DNA of 64,000 bases from Macrostomum lignano (GCA_002269645.1 NIVC01000102.1:391950-455949); one strand, 5' to 3'; positions 1 to 64,000 are shown, numbered from the stretch's first letter. Numbers and translations are program-made. The notes: a model not told the origin generated them from the sequence alone.

Positions 1-559
1 GGATTCTTGCGGGATTCGAGCATCTTTGACGTAAAAATGTCAGCGGACAGCGGAGAACCGGGGAAAATGTCCCAATCTCTTATGTTGGCAACAAAAGATA
101 TGCTCAACTCTGTAGGGAATTCAGATATAAAAATGCACGATGTGGCTACAGCCGAGGCCTACGTGATGTTTGGGACAAAAGAGAAGCAAGGGATGTTGAC
201 CGGTTCCTGGGGGATTTTCTTTAGCAAAAAACCATGATGTTTCTCGATGAAAAGCCATGCAGGATGCTCCCTCCGGGGGGGGAGGGGCTGCATGGCCCTC
301 AGGGTTCTCCGCATGCAGCATCGTTGCTGCCCCACCCACCCACCCCCCCCCCTACTCAAATTCTCTCGGTTCCAGGAAACAGAAAAATCCACTGGCAAAC
401 ACGGGGTTGAAAACGCCGAGTATTCTTCTAGCAGTGGCGCCTCTGCCTTCTTGAATTGATTAGATCCGTTAAATCTACTTGAATTTGATAACGACAAATC
501 AAATCTTCTATTTTGGTGCCAATTTAAACTGCTATAGTTGGCACTCAATTAAACAAATT

Positions 560-660
560 TTTGACGCCAAATTAAATAATATTTGGGCTCGTAATTTTAC
601 CGTAAGTTAAACAAATGTTTTGGCGCCAAAATAAATTTAATATTTTGGGGTTTAATTTAT
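560..660. repeat. Dispersed AT-rich repeat with tttggcgccaaa cores; second copy at about 1630-1760
   Basis: Cores ttttggcgccaaa/tttgacgccaaa followed by aatatttgg occur at both sites, flanking the LINE remnant. Confidence 0.5.
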
Positions 661-700
661 ACCTAGTAATAGTTATAGGTAATATACCTAGAAATACCTA

Positions 701-1099
701 GTGAAAAAGCACCTCAAGATACACAGAGAAAGAGAACTTAGCCAAAAGCTAGAGAATCAGCAACATATTAAACTCTACAAAAACGCCTATCTCTACAAAA
801 AAATCTGCAGGCCCGACCTTTCAGATTTCTTTCCATGTACATTTAGAAACAAAAAATTCTTAACAACCCTCCTAAAACTGAAATGCGAGATTACACCCAA
901 CTTTTTTTCTCAAGAACCATGTAAAATGTGTGGAGCGCGAAATGGTTCTGACATTCTACACTACTTGACCGAATGTCCACAAACTGAAGAGATCAGGAAA
1001 AAATACTTCTGTCAATACCTCTTAAATAGCAATCAAATACACAAGATAGGATATGCTACAAATGAAAAGAGTCAGAAAAGAACTCACTGGTGTACCTAA
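701..1099 (+). mobile_element. 5'-truncated non-LTR retrotransposon (ORF2 C-terminal remnant)
   Basis: ORF contains CKMCGARNGSDILHYLTECP, fitting the CxxC..(D/E)xxHxLxxC motif at the C-terminus of LINE ORF2 proteins; no RT core present. Confidence 0.55.
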
Positions 1100-2194
1100 A
1101 ATATATAAAGTCATGAATAGCTAAAACAGTTAAACAAACTGAATCAGATACATTAGCAGTGTAACAAATCCACTTTTCAGTTGTTTATTCATTTACTGTC
1201 TTTTTTAATTTCCAATAATTAAATCGTCGTTATTCGTTAAACGTAAAGTTCTTTCGAAGTATTGTTTATGTTCGTTTTTCACGCTTTGAAATATCACGCG
1301 CTTTCAAAAATACTACATCTTTTTTTTACAAACTCGCTTACCAAAGTAATCTCGCAATTAAAGCTATACCTCGTAATTTGTACTCATTTTTGTATTAATA
1401 TTTATACTCGTAGTTAGTTGTTAGTCGTCACTTTTCGTTCAAAAATACCGTAAAAATTCTGGCGCGCTTTCAAATACTTTATCTTTTACAATAACTCGGC
1501 AAATCGTCGTCAAATCGTCTTTATAAACTCCTATTGCGAAAATTTTTCCAAATACATAGCTCTATAATATATTGGCCAAACAGGCTAATTGCCTGAGCCA
1601 AATTCTCTTACTTACTACTACTTAATTTAACCTTAAGTTAAACTAATATTTTTGGCGCCAAATTCAAAATATTTGGCCCTTAATCTACCCGTAATATTTT
1701 GGCGCCGAATTAAAATAATAGTTTTATTTTGCTATTTTGTCGCCAAATAATTTAGGATTATTTTTGCGTTAAATTAAAATTCACTCTATTTTCACATATT
1801 TTCCCGAAAAGAGCTGACCGGCCCAGCACTGGCACGTCTGAACTCGAAAAAAAGTAAAATTAGTAAAACCGACCAGCTCTGGCGGCATTCCGTGACCAGT
1901 TAAAAACTGAGGGCAAAAGTGAAGAGCGAAAATAATTGAGAAGATCAGAGAGGGCCGGAAGTTGAAATTCAGAGTAGCACCGAGTTGGACAGGAAGTGAA
2001 GATTTGGTTATAAAGTAGCTGATAAACTATTCCGATTTTTACTGCTTAGACAGTTTTTGAGTCTGAATTGAAAACCAGAGAAAAGAAGTCAGAAAAGAGG
2101 TTTCCAAGCTGAGTGGACTGACTTTTGTGTGTTTCACAAAAATGGGTTTCGGTCTCCCTTTCTCCTTCAATCTTAATCCACTTATTCCAACTCT

Positions 2195-3105
2195 CACTAT
2201 CCCCTCTCTCCCTCTCTCCCTTCTCTCCCTCCTCTATCTCCCTTCTTTCCCTATCTCCCTTCTTTCCCTATCTCCCTTCTCTCCCTATCTCCCTTCTCTC
2301 CCTATCTCCCTTCTCTCCCCTATCTCCCTTCTCTCCCTATCTCCCTTCTCTCCCTATCCCCCTTCTCTCCTCTCTCCCTTCTCTCCCTCCTCTATCTCCC
2401 TTCTTTCCCTATCTCCCTTCTCTCCCTATCTCCCTTCTCTCCCTATCCCCCTTCTCTCCTCTCTCCCTTCTCTCCCTCCTCTATCTCCCTTCTTTCCCTA
2501 TCTCCCTTCTCTCCCTATCTCCCTTCTCTCCCTATCTCCCTTCTCTCCCTATCTCCCTTCTCTCCCTATCTCCCTTCTCTCCCTATCCCCCTTCTCTCCT
2601 CTCTCCCTTTCTCTCCCTCCTCTATCTCCCTTCTTTCCCTATCTCCCTTCTTTCCCTATCTCCCTTCTCTCCCTATCTCCCTTCTCTCCTTATCCCCCTT
2701 CTCTCCCTATCCCCCTTCTCTCCCTATCCTCCTTCTCTCCCTATCTCCCTTCTCTCCCTATCTCCCTTCTCTCCCTATCCCCCTTCTCTCCCTATCTCCC
2801 TTCTCTCCCTATCCCCCTTCTCTCCCTATCTCCCCCTCGCCCTCTCTCCCCTCTTTTGACCTCTCTTCCAACTCTTCCCTCTCTTCCTCTCCCTTCTCCT
2901 CCTCTCTCCCGTTTCTCCCTATATCCCACCCTCTCCCATCTCTTTTCTCTCCTCTTTATCATCCTCTCTCCTCTCTCACTTCTCGCCTCTGTATCCCCTC
3001 TCTCTCCCGTCACCCTCTCTCGCATCTCTCCTCTCTCCTCTGTATCATCTCTCCCCTCTATTCCTATCATTTCCCTCTTCACTCTCTCCCCCTCTCTTAT
3101 TGTGA
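2195..3105. repeat. CT-rich minisatellite (17-bp unit ctcccttctctccctat, degenerating)
   Basis: Direct reading; explains the low-complexity S/L/P ORFs. Confidence 0.95.
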
Positions 3106-3544
3106 CCCATCGCAAGCTCAAGGACCACTAGAATTTACCGTTGTAGCAGAATAAGACATAAAATGTTTCTTAAGTCTAAATAAAAGAGATTTACCCAATC
3201 AAAACGTACCGATCGTAAATGCATATCAAATTTCTTCAATGAGGAGGGGGTTGGGCTCAGGCTTTTTCGTAGCGGAGAGGTTTTCATTTGTATATACGTG
3301 TAGGGTTACGTCGATCGGTGAGCTATTAATTAATGCACATGCCATGTCGCTTCGTCCCACTAAATCTATCTATTGATAATAATATATACTAATGTTGTAA
3401 TTGAAGGCGAAATGCACTGCTTGAAAAAAGCACTGGGGGGGGGGAATCATGGACACACCAATTTTGAAGCTATCGTGGCTCAAAGCTATTTTAGGTGTCT
3501 TTAAAAACACTTACTAACGATTGCTAAATCTACGAGTATTGCTG

Positions 3545-3965
3545 CGCTCTCCCGTCTCCTCTCTCCTCTCCCCCCTCTCCCCTTCTACCCTCTCTCTACC
3601 GCTCCCCTCTCCTCTCTCTTCGCTTTCTTCCCTTCTCTCTACCTCTCCTCTCTCCTCTCTCCTCTCTCCCCCTCCACCCCTCCCCTTCTTCCCTCTCTCC
3701 CCCTCTCCCCTTCTCCCCCTCTCCCTTTTCTCCCCCCTCTCCCCTTTCTCTACCTCTCTCCTTTTCCTCTCTCCTCTCTCCCCTCTCCTCTCTCCATTTA
3801 TTCTCTCCCCTCTCCTCTCTCCCCTCTCCTCTCTCCCCTCTCCTCTCTCCTCTCTCCCCCTCTCCCCATCTCGCTTACTCCCCCTCCCCTCTTCTCTCTC
3901 TTCCCCTCTCCTCTCTTCTCTCTTCCCTCTTCCCTGTATCTTTCTTCCCTATTTACTTCTCCCCT
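3545..3965. repeat. CT-rich low-complexity tract
   Basis: Near-pure pyrimidine strand of ctctc/cccctct units. Confidence 0.9.
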
Positions 3966-4544
3966 CACTTCAACGACACGTAGCTCCATCTCCAGCTCCA
4001 TGAAATTAAAAAATGAGTTTATTTTGGCAAATATTCCCCAGCTGCTATAATCAACCGCAGCCCAGAATGCCCCAGTTAATTCGGCCGGCTTTCCCCAATA
4101 GTAAAGGAAGTGCAGCAGCAGAGCCTGAAGCAGTTAAGTGCAGACGAAGCCATCGGTGTGAAGCTCCAATCACTGACGACCCGACAGAGATGGCAGCTGC
4201 CCTGCATCCACACTTCAGTTTTTCGGCTGATGTGTGCTCAGCAAAGTAAGTGGCGAGGTGCGGGAGAGAGAGAGAGAGGTTTTTTGAGTGGAGGCAAAAC
4301 TTACTGGCCATAAATAATTAATACTAATAATGTTTTCTAAGAAAGCTAATCCGCTTCCTCAGCCCCTCCCGAATCCTCGTGGCTCTGCAGAGAGTTTGCT
4401 CAAAACTGTTTGCTCAACAAGAGGCGAGAGCATCGATTCAGTTTTTTTAAACAATGAAGTCTGCTTCTTGTTTTTGCAATCGCTTTTTTGACTTTAAGTA
4501 GGATGGCTGGAGTAATTTTATTTTTGAAAATCCCGATTCCACAT

Positions 4545-4780
4545 CTCTCACCTGCATCTCACCCCATCTCTCACGTGAATCTCAACCCATCTCTCACCTG
4601 AATCTCACCCCATCTCTCACCTGCATCTCAACCCATCTCTCACCTGAATCTCAACCCATCTATCACCTGAATCTCAACCAATCTCTCACTTGAATCTCAA
4701 CCCATCTCTCACCTGAATCTCAACCCAAATCTCACCTGAATCTCAACAAATCTCTCACCTGCATCTCAACCCATCTCTCA
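4545..4780. repeat. 23-bp minisatellite (catctctcacctgaatctcaacc)
   Basis: About 10 tandem units. Confidence 0.9.
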
Positions 4781-4789
4781 CAAGCAGAA

Positions 4790-4817
4790 AGACAGACACA
4801 GACAAACAGACAGACAC

Positions 4818-4904
<87 letters not shown>

Positions 4905-4911
4905 GTCAGTC

Positions 4912-4944
<33 letters not shown>

Positions 4945-5025
4945 GGCAGGCAGGCAGACAGACAGACAGACAGACAGACAGACAGGCAGGCAGGCAGACA
5001 GACAGACAGACAGACAGACAGGCAG
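4790..5025. repeat. (CAGA)n microsatellite
   Basis: Direct reading. Confidence 0.97.
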
Positions 5026-5619
5026 ACCCATTCACAAGAAAAAGCATTTATCTCAAGCAAGCACCCGCCCGGCAAAGCTGACTAGAAGCAGAGCTGGAGC
5101 CCCGCCAGCGGCAGCAATAATTCGATTAAAAAGGCCGAGGTTCGACCGCACCAATTAAAAATCGTTCATTTCACCACTCGAGCCGGCCAAAAGTCGGTCA
5201 TGCAAGGCAAATCTACCCAGAGACATCCCGCTGTGCCACTGAGAGCCACTTCACGAGTAGCCCTGGCCGTGTTTTACCAGAGCAAGTCCGCCTGCACTTT
5301 CCAGCAGCTCAGCAAGCCCCAGAGGCAACACCCAGCACCATCCAATCCCATAATTTCAGCAGACTATAAGCGTGAGGTCAGTCATTGCTTGCCCCCCGTA
5401 TAATTTGCTAATCGACCAGAGAGAGCTCGGGCACACTTGAAAGATTGAAAAGCAGTGCAGAGTCTGCAGACATGGACTGCCTGCAGAGTGGAACTGTGAG
5501 GAACAGGGGAAGCAGTGATGGCGCAAAAGGAACAAAAGGGGATCAAAGAGGCTCAGAAAGAATGCAGAGGGGACAGAAGGAACGAGAAAAGGCAGAGGGG
5601 GCAGATGAGGCACGTGGGC

Positions 5620-6130
5620 AGCGGGGGCAGGGCAGAGGGGCAGAGGGGGCAGAGGGGGCAGGGGGGCAGAGGGGGCAGGGGGGCAGAGGGGCGGAGGGGC
5701 AGAGGGACGGAGGGGGCAGGGCAGAGGGGCGGAGGGGGCAGGGCAGAGGGGGCAGAGGGGCAGAGGGGCAGAGGGGCAGAGCCGGCAGAGGGGCAGAGGG
5801 GGCAGAGGGGCAGAGGGGCAGAGGGGCGGAGGGGGCAGGGCAGAGGGGGCGGAGGGGGCAGGGCAGAGGGGGCAGAGGGGCAGAGGGGCAGAGGGGCAGA
5901 GGGCAGAGGGGCAGAGGGGGCGGAGGGGGCAGGGCAGAGGGGCGGAGGGGCAGGGCAGAGGGGGCGGAGGGGGCAGGGCAGAGGGGGCGGAGGGGCAGGG
6001 GGGGCAGAGGGGCAGAGGGGCAGAGGGGGCGGAGGGGGCAGAGGGGCAGAGGGCAGAGGGGCAGAGGGGGCGGAGGGGGCAGGGCAGAGGGGGCGGAGGG
6101 GGCAGGGCAGAGGGGGCGGAGGGGGCAGAC
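5620..6130. repeat. G-rich repeat (ggggcaga/gggcggag units)
   Basis: Direct reading; source of G/R/A-rich spurious ORFs. Confidence 0.95.
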
Positions 6131-6719
6131 AGATAAAACAGGTGATAGAAGAGAAGGATGGAGTCACCCAGAGCAGATCCCCATGGCCAATGTCATTAGT
6201 AGAGCTTAGCGTATTTAATAAAAACGTTCACAGAGCAACTGGAGATGTTCAAAAAAGTTGATGAAGCCAATGACTCTCAAAGATCGTCTCCACACCGTCT
6301 CTCATCGAAATTCGCTAATAAAGCCCCCATCTCGACCCCCATCCTCCCCAGACTCTAATTGGGATTTCTGCCTCGCGGAAGATGACGGCTTGCAGGGATT
6401 CCTTCCTGATCAGAACAGTAATCACACGCTGGAGCAGCCCTGCGCTGAAGGTGCTGGCAGCTGAAGTAATTTTCATATTTTTAGACTCAGCCTCGCTTGT
6501 TAAAGAAGAAAAACAACCTGGCAACGGAGGCTGGTAAATAGTTGCCGGGTTTGGCTATGAGGCAGCTGCAGCTGTTTCAAACTGCTCTGCTACACGCTGG
6601 GTTGCCATTCTTTTATTTACAGTTAGCAGACAGGCATACTGTATAATCATTAAGATAAAAGGACTTGAAAATACGCATGTACATCGATTTTACACATAGA
6701 TTAAACACTTGGAAATGCA

Positions 6720-8475
6720 AACACATAGACATGCAGACACATTGACATGCAGACACATTGACATGCAGAGACAGACATGCAGACACATAGACATACAGAC
6801 ATAGAAATACAGACACATTGAAATACAGACACATAAACATGCAGACACAGACATGCAGACATAGACATGCAAACACATAGACATGCAGACATAGACATGC
6901 AGACACATAGACACACAGACATGCAGACATAGACATGCAGACACATAGACACACAGACATGCAGACATAGACATGCAAACACAGACATGCAGACACATAA
7001 ACATACAGACACAGTGACACACAGACATGCAGACACATAGACATACAGACATAGACATGCAGACACAGACATGCAGACACATAAACATACAGACACAGTG
7101 ACACACAGACATGCAGACACATAGACATACAGACAGACATGCAGACACAGACATGCAGACACAGACATGCAGACACATAAACATACAGACACAGTGACAC
7201 ACAGACATGCAGACACATAGACATACAGACACAGTGACACACAGACATGCAGACACATAGACATACAGACATAGACATGCAGACACAGACATGCAGACAC
7301 ATAGACATAAAGACATAAGCATGCAGACACAGACATGCAGACACATAGACATACAGACATAGACATGCAGACACAGACATGCAGACACATAGACATACAG
7401 ACACACAGATATGCAGACACAGACATGCAGACACACAGACATGCAGACACACAGACATGCAGACACATAGACATACAGACATAGACATGCAGACACAGAC
7501 ATGCAGACACATAGACATACAGACACAGTGACACACAGACATGCAGACACATTGACATGTATACACATAAACATACAGACACAGTGACACACAGACATGC
7601 AGACACATAGACATACAGACATAGACATGCAGACACAGACATGCAGACACATAGACATACAGACACACAGACATGCAGACACAGACATGCAGACACACAG
7701 ACATGCAGACACACAGACATGCAGACACATAGACATACAGACATAGACATGCAGACACAGACATGCAGACACATAGACATACAGACACAGTGACACACAG
7801 ACATGCAGACACATTGACATGTATACACATAAACATACAGACACAGTGACACACAGACATGCAGACACATAGACATACAGACATATGAATGCAGACACAG
7901 ACATGCAGACACATAGACATACAGACATAGACATGCAGACACAGACATGCAGACACATATGGACATACAGACATAGACATGCAGACACAGACATGCAGAC
8001 ACATAGACATACAGACACACAGACATGCAGACACAGACATGCAGACACACAGCCATGCAGACACACAGACATGCAGACACATAGACATACAGACATAGAC
8101 ATGCAGACACAGACATGCAGACACATAGACATACAGACACAGTGACACACAGACATGCAGACACATTGACATGTATACACATAAACATACAGACACAGTG
8201 ACACACAGACATGCAGACACATAGACATACAGACATAGACATGCAGACACAGACATGCAGACACATAGACATAAAGACATAAGCATGCAGACACAGACAT
8301 GCAGACACATAGACATACAGACATAGACATGCAGACACAGACATGCAGACACATAGACATACAGACATAGACATGCAGACACAGACATGCAGACACATAG
8401 ACATACAGACATAGACATACAGACATAGACATGCAGACACAGACATGCAGACACATAGACATACAGACACATATA
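6720..8475. repeat. Complex AC-rich satellite (gacacagacatgca/gacatagacataca units)
   Basis: Direct reading; all three minus frames are open with C/V/M/L-only ORFs. Confidence 0.97.
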
Positions 8476-9084
8476 TGCAAACACTGGCAAAATAATGATT
8501 TCCCTATTTAATCTAATTGATTGAATTCTACAAATCCGATGAATTACAAATTAAGAGCAAAGATTTCAGAACAGGGAAAGGAATCGAGCCGCTCACATGC
8601 CGCCCCCCAGGAGAAGACTAGAGCTGAGACTGGCCCCTAAGCGCCGATACAATCTCCTCAGAATGATAATTAGAATTAGGGAGAGAAAGAGGATCCCCGC
8701 CTGCCCCCAAGCTCAGATCGAAACCTGAGAAGGATTGGAGGGGAGATGATGGGGAGCTGTTATCCCAACCGGCATCGGGGCAATCAATCACCGCGTTGCA
8801 GTTTCAAGATCGATTCCCCTAACCCCCCCTCGCCTTCCATGCGGGATTTCTAGGCCGGAAATGAGCTTTGATACCCCTCAAAAACTGCTGCTGCTGCTGC
8901 AACTCAGATCTGTAAACTCTGGGACATCGGCAGGCAGCAAGTATATCTTGTGTGTCGCCTCTCAAACCCCAGGGCGATTTTCAAATACCAATAGAATTCG
9001 AAAATGAGGCCTGTCAAGATGACTAATGTCATATATGGTTCTCTTCTTCTCAACTCAGTTCTTAGAAGTTTATGATTCTTATTC

Positions 9085-9500
9085 TAGGATGAGATGGGGG
9101 TGAGATTGGGTAAGATTGGGGTGAGTTTGAGGATGAGATAAGGGTGAGATAGGAGATGAGATTGTGGTGAGATTGGAGATGAAGTCGGGGTGAGAATTGA
9201 GGATAAGATCAGGTTGAGAATTAGGAATGAGATCGGACTAAGATTGAAGATGATTTTGGGGTGAGATTGGAGATTAAATTGGGGTGAGTTTAAGAATGAG
9301 ATCAGGTTGAGTATTTTGGGATGAGATCGGGTGAGATTATAGATTTAATTGGGGTGAGATAGGAGATGAGATTGGGGTGAGTTTGAAGATGAGATCGGAC
9401 TGAGATTAAAGACGAGATTGGAGATGAGATAGGAGATGAGACTATGGATGAGACAGAAGTGAGATAAGTGATGAGATTAATGAGATCAGTTTGAGATTAA
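9085..9500. repeat. Degenerate ggggtgagatt repeat
   Basis: 11-12 bp units; resembles the reverse complement of the 4545-4780 repeat. Confidence 0.75.
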
Positions 9501-9613
9501 AATGAAATTTATCATGATTAATCAAGATGTACATGAGGTGAGGAATCAATTTTGGAGTAAAAATCCATTTGGTGTCAAGAATTGCAGGTAAGAAAATCAG
9601 CAGAGGCTCTCAC

Positions 9614-9996
9614 CCAGCAGACAGGTTGTAAAAGTAAGGATTCATATAGTAGTTTAGATAGTAGGGGTCCACAGTGCTCATCTTGGGCCTGCCGTTCTCC
9701 CTAGCCGGCTGACCTCGCACAGTGTTGAACCACTTGATGTCCTCGTAGAGAACCACATTGGAGACCCTGTTCAGCAGGTGATGGTAGCGATCGCTCTGTT
9801 GAATGGTTTTCCAAGCCAGGTTGTAGGCTGGCACCAGAGTGGGAGCGCTCAGGTAGTACGCGGTGGACCGGGGCACAACCAGGTACACGCTCAGCTGCCT
9901 GGTACAGTCCATGGCTTCGGCTGCTTCAGTCAGCAGCTGTTGCTTTGGAAACAACGGTAGTGCGAGTGCTACTAGAAGCAGTGACAGTTTCTGCAT
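9614..9996 (-). CDS. First coding exon of a receptor guanylyl cyclase / natriuretic-peptide-receptor-like protein (signal peptide + start of ANF-receptor ligand-binding domain)
   Basis: Hydrophobic N-terminus MQKLSLLLVALALPLF; LSVYLVVPRSTAYYLSAPTLVPAYNLAWKTIQQ resembles NPR LTVAVVLP..SYPWS..RVGPAVELA; phase-2 donor GG|gtgaga at 9613; later exons not identified in window. Confidence 0.6.
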
Positions 9997-10189
9997 GACT
10001 TCTGTTTTACAAATTTCATAAGGGAATAAGCATTAGTGGAATGCGTATTGGGAAGCCATCGTTTAAATGTCTGAATGCAGTCTTGGTGTGAGGAGAGGAG
10101 AGCGTTGGAGTTCAGTGGCCAATGAGATAGCTGCAACACGAGGGTAGCAGATCCAGATTGCTGATTGGCCACAGAAATGATATCAAAGT

Positions 10190-12230
10190 GAACCAGATGA
10201 GATCATAGAAACTGACACGAGATCATAGTGACCCAGATGAGATCATAGAAACTGACACGAGATCATAGTGACCCAGATGAGATCATAGAAACTGACACGA
10301 GATCATAGTGACCCAGATGAGATCATAGAAACTGACACGAGATCATAGTGACCCAGATGAGATCATAGAAACTGACACGAGATCATAGTGACCCAGATGA
10401 GATCATAGAAACTGATACGAGATCATAGTGACCCAGATGAGATCATAGTGACCTAGATGAGATCATAGAAACTGACACGAAATCATAGTGACCCAGATGA
10501 GATCATAGTGACCTAGATGAGATCATAGAAACTGACACGAGATCATAGTGACCCAGATGAGATCATAGTGACCTAGATGAGATCATAGAAACTGACACGA
10601 AATCATAGTGACCCAGATGAGATCATAGTGACCCAGATGAGATCATAGAAACTGACACGAGATCATAGTGACCCAGATAAGATCATAGAAACTGACACGA
10701 GATCATAGTGACCCAGATGAGATCATAGAAACTGACACGAGATCATAGTGACCCAGATGAGATCATAGAAACTGACACAAGATCATAGTGACCTAGATGA
10801 GATCATAGAAACTGATACGAGATCATAGTGACCCAGATGAGATCATAGTGACCTAGATGAGATCATAGAAACTGACACGAAATCATAGTGACCCAGATGA
10901 GATCATAGTGACCTAGATGAGATCATAGAAACTGACACGAGATCATAGTGACCCAGATGAGATCATAGAAACTGACACGAGATCATAGTGACCCAGATAA
11001 GATCATAGAAACTGACACGAGATCATAGTGACCCAGATGAGATCATAGAAACTGACACAAGATCATAGTGACCCAGATGAGATCATAGAAACTGACACGA
11101 GGTCATAGTGACCCAGATGAGATCATAGAAACTGACACGAGATCATATAGTGACCCGGATGAGATCATAGAAACTGACACGAGGTCATAGTGACCCAGAT
11201 GAGATCGTAGAAACTGACACGAGATCATAGTGACCCGGATGAGATCATAGAAACTGACACGAGGTCATAGTGACCCAGATGAGATCATAGAAACTGACAC
11301 GAGATCATATAGTGACCCGGATGAGATCATAGAAACTGACACGAGGTCATAGTGACCCGGATGAGATCATAGTGACCCAGATGAGATCACAGAAACTGAC
11401 ACGAGGTCATAGTGACCCAGATGAGATCATAGTGACCCAGATGAGATCACAGAAACTGACACGAGATCATATAGTGACCCAGATGAGATCATAGAAACTG
11501 ACACGAGATCATAGTGACCCAGATGAGATCGTAGAAACTGACACGAGGTCATAGTGACCCAGATGAGATCATAGAAACTGACACGAGGTCATAGTGACCC
11601 AGATGAGATCATAGAAACTGACACAAGATCATAGTGACCCAGATGAGATCATAGAAACTGGCACGAGATCATAGTGACCCAGATGAGATCATAGAAACTG
11701 ACACAAGATCATAGTGACCCAGATGAGATCATAGAAACTGGCACGAGATCATAGTGACCTATATGAGACCATAGAAACCGACACGAGTCGATCATAGAGA
11801 ATCATACGAGATCAAAATGACCCAAGTGAGATCATAGACTCAAACAAGATCAGAATGACCCAAATGAGATCATAGACTCAAACAAGATCAGAATGACCTA
11901 AATGTGATCATAGACTCACATGAGATCAGAATGAGCCAAATGAGATCATAGACTCAAACAAGATCAGAATGATCCAAATGAGATCATAGACTCACATGAG
12001 ATCAGAATGACCCAAATGAGATCATAGACTCAAACAAGATCAGAATGACCCAAATGAGATCATAGACTCACATGAGATCAGAATGACACAAATTAGATCA
12101 TAGAGACTCACATGAGATCAGAATGACACAAATTAGATCATAGAGACTCACATGAGATCAGAATGACCCAGATGAGATCATCATAGACTCACATGAGATC
12201 AGAATGACCCAGATGAGATCTCATCTCACT
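10190..12230. repeat. Satellite: 40-bp dimeric unit (cccagatgagatcatagaaa + ctgacacgagatcatagtga), switching to a 38-bp unit after about 11800
   Basis: Direct reading. Confidence 0.97.
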
Positions 12231-12769
12231 CGCATCTCCATCCTCTTGCCCTAAGGAGTAACCTACATGCATAGGAAACCCAATTTCCCTTCATTTCTTA
12301 GACTGCACTCAGTGGGCACTATAATTTCCCATAAATTTATGCCAGTCTGCTAGCTAAGACTGCGTAATAGCAGAAGAATATGCGCACCAATGTATCATCA
12401 TGGCAGTCTTATTACTTACTGGCTTAAGACTCGCAGAGGCGCACAAAAGCTGTGATGAATTGCAATCGCCCAGAAAGGCAGTCAACAATATGCTACTGAT
12501 GAAGAGATTTCTTCACCAATTTCAATCGGTCCGAACGCGGCGAAACGCTTTGCGAAATTAAGACATTTACGTGACTTGCTGGCAGCTCAAAGTGAGCGAT
12601 ATCTCAGATTAAATTGAATGCAGAATCGAAGGACTCTTGAATTCAGACTTTCAGCTTCTTTCATCTTATAGAGAGGCAAGTTTTTTATGCACAAAATAGA
12701 TTGATTTTTATATAGTGCTGCTACTCCCACACATTGGTCCTTCATCTTAGCATTCTTCTCCCAAAATGT

Positions 12770-13680
12770 GTCCTTTATCCCTTTCATCCCAGTCTCCCAA
12801 CCGCGTCCTTTATCCCTTTCATCCCAGTCTCCCAACCGCGTCCTTCATCTTTTTCATCCCAGTCTCCAAACCGCGTCCTTTATCCCTTTCATCCCAGTCT
12901 CCCAACCGCGTCCTTCATCTTTTTCATCCCAGTCTCCAAACCGTGTCCTTTATCCCTTTCATCCCAGTCTCCCAACCGCGTCCTTCATCTTTTTCATCCC
13001 AGTCTCCAAACCGTGTCCTTTATCCCTTTCATCCCAGTCTCCCAACCGCGTCCTTCATCTTTTTCATCCCAGTCTCCCAACTGTGTCCTTCGTCCCAGTC
13101 TCCCAACTTTGTCCTTCATCCAGGTCTCCGAACTTTGTCCTTCATCCCAGTCTCCGAACTTTGTCCTTCACCCCAGTCTCTGAACTTTGTCCTTCACCCC
13201 AGTCTCCCAACTGTGTTTTTCATCCCAGTCTCCGAACTTTGTCCTTCATCCCAGTCTCCGAACTTTGTTTTTCATCCCAGTCTCCGAACTTTGTCTTTTA
13301 TCCCAGTCTCCGAACTTTGTCCTTCATCCCAGTCTCCGAACTTTGTTTTTCATCCCAGTCTCCGAACTGTCTTTTATCCCAGTCTCCGAACTTTGTCCTT
13401 CATCCCAGTCTCCCAACTGTGTTTTTCATCCCAGTCTCCGAACTTTGTCCTTCATCCCAGTCTCCCAACTGTGTTTTTCATCCCAGTCTCCCAACTGTGT
13501 CCTTCATCTCCTTCATCCTAGTCTCTCAACTGTGTCCTTTATCTCCTTCATCCCAGTCTCCCAACTGTGTTTTTCATCCCAGTCTCCGAACTTTATCCTT
13601 CATCCCAGTCTCCCAACTGTGTCCTTCATCTCCTTCATCCTAGTCTCTCAACTGTGTCCTTTATCTCCTTCATTCCAGTC
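12770..13680. repeat. Minisatellite, about 26-bp unit with core ttcatcccagtctcc
   Basis: Direct reading. Confidence 0.95.
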
Positions 13681-14659
13681 TCTCAAAAACGCCCTTCATC
13701 AACTAAAAACGAAGCGGAGTTATTAAAGACAATAAACTGCATTTTACACGGGCAAGTGACAGCTAATAAATAAAACAATTCAACAACAAATTAGTCGTGT
13801 TTGAACCAATTTATTCAACGAGATGAGTAGAAATATATAGTTTATTATCAAATTTACAATAATTATAAAGTTTCACATCATAACTTAGGCTTTATTAAAC
13901 TACATTTAGCTTGCATATATCCAACAAATCAATCTGTCTGCAATCAAGCCAGTCTAAATTATTTGATTGATAGAACAAACTTATATTATGCGGATACAAT
14001 AGCATGAAATAGTATAGATACTACTATTGATCACAAGCTAGTCAGTAGCAATTAGCGGATAGATGCAGCCAAGTATATATATGTATAAACTTATATCATA
14101 ATCAGATTTGAAAATTTCGACAAGGAAAACTATGAATAAAGAACACACGGAGACAAAAAATGTTTATTTGTTATAACTGAATCATATTATATAATAATTC
14201 TTTTAAAATTCTGTACAACACAGAAGAGATGACGAACAAAAGAAAAGAGAAGAAATTATGCAAGTTTTTGAGAGTCCAAAAATATAGAATATTGACAGTT
14301 TTTCAATTTTTATTCGTAATCAAAACGGTAGGTAGCAACAGATACGATTAGCTAGACAGGGCAATTCAATCGGCAGTTCAAATCTCTGGATAAATATTTA
14401 TATTATAGACTTAAGATTAAGAAAAAATCAACATCGCATAATCGACTTTTAATCTGTGATTTTTCTTCTTTTGCTTAATAATAACGCAAAAATTGGTTAA
14501 CAATGCATGCAACAGAGACGGCTTGTGCAATACAATATTGGGCACTGTTCTGCTTTGGTAGCAAGGGGGTGGAAAGTTGATTTACTTGCAGATTATTTAA
14601 TAAATTAAAAATGTTCACGGTTCTGCTTTTAATAAGCTTAGGGGTGACCGTGAAGGGAG

Positions 14660-15055
14660 CTCAGTCTCCCAGCTGTGTCCTTCATCCCAGTCTCCCAACT
14701 GTGTCCTTCATCCCAGTCTCCTAATTGTGTCCTTCATCCCAGTCTCCTAATTGTGTCCTTCATCCCAGTCTCCCAGCTGTGTCCTTCATCCCAGTCTCCT
14801 AACTGTGTCCTTCATCCCAGTCTCCCAGCTGTGTCCTTCATCCCAGTCTCCTAACTGTGTCCTTCATCCCAGTCTCCCAGCTGTGTCCTTCATCCCAGTC
14901 TCCCAGCTGTGTCCTTCATCCCAGTCTCCTAATTGTGTCCTTCACCCCAGTCTCCCAGCTGTGTCCTTCATCCCAGTCTCCTAACTGTGTCCTTCATCCC
15001 AGTCTCCTAACCGTGTCCTTCATCTCCTTCATCCCAGTCTCCCAACTGTGTCCCT
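14660..15055. repeat. 26-bp minisatellite of the same family as 12770-13680
   Basis: tgtgtccttcatcccagtctcc(c/t)a(a/g)c tandem units. Confidence 0.95.
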
Positions 15056-15380
15056 GAAGCGATCATGGAGGGGGGATTGAGAGGCGGATTAAGAAATAAA
15101 GTTAGCTTAGAATATTTATTGAGAGGTTTTAGAGACAATTTAAATAGTTTTTTTTCTAAAAATAACAATAATTATTAATCCCCATACTGAAAATTGACTC
15201 CAAGCGGTTAAAAACAGTAGCAACAGTAGTTAAGAACAGAACATTACAGCATGTTAATATAATATATAATAAATATGTTCGTAAAAATGAAAGAGAAACA
15301 CATGCTTACTACTATGTTAAATATTTCATAACAGGCTCGGGTGCGCCCCAGATCAGCTGGGCTTACAGATCGACAGAGGC

Positions 15381-15812
15381 TCACTTGCAGCAGCCGCCGC
15401 CTCTGGAGCCAGCCTCGCCTCCGGCTGCCGCACCGCCGCCTTGCAGCCGCTGGCCGCCGCCGCCGCCAGCGCCGCCGGCTCCCATGCCGACATCGCCAAG
15501 CTGAGTGAGCCGCTTAGCAACAGACAAGAACAAATCGTTAACATTCATAGCAGTCTTGGCGCTGGCCTCCATAAAGATCAAGCCTTTGTCGTCTGCAAAC
15601 TGCTGGGCCTCATTGAGGTCAACCAGCCGCTGCTGCTGCAAGTCAACCTTGTTGCCAGCCAGAGCCACAACTTTCACCGCGGTGGCTTTTTCGTTTAGTT
15701 CGCGTATCCACGATTTGGCCCGCTGGAAGCTGTCGGCGCTGGTGATGTCGTACACTACAATGGCCGCCTGGGCGCCGCGGTAGTACATTGGCGCCAGAGA
15801 GTTGTAGCGCTC
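15381..15812 (-). CDS. RAB5: Rab5 GTPase, coding exon 2
   Basis: Acceptor catcag|GAG; [34 protein letters not shown] and C-terminal CCK prenylation motif; joins exon 1 in phase 0 (210 aa total). Confidence 0.95.
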
Positions 15813-16511
15813 CTGATGGCGTGGTGTGAGAAAGGTAATACCTTAATCGGCTGATATTAGTAATTACCTTTGAAATACCCTGTGAACCCGATGAGAATGG
15901 TACATAGGGCCAAGAAGCGCAGGTAACACAGGTGAAACAGGAAAGAAGGGACTCTTATACGACTCAAAAATGACAAGATGTCCCGATGCACTACCAATTT
16001 GATTTGGAAACCGCATTGATTTAACTTGGCTGTGTGCACCCTGGCGCACTTTAAGCGAAATTGACACACAATCGGCGAGAGGCATAGCTGCCCATTCCGT
16101 CGACTCCCCTGAGCAGTCATACACACAGGCACACACTCAAACAGGAGTGTAACAGCGGCCCTAACTTTATTTATCATTAGGTATGTACACTTCACTGTGC
16201 CTTGGGTATAGGCCCTCTAAATAGCTTTATAAATGACACGCGCAGAGCCAAGCCGAGATTCCAATTTAGCCACGACAAAAAAAGGCTAAAAGGACTATGG
16301 TTGGAACTTGTTTGCTGCCCAAAAGCCACATTCTTCTGGAAATACTACGGGGTAGATTAAGGTTTACTTAAGGATCCAGATCCCAGATTGTAAGGTCATT
16401 TAATGACAGACCAGATAAGATAACAAATATAGGTCCCCATCACAAGACTACAATAGAATTGAGTGCATAAAAAGAACACAAAGTACTTTTTAAATAAATA
16501 ATTCAACTAAC

Positions 16512-16712
16512 CTGACCGGCAGTGTCCCAGATTTCAAATTTAACTGTAACATCGTCCACAACCACAGTCTGGGTTAGAAAAGCTGCGCCAATGGTGGACT
16601 CCTGGTATTCGTGAAACTGGCCCTTAACAAATCGAAGCACTAAAGACGATTTGCCAACAGCAGACTCGCCAAGTAGGACAAGCTTAAACTGGCATTGTCG
16701 GCCTGTCTGCAT
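16512..16712 (-). CDS. RAB5: Rab5 GTPase, coding exon 1
   Basis: [54 protein letters not shown]; donor CAG|gttagt. Confidence 0.95.
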
Positions 16713-18429
16713 CTTGTGTTCTTTTAATCTTTGTTTATTTTTAAAAGAGCTCTCCAATCTAAGTAATGCTGGGATTGGTTACAAGCAATTCTACACTGAT
16801 AGTTGATTATGTAGTGCCCTTAAATATTGATGAAATTATTGCATGCAACAGAGATAGACAATTAATGCATATTGTCAAAGTGAGAATATGTTGATAAATA
16901 TTAAAGTATATAACAATGCTGATTATAGAAAATTTGGCATCTAACTGTTAGTATAAAAAATCTAATTTGCCTTTAAATAAAGGAAAAACCATCTTTTGTG
17001 GTTTAAACATTTTTTTCAATTTTGCTCACTACAATTTAAACTATAAATTATGTTACTATATATAACATAAATGATGAATAGTGAACTTCAAACTATTTTA
17101 CTAAGAAATTAAAGCAGTCTATTCACTTTTTGTGGTTACTAAAACTCTAACAAGTTTCAAAGGGTCAAATTCCTATGAATTGACCTCTTCACACTATCAA
17201 GCTCAACTGGACTATGCTAGTTCTTGATTTAAATGTGTATAAATATAAGCACTCTAGGAGCCAAAAACCTTAAGACTTGGAGGGGTCCCAAAGAGACTAA
17301 AAAGGAAAAATAAATCACTGGCACTTCAACTCTAAGCAAAGATCATACTGTCTGATAAACATTGTTAGTCTTCATTTTTATTACCTTTTAAATTAGTTAA
17401 AGGCCTTCATATTTAAGAGATTGGATAGGATCTTTTGGACTTATTCTAATACCAGATAGGGGCACAAAAATTTAATATAGGCAGTTTTAAAGAAGATGCC
17501 TTTTTTGGAGGACCTGATTGCAAATTTGGTAACCTTATCAAGGCATATCAATGTTTGACCTTGGAGTTCAATGAATAAAATAAGGCTCTGACAAATGAAA
17601 TTCTTGAATACAAAAGTTGCTCTTATGCAAGTGGCTAATTTCTAATTTAATTGCTAATTGCTCATTCTAATTGCTAATTTCAGACCTAGAGAATAGACCT
17701 ATGTATATAGACAAGCAATAAATAAGTCTCTCTCTTTCTTATTCTACTAAACTTACATTGGATTAGTTTTATTCATTATTTTCTTTATAATGATATTTGA
17801 TATTTCACTTTTTCAATTATGCTATGATTAAAATCAGGTATTTTTTCAAAGTCTACTATCGATAATACTAAAATTGCTAAGTGCTAGCTGTATACAAATA
17901 CATGCCCTATAATATTTGCAAACACCACAGAACTATGGCCCCATGTTGAAAATTTCCACAAAGAAATGCTTTCTAGGTTAGAGTTGGTTAAATTTTTGTG
18001 CTAAAAATGAAAACTTGCTATTTCCATATATTTTTAAAAAGCCTTGTCAAATAATAAAAACATTTCCTAATTTTTGATATTTGACTTGAAAAGTCATTGG
18101 TCCATTATTCTACATGCATGTATAATGCCAATATAATTTTTATAACCATTGCCCTTATGAACATTGCCCTTTGATCTACCATCTTTTTAATTGGTTCCTA
18201 TGACCTTTCCTTCTTTGTATATGCCATAATTTTCTAGCATTAATATATACTATAAAATTTGTTTTGAAAGTTTGCAATCAAACATGCATATATTTTTGGA
18301 GTTACTACTTTGTCTTGAAACTTTATACCATAGACAAATATTATACCCTAAATGTTTTAAAGCAAGAGTGCTTTTGTTTAAGCCAGGTATTTCCTTTTTG
18401 CAATGTTTTTAGTTACACACTTTTTTCAC

Positions 18430-19260
18430 TATGCAAAATAACAAAGAAGAAAAGAAGTTTCTATGAAAGCCAAAGAAGCAACAAGTGGAAATTATTTGCA
18501 AAGTACAAGCAATCTATAGTGAATATGCACTATCAAAACCCATTGTCAACAAGTGGGTACAGCATCTAAAGATGACTAGGAGATAGTGATAACCTTCCAT
18601 GGAGCAGCCAGCCTGCCACCATGGTCAATAGGTCAAACATTGTGCTTATATATCATGTTCTAGGTGTTGACTGCCATATCACAGTGCAAGAGTTGTAAAC
18701 CATTACAAGCATCTCATTAATGACTATTCACTCAATCCTAACAATTGAACTTGGTATATTGTGCATTGTTGCTTATTGGGTCCCAAAACTTTTGACTAAC
18801 CAATAGTAGCGAGAGTGGGTCTAGGTGTTTTAGTAGCTCTTTAAGTCATATTGTAGTGATCCCAACTTTTTGAATAGAATTATGTTTGGGGATAAATCCT
18901 GGTTCTATTATAGTAAGCCAAAAAGTATGATATAGAATAGACTTATGTGGAAGGCTAGCCATGAGCCTATACTTGTCAAGACCTTGGCTGCACTTTCAGC
19001 TAGCTGGCAAACAAATAGCCACTAGCTTCTAGGACAAAGAGGGCATTTTACTTATCAAATGGCTTCCCTATAGTGCCACAATCAATAATGAATACTATAG
19101 GCCTATTTAAGTCCTATAGAAGTTGCATAATGCTGCTTTAGACATAGGCTTCCAAGTGCTACCAAACCCACCCTACTTACTAGACCTTGCATTTAGTGAC
19201 TTGGTTATTTGGGAAAATGAAAAAAACATATCCAAATTTGCCAATATAGCTTTCTATAGA
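18430..19260 (+). mobile_element. Degenerate mariner (Tc1/mariner) transposase
   Basis: Remnant motifs: QAIYSEYALSKPIVNKW (HTH), WVPKLL (18777; WVPHEL), GDKSW (18888; GDESW), PPYLLDLAFSD (19168; PPYSPDLAPSD); many stops. Confidence 0.85.
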
Positions 19261-19443
19261 TCCTGGCATTGACTATTAGCCAGGGTAATAGTCTACTTTA
19301 GTAATAGCCACTTTGGTAACAAGTGAGAATAACAATATATAGTGATTGATATGCTCCAAAAATGTGCAAATAAACTTAAAGGAAATAAAGACAAAAAAAT
19401 TATTGAGATACATTCTTGCACACTTCAAGAGATTTTGATTGAT

Positions 19444-20210
19444 GGGCCATTCCATATAATTATGGTCGTAACATGACAGACTATTTTTACTTATAAAATG
19501 AAATCTAATAATAGAATATACTAAACCAATATTTTGAATGAAAGATTATTTTGTCAAGAATATGTTTATAAAGTTTCATATAGATATCATCATTAGTATA
19601 GATGTTATTAAACCTTGAATAGCACTTATGGTCGTAACAACAGGATTTTTGACATATAGAAACTAAAAGATAAAAGTCTTATAAAATTTTTCATTTTTGA
19701 TATTTTGCAATAATTTTTTTTAAATTTGACTAAGAACATCTTTAGAAGTCATACTCTTTTATTAGAATATATAAACTCAAAAAGGCAACAAAGATACAAA
19801 AGAAAAGCCAGCCTTATGGTCGTAACATTATGGTTGTAACATATTTTTTTCTGTCAATTCAGTAACTTTGAAGTACTAATATATTAAAAATATAATAGAT
19901 TATATGGTTGCTAATGTTTTTATCCGATGATGCAAGTACTATAATTTTATATATAGCTTTCTATTTTTTTTTAAAAGGTACATAAACTTAATGATGTCTT
20001 TTGCTTAGAAAATGTCCAATTTTTTACAAAAATAACTTTTTGCCAATTGATAACATACTAATCCAACATTTTATCATTTATTTTTTCTTAGATTGTACAC
20101 ATTACATACAAAAAAGATTTGGTAAAAAAATTGGCTGATAAGGCAATGACAAGCAAAAATATTGACTTTTTTCTTTTTTCCAAATATGTCCATCTTATAT
20201 GGAATGGGCT
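19444..20210. mobile_element. Non-autonomous TIR DNA element with 4-bp TSD (Sola-like by TSD length, tentative)
   Basis: Ends gggccattccatataa / ttatatggaatgggct; tgat on both flanks; internal tatggtcgtaaca repeats; partial copy at 26040-26150. Confidence 0.7.
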
Positions 20211-20974
20211 TGATGCAGAAAACTATTTGTTTGTTTTAACAATTTTTTTTTAATTACTGGGTTTATTAGATGTAGGCACTAATAGACATCTTGTAATTGT
20301 CATAGTTTGGAAGGCAATATATATGCCAGGATTTCTTAGCATATAACAAGGGCCTTATTATTTTTCAGCATACATAAAGATATCCTAGTATACATAACAT
20401 AGTAGATACATTGTGTCTAAGGACAAAATTTTTGTATTGGTACACAAATCTTATATGCACTAATACACAATCTGAACTATGATATAACTGATCAAATATT
20501 TTATACATTAGAATCTAAGTTAGCAACTTGAAATGACAAAATCTACTTTTTTCTACTATAACTACTTACAAAATTTTAATTTTCAATATGCATTTGATTA
20601 GGAGCCTAATTTTCTTTGCCTTCAATTTTTTTACAAAGTTAGGTTAGATATATAAGTTGAAATAAATAATACAGTTTAACTAGAAAATTAAACCATGGGT
20701 AACAATAAAATATTTAAGATGCTAATAAATAAAATAATTTAAATTATTGCTAAAGTTGATTACTAAAAAGATATACTAATAGTGTTGACAGTTACACTTA
20801 TTTCTAAGCTAATGGGTTTAAGGCCAAGGGGTCACCTACCAATTTTTATGTTGCTAACATTGAGAGGTTGCCTAAAAGATGACATAAACACATAAGTCTC
20901 AAAGATAGGGCCTACCTATATTAAGAAGTAGAATAATAGATAAAGTAGGGCCTAATATTTAACATTTGTTTATC

Positions 20975-22955
20975 TAGTAATTGGTTGTTTTGCCTATAAA
21001 CCATTTTGGCCGTGGACATTTTACCCCCAGACCATTTCACTCACAGACTATTTTGCCCACAGACTGTTTTGGCCATGGACCATTTTGCCTCCAATTTGGA
21101 CCAGGGTTGAAATGAACAAAGTCATGAGCTGAGAGTAATTTTGCCGCAAAGTTATGTCACTTTTGTGCCTGCCGCATCATGCCATTCCAATGGCCTTTTC
21201 TAATCTGCTATGTAGAGCTGCCACCAGCCAAGAATCGTAGCATTGAATATCCTACATCTAGGAAACATGGATTAGGAGCTTAATGTGGCCACCGGCATCA
21301 TGGTCATCTTACTGCCAGCTGTATAGGACAAACAACAATGCTGAAGGTTGGCACAACCATCTGAACTGAAAGGCCACTTGCGGTTTTCTTAAGTTTTACT
21401 ACCTCTTGCTACTAATCAACAGTGAGTATCAGCAAATTCCACTTATAGCTAGGCTTTTCATAGAAGGAAAGGTGCTTTGTCTAAGGAGATGGACATATTG
21501 AAGACAGCAAGAGCAGCTGGAAAAACTCTGGGATGAGCTGGCTGGACTCCACTGGTATCACAAGTTCCTCGGTCTCAACATTTCTGTCCAGCACTCTACC
21601 CTTACTTTTGCTAAGTAACTTGATCAGGGTTTTACACTTTGTGCTTTGATTGAAATGACTAATTTTATACAGCATTTTAACTTTTATACTTTATCATATT
21701 AGAGCTCGAACGGGAGCAGAATTTTCGGGATCGGGCGGGATTGGGATTGAAAATAATTTCGGGATCGGGATTCGGGATTAGTATTTGGGATTTGGGAATC
21801 CGGGATCTGGGAATATATTACTTACTAACTAATGAATCAAGGATTCAAAGATAGTTTTATCTGACTATCTATGCTATTCAGCCTTGATGGTTAATCTAAT
21901 AGCTCTAGCCTAATGCCCTAATAGTCAATACTAATTGTCAATTCTTGATCCAGACCCTTTTTGCAAAGTATAGTTAACTTTCGAGTGCCTAAATAAAAAG
22001 GAATCAAGAGCCATTGTAGACTTTTTCTGAAAGTAAGAGTTACAAGGTGGCTAAAAATTGCACGAAAGGCACGAAAGGCGAATATTGAATTGCGTTAGTT
22101 ATACTGCTTTTTTCTTGTAAAATTCTGTTTCTGGAATCGCTTCATGAAAAATGTATTAAACATTCGCCGACACTTATTCAGACACTTCTACAGACACTTT
22201 AGTTTCTGTCGTACGAATCGTAGGAACAAGCATTAAATTTGTTTATTCCTAACAAACTATCATTACTTGTTAGTTCGTTATTTACAAGTACAACTCTTTA
22301 CAAATCTGTTACTAAGTAAAAATCTGCTGCTTTATTTGGTGAATTCAAGGTCAGACTTTCAACATATTTATAGTTGCTGTTACAAAAATTAGCTTAGTAT
22401 TGATTACTGCTCTTGATTGTTGAAAGCATCATCTTCATTATCAATCTATTGTGCTCCCGAATCCCAAGTTCTCTAAGCCTTCGGGATCCCGATCCCGAAT
22501 TCCCGAAAAATCTTCGGGATCCCAAGAATTCGAGATTGGGATCAGGATCCAGTTTGAGCTCTAATTATGTTTTTATGCTTTGTGCTTTAATTGACTGAAA
22601 AATCCTTTCTCACCCTCTAATTGTACAAATTGGTTTAAATAATTGACAGAATGACTTTAAAAAAACTTATAATTTAATTCACAATTGTAATAAACAAAAT
22701 TGCAAAATTGCAATTGCAATAAAACAATTGTTGTGGCAACAATTCAGATCATATTTTAATACAAATTAAAACTATAAATTAGTATTGAAAAAAGAAAATA
22801 AAGATATGGGGCCTACATGTATAACTGTATCTCTAAAATACATAATCACCATTAGGCTAAAATGCCCATTACCAAACTGGTTTATAGGCAAAATGGTCTT
22901 GGGGCAAAATGTACATGGCCAAAATGGTTTGGGGGCAAAACAACTGGAATTCATT
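20975..22955 (+). mobile_element. Deleted Mutator-like (MULE) element
   Basis: Inverted arms built of ccattttgcc units (20980-21110, 22860-22955); transposase remnant WPPASWSSY..RTNNNAEGWHNHLN at about 21290-21366. Confidence 0.7.
21700..22563. mobile_element. hAT-like MITE nested in the MULE
   Basis: TIRs tagagctcgaacggga / reverse complement tagagctcaaactgga; subterminal cgggat repeats in opposite orientation at the two ends; no clean TSD. Confidence 0.7.
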
Positions 22956-24210
22956 TATCTAGGCGCCCTATTAGGCTTACACACAATTAATTGTAGACTT
23001 TTCATTTCAAACAACCTTTGTATCTAGAGTTTAGATTTAGTTAGGGCCTATCTGATGATTAGGCCTAAAAATAATAATAATAACTTTATATTAGGCCTAG
23101 TTGACATTTTGCCACTTTGTCTTTAATAGGCCTAGCCAAAAAATGCCTAATAGGCGTATAATAGTCAGACAGGCCTATTGAATGAAACTTAAAAGTATAG
23201 CTGGGTAGCCTACACCCCCCTAGTATTGCAATTGGCAATATTAAAACTATAGGCCTAGTAAATACCTTTGAGCTGGCTCGGGTTTAAAAAACGTGGCTAA
23301 GACTAAGCATTTTCAGCTTTAGTTTCAGGGTGCTTTTGAGAATTAGCATCTCGGAAGATTGTTCGCCAATTTTAAGCTTGGTCTAACTATAATTGTCAAA
23401 CTAAACCGCGAATCAAATTGGTTGATTTGAGATTCTTTCTAGAATCTAGCTAGGCCCCTAGGATTATGCATAATTCAAGGAACAAAACGAAAAGATAAAA
23501 ATAAAAAACGTCAATTCATATACTTGTGGTAGCAATTTTGGCTTCATCAAGCCATCTAGATAGTCTAATTTGATACTATTAAGTAATAATTGCAATAGGG
23601 GGCCTACTAAATTATGCTCCCAAAAAGGCACCTCAAAGGCGTTTAATTAAGAATTACACCGAAACCCTGCATGTTAAAAAATCGTTATTATAAACTTACA
23701 TTAACAAAGAATACTAAAGTTAGTAAGTTTTTTAAATAAAAACACAAATATCTTTACTGCAATTTTAATTTTTTTTACTTTAAAATACTTTAATGCACTT
23801 TGAAATAAAAAAATTATTTGAGCTACCGTAAGTTTAAAACCATTTTTTCTTACAAATTCAGGACAATTTATACATTTTGGTGTTTAAAAAGAAAAAACTT
23901 AGTCGTTCAAGTTTGGAAATCTGTCCCAATTAATCTGTAAAGCAGTAAATCGTGTTTTGTTCAATAGAATTTTCTATTACAATCACAATGAATAGACTAA
24001 TCAACTTTCGTTCTTGCGCGCGAAACATCGATGATGGAACTTTTTTTCTTGTAAGTTTTTACTCCTGTATTATTTATATAGTACCACCTTCTACTACTAC
24101 TCGAATTTTGAACTAAAATATTAGTTTGCGATTGATTTTAAACAGAAGTTTGTGGTTTGCAATTTTTCATATTTAGTTAATATATTTTTAGTATACAACA
24201 TAGGCCTACT

Positions 24211-24769
24211 CCATAGTCAGGATCATGTCATGGTATACGCTGCCCCAGAATAAAAAGTCCCCTAAAAAATCTACGCCAATTCATACTGAAACGTATGCCA
24301 AGGTCCTATGAACGTACGCCAGGTTTTCTAGGCTTTGCGACAATAAATGACCTTTTTTGCATTTTTTAACAATTTTAACAATAAAAATTTAATGAATGTA
24401 TGGTTTTCATTTAAAGTAAATTGGCTTACAGATAATGCCAACAAAAATCTTTTTTGTTGAAGTTTTTTTTAGAAAATTACACAATTAGTTTGCCTGGAAT
24501 TTTAAATTTTTATAACTCGCAAATAGTTATGAACTTTCATCTTACAAGTTTTATGGTTTTTATGATTTTATAATAAGATTCTGAGGTTATGGCATTATGT
24601 GTGAAGGTTGGAGTTGGCATATGCTGCTTGGCATATTTACGCCACCCCGTCACACCAAAAGGTACGCCAAATATATTTTGCTTCATTTTTTAAGCCAATA
24701 TGCAAAAAAGTAAAATTTTCAATTGTACACCGGAAATTTCTGGCATAATGTATATCATCCTGACTATGG
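24211..24769. mobile_element. MITE
   Basis: TIR ccatagtcaggat(c/g)a at both ends; shares the gacaataaatgaccttttt motif with the 25356-26680 element. Confidence 0.65.
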
Positions 24770-25355
24770 GGCCTACTTATATATTCAGGCATAGTAAAGC
24801 ATAGTCTGGGTATGCGGTTAAATGCAGAATCTGTAGCGGAATCATAAGGGAATAGCACAGTAAAATGCAAAATACATAGCAGAATGGTAAAATGCAGAAT
24901 CAACTGCAGAATATAATATCTTGAAGTTAAATACAAAATATAAGAATCAAAAAATGTAATTTAAAATATATATAGCTTTGCCAGCCTACAGCAATGTAAC
25001 TTAGTAATTGTATAAAAAAGATATGTAAAGAAATTTTAGTATGATTCTATATTAAGCATAAGGCAAACTGAACTAAAAATAGCAGCATCTATTAGACTTT
25101 ACTCATAATGGTAATATAGGTTCTCTTGTGAATAATAGGCCCTATGGCTAATTAGTGTTGAAAATTATTATCATAATTTTCTCTCTAGTAGTTTAGTACA
25201 ATTTTGAAAGCTTTTATAAGATTATATATAATAGATCATAATGCACTTCAGCTACTTTGCATTTGCATTTTAGTTAAAGTTAGTGGATTCCATTGCTCAT
25301 TCTATATTTTACTATTTTGCTATGGATTCCACATTTTATTGGGTGCCTATAGGCC

Positions 25356-26680
25356 TAGTCCAGATCATGCTGGGTTCATGCCCAGACAAAAACAGAATAA
25401 TTATAAATGCACGCCAAAAAAAATTGAATGCATGCCCATTCTCAAAAATATGCCAATGTTGCAACAATTAAATGACCTTATTTACTTTGTGACAATAAAT
25501 GACCTTTTTAAATTGTATAATAAACCTTTATTAGCAAATAATTTGGTTGATGTTTTTGCTTCTTTGGCAATTTTATTTATAGCAAAAAATTGATATCTGC
25601 AAAGATTTGTTTAAATGCTTTTTATAAGCTTAAAAAAACTGGAAAGCTTAAAATGTATGCTTAAAAATTAACTTCTTTCATTTTTTTATACTTTACAATA
25701 ATTCTTATGTGTGATTCTATAATTTGCATGCCAGGTATGCATATATGACACATACTATTTTCTTAGGAGTGATACATGCCAACTGTGCATACCTAATTTT
25801 GGCATGCAAGGCCAATGCACACTTGAATTTTCAGGTATATGCTACATGATCCAGAGTGTGGTAGTAGAGTCAGAACAAAAGTTGGCAGTTATTTTCATGG
25901 CTAAGAAGCCAGTGGGATAAGCTATCAATATAACCCAAGTGCCAAATAACATTTTTAGATTGGAAAAGAAGTGTAAAATTTTGTTTTTTTAATCATTTTG
26001 CTATAGCCCTATGGCTTACTCTAGAAGATCTATAGGGGCCATTCTATATAATTATGGTCGTAACATGACAGGCTATTTTTACTTATAAAATGAAATCTAA
26101 TAATAGAATATACTAAACCAATATTTTGAATAAAGGATTATTTTGCCAAGATTTATTATGCATGCCAAAAGTTGGCACGCATAATTGGTGTGCAAGACTT
26201 CTACAAAAATAGTATGCATACAATAAATGACTAGTGTGTACTAGTCATCTAGTGTAGTGTAATGTCAACTAGAGTACTAGTCACCTAGTGTGTACCTTTA
26301 TAGAATCACACAGAAGAGTTAGTGTTACTTGTAAATGGAAAAAGAATAATTTTAAAAGAAGTTAATTTTTAAGCATTAAATTTCAAGCTTTCCAGTTTTT
26401 AAGCTTATAACATAGCATTTAAGCAAAGGTTTATGTGTATCACAATTTTCTAGCAAAGATAATATATGCTAGAAAGATAAAAAGCAACCAAATTATCTGC
26501 TAAAAAGATTCTTTATGTGACAAAAAAGGTCATTTACTATCGCAATGCAAAAAAGGTCATTTATTGTCACAGTACCAGCATAGGTTTAAGAATGTACTCG
26601 TAGGTATGCACTAAATTTTTGGCATGCATTTGTAACTATTTATTTTTTGTTGAATTTTACACCAGGCTTGATCTAGACTA
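25356..26680. mobile_element. Foldback-like element with long inverted arms
   Basis: 25610-25690 is the reverse complement of 26345-26425; 25488 and 26540 motifs inverted; ends tagtccagatca / tagtctagatca. Confidence 0.75.
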
Positions 26681-27419
26681 TAGCAAGGAGTTAGTGAAGT
26701 TTTTGGCATACTCTTTATATCAGTATGTGCTAAAAATTTTGTGATGCCACAGAGGAATTTTGGGTCTTTAAACATGACATGATATTTTTCATTTTTAACA
26801 TAATCATTTATAGTAGGCCTAACATTAATAAGGTAAAATAAGTTAAAGAAAAATAACTTTTTAGGTCATTACAAAATTCAAGCATTTCTAAAAGTGTTGT
26901 TTATCTGTACTCTCTTGTTTAAAAGTTTAGAATTTTATCTGACATTAATTGAACCTTTTGTAGCACACTTGCATATTGTAACATTCTTCCCCTAGTCCAC
27001 TAGTCTATTGGCACACACTAGGTAAATTTGATCCAACCCTCCCATGTGCAGCATAAAGGGCAAAAATATTCTTGCATGCATAATGCATACTTAGAACTAT
27101 AGGATATGCTCTATATACCTAAAATTTTGCCTATTAAAACTGGCATACACTGAACACCTTGACAGTGGGCCAGTGGCAAAAGATGTAGTAACAATGTCAA
27201 TGTGCATCAGTGTTGGTATGCATTTCAAAATGTTAGCATGCATGGTATGCAACTAAAAAATGTTAATGGGCAATCTGTTAGATGGCAATCATTGCTTAAC
27301 TAACTAGTTTTGATAGAAAATCACTGTTTATATAAGTTAATTAAAAAGTCATTTAGATAGTCAGGCTGTATACATTCAGTTTTGGAAGGCAATCATTTTG
27401 CAAACTGAAGTTACACATG

Positions 27420-27910
27420 CTGGAGACTCTAGATGTTGGCCATTGATGCCAACTGAAATGCCAAGTGGGGGCTAAAGCTACACGTTGATGCCAAGGGCTT
27501 CTTGTAGCTTTGCAGTAGACACAAGCGTCACCTGCGCTCTGGTGTCAAATAGCCACTGACATGACTTGCTGGCAATGCTGAGCAGGGCTGATGATGGCCC
27601 ACGGTCACCAGTCCTAGAAGCAATTTTCCAAAGCTAGAGTTAGACAGGCCTCAGTGCGGTGCCCTCTGCCCAAGCAGCGGTAGCAAGTGATCTGGGGCAC
27701 TGAAGTAGACTGTCGGCCTGGGCACTGGGTGGCAAAGTCGTCAGGCATTAAGCAGTTGAAGCACTTGCTGCGACCACCTCTTCCTCGACTGCTGCCTCTT
27801 CCTTCGCCCTGTTGTCCGCCGCCCATACCGGATTGCTTTTTGTTGCCGCTATGCTAGCCGTCGCTCCCCTGTTGCCGCTATGCTAGCCGTCGCTCCCCTG
27901 TTGCCATTGA
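27420..27910 (-). mobile_element. LTR retrotransposon gag-protease fragment
   Basis: Zinc knuckles CFNCLMPDDFATQC and CYRCLGRGHRTEAC, followed by WLFDTRAQVTLVS (aspartic protease DTG mutated to DTR). Confidence 0.8.
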
Positions 27911-28014
27911 TGCACTTTGTATCCAGATCTAATTAGCTGCCGAGGCAAAGTTTACTTATACTCGCGCCTTTTACCCACTCTCAGTGCCGCCGGCTGGCCC
28001 AGACGGACACCTCC

Positions 28015-28383
28015 ATGACCCTGAAATCCAGAGAGCATCAGAAATTCTCTCGCATGGCCGAAGTCGATCCCGAAGCTGAATTCTCGCCAGATCATTCTCC
28101 AGCCGCTAAAGCCGTTGCCAGGGCCAACCGTGTCCACCTGACCCTGTCGCATAAGCCGGGCGTGCCGCTGGGAGAAGTTGAAGTTGAGCGGCTTGTCAAC
28201 GGCATGCTGGTCGCCTCTGTTCCCACAGAATTCCCGGCCTACCATGTGCAGCTGGCTGTGAAAGCCGGGCCTCGCTACGAAGAGCCCTGGAGCAGCGGAG
28301 CCAGTCACGTGACCAGGCGAATGCTCGGCCTGGCTTCGAAACCGTTTCGATTTGCTGTCAATCAGAATCGGACTCTGCAACAG
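28015..28383 (+). CDS. UQCRC2: Cytochrome b-c1 complex core protein 2 (M16 family), exon 1
   Basis: RLVNGMLVAS..AVKAGPRYE..GASH; donor CAG|gtgtgt, phase 0; true start codon uncertain. Confidence 0.85.
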
Positions 28384-28499
28384 GTGTGTTTCAGTCCCCA
28401 AGGCTCTCCCCAGCAACACCATAATCCCTAATCCCAAATAATCATCCCACAATCCCATGCTTATCAGAAAATTTCATGCTAACCACCTTATTCCTACAG

Positions 28500-28960
28500 T
28501 AATCTCTTCACCATACGCTAATAATCCTCCTAATCCTATAAAATAATCCCTATTTATTTTCCAAATTCAATAAGCCCTAAATGATCCCATAATCCCTAAA
28601 TAGTCCCCAGATCCCATACGATCCCTAAATATCCTCAGATCCCTAAATAATCCCTAAATAATCCTTAGATCCCATAATCCCTAAATAATCCTTAGATCCC
28701 ATAATCCCTAAATAATCCTTAGATCCCATAATCCCTAAATAATCCTTAGATCCCATAATCCTTAAATAATCCTCAGATCCCATATAATCCCTAAATCATC
28801 CCCAGATCCCATAATCACTAAATAATCGCAACATCCCATGATCCCTAAATAATCCCCAAATCCGATAATCCCAAAGTCCCTAACTAATCCCAATATCTGG
28901 CAATCCCTATATAGTCCCCATGTCTCACAATCCCTAAATAATCCCCAAACCCCACTCAAA
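28500..28960. repeat. Intronic minisatellite (atcccataatccctaaataatccttag, 27 bp core units)
   Basis: Direct reading; lies in UQCRC2 intron 1. Confidence 0.85.
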
Positions 28961-28975
28961 TCCTCACACCCTCAG

Positions 28976-29470
28976 GTGGGCGCCAACGTGGAGTTCCGCG
29001 GCCTCCGCGAGCTCAACGCCTACTCAATGTCGCACTATAAATTCCGAGACGAAGCCGTTGACATCGCCGCCACGGCGTTCGCCTTCGCCAGCACCCAGCC
29101 GGCATTCTATCCCTGGGAGATCAAGCGGAACGCCGAGTTGATTCGGTCCGACCTCGCCCACATCCGCGGCAGCACCGCCTTCCTAGCCGAGCGGTTCCAC
29201 TCTGTGGCCTACAAAACCGGCCTGGCCAACTCTCTGTTCTGCCCGGAGCACCGCGTCGGCGAGGTGAACGCCGACGTCTTGGAGGAGTACTTCGCCCAGT
29301 TCTACACACCCGACAGGTTCGCTCTGGTTGGCGTTGGCCTGCCAATGGCCACTATGAAGGATCTGGCTCACAAGCTGTGCTATCTGGAGCCTAAGCAGTT
29401 GCCGCAGGCGCCAGCTAGCCAGTGGCGTGGCGGCGAATGTCGCTACGATAATGGCAATCCTACCGTCCAG
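28976..29470 (+). CDS. UQCRC2: UQCRC2 exon 2
   Basis: ctcag|GTG; GLANSLFCPEHRVGEV..FALVGVG; donor CAG|gtaaac. Confidence 0.92.
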
Positions 29471-29534
29471 GTAAACGCGGGGTTTATATGTAAATCATTG
29501 TGTGTGCTGAGCCATTTCTTGACCTCTTGACCCC

Positions 29535-30320
29535 TCTCAGTAATTTGTCCTCACTTGTCCTCAGTTGACCTCCAGTAATTTGTCCTCAGTTGACCTCCAG
29601 TCATTTGTCCTCAGTTGACCTCCAGTCATTTGTCCTCAGTTGACCTCCAGTCATTTGTCCTCAGTTGACCTCCAGTCATTTGTCCTCAGTTGACCTCCAG
29701 TCATTTGTCCTCAGTTGACCTCCAGTCATTTGTCCTCAGTTGACCTCCAGTTATTTGTCTTCAGTTGACCTCCAGTCATTTGTCCTCAGTTGACCTCCAG
29801 TCATTTGTCCTCAGTTGACCTCCAGTCATTTGTCTTCAGTTGACCTCCAGTCATTTGTCCTCAGTTGACCTCCAGTTATTTGTCTTCAGTTGACCTCCAG
29901 TCATTTGTCCTCAGTTGACCTCCAGTCATTTGTCCTCAGTTGACCCCAGTAATTATTTGTCTTCAGTTGACCTCCAGTCATTTGTCCTCAGTTGACCTCC
30001 AGTTATTTGTCTTCAGTTGACCTCCAGTCATTTGTCCTCAGTTGACCCCAGTAATTATTTGTCCTCAGTTGACCCCAGTAATTATTTGTCCTCAGTTGAC
30101 CCCAGTAATTATTTGTCCTCAGTTGACCCCAGTAATTATTTGTCCTCAGTTGACCCCAGTAATTATTTGTCCTCAGTTGACCCCAGTAATTATTTGTCCT
30201 CAGTTGACCCCAGTAATTATTTGTCCTCAGTTGACCCCAGTAATTATTTGTCCTCAGTTGACCCCAGTAATTATTTGTCCTCAGTTGACCCCAGTAATTA
30301 TTTGTCCTCAGTTGACCCCC
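29535..30320. repeat. Intronic minisatellite (25-bp then 27-bp units, tttgtcctcagttgacc..)
   Basis: Direct reading; lies in UQCRC2 intron 2. Confidence 0.95.
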
Positions 30321-30343
30321 AACCCCATCGCCATCCCCACCAG

Positions 30344-30928
30344 ATGCTAATCGGTGTCGAAGGCCGGCCCCTGGGCAGCGCGGACTCCGCGGCCCAGACG
30401 GTGCTGACCGCCCTGCTGTGTGGCGGGCCCGGCCTGCTGTGGGACTCTGGCCGGCTGTCACCGATTGGCGCCGCCGCCGCCTCGGCCGTGAAGTCCTCCG
30501 CGCCATGCGCCGTCAGCGGCGTGAACCTGCAGTATTCGGACTCTGGCGTGCTCGGCTTTCACATTATCTGCGGCTACGAGGACGCTGGATCGGTTGCCAA
30601 GGCGGTTGCCGGGGCCTTCCGCCAGTTGGCCAGGTCGGGCGTGGCCGAAGCCGACGTGAACTCGGCCAAAGCGGTGGCCGGCCGCCTGGCCGCAGAGGCA
30701 AAGCTGCAGCCGCAGGACCGCCTGACCGAACTGGCCAACCGCCTGCTGCACTCCCAGCCCGGCCCCGATGGAATTCCGGTTGTTGACGACGCCACTGACG
30801 AGTCTGCCATCGCCAAGGTGACCGCCGAGCAGGTGAATCAGCTGCTCAAATCTCTGCTCAAATCCTCGCCCGCCATGGCCAGCATGGGCAGGTTGGACAC
30901 GGTGCCGTTCAAGGACGAACTGTTCTGA
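30344..30928 (+). CDS. UQCRC2: UQCRC2 exon 3
   Basis: ccaccag|ATG; NLQYSDSGVLGFH; C-terminus MASMGRLDTVPFKDELF matches core-2 GNLGHTPFVDEL; about 482 aa total. Confidence 0.92.
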   Translation: MLIGVEGRPLGSADSAAQTVLTALLCGGPGLLWDSGRLSPIGAAAASAVKSSAPCAVSGVNLQYSDSGVLGFHIICGYEDAGSVAKAVAGAFRQLARSGVAEADVNSAKAVAGRLAAEAKLQPQDRLTELANRLLHSQPGPDGIPVVDDATDESAIAKVTAEQVNQLLKSLLKSSPAMASMGRLDTVPFKDELF

Positions 30929-31439
30929 TTTCAGCAACTGGATTGGAAACCCAATAAGGGGTTGTCGTCTGTTTTTAATTTGAACTTGGGAAATGATTGA
31001 TTTAAATTCAGCGCGTGACAACAACTGCAACTTTAGCCCTATAAATAATATTAATTAGAAGCGCTTACTATACTACTACTACTCTGATTACTACATTTAG
31101 TAACTAGACAACAAGAAGGCAAAAACTCTATAGATCTGAACACTTTCCTCCTGTTTGTGTTGTTTTTTTTTCATTCTCAGTTTGTGACTGACAGCTAACG
31201 AACTGAACTACCTTAATTGTTAGAAAGATATGATAAAAAATAGTTAATTATATTTACAACAAAATACACACACTGCGAAGACAAATGTCCTGCTTAAAAA
31301 TAAAATATGGATTTTGTGTCTGTTTGTTTGTTTGAAAAACCTGGATAGAACTGGAAGAGCACAAAAATAGGCAAAAATACCTGCAAAATAAAATAATCGC
31401 GCGGCGCATCTGAAAGCTGCGTACGTACGGCTGTTCAGT

Positions 31440-32350
31440 CCAAGGATGTCTTACTCAAAGGAACTCCTGCTAAAATGATCTTAAAAAACAACACTGAGAG
31501 TAGAGCAGGTGCTCAACAAGATGCAGGCAGGTTTCAGAAAAGGACCGCTGTAACACAACAGCAAATTAACAACAACTGCAACTATTGTGTACGAAAAGGC
31601 TATAGACATCACCAAAAGATCATCTACAAAAAGAGCTTTGGCGAACAATGAAAAAGTACAACATCGGAGAAGGCACCACAAGAGTATTAATTAGGCGACT
31701 GTATGAAGAAGCTAAGACCAAGGTCCAAGGATGTATCATAGGTCGGAATGGACATCTCACGAAAGTTTTGCATAGAAGTCATGAGAGAAAAGAGCAGGGA
31801 ATGGTGAAGACAAAGTCAGACTAGGAATTGTGATTAGAGTGATTAGAGTGGTTTGAAGAATCGCCTCAAAATCACAATTGAAGGCGGTCACATATGGGCG
31901 ACACTGCTCTGTGGGTGTCAGAGCTCGACTCTAGGGAAGAAAATGATGGAGACACTCAGGGTTTCTAAGGAATGCTAAGGATTTCATGGAAAGAGAAAAT
32001 AAAATTCCTGCCTGGCCTTGGGGAAAAGTAAAGGATGAGGTATTGGGAATTAGGAACCAGAATCTATGGAGGAGATCATCAAGCGGAGAAAGCTCAAATA
32101 TTACGGACAACAGACGAGGAGGAGAGCCATGGCAAATGTCTGCGTTCAACGAGAAATTGAAGGTGAAAGAAGAAGAGGAAGACCGAAAAGGTAGTGGGGA
32201 ATCAAGATGCCCACTGAAAGAATGGACCGGATGGACAATGCAGAGCTGGTAAGAAGAGCAGGGAAAGACAGGCAGTGGTGGCGGAAGCTGGTGCATGAAT
32301 GAGTGCGCCGACGGCCATGACTGCTACGGTAGAGAAGAAGAAGAAGACTG
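31440..32350 (+). mobile_element. Degenerate RTE-clade LINE (RT C-terminal half and 3' tail)
   Basis: Remnants MQAGFRKG, GISWKEKI, EEIIKRRKLKYYGQ..IEGERRRGRPKR*W, LKEWTG, DRQWWRKLV; (gaa)n tail at about 32335. Confidence 0.8.
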
Positions 32351-32900
32351 GTTTTACCAGTTTTACCGGTGTTCTACCGGTTCTACTGGTTCTACCGATG
32401 TTCTACCGGTTCTTACCTGTGTTCTTCCGTTCTTACCTGTGTTCTACCGGTTTCACTTATGTTCTACCTGTGTTCTACCGATTTTACTTGTGTTCTACTG
32501 GTTCTACCTACTTTCTACCGGTTCTACCTGTGTTCTACCGGTTTTAGCAGTGTTCTACCGGTTCTACCTGTGTTCTACCGGTTCTACATGCTTTCTACCG
32601 GTTCTACCTGTGTTCTACCGGTTTTAGCAGTGTTCTACCGGTTCTACCTGCTTTCTACCGGTTCTACCTGTGTTCTACGGTTCTAACTGCTTTTTACCGG
32701 TTCAACCCGTGTTCTACCGGTTTTATCAGTGTTCTACCGTTTTTACCTGTGTTCTACCGATTTTACTTGTGTTCTACTGGTTCTACCTGCTTTCTACCCG
32801 TTCTACCTGTGTTCTACCGGTTCTAACTGTTCTACTGGTTTCTACCGATTCTACATGCGGTCTACCACGGTTTCACAGGTTCTAAATTTGTTCTACCAGC
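32350..32900. repeat. gttctaccg/gttctacct low-complexity repeat
   Basis: Direct reading. Confidence 0.9.
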
Positions 32901-33054
32901 ACGAAATACTAATTGCAAACAAAAACTATTTACTTCCGAGTCTTAAAGGTGCTTGCATACGAGCGTACATGTACTTACACTCGTATTTGTAGCTGTTTAT
33001 TTAGTAAACTAATAGTTACCGCATCTAATTAGCACACTGTTTGCTATTTGATCA

Positions 33055-33434
33055 CTACTCAACTGTCTCAGTCTCCGTGTTCTCATCATCATTCAGCATC
33101 TCCTTCTCAAGCGAAAATCGTTGGACATTGGGCTTAGCAGCTTCAATCTTGGCCTTCCAGTACTGCAGTCGGCGAATGTCCCGGAGGTAGGCCTCGGCAA
33201 TGAAGCGCTTCAACAGCCGGTCGGACATGCCCCTGCGGGTCTTGTAGCGCATCAGGGTGATGAGGCGGTGCAGCTGCCAGAACAGGGCGTAGGCGCTGAA
33301 GAACAGGTAGAACAGCAGCAGCAGGGCCACCAGGCCCGGAATGCCACCGTTAAATACTTCTTCGATTTCTGTCCAGGCCAGCCGCATCGCCTCCATCACC
33401 AGCATCTCGGGCAGGGTGCCGTTGTATGTGCAGT
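33055..33434 (-). CDS. ZPBP/Sp38-like type I membrane protein, exon 5 (TM + cytoplasmic tail)
   Basis: ctgcag|AC phase 1; GIPGLVALLLLFYLFFSAYALFW transmembrane segment; stop at 33055. Confidence 0.75.
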
Positions 33435-33444
33435 CTGCAGTGGG

Positions 33445-34050
33445 GGGTTCCTGTTTTCAAATTCTCTTCCAGTCTCATCATTGTATTCACATTCTTTCCC
33501 AGCTTCATCTGCTCAGATTCCCTCCCAGCTTCATTACTGCTCAGATTCCCTTCCAGCTTCATTACTGCTCAGATTCTCTCCCAGCCTCACCAACTGCTCA
33601 GATTCTCTCCCAGCCTACTCATTGTACTCACATTCTTTCCTAGCCTCATCAACTCCTTAGATAAACTCCCAGCCTCATCAATTTCGGAGACTTTCCCAGC
33701 CTCACCAGCTGCTCAGATTCTCTTCCAGGATAATCTTTGTACTCACATTCTTTCAGCTACATCAACTTCTCATGAAGATTCTCTCCCAGCCTCATCAACT
33801 GCTCAGATTCTCTCCCAGCCTCATCAACTGCTCAGATTCTCTTCCAGCCTCATCAACTGCTCAGATTCTCTTCCAGCCTCATCAACTGCTCAGATTCTCT
33901 CCCAGCCTCATTATTGTACTCATATTCCCAGCTTCATTAACTGCTCAGATTTATCCGCCAGTCTCATCAACTGCTCACATTCTCTTACAGCTTCATCAAT
34001 TGCCCAGCTTTCTCTTGGTGCATCCAGCCTCCTGTCATTCATCAACTGGC
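33445..34050. repeat. Intronic minisatellite (ctcagattctctcccagcctcatcaactg)
   Basis: Direct reading. Confidence 0.9.
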
Positions 34051-34067
34051 CAATGAATTCTACTCAC

Positions 34068-34455
34068 TTTTCTTGCTCACGCTTCCAGCTTTATCGGTGA
34101 CAAAAAAGTCTGGACAGGGTGTGCCCTGCACCTGGCCCCAGCCATTAATGTAGTGATCGTTCGGCACTTTAAAACAGTTCAGCCCGTTAGTGCCGTAGTA
34201 ACCAGGCGGGCAGGCTAAGCACAGAACAGCTTTTCCATTGCTCCCTAATGATTCCGTCAGCTTCAGTGTGGTCAAGTTGGCTGGCGCAAAGCCGGCCGGG
34301 CAGATACTGTTGGAGTAGATTCTCAGAGAGTAGTTCAGCGCATCCACTGGAGCGTCTGTGAGCTCCTGGTTTGGCATGCGAAGCTTTCTGCAACCGTTTG
34401 GGGGTGAGGTATGGATTCGTGCACACAGAATGCTCGATGACGCTGTTTGTGGTAT
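34068..34455 (-). CDS. ZPBP/Sp38-like protein, exon 4 (Cys-rich GCC2/GCC3-like region)
   Basis: catag|ATA; ICPAGF..CLACPPGYYGTNGLNC..PCPDFFVTDKAG; donor A|gtgagt. Confidence 0.75.
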
Positions 34456-34462
34456 CTATGGA

Positions 34463-35155
34463 TGCCCCTTGGTGCTAAAGCCCCTTGGTGCTAAAGCCTC
34501 TTGGTGCTAAAGCCCCTTGGTGCTAAAGCCCCTTGGTGCTAAAGCCCCTTGGTGCTAAAGCCCCTTGGTGCTAAAGCCCCTTGGTGCTAAAGCCCCTTGG
34601 TGCTAAAGCCCCTTGGTGCTAAAGCCCCTTGGTGCTAAAGCCCCTTGGTGCTAAAGCCCCTTGGTGCTAAAGCCCCTTGGTGCTAAAGCCCCTTGGTGCT
34701 AAAGCCCCTTGGTGCTAAAGCCCCTTGGTGCTAAAGCCCCTTGGTGCTAAAGCCCCTTGGTGCTAAAGCCCCTTGGTGCTAAAGCCCCTTGGTGCTAAAG
34801 CCCCTTGGTGCTAAAGCCCCTTGGTGCTAAAGCCCCTTGGTGCTAAAGCCCCTTGGTGCTAAAGCCCCTTGGTGCTAAAGCCTCTTGGTGCTAAAGCCCC
34901 TTGGTGCTAAAGCCCCTTGGTGCTAAAGCCCCTTGGTGCTAAAGCCCCTTGGTGCTAAAGCCCCTTGGTGCTAAAGCCCCTTGGTGCTAAAGCCCCTTGG
35001 TGCTAAAGCCCCTTGGTGCTAAAGCCCCTTGGTGCTAAAGCCCCTTGGTGCTAAAGCCCCTTGGTGCTAAAGCCCCTTGGTGCTAAAGCCCCTTGGTGCT
35101 AAAGCCCCTTGGTGCTAAAGCCCCTTGGTGCTAAAGCCCCTTGGTGCTAAAGCCC
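34463..35155. repeat. Near-perfect 16-bp minisatellite (ccccttggtgctaaag), about 43 copies
   Basis: Direct reading. Confidence 0.98.
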
Positions 35156-35191
35156 TATACATGAAGGCCTCTACAAACGAATTCACCTCAC

Positions 35192-35509
35192 AGTCGCTCG
35201 CTCCTCAGCGAAGTTGTCCAGAATCTGGACTGAGGCCTCGCTGAACTGCAGCACAACAGAATGTCGGCCTTCCAGCAGCCGCTGCCAGCAGGCCTTCATC
35301 CTGGGGTCGCAGAGGTCCTCCAGCCTGTTTGACATTCTCATTCGAAGCACAAAGTTCACGTAGAAGGTGAAGTCCTTCGCCAGTCCAGTGACTCTGGCGG
35401 ACCGCAGTTCTGTCAGCAAGTCGGTCAGGGGACTTCTGTCGAATGCGGTTGCCGAGTCAAACAGGTGCGGGAATTCCAGTTCGGGACTCCGGACTGGGGC
35501 AACCACCGC
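35192..35509 (-). CDS. ZPBP/Sp38-like protein, exon 3
   Basis: ccgcag|GCG to ACT|gtgagg, phase 0 at both ends, open frame. Confidence 0.7.
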
Positions 35510-35534
35510 CTGCGGTTTTGAGGTTGTTATTGGG

Positions 35535-36115
<581 letters not shown>

Positions 36116-36167
36116 TTTGGAGTGTTGCTCTGAGCAATATGGCTTGAAGGTGCAATCCCAGACTCAC

Positions 36168-36386
36168 CTCAATGCAGAGCTCATTTCTGATGCACCATTC
36201 GCGCACAAAGTCCACTTGGCCGAGGTAATCGACAAACTCAGTGAAATTCTGTCTGTACAAGAAGCCCAAAGTGACTGCCGAAGTCAGCGTCGGGCTCTCG
36301 TAGAAGTTGATCTTGTGAGCCGAGGTCAAGGTGGAGTCGGTGGTCCAGTCGTACAGCATGCACTCCAACTGGACCACGTGAAAAGT
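36168..36386 (-). CDS. ZPBP/Sp38-like protein, exon 2
   Basis: gtcgcag|ACT to GAG|gtgagt, phase 0; TFHVVQLECMLYD. Confidence 0.7.
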
Positions 36387-36464
36387 CTGCGACAGTCATG
36401 TCTTTGTATGTAGCTGTTGACACTTGCATGGTCTTGTCTGACGTTACAGTCATACTATTTATGT

Positions 36465-37700
36465 CTCTCTACCTGACACCCACTGTCTCTCTACTTGACA
36501 CCCAACTGTCTCTCTACCTGACACCCCACTGTCTCTCTACCTGACACCCCACTGTCTCTCTACCTGACACCCCACTGTCTCTCTACCTGACACCCCACTG
36601 TCTCTCTACCAGAAAGTCCATGTATCTACCAGAAAGTCCATGTATCTGCCAGAAAGTCCTGTTTCCACTTGAAAGTCCTGTGTCTACCTGAAAGTCGTGT
36701 CTACCTGAAAGTCCTGTGTCTACCTGAAAGTCCTGTGTCTACCTGAAAGTCATGTGTCTACCTGAAAATCCTGTGTCCACCTGAAAGTCTTGTGTCTACC
36801 TGAAAGTCAAGTGTCTACCTGAAAGTCAAGTGTCTACCTGAAAGTCAAGTGTCTACCTGAAAGTCATGTGTCTACCTGAAAGTCTTGTGTCTACCTGAAA
36901 GTCATGTGTCTACCTGAAAGTCAAGTGTCTACCTGAAAGTCAAGTGTCTACCTGAAAGTCAAGTGTCTACCTGAAAGTCAAGTGTCTACCTGGAAGTCAT
37001 GTGTCTACCTGAAAGTCAAGTGTCTACCTGAAAATCCTGTGTCTACCTGAAAGTCCTATGTCCACCTGAAAGTCATGTGTCTACCTGAAAGTCATGTGTC
37101 TACCTGAAAGTCCTGTGTCTACCTGAAAGTCTTGTGTCTACCTGAAAGTCAAGTGTCTACCTGAAAGTCAAGTGTCTACCTGAAAGTCAAGTATCTACCT
37201 GAAAGTCAAGTGTCTACCTGGAAGTCATGTGTCTACCTGAAAGTCAAGTGTCTACCTGAAAATCCTGTGTCTACCTGAAAGTCCTATGTCCACCTGAAAG
37301 TCATGTGTCTACCTGAAAGTCCTGTGTCTACCTGAAAGTCGTGTCTACCTGAAAGTCTTGTGTCTACCTGAAATTCATGTGTCTACCTGAAAGTCCTGTG
37401 TCTACCTGAAAGTCCTGTGTCTACCTGAAAGTCCTGTGTCTACCTGAAAGTCAAGTGTCTACCTGAAAGTCAAGTGTCTACCTGAAAGTCCTGTGTCTAC
37501 CTGAAAGTCCTGTGTCTACCTGAAAGTCAAGTGTCTACCTGAAAGTCAAGTGTCTACCTGAAAGTCCTGTGTCTACATGAAAGTCAAGTGTCTACCTGAA
37601 AGTCCTGTGTCTACCTGAAAGTCAAGTGTCTACCTGAAGGTCAAGTGTCTACCTGAAAGTCATGTGTCTACCTGAAAGTCATGTCTCTACCTGAAAGTCC
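36465..37700. repeat. Intronic minisatellite (mainly 19-bp gtgtctacctgaaagtc(a/c)n)
   Basis: Direct reading. Confidence 0.97.
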
Positions 37701-37740
37701 TGTGTCTCTCCCAACAAAGACAGGTACACGCAGAACTCAC

Positions 37741-38022
37741 ATCGCTGTGATTGGCTGGAACCCTAAGCAGCCGCACAGTCTGATAGAATCCAGACCCGAT
37801 AATGTTACCATCGGACTGGACCCAACGATACAAAGATGTACTGCTGTGCTCTTGATCTATAGTACGGCCCGGCCTAAGCAGTTCCTCGGTCAGGCAGGGA
37901 ATTCGAGCAGTCAGACGAGTCGGGATGAACCAGTTCTTCTGCTTTATCAAGGATTGACTGGGCCAGATGGACCAGAACATCGCCAGTAGAGCTAGTGAGG
38001 CGGAAGACCGAAGCCGGACCAT
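37741..38022 (-). CDS. ZPBP/Sp38-like protein, exon 1 (signal peptide + Ig-like start); 528 aa total
   Basis: MVRLRSSASLALLAMFWSIWPSQS; CLTEELLRPGRTID..YRW resembles ZPBP CVTQQLRNAELIDPSFQW; donor GAT|gtgagt; five exons sum to 1587 nt. Confidence 0.7.
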
Positions 38023-38854
38023 CGTATTGGTAAGCTGGTGGGTTAATCAGCCTATATCATGTTCATAGGCTAAGAGATGTTGCTAAAGAGAATTTCCCTT
38101 CTTATAAGAGCCCCATAGACAGCTTAATAGTCGCCAGTCGCGCGATACGCTCTCTTCAATTCAGTAAGTTGACGCACATTAAGTTTACAGTACTTGCATC
38201 AAAACCGATTCCAACGCTTCCTGATTTGACCATGTTAAAAATTCATCTATCTTTGTTTGTCTATGGCCGAAACGTTCAAGGCAATGAATTTTAAATAATT
38301 ATTTTGAAAAAAAGGATTTGCGCGCAACGGTGGAAACTTTAACATACGATACTGACTGTATTTGAACTCGATCTACAAAGTCCAAGATGATATTTGGAAC
38401 TCGGCGGTTGATCCAGCAGCTCTACCTGTTTAGGGTTGAAATCGAAAAACCGATATAAATGATATTAATTGCCCGCTAATTTTGTCCCACTTTGTCAAGT
38501 ACACAAATGTCTATGGCACAATAATAGTAATACCCATGCTTTAAGGGCGTTAATTGGAAAATCAGAGGGAGCCTAGGCGTGAAGTGAAGTGAAGTGAAGT
38601 GAGGTGAAGCTATTATTAATTTACTATTATTGTTGGTTAACGATATTTTTTCCATGCACTTCAGGGATTTATTGCTACTTAGCGGGAGTCTTAATGTCGA
38701 TATGTCTATGGTTGACACCCAAAAATGATGCTTTTATATTGTGTGCTTTTCACGATATTTTTCCCGTGCATATTTAGCTTTACATAGTGGATTAGAAAAA
38801 GTTTACTTAGTGAGTCATATTGCGGTTTTTTTCGAATCAGTACGAGTGCCAAGC

Positions 38855-39054
38855 ATGGGACATCTGTTGAAGGCATTCGCCGTATTCCCGATGCCTCCAC
38901 CACCGATGCACCTGGGCTCCAACCTGACAATTAGAAGTCGCTACTACGAATCGTTTCTAATTAATGGTGCTTCATTTTCTGCTACAAGCTGCCTGATCTG
39001 TGCGGCGCGGTACGCGTTTGGAGTTCAACTGGCTTCGCTGAGACCGCAAGGACT
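38855..39054 (+). CDS. PIGW: GPI inositol acyltransferase PIG-W/GWT1, exon 1
   Basis: ESFLING segment resembles PIG-W EAFVSNLNG; donor CT|gtgagc phase 2; start ATG uncertain. Confidence 0.65.
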
Positions 39055-39184
39055 GTGAGCTGCCTGCTGGCTGAATGAGCTATTTTGTAGGGTTTTGTCA
39101 GTCAGTTTAATTTTGCTGAGCATGGTGTAGGCATATGTACACTGTCTGTGCCCAAGGCAACTTTTTGTGCAAGAGAAATAATAG

Positions 39185-39460
39185 AGTTGTCAATATTAGG
39201 TTTAGGGTTGTCGATATTAGGTTTCGGGTTGTTGATATTAGGTTTAGGTTTGTCGATATTAGGTTTCGGGTTGTTGATATTAGGTTTAGGTTTGTCGATA
39301 TTAGGTTTAGGGTTGTCGATATTAGGTTTCTGGTTGTAAATATTAGGTTTAAGGTTGTCGATATTAGGTTCAGGGTTATCGATATTTGGCCTACAGTTGC
39401 CAAAATTTATACTAGGTTTGTGATTTTTTGGACTAGGGTTGTAAAATTTAGGTCAACTGG
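39185..39460. repeat. 21-bp intronic minisatellite (gtcgatattaggtttagggtt)
   Basis: Direct reading; second copy at 57960-58260. Confidence 0.9.
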
Positions 39461-39508
39461 TTCAAAATAATAGGCCTAGGGTAACTCTAAAAAAACCATC
39501 CATTTCAG

Positions 39509-39979
39509 CATAGTCCAACTCGCTGTTTTCCTAATCCTGTCAATACCATTTCTATTCTGCATTTTGGACTATCCGTTTACCAACTATACCACATTTCTGG
39601 TGCCATATTCTGCAGTCAGTGTTGCATTAGCCCTGGTCGCCTTGGGTCACCGGACGTGGCCAATTTCAATAAGACGCTGCAGAGACTTGTTGGCCAAAGT
39701 CAGCAAAAACAGTTCTGGGAGATCAGCAGCTGACTCTGCTTTACTCATTACTGAAAAGCGGCCATTCGATCCGATTCTGTCTGCCTATCGCTGCGCCCTG
39801 TACATCTGCACCTCTCTGTGCATCTTCTGCCGCGACCTGCCCTGCTGGAATAACCGGTTTAGCAAGTCCAAGACTTTCGGAACGGGCCTCATGGACCTGG
39901 GCATCGGTTGCTTCGTTATCTGTCTGGGCACCGTGGCACCCACTGCTCAGTCATCTAGTTCTCGCATGCGTGTGGATCG
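39509..39979 (+). CDS. PIGW: PIG-W exon 2
   Basis: catttcag|C; RFSKSKTFGTGLMDLGIGCFV matches GWT1 RRFAKTE..GT..MD.GVG.FV; donor CG|gtgaga. Confidence 0.9.
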
Positions 39980-40034
39980 GTGAGATTGCTTGGTGCTTTA
40001 CTGTAATTGTTGCATCATCGATGATAGACCTCCT

Positions 40035-40322
40035 TCACATCCTGACCCAACTCCAACCCTCACATCCTGACCCAACTCCACCCTCACATCCTGACCCAAC
40101 TCCACCCTCACATCCTGACCCAACCCCCCTCACATCCTGACCCAACTCCAGCCTCACATCCTGACCCAACTCCAGCCTCACATCCTGACCCAACTCCAGC
40201 CTCACATCCTGACCCAACTCCAGCCTCACATCCTGACCCAACTCCAGCCTCACATCCTGACCCAACTCCAGCCTCACATCCTGACCCAACTCCAGCCTCA
40301 CATCCTGACCCAACTCCACCCA
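40035..40322. repeat. 24-bp intronic minisatellite (cctcacatcctgacccaactccag)
   Basis: Direct reading. Confidence 0.95.
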
Positions 40323-40325
40323 CAG

Positions 40326-41331
40326 CTCCCGCGTGCTCAGACGCTGCACCCGTCAGTCAGCCATCCTGACCGGGCTGGGGCTCTGCATCAGCCTACAGAG
40401 GTCGCTGGCATTCAACCGTGTAATGAGAAACCGAGCTCAGGTCCAGCTGACCGACCCGGATCAGCTAAAGGACCCGTTCCCGCCGACACATCTGCGCTTC
40501 GCAGCCGAATGGTGGGAATACGGAGTCCACTGGAGCGCATTCTATTCATTGGCTATCGCTCGAGCTCTGGGCACGGCGTTGGAGCTTCTCACCACGCTGA
40601 TGCGTCAGCCGCCACCGCCGCTGCTCCTGGCGTTGCTGCTAGCGCTGGCTCACGAAGCCGTCCTAGCGACGGGTTTGGCCAAAGCCGTGCTCGCACCTGG
40701 CCATTACGAGCCCTACAATCGGTCCAGCCTGATTGGTCAGAATCGTGAAGGCCTGGCCTCCATACCGGGCCTACTGGCGTTGTACTTTGCTGGCGTGCAG
40801 CTTGGCCGCTGGGTCAGGGACCGGCGCTGGATGAAGATTGCCAGCCTCCTGCTGGCCTCGCTGCTTGTGAGGCCTCTGGCTGTGGCTCAGTTTGCTTGGA
40901 CTCTACCGGAAAGCAGACGTTTGTTAAATTTGGCCTACTGCGCCTGGACTGTCGCCATCTCCTGCTCGTGTCTGCTCTGCGCCGCGCTCCTGTTCAATCT
41001 GCACGGCTGTCTGTCTCAACAGGACTCAGCAGGAGCTGGCAACGAGCTGCTCCAGCTGAGATACCTGGCCGAATTTGATCAGGCAGGATTTCTGAGCTTC
41101 CTTTTGAGCAACCTAGCAACTGGAGTGTTCAATGCAGCTCTGGGAGCAGCCGGTGTCAATAGGGAAGAAGTGCTGGGCTGCGGCTGGCTTTGCTTTGCAT
41201 CGGCCGTGATGTACTCTTTCACTGTGCAGCTGGCTGCACTGCAACTGCTGGCCGCTGCCACCAAGTCTGCTGGCTGCTGCTGGCAACAAAGACTGAAGTC
41301 TTTGTATGGCAAGATTTTATGTTGCATCTGA
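40326..41331 (+). CDS. PIGW: PIG-W exon 3; about 558 aa total
   Basis: cacag|C phase 2; EYGVHWSAF, QNREGLASIPG, SRRLLNLAY, FLLSNLATG are GWT1 motifs. Confidence 0.92.
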
Positions 41332-41529
41332 TGGATTATAGGAATTTTCGGTTTTCTGTTTGTAAAGCATGTAGATTAAGATTGCCTGTTTAATATGCAA
41401 GGGAGTTACATGTGCATTTTGCTATATATATATAAAATATAAAATATAAAAATAGCGTCAACTATAGATCTTACAGACAATTAGTATGCGAGAAAGTGTG
41501 TAGTCTAAAATTTTTCTTTCTAAATATAC

Positions 41530-42560
41530 TATAGTTTTCAAATTCTGTTGACAAGTTCAATAGTACCGAGACAAGTTCAATAGTACCGAGACAAGTTCAA
41601 TAGTACCAGGCAAGTTCAATAGTACCGAGACAAGTTCAATAGTACCAGGCGAGTTCAATAGTACCAGACAAGTTCAATAGTACCAGGCAAGTTCAATAGT
41701 ACCAGGCAAGTTCAATAGTACCGAGACAAGTTCAATAGTACCGAGACAAGTTCAATAGTACCGAGACAAGTTCAATAGTACCGAGACAAGTTCAATAGTA
41801 CCGAGGCAAGTTCAATAGTACCGAGACAAGTTCAATAGTACCAGACAAGTTCAATAGCACAAGGCAAGTTCAATAGTACCAGGCAAGTTCAATAGTACAA
41901 GATAAGTTCAATAGTACAAGACAAGTTCAATAGTACAAGACGAGTTCAATAGTACAAGACAAGTTCAATAGTACAAGACAAGTTCAATAGCACAAGGCAA
42001 GTTCAATAGTACCAGACAAGTTCAATAGTACAAGACAAGTTCAATAGTACAAGACGAGTTCAATAGTACAAGACGAGTTCAATAGTACAAGACAAGTTCA
42101 ATAGTACAAGACAAATTCAATAGTACCAGACAAGTTCAATAGTACAAGACGAGTTCAATAGTACAAGATAAGTTCAATAGTACAAGACAAGTTCAATAGT
42201 ACAAGACGAGTTCAATAGTACCAGGCAAGTTCAATAGTACAAGACAATCAAGTTTAATTGTACAAGAAAACAAGTTCAATAGTACAAGACAATCAAGTTC
42301 CATTGTACAAGAAGACAAGTTCAATAGTACAAGACAATCAAGTTCCATTGTACAAGAAGACAAGTTTAATAGTACAAGACAATCAAGTTTAATTGTACAA
42401 GAAAACAAATTCAATAGTACAAGACAATCAAGTTTAATTGTACAAGAAAACAAATTCAATAGTACAAGACAATCAAGTTTAATTGTACAAGAAAACAAGT
42501 TCAACAGTACAAGACAATCAAGTTTAATTGTAGAAGAAAACAAGTTCAATAGTACAGCAC
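41530..42560. repeat. Satellite: 19-20 bp gacaagttcaatagtac.. units, then 45-bp units
   Basis: Direct reading. Confidence 0.95.
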
Positions 42561-43558
42561 AATAAAAGTTGTAATTGTGCATGTACGAGCCGTAATTGCA
42601 GCAAAAAATCATGCGAAATAAGCGAAGCGAAAGCAAGGTTCAGTGCAGAATCTCTATTTTGACAAAATGTACTTACTGTATATGGTCACATACAGCTGTA
42701 AAAAGCCGTGTAGATTAAAAGCGAAGACAGAAGACAGGACTGTACAGTCCCAGCTATCTTACGCGTACCCTCGTATGCATCGCATAAAACGTGCATGAAC
42801 AAACAAATAATGGACGACAGCGCTTGTCTTGAGATTGCGAGCGAAGATCTTTGCGCATCAACTGAAGCTTTTAATAAAAGCATCTGCAAGGAAAAAAAAC
42901 TTACCCAGCAATAATATTTTTAGCCAGAAGATCGAGGCGCGTACGCACAAGTCTCAGTTTCCTCATTTAGTAATAGCGTCGGATTACGCCAAAAGCTTAC
43001 TACGCCGAGCCAAAGGCCACTAATCTACCGTATTCGAAATCGGTTTGTACTGAATTTACTAGACTCGCTTAGTTTATGTCTTTATCAGTTTAGTTCGGAC
43101 ATTTCAGAAGTTTAACAAAATTGTTTAACTTTTGAATAGCATTAATTTCAGTTCTCATGTTGGATATTTTGTACAAAGTGCGAGTCACAATCAATGTTTT
43201 TGGATGCATTCATCCTAAAACCATTAAATTTTGTAAATAAGCTCAGTTTAAAAGTTTCAGTTATTTTAGATTTTAAACAGAAAAATTCTTCTTGGATAAA
43301 ATGTATTCCTCTGGGGTAGATTAGTAAAATTCGATCAATAACATAAAATCGTTGCTTTTTTAAACACTTTATCGATGTGTACATGTAACTAGATAAAACA
43401 GCTACACTGACACTGATATGATATATATAAATCCGCTGTCCACCCTGCCAAATTACAGATTGATGATGTCATCCAGCTTCACACCAGTAATTTACATCCT
43501 ATCTGCTTAAGGCCCACTGAACTGTTCTCGGGGAAACAGCTGAGAATTCAGAAGACAA

Positions 43559-46500
43559 ATGGGCGAACCAGCCAATATCAAGGATGCTGTGGCTATCGGA
43601 GACTTGCAGTCGGTTGAGGCATTCCTACAGGCAATCGGTGATGAGGCTGAGAAAGGCAAAGTTGCACACAAACTGACTCGGTTGGCTGCTCGCTCTCGCC
43701 AGTGGGAAATCGTCACACTTCTGGTGCAAGCAGTTGAAGACTCGAGCCCAAAGGACCGCTGCTGCCTCGAAGTTGCAAAAGTCGCCGCCCTGTCAAACGA
43801 ATGGGCGATGCTGAAGTTCCTTGTGGAAGCGATCGCCGATCAATTTGTGAAAGACCTGTGCTGTCAGAAGACGGTGAAGTCTGCTGCAAGGTCAAGTCAA
43901 TGGGAGACAATCAAGTTTTTGGTTCAGACTGCGACTGACCCCAAGGTAAAGGATAGCTGCTGCCTGAAGGCAATGAACTTTGCTGTAAGCGAGCGTCACT
44001 GGAATCTGTTCCTATTTCTGCTTCAAGAAACTTCTGAACAGGACATCAAGAACAGCTACTGCAGCGAGGTGTGCCAACTCGCAGCCAGCGAGTCCCAGTG
44101 GGAGGTGGTGAAGCTCCTGCTGCAGGCCGCCTCCGACCCAGCGGTGACAGACCGGTGCTGCTCCGAGTCCGCCTGTTTCGCAGCCGCATTCGCCCTGTTC
44201 GATACCGTGCAGTTTCTGTCCGAGCGAATCACCGAAAGAAGCGCAAAAGACCAGTGCTGCAGACAGGTTGCAGTCATCTACGCCGAGGCCGGGCGCCTTG
44301 ACCTGATGAAAGACTTGGTGCAGTCCATTGCTGATCAGCAGGTTAAGGATGAGTGCTGCATTGAAACTACTCAGAAAGCTATCAAAGGTTTTTCTAACAA
44401 TGCGGAGTCGTTGCATCTTGGAGGAGACCAAGTCAATTTTATCAGCGACATTGAAGGAGATGACAAAGAGGTCAAACATCAGGTGTCAGAGTTGCAAATG
44501 TTATTTGAGTCTCTTTCTGACGGTCAAGCAAAAGACCAGTGGTGTCTCAAAGCCGCAGAATCTGCTGCAGCAGTTGGTCGCCTCGAAGTCGTGCAATTCG
44601 CTGTGCAGAGGGCGTCAGAGCGGAGCGTGCAGGAGCAGTGCTGGGCAAGAGCTGCAGAGTCTGCCGCACGGAGCAACCAGTTTGGGCTGGTGAAATGCAT
44701 GTTGCCTGCAGTTGTGCGCCAAGATGTAAAGGACGAGTGCAGCAAGCAGGCTGTGAAGTACTATGCATCGACTGGTTGCATAATAGAGGCCAAGTACTTT
44801 TTCTTTAAACTGTCTTCACAGTCACTGAGGAATAAGTGCTGCGTGGAGCTTTTAAACGTCATCGGTACCTTAGAACGCAAAAATCTCATTGCGCAAAACA
44901 GTTATTGGACGTTCGTGGAGTTCTATGTTCAAGCGATTTCGGACCAAGAGTTAAAAGATCGCTGCTGCTCTGAATTTATTCAAGCTTGCAGCGATCCGCT
45001 CTATCGCCCTGAATTGTTTCGAGCTTCGAGAAAAGTCCACTGGCCAGCCTGGTCCTTTCTGGCGAACTCAATTTTCGACCAGACACTGAAGGATGACTGC
45101 TGCAAAGTTTTGGCTGAACTTGCAGCTCAAAAAAGTGAAATTCATATTGCAAAAAGAGTTTTAAGTAGAATCGGTTCTCAAAGCATAAAAGACAAGTGCT
45201 GCTTAGAGATATCGGAGAGGACAAGTACACGTAACAGGCACTTTTTGACATTTTTACTGACTTCAGTAGTTGATATCGACTCAAAGAATGAATGCTGCAT
45301 TGCGGCAGCAGCTGCAATTATGGATCGATATGGATGGAGCAAAGTGAAGTACTTTTTACAGAAAATCATCGGTCAAGGTTTGAGAGATCAGTGCTTTGCG
45401 GCAATTTCTTTTGACAAGATATTTTTTTCAAGTGATATGCGTGTACAAACGAATCTGCAACTTCTCGGATCTCAGAGTCCGCCACAAAACGAATCTTCAA
45501 TTGAAGCGATTAATTTTGCATTAAATATCGTCAACAAAAGCAGGAGGAGCCAATATTTTGTGGATCTTGCGAGCCACCTTAGTAGATATGAAAAGTGGGA
45601 TGAAGTGAATAAATTGCTGAATATAATCGTTGACCAAAAATTGAATAATCAGAACTGCAGGAAGTCTGCAAACACTGCAGTCAGTGCTCGCGAGTTGGAT
45701 GTAGTAAAAAAAATTCTGAGAAACAATTCAGAGACACATGACAGGGTTTGTACAGCGCTTACCCAGTCTGCAACCGAATTCCGTCGGTGGGACACACTAA
45801 AACTACTACTGCAGGCGGTTTCTGACCCAGCTGTCAAGGACCAGTGCTGCGTTGTTGCCATTGCTAAATGCGTTATCAATCAGCAGGACAAGCTCGTCTC
45901 TCTATTAATTGATTCGGCCTCAAATTCTAAAACAAAGGACCAGTGCAGAATGCAGGCGGCAATTACAGCTGCACAATCGGATTACTTGGAGAGATTTAAA
46001 TCCTATTTAAACTCGATTGCGGATGCTGCAATGCGCAGGAACTGTTGCAGAGACGCAGCTGTAGCAGCAGCAAGCTGTGATGAGTTTAAAAAGCTGGAGT
46101 TTCTCCTGTCAACCGTCCCTGACCCGAGCGACAAGGACGAGATCTGCTTCCTCGCTGCAAAATCATCAGCCGGTCACAATCGATTGAAATGTTTTCAGTT
46201 GCTTGTTCAGACTGTTGCAGACCAGAAGCAGCGAAGCCAATGCTGGATGAGGTCAGAAGTATTCGCTGATGATGAGAACAAGTTGAGCTCCGTCAAACGC
46301 TTGGTGCAGGCTGCTGGTGCCGACGGCTTCAAGGATCAGTTCTGCATGGAAGTCGCAAGTGCGATCAATTATTTCTCAAGACCGGTACCACCCGAAGAGC
46401 TTCAATACCTCATTGATTCGGTGTCCAGCAATGAGATTCGCGATTTCTATTGCATTGAGGCGGCAAAACGAGCGGCAAGTGGTCGCAACTGGAAGCTCGT

Positions 46501-47205
46501 GAAGTATCTCTTGCAGACTATTGCAGATTCAGCTATTGCTAAAGATTTTTGCCTTCAGGTTGGGGAGACTGCTGCAAAGGAAGGCCACGTGGACACTTTG
46601 AAAGCAATTCTTGACAGAGAGACCTGTGCAAATAAAAAAATGCTTTTTCGACGCAAGAGCGCAGTCACGGCTTGCTCTCGTCTTCACGAAGATGTCGTTG
46701 CCTCCCTCGGCCTCGAGCCCGACTGGCTCTTCCAATACAGCACCATCCTCAGCTTCACTGCAGCAATGGCCATCGAAGGCAGGAACTCTGTTCTCACCGA
46801 CACCCTCTCTCGAATGAATCCAGCTCACATCACAGAGCTGCTTTGTCTCTCCATCTCTCAAAGACACGTCGCTCTTGCTGTCACACTGATCAATGATGAG
46901 CGAGTCAGCACACAGTATGTCGATCTGCCAGACAATACTGGAGCCACTGCTCTCATGCTGGCAGCTGATGCAGGTCATCACGAGCTCATTGAGAAACTCA
47001 TCGATCTCGGTGCGTCAGTGCGTGCTGAAGACAGTCAGGGTCGGACTGCTCTGTCACGAGCGTGCGAAGCCGGTCACGTGCGAGCAGCCAAGGCTCTGAT
47101 GGACAGAGGAGCGGATGCGAGTCATCGAGACGGTCGGGGTCAGACGTGTGCGCAGGTGGCTGAGCAGTTCGGTCACTCACAGCAGCTCAGTCAATTGATA
47201 TCTGG
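43559..47205 (+). CDS. Ankyrin-like repeat / cGAS-like receptor (cGLR) fusion, exon 1: about 28-30 33-aa KDxCC repeats plus 3 canonical ankyrin repeats
   Basis: 1216-aa ORF; GATALMLAADAGH, GRTALSRACEAGH, GQTCAQVAEQFGH; terminal codons GGG TGA overlap the donor GG|gtgagt. Confidence 0.85.
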
Positions 47206-47543
47206 GTGAGTTCAGAAAAATTACAAATTGAGAAAACTAATTTCGTCCAAAGGGATTAAGGACGCAACGATTGCTTTTTTACTTCAGGCAGAGCGCGAAA
47301 CGAAAATGCAAGAAGTTTTTTAACCTCAAAATGTGAGTTTTCATTGATGGATACTTTTCCTCATACGAGTATTTCTCGATTTCCAATAAGTTCTAATGCT
47401 ACGTACCCTCGTAGAATAGACAATAACCGTGAATTTTTTACATTACGAATTTTTGTGCGAGTCTTTTACACTTTATTGAAACAGTTTGCAGGCATCTTTA
47501 GCTCGAGAATGCTTGCAAGGTACCTTTTCTTGGAGAATACATC

Positions 47544-50500
47544 TGTTGTGCATGCGGCTTGCACGCTGACTTAAGTTCTCGCGATCTGATTGGCTTGGGT
47601 TTTGTGCCTAGCAAGCCTTTGTGACTTTTTCTACTCTGCAATCGCTTCTCGCATTCCTTTCATTTGGCCACGCTGCCTTACAGCACAACATAGTGAAAAG
47701 TATGAGAATTTTCTCGCCCACCCACAACAGCCAAAAGGCCTTAGAATATTGGATCGAACGATTTATGAATATTACCTGGAGGCCTGGATGCACGCAAGAA
47801 GACGATTCTAATTCATCTGCAAGAAGGGCCAGAGAGTCTATGCGCTGATGAATCTGCCCATGTCGAGCACAAGCCTAGTGGTCCTTTGCGTTCGACAAGT
47901 TGGTGGCTGCGCTGAAAACCATCTTCGGTCAGTCACACAGCACAGTCAGCAACCGCTAAAAGTTCAAGCCGCGCCCAGATGCCAGGCAAGCCAGTCAGCC
48001 AGTTCGTCGACGCCCTCCCGAAAACTCGCAGCAGACTGCGAATACGGCGTTCTCCGTGACCAGATGCTCATGGATAAGGAGCTCGAGCTGGATATGCCGA
48101 TGGCATTGGTGATCCTGGTCGAATCTGCAATCAACGACGCCAAGAAGCTGTGCGACGGCAAGAGTGACAAAGAGGAGTCCCGAATCCAAAGGTTAGTGAG
48201 CGTAAACCACCACGCAAGGGACCCAAGGATGCGGCACCGCAGAAATCCAGCGCAGAGGCACGGTGTGGAAAGTGAGGGGGGGGGCACTCCACCCGCGCCT
48301 TAGCGTGTCCAGCGAAGAGCAATACCTGTTTTCACTGCCAAATGTCGATGTGACGGCCTGTTTTCACGGCCGATAGCGATGCCAGTTCTGCACTGTAAAG
48401 ACGAGGACGATGAGCCATTCGAAGTGGCTACCGATGTCGATGCGGAGGGTGCAAAAATGTCTGCGCATCACGAGGAGGATTGGCAATACATCAAAAATGA
48501 TCCACCACAGGGAAGCAAAAGTAACACTCAAATGTAACGGATGTAACGCGACGTTCAACTCGGAAGCCACACGCAAAAACCACGCAAAGTGATGCAGAAG
48601 CGGACGCAACAAGAACGGGAAGGTACAATGTGACAGGCTGCGGACGATGGCCAGTCGCGACAGTGTACCGCAAGGAAAGAAGACAATGCCCGACTTGCGG
48701 ACGCCTATTAGCGAAAAAAAACGTGGCCAGACATAGAAGAACGTGTGAGGAATGGGACTGACCTGTCCAAGCGGAAACGTCGGCGACAAAGGACGAGACA
48801 AGACAAGACAAGGCAGTAGAATATAAACCGTCGCTCCTTAACTTCGCTATTTCCAGCATCGCCAACATCAACGTCAGGCTCCTATTGGACACGGGTTAAA
48901 AAGTCAACATCATCAACGAGAAAAGCGTGAAACGCCTGTCGAAGCAACTGGTCATCACGCCGACTCCAAAGCAACTGTTCTCGTACACAATGATCTGAGC
49001 TCGCGGCAATTGATGGTCTCGGGACAGTAGAGCTGCACGTTGTGCTCTGCGGCAAGTCCGCTGTTTTCCGCTTTTTAAATACACGAAGAGGCGCCAACAT
49101 CCTCGGTCTGGACGCACAAGCTTGGATTCTCAATCCGATTCAACGCAATCAGTAGCATCGATGATATCGCTGGAAAGTTCCCGGGGAATCTTCGACGGCA
49201 TCGGTATGGCCAAGAAAATTTGCCATCGACCATGGCTGCGCCAGAATGCGACACCGACAGTTGAGCCGCTGGGCCGGTGCCGCTGGCTCTTTAAGACCGC
49301 GTCAAGGACGAGCTAAGCAAGTTGGAGGCCGCAGGCGTCATCAAGAAGGTGATAACCATTTAGCGCTCAACGCACTGCTGTGCACCCAAGGCACCAGACA
49401 CAAGCCGCTAAGCATTCCTTGATGGAACGACCGGCTACTGCAGTAGAACTTCAGCGTCGAGTATAAGCCTGGCAAGTACCATAGTACAACGTTGGCCTGG
49501 ACTTCCTGTCCCGTTCCTGACAGCGAATGAAACCAAGGGCCTGACGCCGGCTGAGCTGCTGATCGGTCGGCCGTTTCGAGTACCTCTGATCCAGTGGAGC
49601 TGAGGCAACTGCCCCCCCCCCCTGATTCCAACGGTGGCATTCGCGACCGAGCGTCGAGTCCAGGACAACAAGGAGAAGGGCAGGCTGGCCACCGATCGGC
49701 GCCGTCGAGGACCTCACGACTGCAGGCTGCCGACTCCGTGCGCATCCGCAGGCCACAGACGGCTTACAAGCTGGCGACAAGGCTCGGCGAAACTCGTAGG
49801 ATCACCCGGCGGGCTGGGCCCGGAATCCTGACTACTAGACGATGGCACGCGTCGTCACTCTGACAACCTGGCTCGCGTTCCGGGTACAGTGACAGGGCCG
49901 ATGCCGGACTCGGCACTCTGATGGCGCCAAACGCCAGCGACAGCGCTAGCGCCGCTGACTAGGGTGCCGGCCGACGAGACGCCACCGACTCCGCTGAGAC
50001 GAAGCGGCCGGACAAGACGAGCTTCGGTCCGGTTCAGCCCGAGTTGATTGGCAAAGTGTTTAACTTTTGACTGTGCGCACTCGATGGACTGTTGTGTTCC
50101 AATGCGTTGCTTCTCGTTGCTTTCTCGAGGTGGGAGGGGGGAATGTTGCGTATGCGGCTTGAACGCTGCCTTGCGTTCTCGCAACCTGATTGGCTGGGGG
50201 TTTGTCTGTTTTCCAAGACAGGCTGGGGGTTTGCTGCTTGATAAATTACGCTAGCTATGTCCCATTTACTAAAAATGGTCTGTGTGTGTGTGATCGATTT
50301 CAGAACAAATGGCTCAACCAATTTTCTTAAAACTTAAACTGTTCGATCAGAATTTTTTTCCATGACGGTACATGCATCGTGGCTAAGAAATTTCTCAATG
50401 CATTAAATATTCGAAAAACATGCTCTTTTGCAAAGGTCAAGCAGCTCTTTCGACTATAAATGTAAGTAGACACCGGAATTCCAAGCCTTTGTGACTTTTA

Positions 50501-50559
50501 CTAAACTGCGATCGCTTCTCGCATATATTTCATACGTCCCGCTGCTTCACAGCACAACA
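47544..50559 (+). mobile_element. Degenerate Ty3/Gypsy LTR retrotransposon in intron 1
   Basis: LTRs tgttg..caaca at 47544-47690 and 50144-50559 (3' LTR carries an about 268-bp insert flanked by ttccaag); PPT gaggtgggagggggga at about 50127-50143; 5-bp TSD acatc/gcatc; protease LLLDTG (48885), RT start VKDELSKLEAAGVIKKV, integrase TPAELLIGR. Confidence 0.85.
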
Positions 50560-50845
50560 GCATCGATTAACTTGACTGATCATGGTCTACAGATGAGCAG
50601 TATTGCTAAATGAGGACTCAGTGGGTCGAACACAGAGGGACCGCATCTGCGACTGTTGCCCGTGTGAAACAGCTGTTAAATAAAAGACTGATCCTGCATA
50701 AAACTTGGACTGAAGTTTAGTTTGTTTAAATAAAAAAAACTCAAAATTTGCTTCATCTTCTAAACATCCAAATTAGCACTATACAGTCTTTATTGAATCG
50801 CAAGCAAAACATAACTTGCGAAATTTTCTATAAAATTCTATTTAG

Positions 50846-51216
50846 AGCCAGAGATGATGAAGAGAGCGACTGGCAACTCAGTAAGGAGTTGCGCGCACTG
50901 CTCAAAGCAGCGGGCTTCACTCTAGAGAGAGCTCGGTGCCAGCAGAGTTTGGCTTCCATGCTGGAATCCACAGCTCAAGCCCTCGCACAGGACAGTGGTC
51001 GCATGTACATGACGGGCAGCTACGCAGAGGGCTGGGCCAACAGTCTGGTGCAGGTGAACGGCAGGACAGCTGCAGACTCGGACATCGACTGGACTGTGCT
51101 GCCTGATGGGCAAGCTCTGCATCTGGAAGGATTCTGCATGCGGTATTCAAATGGATGCGAAACCGCTCCAGTGCTTCCGGTTTCAGAGGGTCACGCAGTT
51201 GTTGCCACCGGATCTG
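50846..51216 (+). CDS. Ankyrin-like/cGLR fusion, exon 2: Mab-21/cGAS nucleotidyltransferase catalytic region
   Basis: Acceptor tatttag|A, phase 2 matching exon 1; TGSYAEG..DSDIDW motif; donor G|gtaatt. Confidence 0.8.
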
Positions 51217-51296
51217 GTAATTTTTTATTCGTTTTTTACAAAGTATTTTTGAAAGCCGAAACTATGCTCGCCAATTTAATTTTGCATTCACCGCAG

Positions 51297-52828
51297 GCAG
51301 CCAGCCAGCTAACAGCAGCCCAGCTTGCGGAGTGCGGCCTGCGCAGGACCTCTGTCACGCGATCGGGTGCTGCAATGGATCGAAAAATACGAGGTTGGGA
51401 TCGGATTTCCCGTTGAATATGGGAAATGAAGCGCCACTCCATCTTGTGAGAGCCACCCGACCCAATTCAACCAACGAACTCAGAGTGAGCTTCAGCTTAC
51501 AAGAGAAAGACATCATGAGACGGCTGAGCACAGTCCAGGGCCAGCTGTTCACACTCATCAAGTTCATCTTCAAGAGACACTTGCCGCTCACTCTGGACAC
51601 AACTGGACTCAAGACCTACCATGCAAAGACTCTGCTATTCTTCATGCTAGAGAAGCGTGGCAGAGATCCGAAAGCTGAGGCACGGTGCGTCCGGATGGCA
51701 TTTCATGGGGCTACTCAAGCCACGAGTAAAACTTTGCAGCCCCACAATCTGATCGCTCTGCTCAAGGAGTCTCTCGACATGATGCTGAGCTTAATTGACT
51801 CAAGTAGCTCGCCCGATGAGTGCATGCCGCACTTCTTCATGCCCGACGCTCCGCTCTACTTCAAGAACGCTGGAATCGGCGGCGACTTCGACAACACGAA
51901 GACGAGGGTTCGAGACCGACTTTGTGAGCTGAGAAGCGACATCGGCGGAGTGGTCGAGCAGCTGATGAGTCTCCTGAGACTTCTGCAGTCAGAGAAGTTC
52001 TACTTTCACCCGTTCACTCTGCTGCCTCTGACAGCGCCGCCTGCTGTCACGGAGATCAGGAAAGGAAGTTATGCTTCAGAGTTTTACTACAAGTTCGCAG
52101 ACGTTTACAGTGTGGTGCACCAGTGTGTGAGCGAGCTGCAGTCGGAATCGAGCGACAGAGACACTCTGATGAGGCAGCTCAGTCTCCTGCATGAGCTGAA
52201 GTGGTGCAAGTGCGCCGCCCTGTGCATGACCGCCATGGCGCATTTGAAGTTCGGAGAATCTGAGGAGGCTGAGAGACTCGCGATGGAGCTGCAGAGACAT
52301 CAGTTGGAGTCAGGGTTTAGGCCAAAAGATATTCAAGTGTCTGAAAACAGCCAATCTAAATTTCCAGAAGACTCAGACTGGGCGTGGAGGTTCTGCCTCC
52401 CCTGCGACTCTCCGCCTCGCTTCCCATTCCTTCCCGAGTTCACGCAGACTCTGTTCACAGCCAGACTGTCGCAGCCTCTCTCCTCCCACCTGTACGTGAG
52501 CTTCCGCTGCCTGAGCTGGAGTCTCCAAGCTGAGCTGCTCTGCAATCGCACACCTGCAATTAAACTGGAGGATTGGAAGCAAGAACTGGAAGAAGACCCA
52601 GACTTGGAGGAGCTGCTCACTCTGGCTCACTACAGCAACTGCCGCGAGCACGTGAAGTTCAGCCTGCAGCAGATGAAGATGATCGAGAAAGAGAGACGCG
52701 TCGCCATGGAGACGCAGGACGAGGAGAAGATCGGCTGGGTCAGGCAGAAGCTGGAGAGACTTGATGCAGCGGTAGTTCGGCCCGCCTCGGAGACACAGAG
52801 ACGTGGTCGGAAAAGAAGAGCTGAGTGA
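51297..52828 (+). CDS. Ankyrin-like/cGLR fusion, exon 3: Mab-21 C-lobe plus helical (TPR-like) tail
   Basis: ccgcag|GC phase 1; QDLCHAI, LRVSFSLQEK, LIKFIFK, KTYHAKTLLF, MPHFFMP correspond to cGAS/Mab-21 motifs; three exons total 5550 nt (1849 aa). Confidence 0.85.
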
Positions 52829-53659
52829 CACAGAATTCATGCCGTTTGGGGTAAATATTTTTTGGAAGAAATTAGCCCAGCAAAGTATAAAAAATATAAC
52901 ACTCTTATCTGATTTCTATACTTATTACATACAGTTCATTACGCACTGTTGATTTTTGTAAATTAAATGAAATCCCTCCTGCTTTTTTAGTTTTAAGGAC
53001 GGCTTAAGTACTTGTTGTATTAATTATACATTTACGACCCATCATTGACTCAAGATAAACTTTTTCATAACTAGCTACAGTAGTAACGCCACACCAGTGT
53101 TGTCTTTTTAATCTTCTTAAGTAGCTAGTCCATTTATTAGGAATTTTATGTGATATTTTTTTCTTTGGCCTTTGACGCAGTGCAGTTTCGAGTTGGTGAA
53201 AGACATGTCTCTGTGTTTATTTAGCTTTTTACGAGCGAAAAACGCAGCTAAAACAACTCATGTCTAGTATATTGGAAAATTAATCACAGCAAGGACCTCT
53301 GTTGTATATTACACCATGGATGTATTGATACAGATTTATTACCATAGATACATTACCATATAGATTACCATCATGGATAAATTGATTGATTAAATATTGG
53401 TTTTTGCAACGTACACAGGTAAGGAGGGTAAGATTGAAAACAATTGATTACAACTTGGCTTTAACAACATAAATAGGTAGGTAGGAGATAAAATTATAGA
53501 TTGAGATTGAAAATTAAACCAAATGTACACAATTCTTGTCCGGTGGTCAAAAGGCAGAATCAGGGGGGGGGGGGTAGCTTAAGTAATTGAACGTCAAACA
53601 AAATGTACACAGCGTACACGACTGTGTCACTCACTGTTCAGAAAACGCGGAGAACGTGA

Positions 53660-54045
53660 CCTGCACCACAATGTTGTAATTGGGTGTTGAGATTCGGGGT
53701 CTGAGCTTTTATGTGCAGGGCCTCGAGAATTCTAAGTTTGGCGTCAGTATGGCTTTGGTCAATGATTTTAAAGTGTTCTTCTGGTTTGCAGTCATTGCAG
53801 TTAGTGCATTCAAGAAGATGTACACAAGGTTTAATTTACAAGCAATTGTTTTTTACTCTTTTTTACTCTCCCATGAAAGCTGACTGCACAAGAATCCATA
53901 AGAGCCTGTTGATTTCAGCACAAGTTTTGGCCATAGACTAATGTTAGCCAGGCTGAACACTGCGCGCAAACCGATTCCTTCCCATGTGTGTTTGCTCCAT
54001 AGACTCAGCAACCATAGACAATTGCTTGTTTGTCTTTTCCTCACT
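53660..54045 (-). mobile_element. Penelope-like element GIY-YIG endonuclease remnant
   Basis: Minus strand reads HFKIIDQSHTDAKLRILEALHIKAQTPNLNTQ, typical of the PLE endonuclease C-terminus; degenerate AIVY..VYGQ upstream. Confidence 0.55.
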
Positions 54046-54811
54046 TTTTTCTCTAACCTTTATGTACATAACACTGGCCTGTTCACACGCGCTCCTTCGA
54101 ATAAAATTTTTCTTGACCACATCATGGAGCTGAGATCCGCAGCTTTCATTTGAATCAAGTTACAATTAAAACGGACTGAAATTATGTCCGCTAGAAGACA
54201 TCGTAGCAAGGGTTCCGGAACTTTTGACGGACAGTATAGATTCAATGAAATTTGAATAAATAATTGATCAGTTAAATAAGTTTCTCAGTCTCGGGTATCT
54301 AAAACTGTTGAAGATGAAATCCAAAGTGCCTGTCTGACCAAATTAGGACCATTTATATTTTCATAGCCTTTTTCAAATGCATTTGCTATACTGATCTAAA
54401 CTCATGGAAACAATGTGTGTAGGATCCGTTTCTATCGATTATGATAAGATATTTGATAAGATTTATTGATAAGATAATAAATAGTGCAGCAGTGCCTCGT
54501 GTAGTTGTGTTCATATATTGTGGCCTTGTGGTCGTGGATTCATGGTTTGAAAGTTTTTATAGCTATAATTTTAGTTCTTATTCTTAATAAGTTTTTATTA
54601 TTTTGAAGTATCTGCTAGAGGGAGATGCGACACCTTGAAATCTTTTGGCCGGAGGCTTGGGTGAAGTTGGTTCGCCCCTGGCCCTGACTCCCGTGACAGT
54701 ATGATTGTGTGAATAAGCATGAAAACAAAGTACGCTCGTAAAGTATTGTAAAAGCACATTGAAAGGTATAAAATATCATTTTCATAATAGATATTAACAA
54801 ATTACCATTTA

Positions 54812-54910
54812 ACTCCTCCCCGGGGAAACCCCGGGGATTCCCCGGGGAAAGGGTTCAAATTCCCCGGGGACCCCGGGGAGTAGAAAGTCCGGGGAATTGA
54901 CATCCCTAGT
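54812..54910. mobile_element. Single end of a hAT-like MITE with ccccgggg palindromes
   Basis: Reverse complement starts tagggatgtcaattccccgg; partner end not found. Confidence 0.4.
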
Positions 54911-55239
54911 TGTAGCTATCGCATTTTTATAATCTTTTATACATCGCCTTTTTATAAATCTTTTGCTTTTACAAACCATGCTGGATTGCTTTGATAGTTT
55001 GATTTGCGAATTGCCATCCACTGTTAAACTGCTGCAGAGTTTGCCTACACAGAGGGCAGTGGTTGGATTGGAATTTCTCTCTTAACTGTAATGGCTAAAC
55101 GTAGCCTCTCGGGGGTGCATAGAAGACTATAAATAAAGTTATTCCAAAACACTGTACATTTGCTATGTACATTCAGCCCCATCGCCTGACCCTTGGCCTG
55201 GCTCTGGGGGAATGAGTGAGTGAGTGGCACAAACAACAT

Positions 55240-55690
55240 AAAAAGCAGACAAACTTCACATGCTTACAGTTTCCGTCCTGATTGAGTTACAGAGTTGAAA
55301 ATTTACATTTAGACAGAGAATAAGTCAATGAAAAATTGTGTCAAGTTTGAAGTCAATCGCTTTACGTGGAGCAAACTTATGGCAGCCGAAAGTTGGTCAA
55401 TTTTTTAAATCCCTTTTCCACATCTCGCCAGATAAGGGAAGGAGAGAGGCGGCGGTTGGGGTGGTTACTACGCTGAAAAAAACAGCCTAACTTTAAAAGT
55501 GCACAGCGCTGTTGAGGATTAAATTTGAGACTCGAAATTTTACATGATTGTGTCAAAATAGTTGAAGATTGTTCGCGTCAAATTTGAAGACGATTGGTAA
55601 AACTAGAGCGGCGCTATGGAGGATTTAGTGAAAAAATCTCGCACTTTAGCAGTTTTTTGCACTTTTAGGTAGGAAGACGAATGGAGAATG
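55240..55690. mobile_element. Probable non-autonomous Helentron/HINE-like element
   Basis: Internal duplicated aaattttacat..tgtgtcaa..tttgaag(t/a)c.at motif typical of such elements; termini not resolved. Confidence 0.35.
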
Positions 55691-55859
55691 GAGCGGTGCC
55701 AGAATCGCCAGCTTCATCACCCGGAGGCTGGAGTAATAGCTGCTACTGGGAATGCAGACTCGAATGGACCGCCTGCGGTGCCAGTCTGAACGGCTGTCAG
55801 GGGAACTTGGACTGCTTGCAATGATATTGCAGTTGCTTGGGAATTACTGCGGCTTCGTC

Positions 55860-56560
55860 CCTGCATTCCCTCTCTCTGCCCCTTTATTCCCTCTCTCTGT
55901 CCCTTCATTCCCTCTCTCTGTCCCTTCATTCCCTCTCTCTGTCCCTTCATTCCCTCTCTCTGTCCCTTCATTCCCTCTCTCTGTCCCTTCATTCCCTCTC
56001 TCTGTCCCTTCATTCCCTCTCTCTGCCCCTTCATTCTCTCTCTCTGTCCCTTCATTCTCCCTCTCTCCCTGTCTCTTCACTCCCTCTCTCTCTGTCTCTT
56101 CATTCCCTCTCTCTCTGTCCCTTCATTCTCCCTCTCTCCCTGTCTCTTCACTCCCTCTCTCTCTGTCCCTTCCCTCCCTCTCTCTCTGTCCCTTCATTCC
56201 CTCTCTCTGCCCCTTCCTTCCCCCTCTCTCTGTCCCTTCCTTCCCTCTCTCTGTCCCTTCATTCCCTCTCTCTGTCCCTTCATTCCCTTCTGTCTCTGTC
56301 TCTTCATTCCCTCTCTCTGTCCCTTCATTCCCTCTCTCTCTGTCCCTTCATTCCCTCTCTCTCTGTCCCTTCATTCCCTCTCTCTCCGCCTTCATTCTCC
56401 CTCTCTCTTTGTCCCTTCATTCCCTTCTGTCTCTGTCTCTTCATTCCCTCTCTTTGTTCCTTCATTCCCTCTCTCTGTCCCTTCATTCCCTCTCTCTCTG
56501 TCCCTTCATTCCCTCTCTCTGTCCCTTCATTCCCTGTCTGTTCATTCCTCTTTTCTTCTC
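55860..56560. repeat. 21-bp CT-rich minisatellite (tcccttcattccctctctctg)
   Basis: Direct reading. Confidence 0.95.
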
Positions 56561-57359
56561 TTCATCTCAATCTCCCACCCTTCAATTTCTCCGTTCATCT
56601 CTCTGCTTTTTACTTAACTTGTTGAAGTTGTGGTTCTGTCGAACTGCCCCGCAAGGAGATTTTTTAAACACTTTTAGCCTAATACGAGTATCTTTTATAA
56701 TTTTCTCGAAAATCATTGTCAGCTTGTAACGATTTTGCTTTATTAGAGACAATTTGCTCGTAAGATGCAGTAAGCGTGTTTCTCAGCTGCCTGTCCTACT
56801 CAAACTTTAATTTTTTTCTTTCAAGAAAACCAGAATAAAATTGCAACAATTTAAAACCGAAAACATTCGATTTACAACTTTAAGGCAAATTCTTGACGCA
56901 GCTGTCAACACTTGCTGTATGGGATTGAACTTCCCATTTTATTCCTCTGGATTTGCAGTGCATTGTGGGCTGATGGCAGCTGCGCGCGGCTGGGGGAGTC
57001 CTGGGGATCGGTTTTTATTGCCTTCTAGACTCGGCACCTCGTTGGCGGCTCATAAAGCACAGTGCGGAGGTGGGACTGCGGGGGTGCTTTTGAACTCGGG
57101 CGAGAAATCGAAGTTCAGAAATCCATTGCTGCGCATGGACTGCTAAATACTAAAGTAATTATAGTTAGCATCTGGATTGGAAACATCTACTTCTGAGTTG
57201 GAGCTAATTGCTATTCATTTCAATGGGAATTAATATTATTAGCTAAACTGATAAGTCGATAAATAAACCCTACAAAGTGTAAAGAAAAGACACTGATAAC
57301 ATGGAAACCATGAGAACAATTTAACAAGAAAAAATCTTTAAAAACAAAAAGCGGGAAAA

Positions 57360-57700
57360 GATGAGAACAGCGAAACTACAAAGTATGAGAACCATGAGAA
57401 CAACTATGAAAACCATTAGAACAACTTTTAGAACCATGAGCACAACTTTGAGAACCCCCATGAGAACAACTATGAGAACCATGAGAACAACTTTGAGAAC
57501 CATTAGAACAACTATGAGAACCATGAGAACCATTAGAACAGCTTTGAGAACCACGAGAACAACTATGAGAATCATGAGAACAACTTTGAGAACCATGAGA
57601 ACAACTATGAGAATCATGAGAACCATTAGAACAGCTCTGAGAACCGTGAGAACAACTATGAGAACCATTAGAACAGCTTTGAGAACCATTAGAACAACTA
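57360..57700. repeat. atgagaacc/atgagaacaact minisatellite
   Basis: Direct reading. Confidence 0.9.
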
Positions 57701-57724
57701 ATCGTTTACTCGATTAGAAACTAC

Positions 57725-58620
57725 TCGTTTCTAATTAATGGTGCTTCATTTTCTGCTACAAGCTGCCTGATCTGTGCAGTGCGGTACGCCTTTGGAGTTC
57801 AACTGGCTTCGCTGAGACTGCAAGGACTGTGAGCTGCCTGGCTGAATGAGCTATACAGTAGGATTTTGTCAGTCAGTTTAATTTTGCTGAGCATGATCAC
57901 GCATAGTGTAGGCATATGTACACTGTCTGTGCCCAAGGCCAAGTTTTGTGCAGGAGAAATATTTGGGTTGTCGATATTAGGTTTAGGTTTTTCTATATTA
58001 GGTTCAGGGTTGCCGATATTAGGTTTCGGGTTGTTGATATTAGGTTCAGGGTTGTCAATATTAGGTTTAGGGTTGTCGATATTAGGTTTAGGGTTGTCGA
58101 TATTAGGTTTAAGGTTGTCGATATTAGGTTTAAGGCTGTCGATATTCGGTTCAGGGTTGTCGATATTAGGTTTCTGGTTGTCGATATTAGGTTTAGGGTT
58201 GCCGATATTAGGCCTAAAGTTGTCAACATTTGGAGTAGGTTTGTGATTTTTTGGACTAGGGTTGTAAATACTAGATGAAATGGGCGATGTCCTGCGGTTT
58301 AGGCTACTGGTTTACTGGTTTCTTTTCAATTTGATTAATTGAGCTCGGGAGACTCCGGACTTAGATTAAGCTGGAAGATTTTTAGCTACCTTAAATTGTA
58401 TGAGTAGTCGTTACGATCTAGGCTACGTTGCTCTACTAATCTGCTGTTACGTACTTTTATTTGGTAGTGCTTTGCATCGGCCGCGATGTACTCTGTCACT
58501 GTGCAGCTGGCTGCACTGCAACTGCTGGCTGCTGCCGCCAAGTCTGCTGGCTGCTGCTGGCAACAAAGATTGAAGTCTTTGTATAGCAATATTCTAGGAT
58601 GTAACTGATAGATTATAGTA
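57725..58620 (+). pseudogene. PIGW: PIG-W pseudogene fragment (part of exon 1, intron 1 and the 3' end of exon 3; middle deleted)
   Basis: 57725-58268 matches about 38950-39445; 58466-58620 matches about 41190-41345. Confidence 0.85.
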
Positions 58621-58840
58621 ATTTTCAGTTTTATTTTTGTTAGATTAGGTTTAATTTGTTTCGAGGGTGTTACGCATGTACTTTTATATTATGATTGCCC
58701 GTTTAATATGCAAGGGAGTTACATGTACAATTTGCTTCTGTTATTCATATTTTTAATATAAAAATAGCGTCAAATATAGATCTTACAGACACTTAGTATG
58801 CGAGAAAGTGTGTAGTCTATAATTTTTCCTTCTAAATATA

Positions 58841-59731
58841 TAGCTTTTTGCGTTCTAGTTTGGACTGCGGGCTTTTAATTTGGACACAAAGTTGAGCAAA
58901 GCCCAGAGAATGCTGGCTAGTCTATGGCACAAGCCAGAAACAACTGACGGGCTTTTAAATTCGACAGCGGGCACAAATTTGGACACAGAAGACAAGAAGA
59001 TCAAAGTTAAGAGCGACAGTAATCAGTTTTTGAGGGTAGGTTATGAATCTATATTTGACCCAAACATTGAACTTGACCTTGGTAGCTGGTCGTCCTGACC
59101 CCTCCTTCCGTAGCACAGAATCTTCTCCAGTTGCTGAGTAGCTATCCAGAATTCCATAAATGGTTGATCTTGGGACACCAAGCTCAGCAAAATATTTTGC
59201 GATTGCATTTTTGCTCAGCCCAGGGTGCTCAATTTTATATTGTACAACCAGTTTACGCCGCTGCTCTTCATTTAGAGACTGCATCTCAGACGTGACGGGG
59301 CAAACGAGTGAAAAAAACAACTTAAGTTGTGAGGAAGACCCCCAGTATTGCTCAAAAGCATCAGTTCAATAAATTCGCCTTGTTAGTTTGTCTATGGCAA
59401 AAACTAACCATGTCCAGATTTTTACCAATCACCCAGTATCCAAACCGTTAGGTACAATTTTCTAAAACTTTAAACTTTAAGACTCTTGCGTTGTCAGAGC
59501 CTGTTTCTTCCTTCTAAAAAAACTCGTCGAGTGTTTTGTGCGCTGGCTCAAGAAAAAACATGCAAGAGAAAGGAGAAGGAAAAGACTGTCCGAATTTGTG
59601 CCCGCTGTCGAATTTAAAATCCCGTCAGTTGCTTCTGGTTTGTGCCATAGACAAGCCAGCATTCTCTGGGCTTTGCTCAACTCTGTGTCCAAATTAAAAG
59701 CCCGCAGTCCAAACTAGAACGCAAAAAGCTA
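58841..59731 (-). mobile_element. Internally deleted Tc1-like transposon
   Basis: About 140-bp TIRs (tagctttttgcgttctag..); flanking TA; HTH remnant LSKNAIAK..VPRSTIYGIL..GSGRP; absent at the homologous site near 41525. Confidence 0.85.
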
Positions 59732-60762
59732 TATCATAGTTTTCAAATTCTGTTGACAAGTTTAATAGTACCGAGACAAGTTCAATAGTACCAGACAAGT
59801 TTAATAGTACAAGACAATCAAGTTTAATTGTACAAGAAAACAAGTTCAATAGTACAGCACAATAGAAGTTGTAATTGTGCATGTAATTGCAGAAAAAATT
59901 CATGCAAAATACTGTAAGCGAAGCGATAGCAAGGTCTAGTGCAGAATCTCTATTTTGACAAAATTTACTTACTGTATATGGTCACATACAGCTATAAAAA
60001 GCCGTGTAGATTAAAAGCGAAGACAGAAGACAGGGCTGTACAGTCTTAGCTATCTTACGCGTACCCTCGTATGCATCGCATAAAAAGGTGCATGAATAAA
60101 CAAATAATGGACGGCAGCTCTTGTCTTGAGATTCTGAGCGAAGATCTTTGCGAATCAACTGAAGGTTTTAATAAAAGCATCGGCAAGGAGATTTTTTAGC
60201 CAGAAGATCGAGGCGCGTACGCACAAGCCTCAGTTTTCTCATTTAGTATAGCGTCGGATTACGCCAAAAGCTTATTACGCCGAGCCAAAGGCCACTAATC
60301 TACCGTATTCGAAATCGGTTTGTACTGAATTTACTACACTCGCTTAGTTTATGCCTTTATCAGTTTAGTTCGTACATTTCAGTGCGAGTCACAATCAATG
60401 TTTTCGGATGCATTCATCCTAAAACCATTAAATTTTGTAAATAAGCTCAGTTTAAAAGTTTCAGTTATTTTAGACTTTAAACAGCAAAAGTCTACTTGGA
60501 TAAAATTTATTGCTCTAGGGTAGATTAGTAAAATTCGATCAATAACATAAAATCGTTGCTTTTTTAAACACTTTATCGATGTGTACATGTAACTAGATAA
60601 AACAGCTACACTGACACTGATATGATATATATAAATCCGCTGTCCACCCTGCCAAATTACAGATTGATGATGTCATCCAGCTTCACACCAGTAATTTACA
60701 TCCTATCTGCTTAAGGCCCACTGAACTGTTCTCGGGGGCACAGCTGAGAATTCTGAAGGCAA

Positions 60763-63700
60763 ATGGCCGAACCAGCCAACATCAAGGATGCTGTGGCCAT
60801 CGGAGACTTGCAGTCGGTTGAGGCATTCCTACAGGCAATCGGTGATGAGGCTGAGAAAGGCAAAGCTGCAGACAAACTGACTCGGTTGGCTGCTCGCTCT
60901 CGCCAGTGGGAAATCGTCAGACTTCTTGTGCAAGCAGTTGAAGACTCGAGCCCAAAGGACCGCTGCTGCCTCGAAATTGCAAAAGTCGCCGCCCTGTCAA
61001 ACGAATGGGCGATGCTGAAGTTCCTTGTGGAAGCGATCGCTGATCAATCTGTGAAAGACCTGTGCTGTCAGAAGACGGTGAAGTCTGCTGCATGGTCAAG
61101 TCAATGGGAGACAATCAAGTTTTTGGTTCAGACTGCTACTGACCCCAAGGTAAAGGATAGCTGCTGCCTGAAGGCAATGAACTTTGCTGTAAGCGAGCGT
61201 CACTGGAATCTGTTCCTATTTCTGCTTCAAGAAACTTCTGACCAGGACATCAAGAACAGCTACTGTAGCGAGGTGTGCCAACTCGCAGCCAGCGAGTCCC
61301 AATGGGAGGTGGTGAAGCTCCTGCTGCAGGCCGCCTCCGACCCAGCGGTGACAGACCGGTGCTGCTCCGAGTCCGCCTGTTTCGCAGCCGCATTCGCCCT
61401 GTTCGATACCGTGCGGTTTCTGTCCGAACGAATCACCGACAGAAGCGCAAAAGACCAGTGCTGCAGACAGGTTGCAGTCATCTACGCCGAGGCCGGGCGC
61501 CTTGACCTGATGAAAGACTTGGTGCAGTCCATTGCCGATCAGAAGGTCAAGGACGAGTGCTGCAAAGAGGCTGCAAAATCGGCAGCTATCGAAAGTCAAA
61601 CACCCGAGCTGCAGTTTCTGCTTGAGTCGATTTCTGATCAGAGCACGAAAAACCAGTGCTGCATTGAGGCTACTCAGGAATCTATCAAAGGTTGTTCTTA
61701 TAACAATGCTGAGTCGTTGCGTCTTGATGGAGACCAAACCGATTTCATCAGCGACAATAAAGGAGATGACAAAGAGGTCAAGCATCAGGTGCCAGCGTTG
61801 CAAATGTTGTTTGAGTCTCTTTCTGACGGTCAAGCAAAAGACCAGTGGTGTCTCAAAGCCGCAGAATGTGCTGCAGCAGTTGGTCGCCTCGAAGTCGTGC
61901 AATTCGCTGTGCAGAGGGCGTCAGAGCGGAGCGTGCAGGAGCAGTGCTGGGCAAGAGCTGCAGAGTCTGCCGCACGGAGCAACCAGTTTGGGCTGGTGAA
62001 ATGCATGTTGCCTGCAGTTGTGCGCCAAGATGTAAAGGACGAGTGCTGCATGCAGGCTGTGAAGTACCATGCATCTACTGGATGCATAAACGAGGCTAAG
62101 TACTTCTTCTTTAAACTTTCCTCACAGTCCCTAAGGAATAAGTGCAGTGAGGAGGTTTTAAACGACATCAGTACGTCAGAACACAAAAAACTCATTGCGC
62201 AAAACAGCTATTGGACGTTCGTGGATTTCCTTGTTCAAGCGATTTCGGACCAAGATTTAAAAAATCGCTGCTGCTCTGATCTGATTCGAGCTTCGAGCAA
62301 AATCCACTGGCCAGCCTGGTCCTTTCTGATAAACTTAATTTTAGACCAGACAGTGAAAGATGACTGCTGCAGAGTTTTGGCTCAATCTGCATCTCAACAA
62401 GGTCAAATTGATATTGCAAAGAATTTTATAAAGAGAGTCGCTGCTCAAAGCATAAAAGACAAGTGCTGCTTGGAGATTGTCACATCTGCGACGCCAAGTA
62501 CTCGTAACTGGCAATTTTTGACATTTTTGCTTGCTTCAGTAGTTGATATCGACGCTCAGAATGAATTCTGCATTGCGGCAGGAGCTGCAATTATGGAGCA
62601 GTATGGATGGAGCAAAGTGAAAGTCTTTTTACGGAGAATCATCGGTCAGGGTTTGAGAGATCTGTGCTTTGCGGCAATGTCGTATAACGTAAAATTTTTT
62701 TCGGATGTTTTGCAAAGCAATCCGCGAATGTCAACTGAAGCGATAAACTTTGCAATGAATATCGTCAACAAGAGCATGAGAAGTAAGTTTTTGCTGGATC
62801 TTGCGAGCCACTTTACTAAACCTAAAATGTGGGATGAAGTGAATAAGGTACTGAATATAATCATAGACCAAAAATTAGATAATCAGAACTGCAGGAAGTC
62901 CGCAAACACTGCTGTGAGTGCCCGCGAGTTGGATATAGTGAAACAGTTTCTGCAAACAAAGACTGAGTTAGGTAATAAAATCTCTGCTGGCGAGGCGATA
63001 GTTCAAACGGCAGCCGAGGATAATCATTTTGATACAATAAATCTACTTCTACAGGCAATTCCTGATCCATTTGACAAAGACCAGTGCTGCCTGCAAGCCA
63101 TTTTAAGATGTTTTGTTCCACTGAAAGTCGCATGCGTAAATGACGACTTCCTTTGTATTATATTTGATTCCGCCTCAAGTTCTCAAGCGCAGGACCAGTT
63201 TAGAATGCTGGTGGCAGTTATATCTGCACAATCAGGTGACCTGGAAAGTTTAAAATCCTATTTAAGCTCGATTGCGGATGCTGCAATGCGCAGAAACTGT
63301 TGCAGAGATGCAGCTGTTGCAGCAGCACGCTGTGGGGAATCTGAAGTACTACAATTTCTCCTGTCAACAGTCGCTGACCCGAACGACAAGGACGAGATCT
63401 GCTTCCTTGCTGCGAAATCATCAGCCAGTCACAGTCGATTGAAATGTTTCCAGTTGCTTGTTCAGACTGTTGCGGACCAGAAGCAGCGAAGCCAATGCTG
63501 TATGAGGTCAGAAGTCTTCGCCAATGATGAGAACAAGTTGAGCTCCGTCAAACGCTTGGTGCAGGCTGCTGGTGCGAACGGCTTCAAGGATCAGTTCTGC
63601 ATGGAAGTCGCAAGTGCGATCAATTATTTCTCAGGACCAGAACCACCTAAAGAACTTCAATACCTCATTGATGCGGTGTCCAGCCATCAGGTTCGCGATT

Positions 63701-64000
63701 TTTATTGCATCGAGGCGGCAAAACGAGCGGCAAGTGGTCGCAACTGGAAGTTAGTGAAGTGTCTCTTGCAGACTATTGCAGATTCAGCTATTGCTAAAGA
63801 TTTTTGCCTTCAGGTTGGGGAGACTGCTGCAAAGGATGGCCACGTGGAAATTTTGAAAGAAATTCTTGACAGAGAGACGTCTGCAAACAAAAAACTGCTT
63901 TCTAGACGCAAGTGCGCAATGGCGGCTTGCTCTCGTCTTCACGAGCATATCGTTGCCTACCTAGGCCTCGAGCCCGACTGGCTCTTCCAATACAGCACCA
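60763..64000 (+). CDS. Second KDxCC ankyrin-like repeat gene (paralog of 43559), exon 1, truncated by the window end
   Basis: ATG GCC GAA CCA at 60763; in frame at every point checked and through to LGLEPDWLFQYST at 63961-63999; absent from the ORF track because no stop falls in the window. Confidence 0.85.
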   Translation, partial: MAEPANIKDAVAIGDLQSVEAFLQAIGDEAEKGKAADKLTRLAARSRQWEIVRLLVQAVEDSSPKDRCCLEIAKVAALSNEWAMLKFLVEAIADQSVKDLCCQKTVKSAAWSSQWETIKFLVQTATDPKVKDSCCLKAMNFAVSERHWNLFLFLLQETSDQDIKNSYCSEVCQLAASESQWEVVKLLLQAASDPAVTDRCCSESACFAAAFALFDTVRFLSERITDRSAKDQCCRQVAVIYAEAGRLDLMKDLVQSIADQKVKDECCKEAAKSAAIESQTPELQFLLESISDQSTKNQCCIEATQESIKGCSYNNAESLRLDGDQTDFISDNKGDDKEVKHQVPALQMLFESLSDGQAKDQWCLKAAECAAAVGRLEVVQFAVQRASERSVQEQCWARAAESAARSNQFGLVKCMLPAVVRQDVKDECCMQAVKYHASTGCINEAKYFFFKLSSQSLRNKCSEEVLNDISTSEHKKLIAQNSYWTFVDFLVQAISDQDLKNRCCSDLIRASSKIHWPAWSFLINLILDQTVKDDCCRVLAQSASQQGQIDIAKNFIKRVAAQSIKDKCCLEIVTSATPSTRNWQFLTFLLASVVDIDAQNEFCIAAGAAIMEQYGWSKVKVFLRRIIGQGLRDLCFAAMSYNVKFFSDVLQSNPRMSTEAINFAMNIVNKSMRSKFLLDLASHFTKPKMWDEVNKVLNIIIDQKLDNQNCRKSANTAVSARELDIVKQFLQTKTELGNKISAGEAIVQTAAEDNHFDTINLLLQAIPDPFDKDQCCLQAILRCFVPLKVACVNDDFLCIIFDSASSSQAQDQFRMLVAVISAQSGDLESLKSYLSSIADAAMRRNCCRDAAVAAARCGESEVLQFLLSTVADPNDKDEICFLAAKSSASHSRLKCFQLLVQTVADQKQRSQCCMRSEVFANDENKLSSVKRLVQAAGANGFKDQFCMEVASAINYFSGPEPPKELQYLIDAVSSHQVRDFYCIEAAKRAASGRNWKLVKCLLQTIADSAIAKDFCLQVGETAAKDGHVEILKEILDRETSANKKLLSRRKCAMAACSRLHEHIVAYLGLEPDWLFQYST

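What the first reader, a model, noticed from the sequence alone, without database searches (positions are those of the whole stretch)
43559..52828. Hidden giant fusion: about 30-repeat ankyrin-like solenoid spliced to a cGAS-like receptor (cGLR)
Seen: the 1216-aa ORF stop (GGG TGA) is also a strong donor GG|gtgagt (phase 2). The first matching acceptor beyond the Gypsy insert, tatttag|A at 50846, is phase 2, and the next intron (51217-51296) is phase 1 at both ends. The joined CDS is 5550 nt (1849 aa): repeat solenoid, 3 ankyrins, Mab-21/cGAS nucleotidyltransferase, helical tail. Known: cGAS/cGLRs synthesise cyclic-nucleotide second messengers in innate immunity, and some invertebrate cGLRs carry accessory repeat domains. 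Inference: a modular immune sensor in which a very long variable solenoid detects ligand and gates the enzyme, NLR-like. The ORF track shows it as three unrelated ORFs.
Basis: partly seen in the sequence, partly recalled or inferred. Interest (0 to 1): 0.9.

Follow-up and report, generated by a model that had tools for sequence, protein, structure and literature searches.

The report
Unannotated flatworm ankyrin-array cGAS-like receptor gene
The three ORFs are exons of one intact but unannotated Macrostomum lignano gene joining about 30 ankyrin-like repeats to a cGAS-like enzyme, but annotated sister genes and a published catalogue of flatworm cGAS-like receptors already show this design.

Summary
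The window is Macrostomum lignano contig NIVC01000102.1 (391950-455949). Region 43559-52828 (+) is one gene. It encodes about 30 ankyrin-derived 33-residue "KDxCC" repeats, three canonical ankyrin repeats, a cGAS/Mab21-type nucleotidyltransferase with intact GS, DxD and D motifs, and a family-specific tail of about 290 residues.

Three corrections:
- The intron insert is a decayed 3.0-kb LTR element with a target-site duplication. No reverse transcriptase or integrase is detectable, so "Gypsy" is unverified.
- The architecture is not new. The next gene downstream (1846 aa, starting at 60763) and another on the same contig (1845 aa) are annotated with it from RNA-seq. Li et al. 2023 list M. lignano ANK-cGLR proteins from this family.

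This copy has no protein in public collections, probably because the GenBank annotation dropped transcripts that overlap repeats. That the repeat array senses a ligand and gates the enzyme is untested. Verdict: a new member of a known kind, of moderate interest.

The parts
43559..47205 (+). Exon 1 (3647 nt, ends in phase 2): start codon, ankyrin-like array, helical linker and three canonical ankyrin repeats
   Evidence: A 1216-aa ORF. The start Met and N-terminus align with P0020, P0043 and P0049. The donor GG|GTGAGT is at the same position as in P0043.
43643..46618 (+). About 29-30 ankyrin-derived repeats of 33 residues, consensus KDxCCxxAAxxAAxxxxWxxVKFLxQxxxDQxV, with a few irregular inserts
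   Evidence: 33-aa spacing of the motif. It aligns in register, without gaps, to designed ankyrin proteins (PDB phmmer E=1.6e-10; all listed hits are ankyrin or DARPin proteins). AF2 predicts alternating helices of about 17 and 10 residues (pLDDT 74.6).
46841..47143 (+). Three canonical ankyrin repeats (residues about 1095-1195)
   Evidence: Pfam Ank_2 3.6e-28, Ank_4 2.2e-21, Ank 5.6e-20; best stretch 1119-1191.
47206..47287 (+). Intron 1 (82 nt), GT...AG
   Evidence: Its counterpart in P0043 is 70 nt.
47288..47332 (+). 45-nt micro-exon encoding a basic linker, (G)QSAKRKCKKFFNLK(I). It is in frame whether included or skipped.
   Evidence: Flanked by acttcag| and |gtgagt. It is homologous to the exon encoding QSEKPKCQKFFN(I/L)MI in P0043 and P0049.
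47333..50845 (+). Intron 2 (3513 nt; 490 nt in the paralogue P0043)
   Evidence: Only the first 70 nt or so and the last 230 nt or so align with the paralogue's intron.
47544..50559 (+). Decayed, internally short LTR retroelement. The 5' LTR is 47544-47690. The 3' LTR is 50144-50559 and carries a nested insert of about 270 bp. Ends are TGTTG...CAACA. The target-site duplication is ACATC/GCATC.
   Evidence: The site is empty in the paralogue. No Pfam domain was found. Only motif-level traces in broken + frames were seen by eye.
50846..51216 (+). Exon 3: spine helix and N-lobe of the nucleotidyltransferase, with G1288-S1289 (51015-51020) and D1310-x-D1312 (51081-51089)
   Evidence: The acceptor is homologous to that of P0043. 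G47, S48 and D69 are invariant in the family alignment and D71 is nearly so.
51217..51296 (+). Intron 3 (80 nt)
   Evidence: The joined sequence GSG|SQPA matches GAGSQPAV in homologues. The counterpart in P0043 is 85 nt.
51297..52828 (+). Exon 4: third catalytic Asp D1372 (51347-51349), Mab-21 C-lobe, conserved tail of about 290 aa (51944-52825), and the stop codon
   Evidence: A profile alignment puts the family's GSQPAVT..RPAQD on cGAS GGSPAVT..SVD. Pfam Mab-21_C is sub-threshold. The tail has no PDB or Pfam relatives.
52962..52967 (+). ATTAAA, a candidate poly(A) signal 134 nt after the stop. Similarity to the paralogue's 3' end stops at about 52960.
   Evidence: There is no AATAAA or ATTAAA in the 500 nt after the exon-1 stop codon.
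60763..64000 (+). Start of the tandem paralogue (copy 2). It is the annotated 1846-aa protein P0049 and runs off the window.
   Evidence: L002 bases 1-13238 are identical to window 50763-64000.

Best explanation
Shown. Window 43559-52828 (+) is a single four-exon gene of Macrostomum lignano (assembly Mlig_3_7, contig NIVC01000102.1). Its exons are 43559-47205, 47288-47332, 50846-51216 and 51297-52828. It encodes 1864 aa, or 1849 aa if the 45-nt micro-exon is skipped.

Domain order:
- about 30 ankyrin-derived 33-residue 'KDxCC' repeats forming an alpha-solenoid;
- a helical linker;
- three canonical ankyrin repeats;
- a short basic linker encoded by the micro-exon;
- a cGAS/Mab21-fold nucleotidyltransferase with the GS, DxD and D active-site motifs intact;
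- a family-specific C-terminal domain of about 290 aa.

It is the unannotated first member of a tandem pair. Its neighbour, 17.2 kb downstream, is annotated with the same structure. It belongs to a large family (91 clusters at 50% identity with E <= 0.001) in which all ten sampled clusters are M. lignano.

Inferred.
- It is missing from the GenBank annotation because intron 2 holds a 3-kb LTR-element remnant, and that annotation discarded transcripts overlapping repeats.
- The protein is a cytosolic innate-immune cGLR. The ankyrin array binds a protein or other non-nucleic-acid ligand. That event licenses the nucleotidyltransferase to make a nucleotide second messenger for an unidentified receptor.
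For: Gene structure:
- The exons join in frame with one terminal stop.
- Every splice site is at the position used in the paralogues P0043 and P0049. Those models come from a genome-guided RNA-seq assembly (PMC5730564).
- M. lignano homologues carry repeats, ANK and the Mab21-like domain in one protein.

Source: window 50763-64000 is identical to L002, so the contig is identified.

Unannotated status:
- No identical or near-identical protein exists.
- No gene is called in the 10 kb upstream of P0049.
- The repeat filter is stated in PMC5730564.

Still under constraint:
- dN/dS is about 0.5 against the paralogues.
- The LTRs have diverged about 15%, yet 5.6 kb stays open.
- In simulation, under 0.5% of copies keep the ORF after 2% neutral change.

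cGLR identity:
- An AF2 model of a 75%-identical paralogue (pLDDT 78) has human and mouse cGAS and MAB21L1 as top Foldseek hits (prob 1.0, TM about 0.5).
- The family profile hits cGLR1 (E=6e-6) and cGAS (1e-5 to 1e-3), and all 41 best PDB hits are cGAS, cGLR or Mab21 proteins.
- The GS, DxD and D motifs are conserved. The third Asp aligns to the cGAS catalytic Asp.
- Li et al. 2023 classify close paralogues as cGLRs.

Ankyrin-like array.

Family restricted to Macrostomum in samples: 10 of 10 sampled clusters.
Against: - There is no transcript evidence for this copy itself. The transcript-based annotation has no model here, which could also mean that it is not expressed.
- A sense-oriented LTR element in a 3.5-kb intron could impair splicing.
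- The structural evidence is indirect.
- Pfam Mab-21_C is below threshold for this protein.
- The M. lignano cGLR domains that Li et al. cloned are not among their 15 described active enzymes, so enzymatic activity is unproven.
- The cGLR core has pI 6.8, unlike known nucleic-acid sensors.
- STING is unknown in Macrostomum and is absent from planarians.
- Nothing here tests ligand binding or gating by the array.
- Mosaic dS along the gene (0.02-0.83) suggests gene conversion. Conversion could keep an ORF open without selection on this copy.
Confidence: 0.7

Rival explanations
1. Copy 1 is a silenced or decaying duplicate. The LTR insertion in intron 2 disrupted expression. The ORF looks intact only because of youth or gene conversion from expressed neighbours.
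For: There is no gene model at this locus in a transcript-derived annotation. A sense-oriented LTR remnant makes the intron 3.5 kb against 490 nt in the paralogue. dN/dS of about 0.5 is only moderately constrained. dS is mosaic, as expected from gene conversion.
Against: No stop or frameshift occurs in 5595 nt, and all six splice sites are canonical. The LTR pair is about 15% diverged, so the insertion is old, and simulation shows neutral decay would have closed the ORF. dN is below dS, 0.089 against 0.164 over 4218 and 1191 sites. The annotation's repeat filter gives an independent reason for the absence.
Confidence: 0.15
2. There are two products rather than a fusion. A solenoid-ANK protein ends at the TGA at 47207-47209 through retention of intron 1, and the cGLR part is expressed separately.
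For: The stop codon overlaps the donor, so an unspliced transcript gives a complete 1216-aa protein. Some M. lignano models are cGLR-only (P0005, 659 aa) or ANK-only.
Against: RNA-seq-based models of the two closest paralogues splice across this site. There is no poly(A) hexamer within 500 nt of the stop. Exon 3 has no in-frame ATG before the spine helix. The short database models look partial.
Confidence: 0.1
3. The gene is real, but the Mab21 domain signals without making cyclic nucleotides. It would act as a scaffold or adaptor, as proposed for MAB21L1 and shrimp Mab21 proteins, with the ankyrin array as a protein-interaction platform.
For: M. lignano domains were cloned by Li et al. but are not among the 15 active enzymes. 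The core is acidic to neutral, pI 6.8. No STING is known in flatworms; planarians lack cGAS and STING. A non-canonical Mab21 mechanism has been published for crustaceans (PMC12928593, seen only as title and abstract). Some family members have lost the DxD or third Asp (P0025, P0034).
Against: GS, DxD and the third Asp are conserved in this protein and in most paralogues. That conservation is hard to explain without catalysis. Li et al. note that many cGLRs are inactive in vitro simply because their ligand is unknown.
Confidence: 0.25

Closest known systems
P0049 and P0043: annotated M. lignano paralogues on the same contig (1846 and 1845 aa)
   Same: Same four-exon structure including the 45-nt micro-exon, and the same domain order. 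They are 83-84% identical in protein. P0049 is the next gene downstream.
   Different: Copy 1 lacks exactly one 33-aa repeat. It has a few short insertions, including 17 aa in the cGLR C-lobe. It carries a 3-kb LTR remnant in intron 2 and has no annotation.
M. lignano cGLRs in Li et al. 2023 (PMC9980059), e.g. PAA68676.1 (= P0003) and PAA93208.1
   Same: Same cGLR-plus-tail domain (74-76% identity over the C-terminal 634 aa). ANK fusions are recorded in their Table S2, including Ank_2 hits on the KDxCC repeats.
   Different: Those models have 0-9 repeats, and only the nucleotidyltransferase part was cloned. This gene has about 30 repeats.
cGAS and animal cGAS-like receptors (human cGAS; the chain 8gjy_A deposited as 'cGAS-like receptor 1')
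   Same: Predicted bilobed nucleotidyltransferase fold and GS/DxD/D motifs.
   Different: Sequence identity is only about 15%. It has no basic DNA- or RNA-binding character (pI 6.8). It has a large N-terminal repeat array and an extra 290-aa C-terminal domain. Activity and product are unknown.
ANK-cGLR fusions in the coral Stylophora pistillata (Li et al. 2023)
   Same: Ankyrin repeats are appended to a cGLR core, and the authors propose them as ligand- or protein-interaction modules.
   Different: They are too distant from the Macrostomum family to align with confidence (hhalign probability 27% over 55 columns). No arrays of about 30 repeats are described there.
Long ankyrin solenoids (ankyrin-B/R 24-repeat domain, 4rlv)
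   Same: 33-residue period. 4rlv has the highest TM-scores among the listed fold matches for the array (TMq 0.29, TMt 0.36), and the sequences are similar.
   Different: The TPLH and glycine hallmarks are replaced by KDxCC. A long first helix is predicted instead of a beta-hairpin.
NLR and other repeat-containing pattern-recognition receptors
   Same: A repeat array is joined to a signalling enzyme or module. The family shows lineage-specific expansion, tandem duplication, and repeat gain and loss.
   Different: There is no NACHT or NB-ARC domain. The resemblance is by analogy only.

Membership tests
cGAS-like receptor (cGLR) / Mab21 nucleotidyltransferase | Bilobed cGAS/Mab21 nucleotidyltransferase fold | tested here: met
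   The evidence is indirect. An AF2 model of the paralogue P0005 (75% identical; pLDDT 78.4, pTM 0.80) has cGAS and MAB21L1 as top PDB Foldseek hits (E 1.6e-5, prob 1.0, TMt about 0.5).
cGAS-like receptor (cGLR) / Mab21 nucleotidyltransferase | Significant sequence or profile similarity to known members | tested here: met
   The family profile A4 hits 8gjy cGLR1 (E 6.2e-6), many cGAS chains (7e-6 to 7e-3) and MB21D2 (0.011). The 41 best hits all belong to this family.
cGAS-like receptor (cGLR) / Mab21 nucleotidyltransferase | Pfam Mab-21 (PF03281) or Mab-21_C (PF20266) above the gathering score | tested here: not met
   Only PF20266 is found, at 18.4-19.1 bits against a cut-off of 24.1, and there is no PF03281 hit. 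Many paralogues do carry a precomputed PF20266 hit.
cGAS-like receptor (cGLR) / Mab21 nucleotidyltransferase | Active-site G-S, [DE]x[DE] and third [DE] | tested here: met
   G1288-S1289, D1310-I-D1312 and D1372 are present. In the 12-sequence family alignment G, S and the first Asp are invariant, and the other two Asp are at least 90% conserved. The third Asp aligns with the catalytic Asp of the cGAS motif 'SVDITLAL'. The GS and DxD motifs were placed by motif and predicted strand order, not by alignment.
cGAS-like receptor (cGLR) / Mab21 nucleotidyltransferase | Synthesises a nucleotide second messenger on ligand recognition | not testable with these tools
   This needs biochemistry. Close paralogues were cloned by Li et al. 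2023 but are not among the 15 active enzymes they describe.
cGAS-like receptor (cGLR) / Mab21 nucleotidyltransferase | Cognate receptor (STING or other) in the same genome | not tested
   No tool allowed a search of the M. lignano proteome. The planarian S. mediterranea lacks both cGAS and STING (PMC13563047).
Nucleic-acid-sensing subset of cGLRs | Basic ligand-binding surface (pI above 8.5 according to Li et al. 2023) | tested here: not met
   The cGLR core has pI 6.8 and the core plus tail 6.3. The criterion is quoted.
Ankyrin repeat | 33-residue tandem period with sequence similarity to the ANK consensus | tested here: met
   The motif recurs every 33 aa. It aligns ungapped and in register to designed ANK proteins (E 1.6e-10), and all listed PDB hits are ANK or DARPin proteins.
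Ankyrin repeat | Canonical TPLH and GxxE hallmarks with a beta-hairpin between helix pairs | tested here: not met
   For the long array, KDxCC replaces the hairpin Gly and TPLH region, and AF2 predicts a continuous helix of about 17 residues with no strands. The three C-terminal repeats do meet it (Pfam Ank 5.6e-20).
Ty3/Gypsy LTR retrotransposon (the intron insert) | Flanking LTRs with TG...CA ends and a target-site duplication | tested here: met
   LTRs are 47544-47690 and 50144-50559, about 85% identical, with ends TGTTG...CAACA and flanks ACATC|...|GCATC. The site is empty in the paralogue's intron.
Ty3/Gypsy LTR retrotransposon (the intron insert) | pol with reverse transcriptase, RNase H and integrase in Gypsy order | tested here: not met
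   There is no Pfam hit in the ORFs or in stop-masked frame pieces. The internal region is only about 2.45 kb. The superfamily cannot be assigned.
NLR | Central NACHT or NB-ARC NTPase | tested here: not met
   No such Pfam hit occurs in any exon.

The most novel reading that the evidence does not exclude
Macrostomum has built its own large repertoire of pattern-recognition receptors: 91 clusters at 50% identity, with products up to 3379 aa. In these, long cysteine-lined, ankyrin-derived arrays serve as the variable recognition module of cGLR enzymes, playing the role that LRRs play in NLRs and TLRs. The arrays would diversify by in-register repeat gain and loss and by gene conversion between tandem copies. 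This would be in a phylum whose other studied members have lost cGLRs, STING and TLRs, and the family may signal through a receptor other than STING.
Probability: 0.25. Interest if true: 0.7.

Novelty: new member of a known kind. Interest (0 to 1): 0.35.

Why it matters
For this locus the gain is a corrected annotation. A complete 1864-aa gene is missing from the public record, most likely because a repeat filter removed it. Other intron-TE-bearing genes in Mlig_3_7 may be missing for the same reason.

The family is more interesting than this one copy. Most flatworms are reported to lack cGLRs. Macrostomum instead has a large expansion found only in M. lignano in every sampled cluster, and it fuses cGLR domains to very long ankyrin-derived arrays, and sometimes to caspase or B-box/Tudor domains. 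The enzyme cores are not basic, and the cloned M. lignano domains are not among the 15 active enzymes Li et al. describe.

M. lignano is transgenic and RNAi-tractable. It is therefore a practical system for asking what non-nucleic-acid ligands a cGLR can sense, and what reads out its signal where STING may be absent.

Tried and rejected
- Single-sequence searches of the C-terminal 634 aa. Pfam gave only a sub-threshold Mab-21_C hit. phmmer against PDB gave nothing meaningful. A first family profile was swamped by ankyrin hits, so a trimmed profile was needed.
The paralogue P0005 was used instead.
- hhalign of the family against four coral cGLRs from Li et al. aligned only the RVSFS region (probability 27%). 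It could not map the active site.
- 'Gypsy'. Pfam on nine ORFs and on four stop-masked frame pieces of the insert found no retroelement domain (one search failed on stop codons). By eye there are CCHC-like, 'LLLDTG' protease-like and RT-lead-in-like motifs in broken + frames. I did not try to mend or rebuild the element.
- Test for a variable binding surface. Differences between copy 1 and P0049 are spread evenly over the 33 repeat positions (chi-square p=0.996; low power).
- A 51-nt extra segment in the cGLR C-lobe was checked as a possible small intron. Its only GT...AG pair spans 55 nt and would shift the frame, so it is coding, as in P0001.
- The tail domain has no PDB or Pfam relative by profile.
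- Other long ORFs in the window (for example 42193-42636 minus, 55752-56729, 6613-8490 minus) are read-throughs of minisatellites, not genes.
- STING in M. lignano could not be searched. The tables of Li et al. held here contain no entry for the species.

Full report
WHAT IS THERE.

The stop codon of the first overlaps a consensus donor (ATCTGG|GTGAGT). The acceptor tatttag|A is at 50846. A second intron at 51217-51296 has GT...AG ends.

SOURCE.

All protein relatives are from the flatworm Macrostomum lignano. Locus L002, fetched for protein P0049, is identical to window 50763-64000. The window is therefore assembly Mlig_3_7 (GCA_002269645.1), contig NIVC01000102.1, positions 391950-455949.

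ONE GENE, AND A CORRECTED MODEL.

Many M. lignano proteins carry KDxCC repeats, ankyrin repeats and the Mab21-like domain in one chain. The two closest are full-length models of 1845 aa (P0043) and 1846 aa (P0049) on the same contig. P0049 is the tandem neighbour. It starts at window 60763 and runs off the window end.

I reconstructed the P0043 exon structure exactly on its locus L001. The exons are 10001-13695, 13766-13810, 14301-14671 and 14757-16183, with introns of 70, 490 and 85 nt. The second exon is a 45-nt micro-exon.

The window has the same micro-exon at 47288-47332, flanked by acttcag| and |gtgagt. It encodes (G)QSAKRKCKKFFNLK(I), against QSEKPKCQKFFNIMI in P0043. Because 45 is a multiple of three, the frame is kept whether it is included or skipped. 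The refined CDS is 5595 nt and 1864 aa.

The GenBank models of Mlig_3_7 derive from a genome-guided RNA-seq assembly (PMC5730564). The four-exon structure therefore has transcript support in the paralogues, though not in this copy. Two M. lignano database models, P0014 and P0020, differ mainly by a linker segment at this position. This is weak evidence that the linker exon can be alternative.

WHY IT IS UNANNOTATED.

No protein identical or nearly identical to copy 1 exists among about 15 billion sequences. No gene is called in the 10 kb upstream of P0049, a stretch that includes copy 1's last two exons. Wudarski et al. state that the submitted annotation excluded transcripts overlapping repeat annotations.

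Copy 1's second intron is 3513 nt, against 490 nt in P0043. Only its ends align with the paralogue's intron. The extra DNA is bounded by direct repeats:
- 47544-47690, and 50144-50559, the latter with a nested insert of about 270 bp;
- ends TGTTG...CAACA;
- about 85% identity between the two;
- flanking ACATC/GCATC, a 5-bp target-site duplication with one mismatch.

This is the signature of an LTR retroelement. Its interior is only about 2.45 kb, and no Pfam retroelement domain is detectable. It is therefore a decayed element of unassignable superfamily, and 'Gypsy' is not confirmed. I did not attempt any repair or reconstruction of it. The repeat-filter explanation for the missing annotation is an inference.

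IS THE COPY ALIVE?

The evidence says it has been kept open:
- All splice sites are canonical, and there is no stop or frameshift in 5595 nt.
- Against P0043, dN is 0.089 and dS 0.164 (ratio 0.54). Against copy 2, over the array, the ratio is 0.47.
- If the LTR divergence dates the insertion (about 7% per lineage), neutral decay would have destroyed the ORF. In simulation only 7.5% of copies stay open after 1% change, 0.4% after 2%, and none after 4%.

Two caveats apply. First, dS varies from 0.02 to 0.83 along the gene, which indicates gene conversion between paralogues, and conversion could also preserve an ORF. Second, there is no direct expression evidence.

Copy 1 lacks exactly one 33-aa unit relative to copy 2 and P0043, which shows in-register repeat loss or gain. 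No poly(A) hexamer follows the exon-1 stop within 500 nt. An ATTAAA lies 134 nt after the final stop, where similarity to the paralogue ends.

THE REPEAT ARRAY.

The motif recurs every 33 residues, with consensus KDxCCxxAAxxAAxxxxWxxVKFLxQxxxDQxV. The array aligns in register, without gaps, to designed ankyrin proteins (E=1.6e-10), and all listed PDB sequence hits are ankyrin or DARPin proteins. In that alignment the Cys pair replaces the hairpin Gly that precedes the ankyrin TPLH motif.

AF2 on residues 1-1100 predicts about 30 pairs of a 17-residue helix and a 10-residue helix, with no strands (pLDDT 74.6, pTM 0.40). Foldseek returns generic alpha-solenoids. The 24-repeat ankyrin-B domain (4rlv) has the highest TM-scores among the listed matches (TMq 0.29, TMt 0.36). 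'About 30-repeat ankyrin-like solenoid' is therefore a fair description, but it is a divergent ankyrin derivative.

Three canonical ankyrin repeats follow (Pfam E down to 3.6e-28).

THE ENZYME DOMAIN.

Single-sequence searches are weak. A trimmed 12-sequence family profile hits cGAS-like receptor 1 (8gjy, E=6.2e-6), then cGAS chains, MB21D2 and MAB21L1, and nothing else of note.

An AF2 model of P0005 was used in place of the window protein. P0005 is 75% identical to the window's C-terminal 634 aa. The model has pLDDT 78.4 and pTM 0.80. Its top Foldseek hits are human and mouse cGAS and MAB21L1 (E about 1e-5, probability 1.0, target-normalised TM about 0.5).

The family conserves G-S, D-x-D and a later Asp. 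In the window protein these are G1288-S1289, D1310/D1312 and D1372. A profile alignment places the family's 'GSQPAVT...RPAQD' on human cGAS 'GGSPAVT...SVD', so the third Asp falls on the cGAS catalytic Asp.

The core is not basic (pI 6.8), unlike nucleic-acid-sensing cGLRs, which have pI above 8.5 according to Li et al.. The last 290 residues or so are conserved in the family but have no relatives in PDB or Pfam.

WHAT IS ALREADY KNOWN.

- Li et al. 2023 (PMC9980059) catalogued about 3000 animal cGLRs.
- They report that 13% of cGLRs carry extra domains such as ankyrin or TPR repeats.
- Their Table S3 lists five M. lignano cGLRs cloned for their screen. These include PAA68676.1 (= P0003) and PAA93208.1, which belong to this family.
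- Their Table S2 records Ank_2 hits on PAA68676.1, including on the KDxCC repeats.
- The 15 active enzymes they describe come from insects, anemones, molluscs, hydras and corals. No activity is reported for the flatworm proteins.
- I found no later paper on Macrostomum cGLRs.
- A planarian study found neither cGAS nor STING (PMC13563047).

FAMILY SIZE.

A full HMMER scan of 1.84 billion cluster representatives with exon 4's product found 91 clusters at E <= 0.001. Ten clusters sampled across the whole score range were all M. lignano. Their products reach 2111, 2381 and 3379 aa. Other members fuse the domain to a caspase p20 domain (P0025) or to B-box/Tudor domains (P0037).

MECHANISM.

Shown: the gene structure, the domain order, the intact catalytic motifs, the tandem duplication, the repeat indel and the evidence of constraint.

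Inferred:
- The protein is a cytosolic cGLR-type sensor whose ankyrin array binds a protein or other non-nucleic-acid ligand.
- Binding controls synthesis of a nucleotide signal.
- The downstream receptor is unknown.

I put about 0.85-0.9 on the gene model and about 0.5 on catalytic cGLR function. I put about 0.3 on the array being the ligand sensor that gates the enzyme.

VERDICT.

It is a new member of a known kind. Interest is moderate, and mainly for the family-level biology.

Noticed in passing
window 60763-64000 (continues beyond the window; L002 10001-16191): A second, tandem copy of the giant gene lies 17.2 kb downstream. It is the annotated 1846-aa protein P0049. Its first 260 residues or so are nearly identical to copy 1, and then it diverges, a mosaic suggesting gene conversion.
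   Followed up: yes
L002 24580-25770 (minus strand; outside the window, about 8 kb beyond copy 2): A 340-aa caspase-like gene (Peptidase_C14) lies next to the cGLR pair. Another family member (P0025) fuses the cGLR domain to a caspase p20 domain. This may be an immune or cell-death gene neighbourhood.
   Followed up: no
window 39182-39386 and 57965-58212; 41550-42517 and 59755-59878; 40035-40318; 55857-56539; 57384-57700: Minisatellites with units of 19-24 bp. The same 21-bp and 19-bp units recur upstream of both gene copies, so the duplicated unit includes them. They create spurious long ORFs such as 42193-42636 (minus) and 55752-56729.
   Followed up: partly
window 1-38000: Very dense tandem repeats, for example 6703-8484, 10182-11787, 29551-30321, 34464-35155 and 36605-37707. 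Most long ORFs there, such as 6613-8490 which is open in three frames, are repeat read-throughs. There is an AT-rich stretch at about 16-26 kb (30-34% GC).
   Followed up: partly
window 40333-41331 (+): An ORF with a strong GWT1 (GPI-anchor inositol acyltransferase) Pfam hit (1.1e-37) lies directly upstream of copy 1. The same segment lies upstream of the distant paralogue P0043 (L001 6936-8969, 91% identical). P0043 thus shares copy 1's upstream flank, yet its coding sequence is closer to copy 2.
   Followed up: partly
window 28976-30925 (+): ORFs with Peptidase_M16 and M16_C hits, likely exons of an insulinase-type protease gene. A 25-bp minisatellite at 29551-30321 overlaps both ORFs.
   Followed up: no
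window 50206-50481 (inside the 3' LTR); L001 24712-24887: An insertion of about 270 bp is nested in the 3' LTR-like repeat. Part of it (50293-50462) recurs on the minus strand near the P0043 locus at 81% identity, so it is a small dispersed repeat.
   Followed up: partly
window 52799-52819 (residues 1856-1862): A C-terminal basic motif, RRGRKRR, is shared with some paralogues (RGRKRKAE in P0001 and P0004) but absent from P0043 and P0049. It may be a nuclear-localisation-like signal.
   Followed up: no
window 51347-51380 (residues about 1372-1383): Directly after the third catalytic Asp, most paralogues have C-H-x3-C-C-x3-C (DTCHAIxCCSSFC), a possible metal-binding cluster. Copy 1, P0043 and P0049 lack the last Cys (CHAIGCCNGS).
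   Followed up: no
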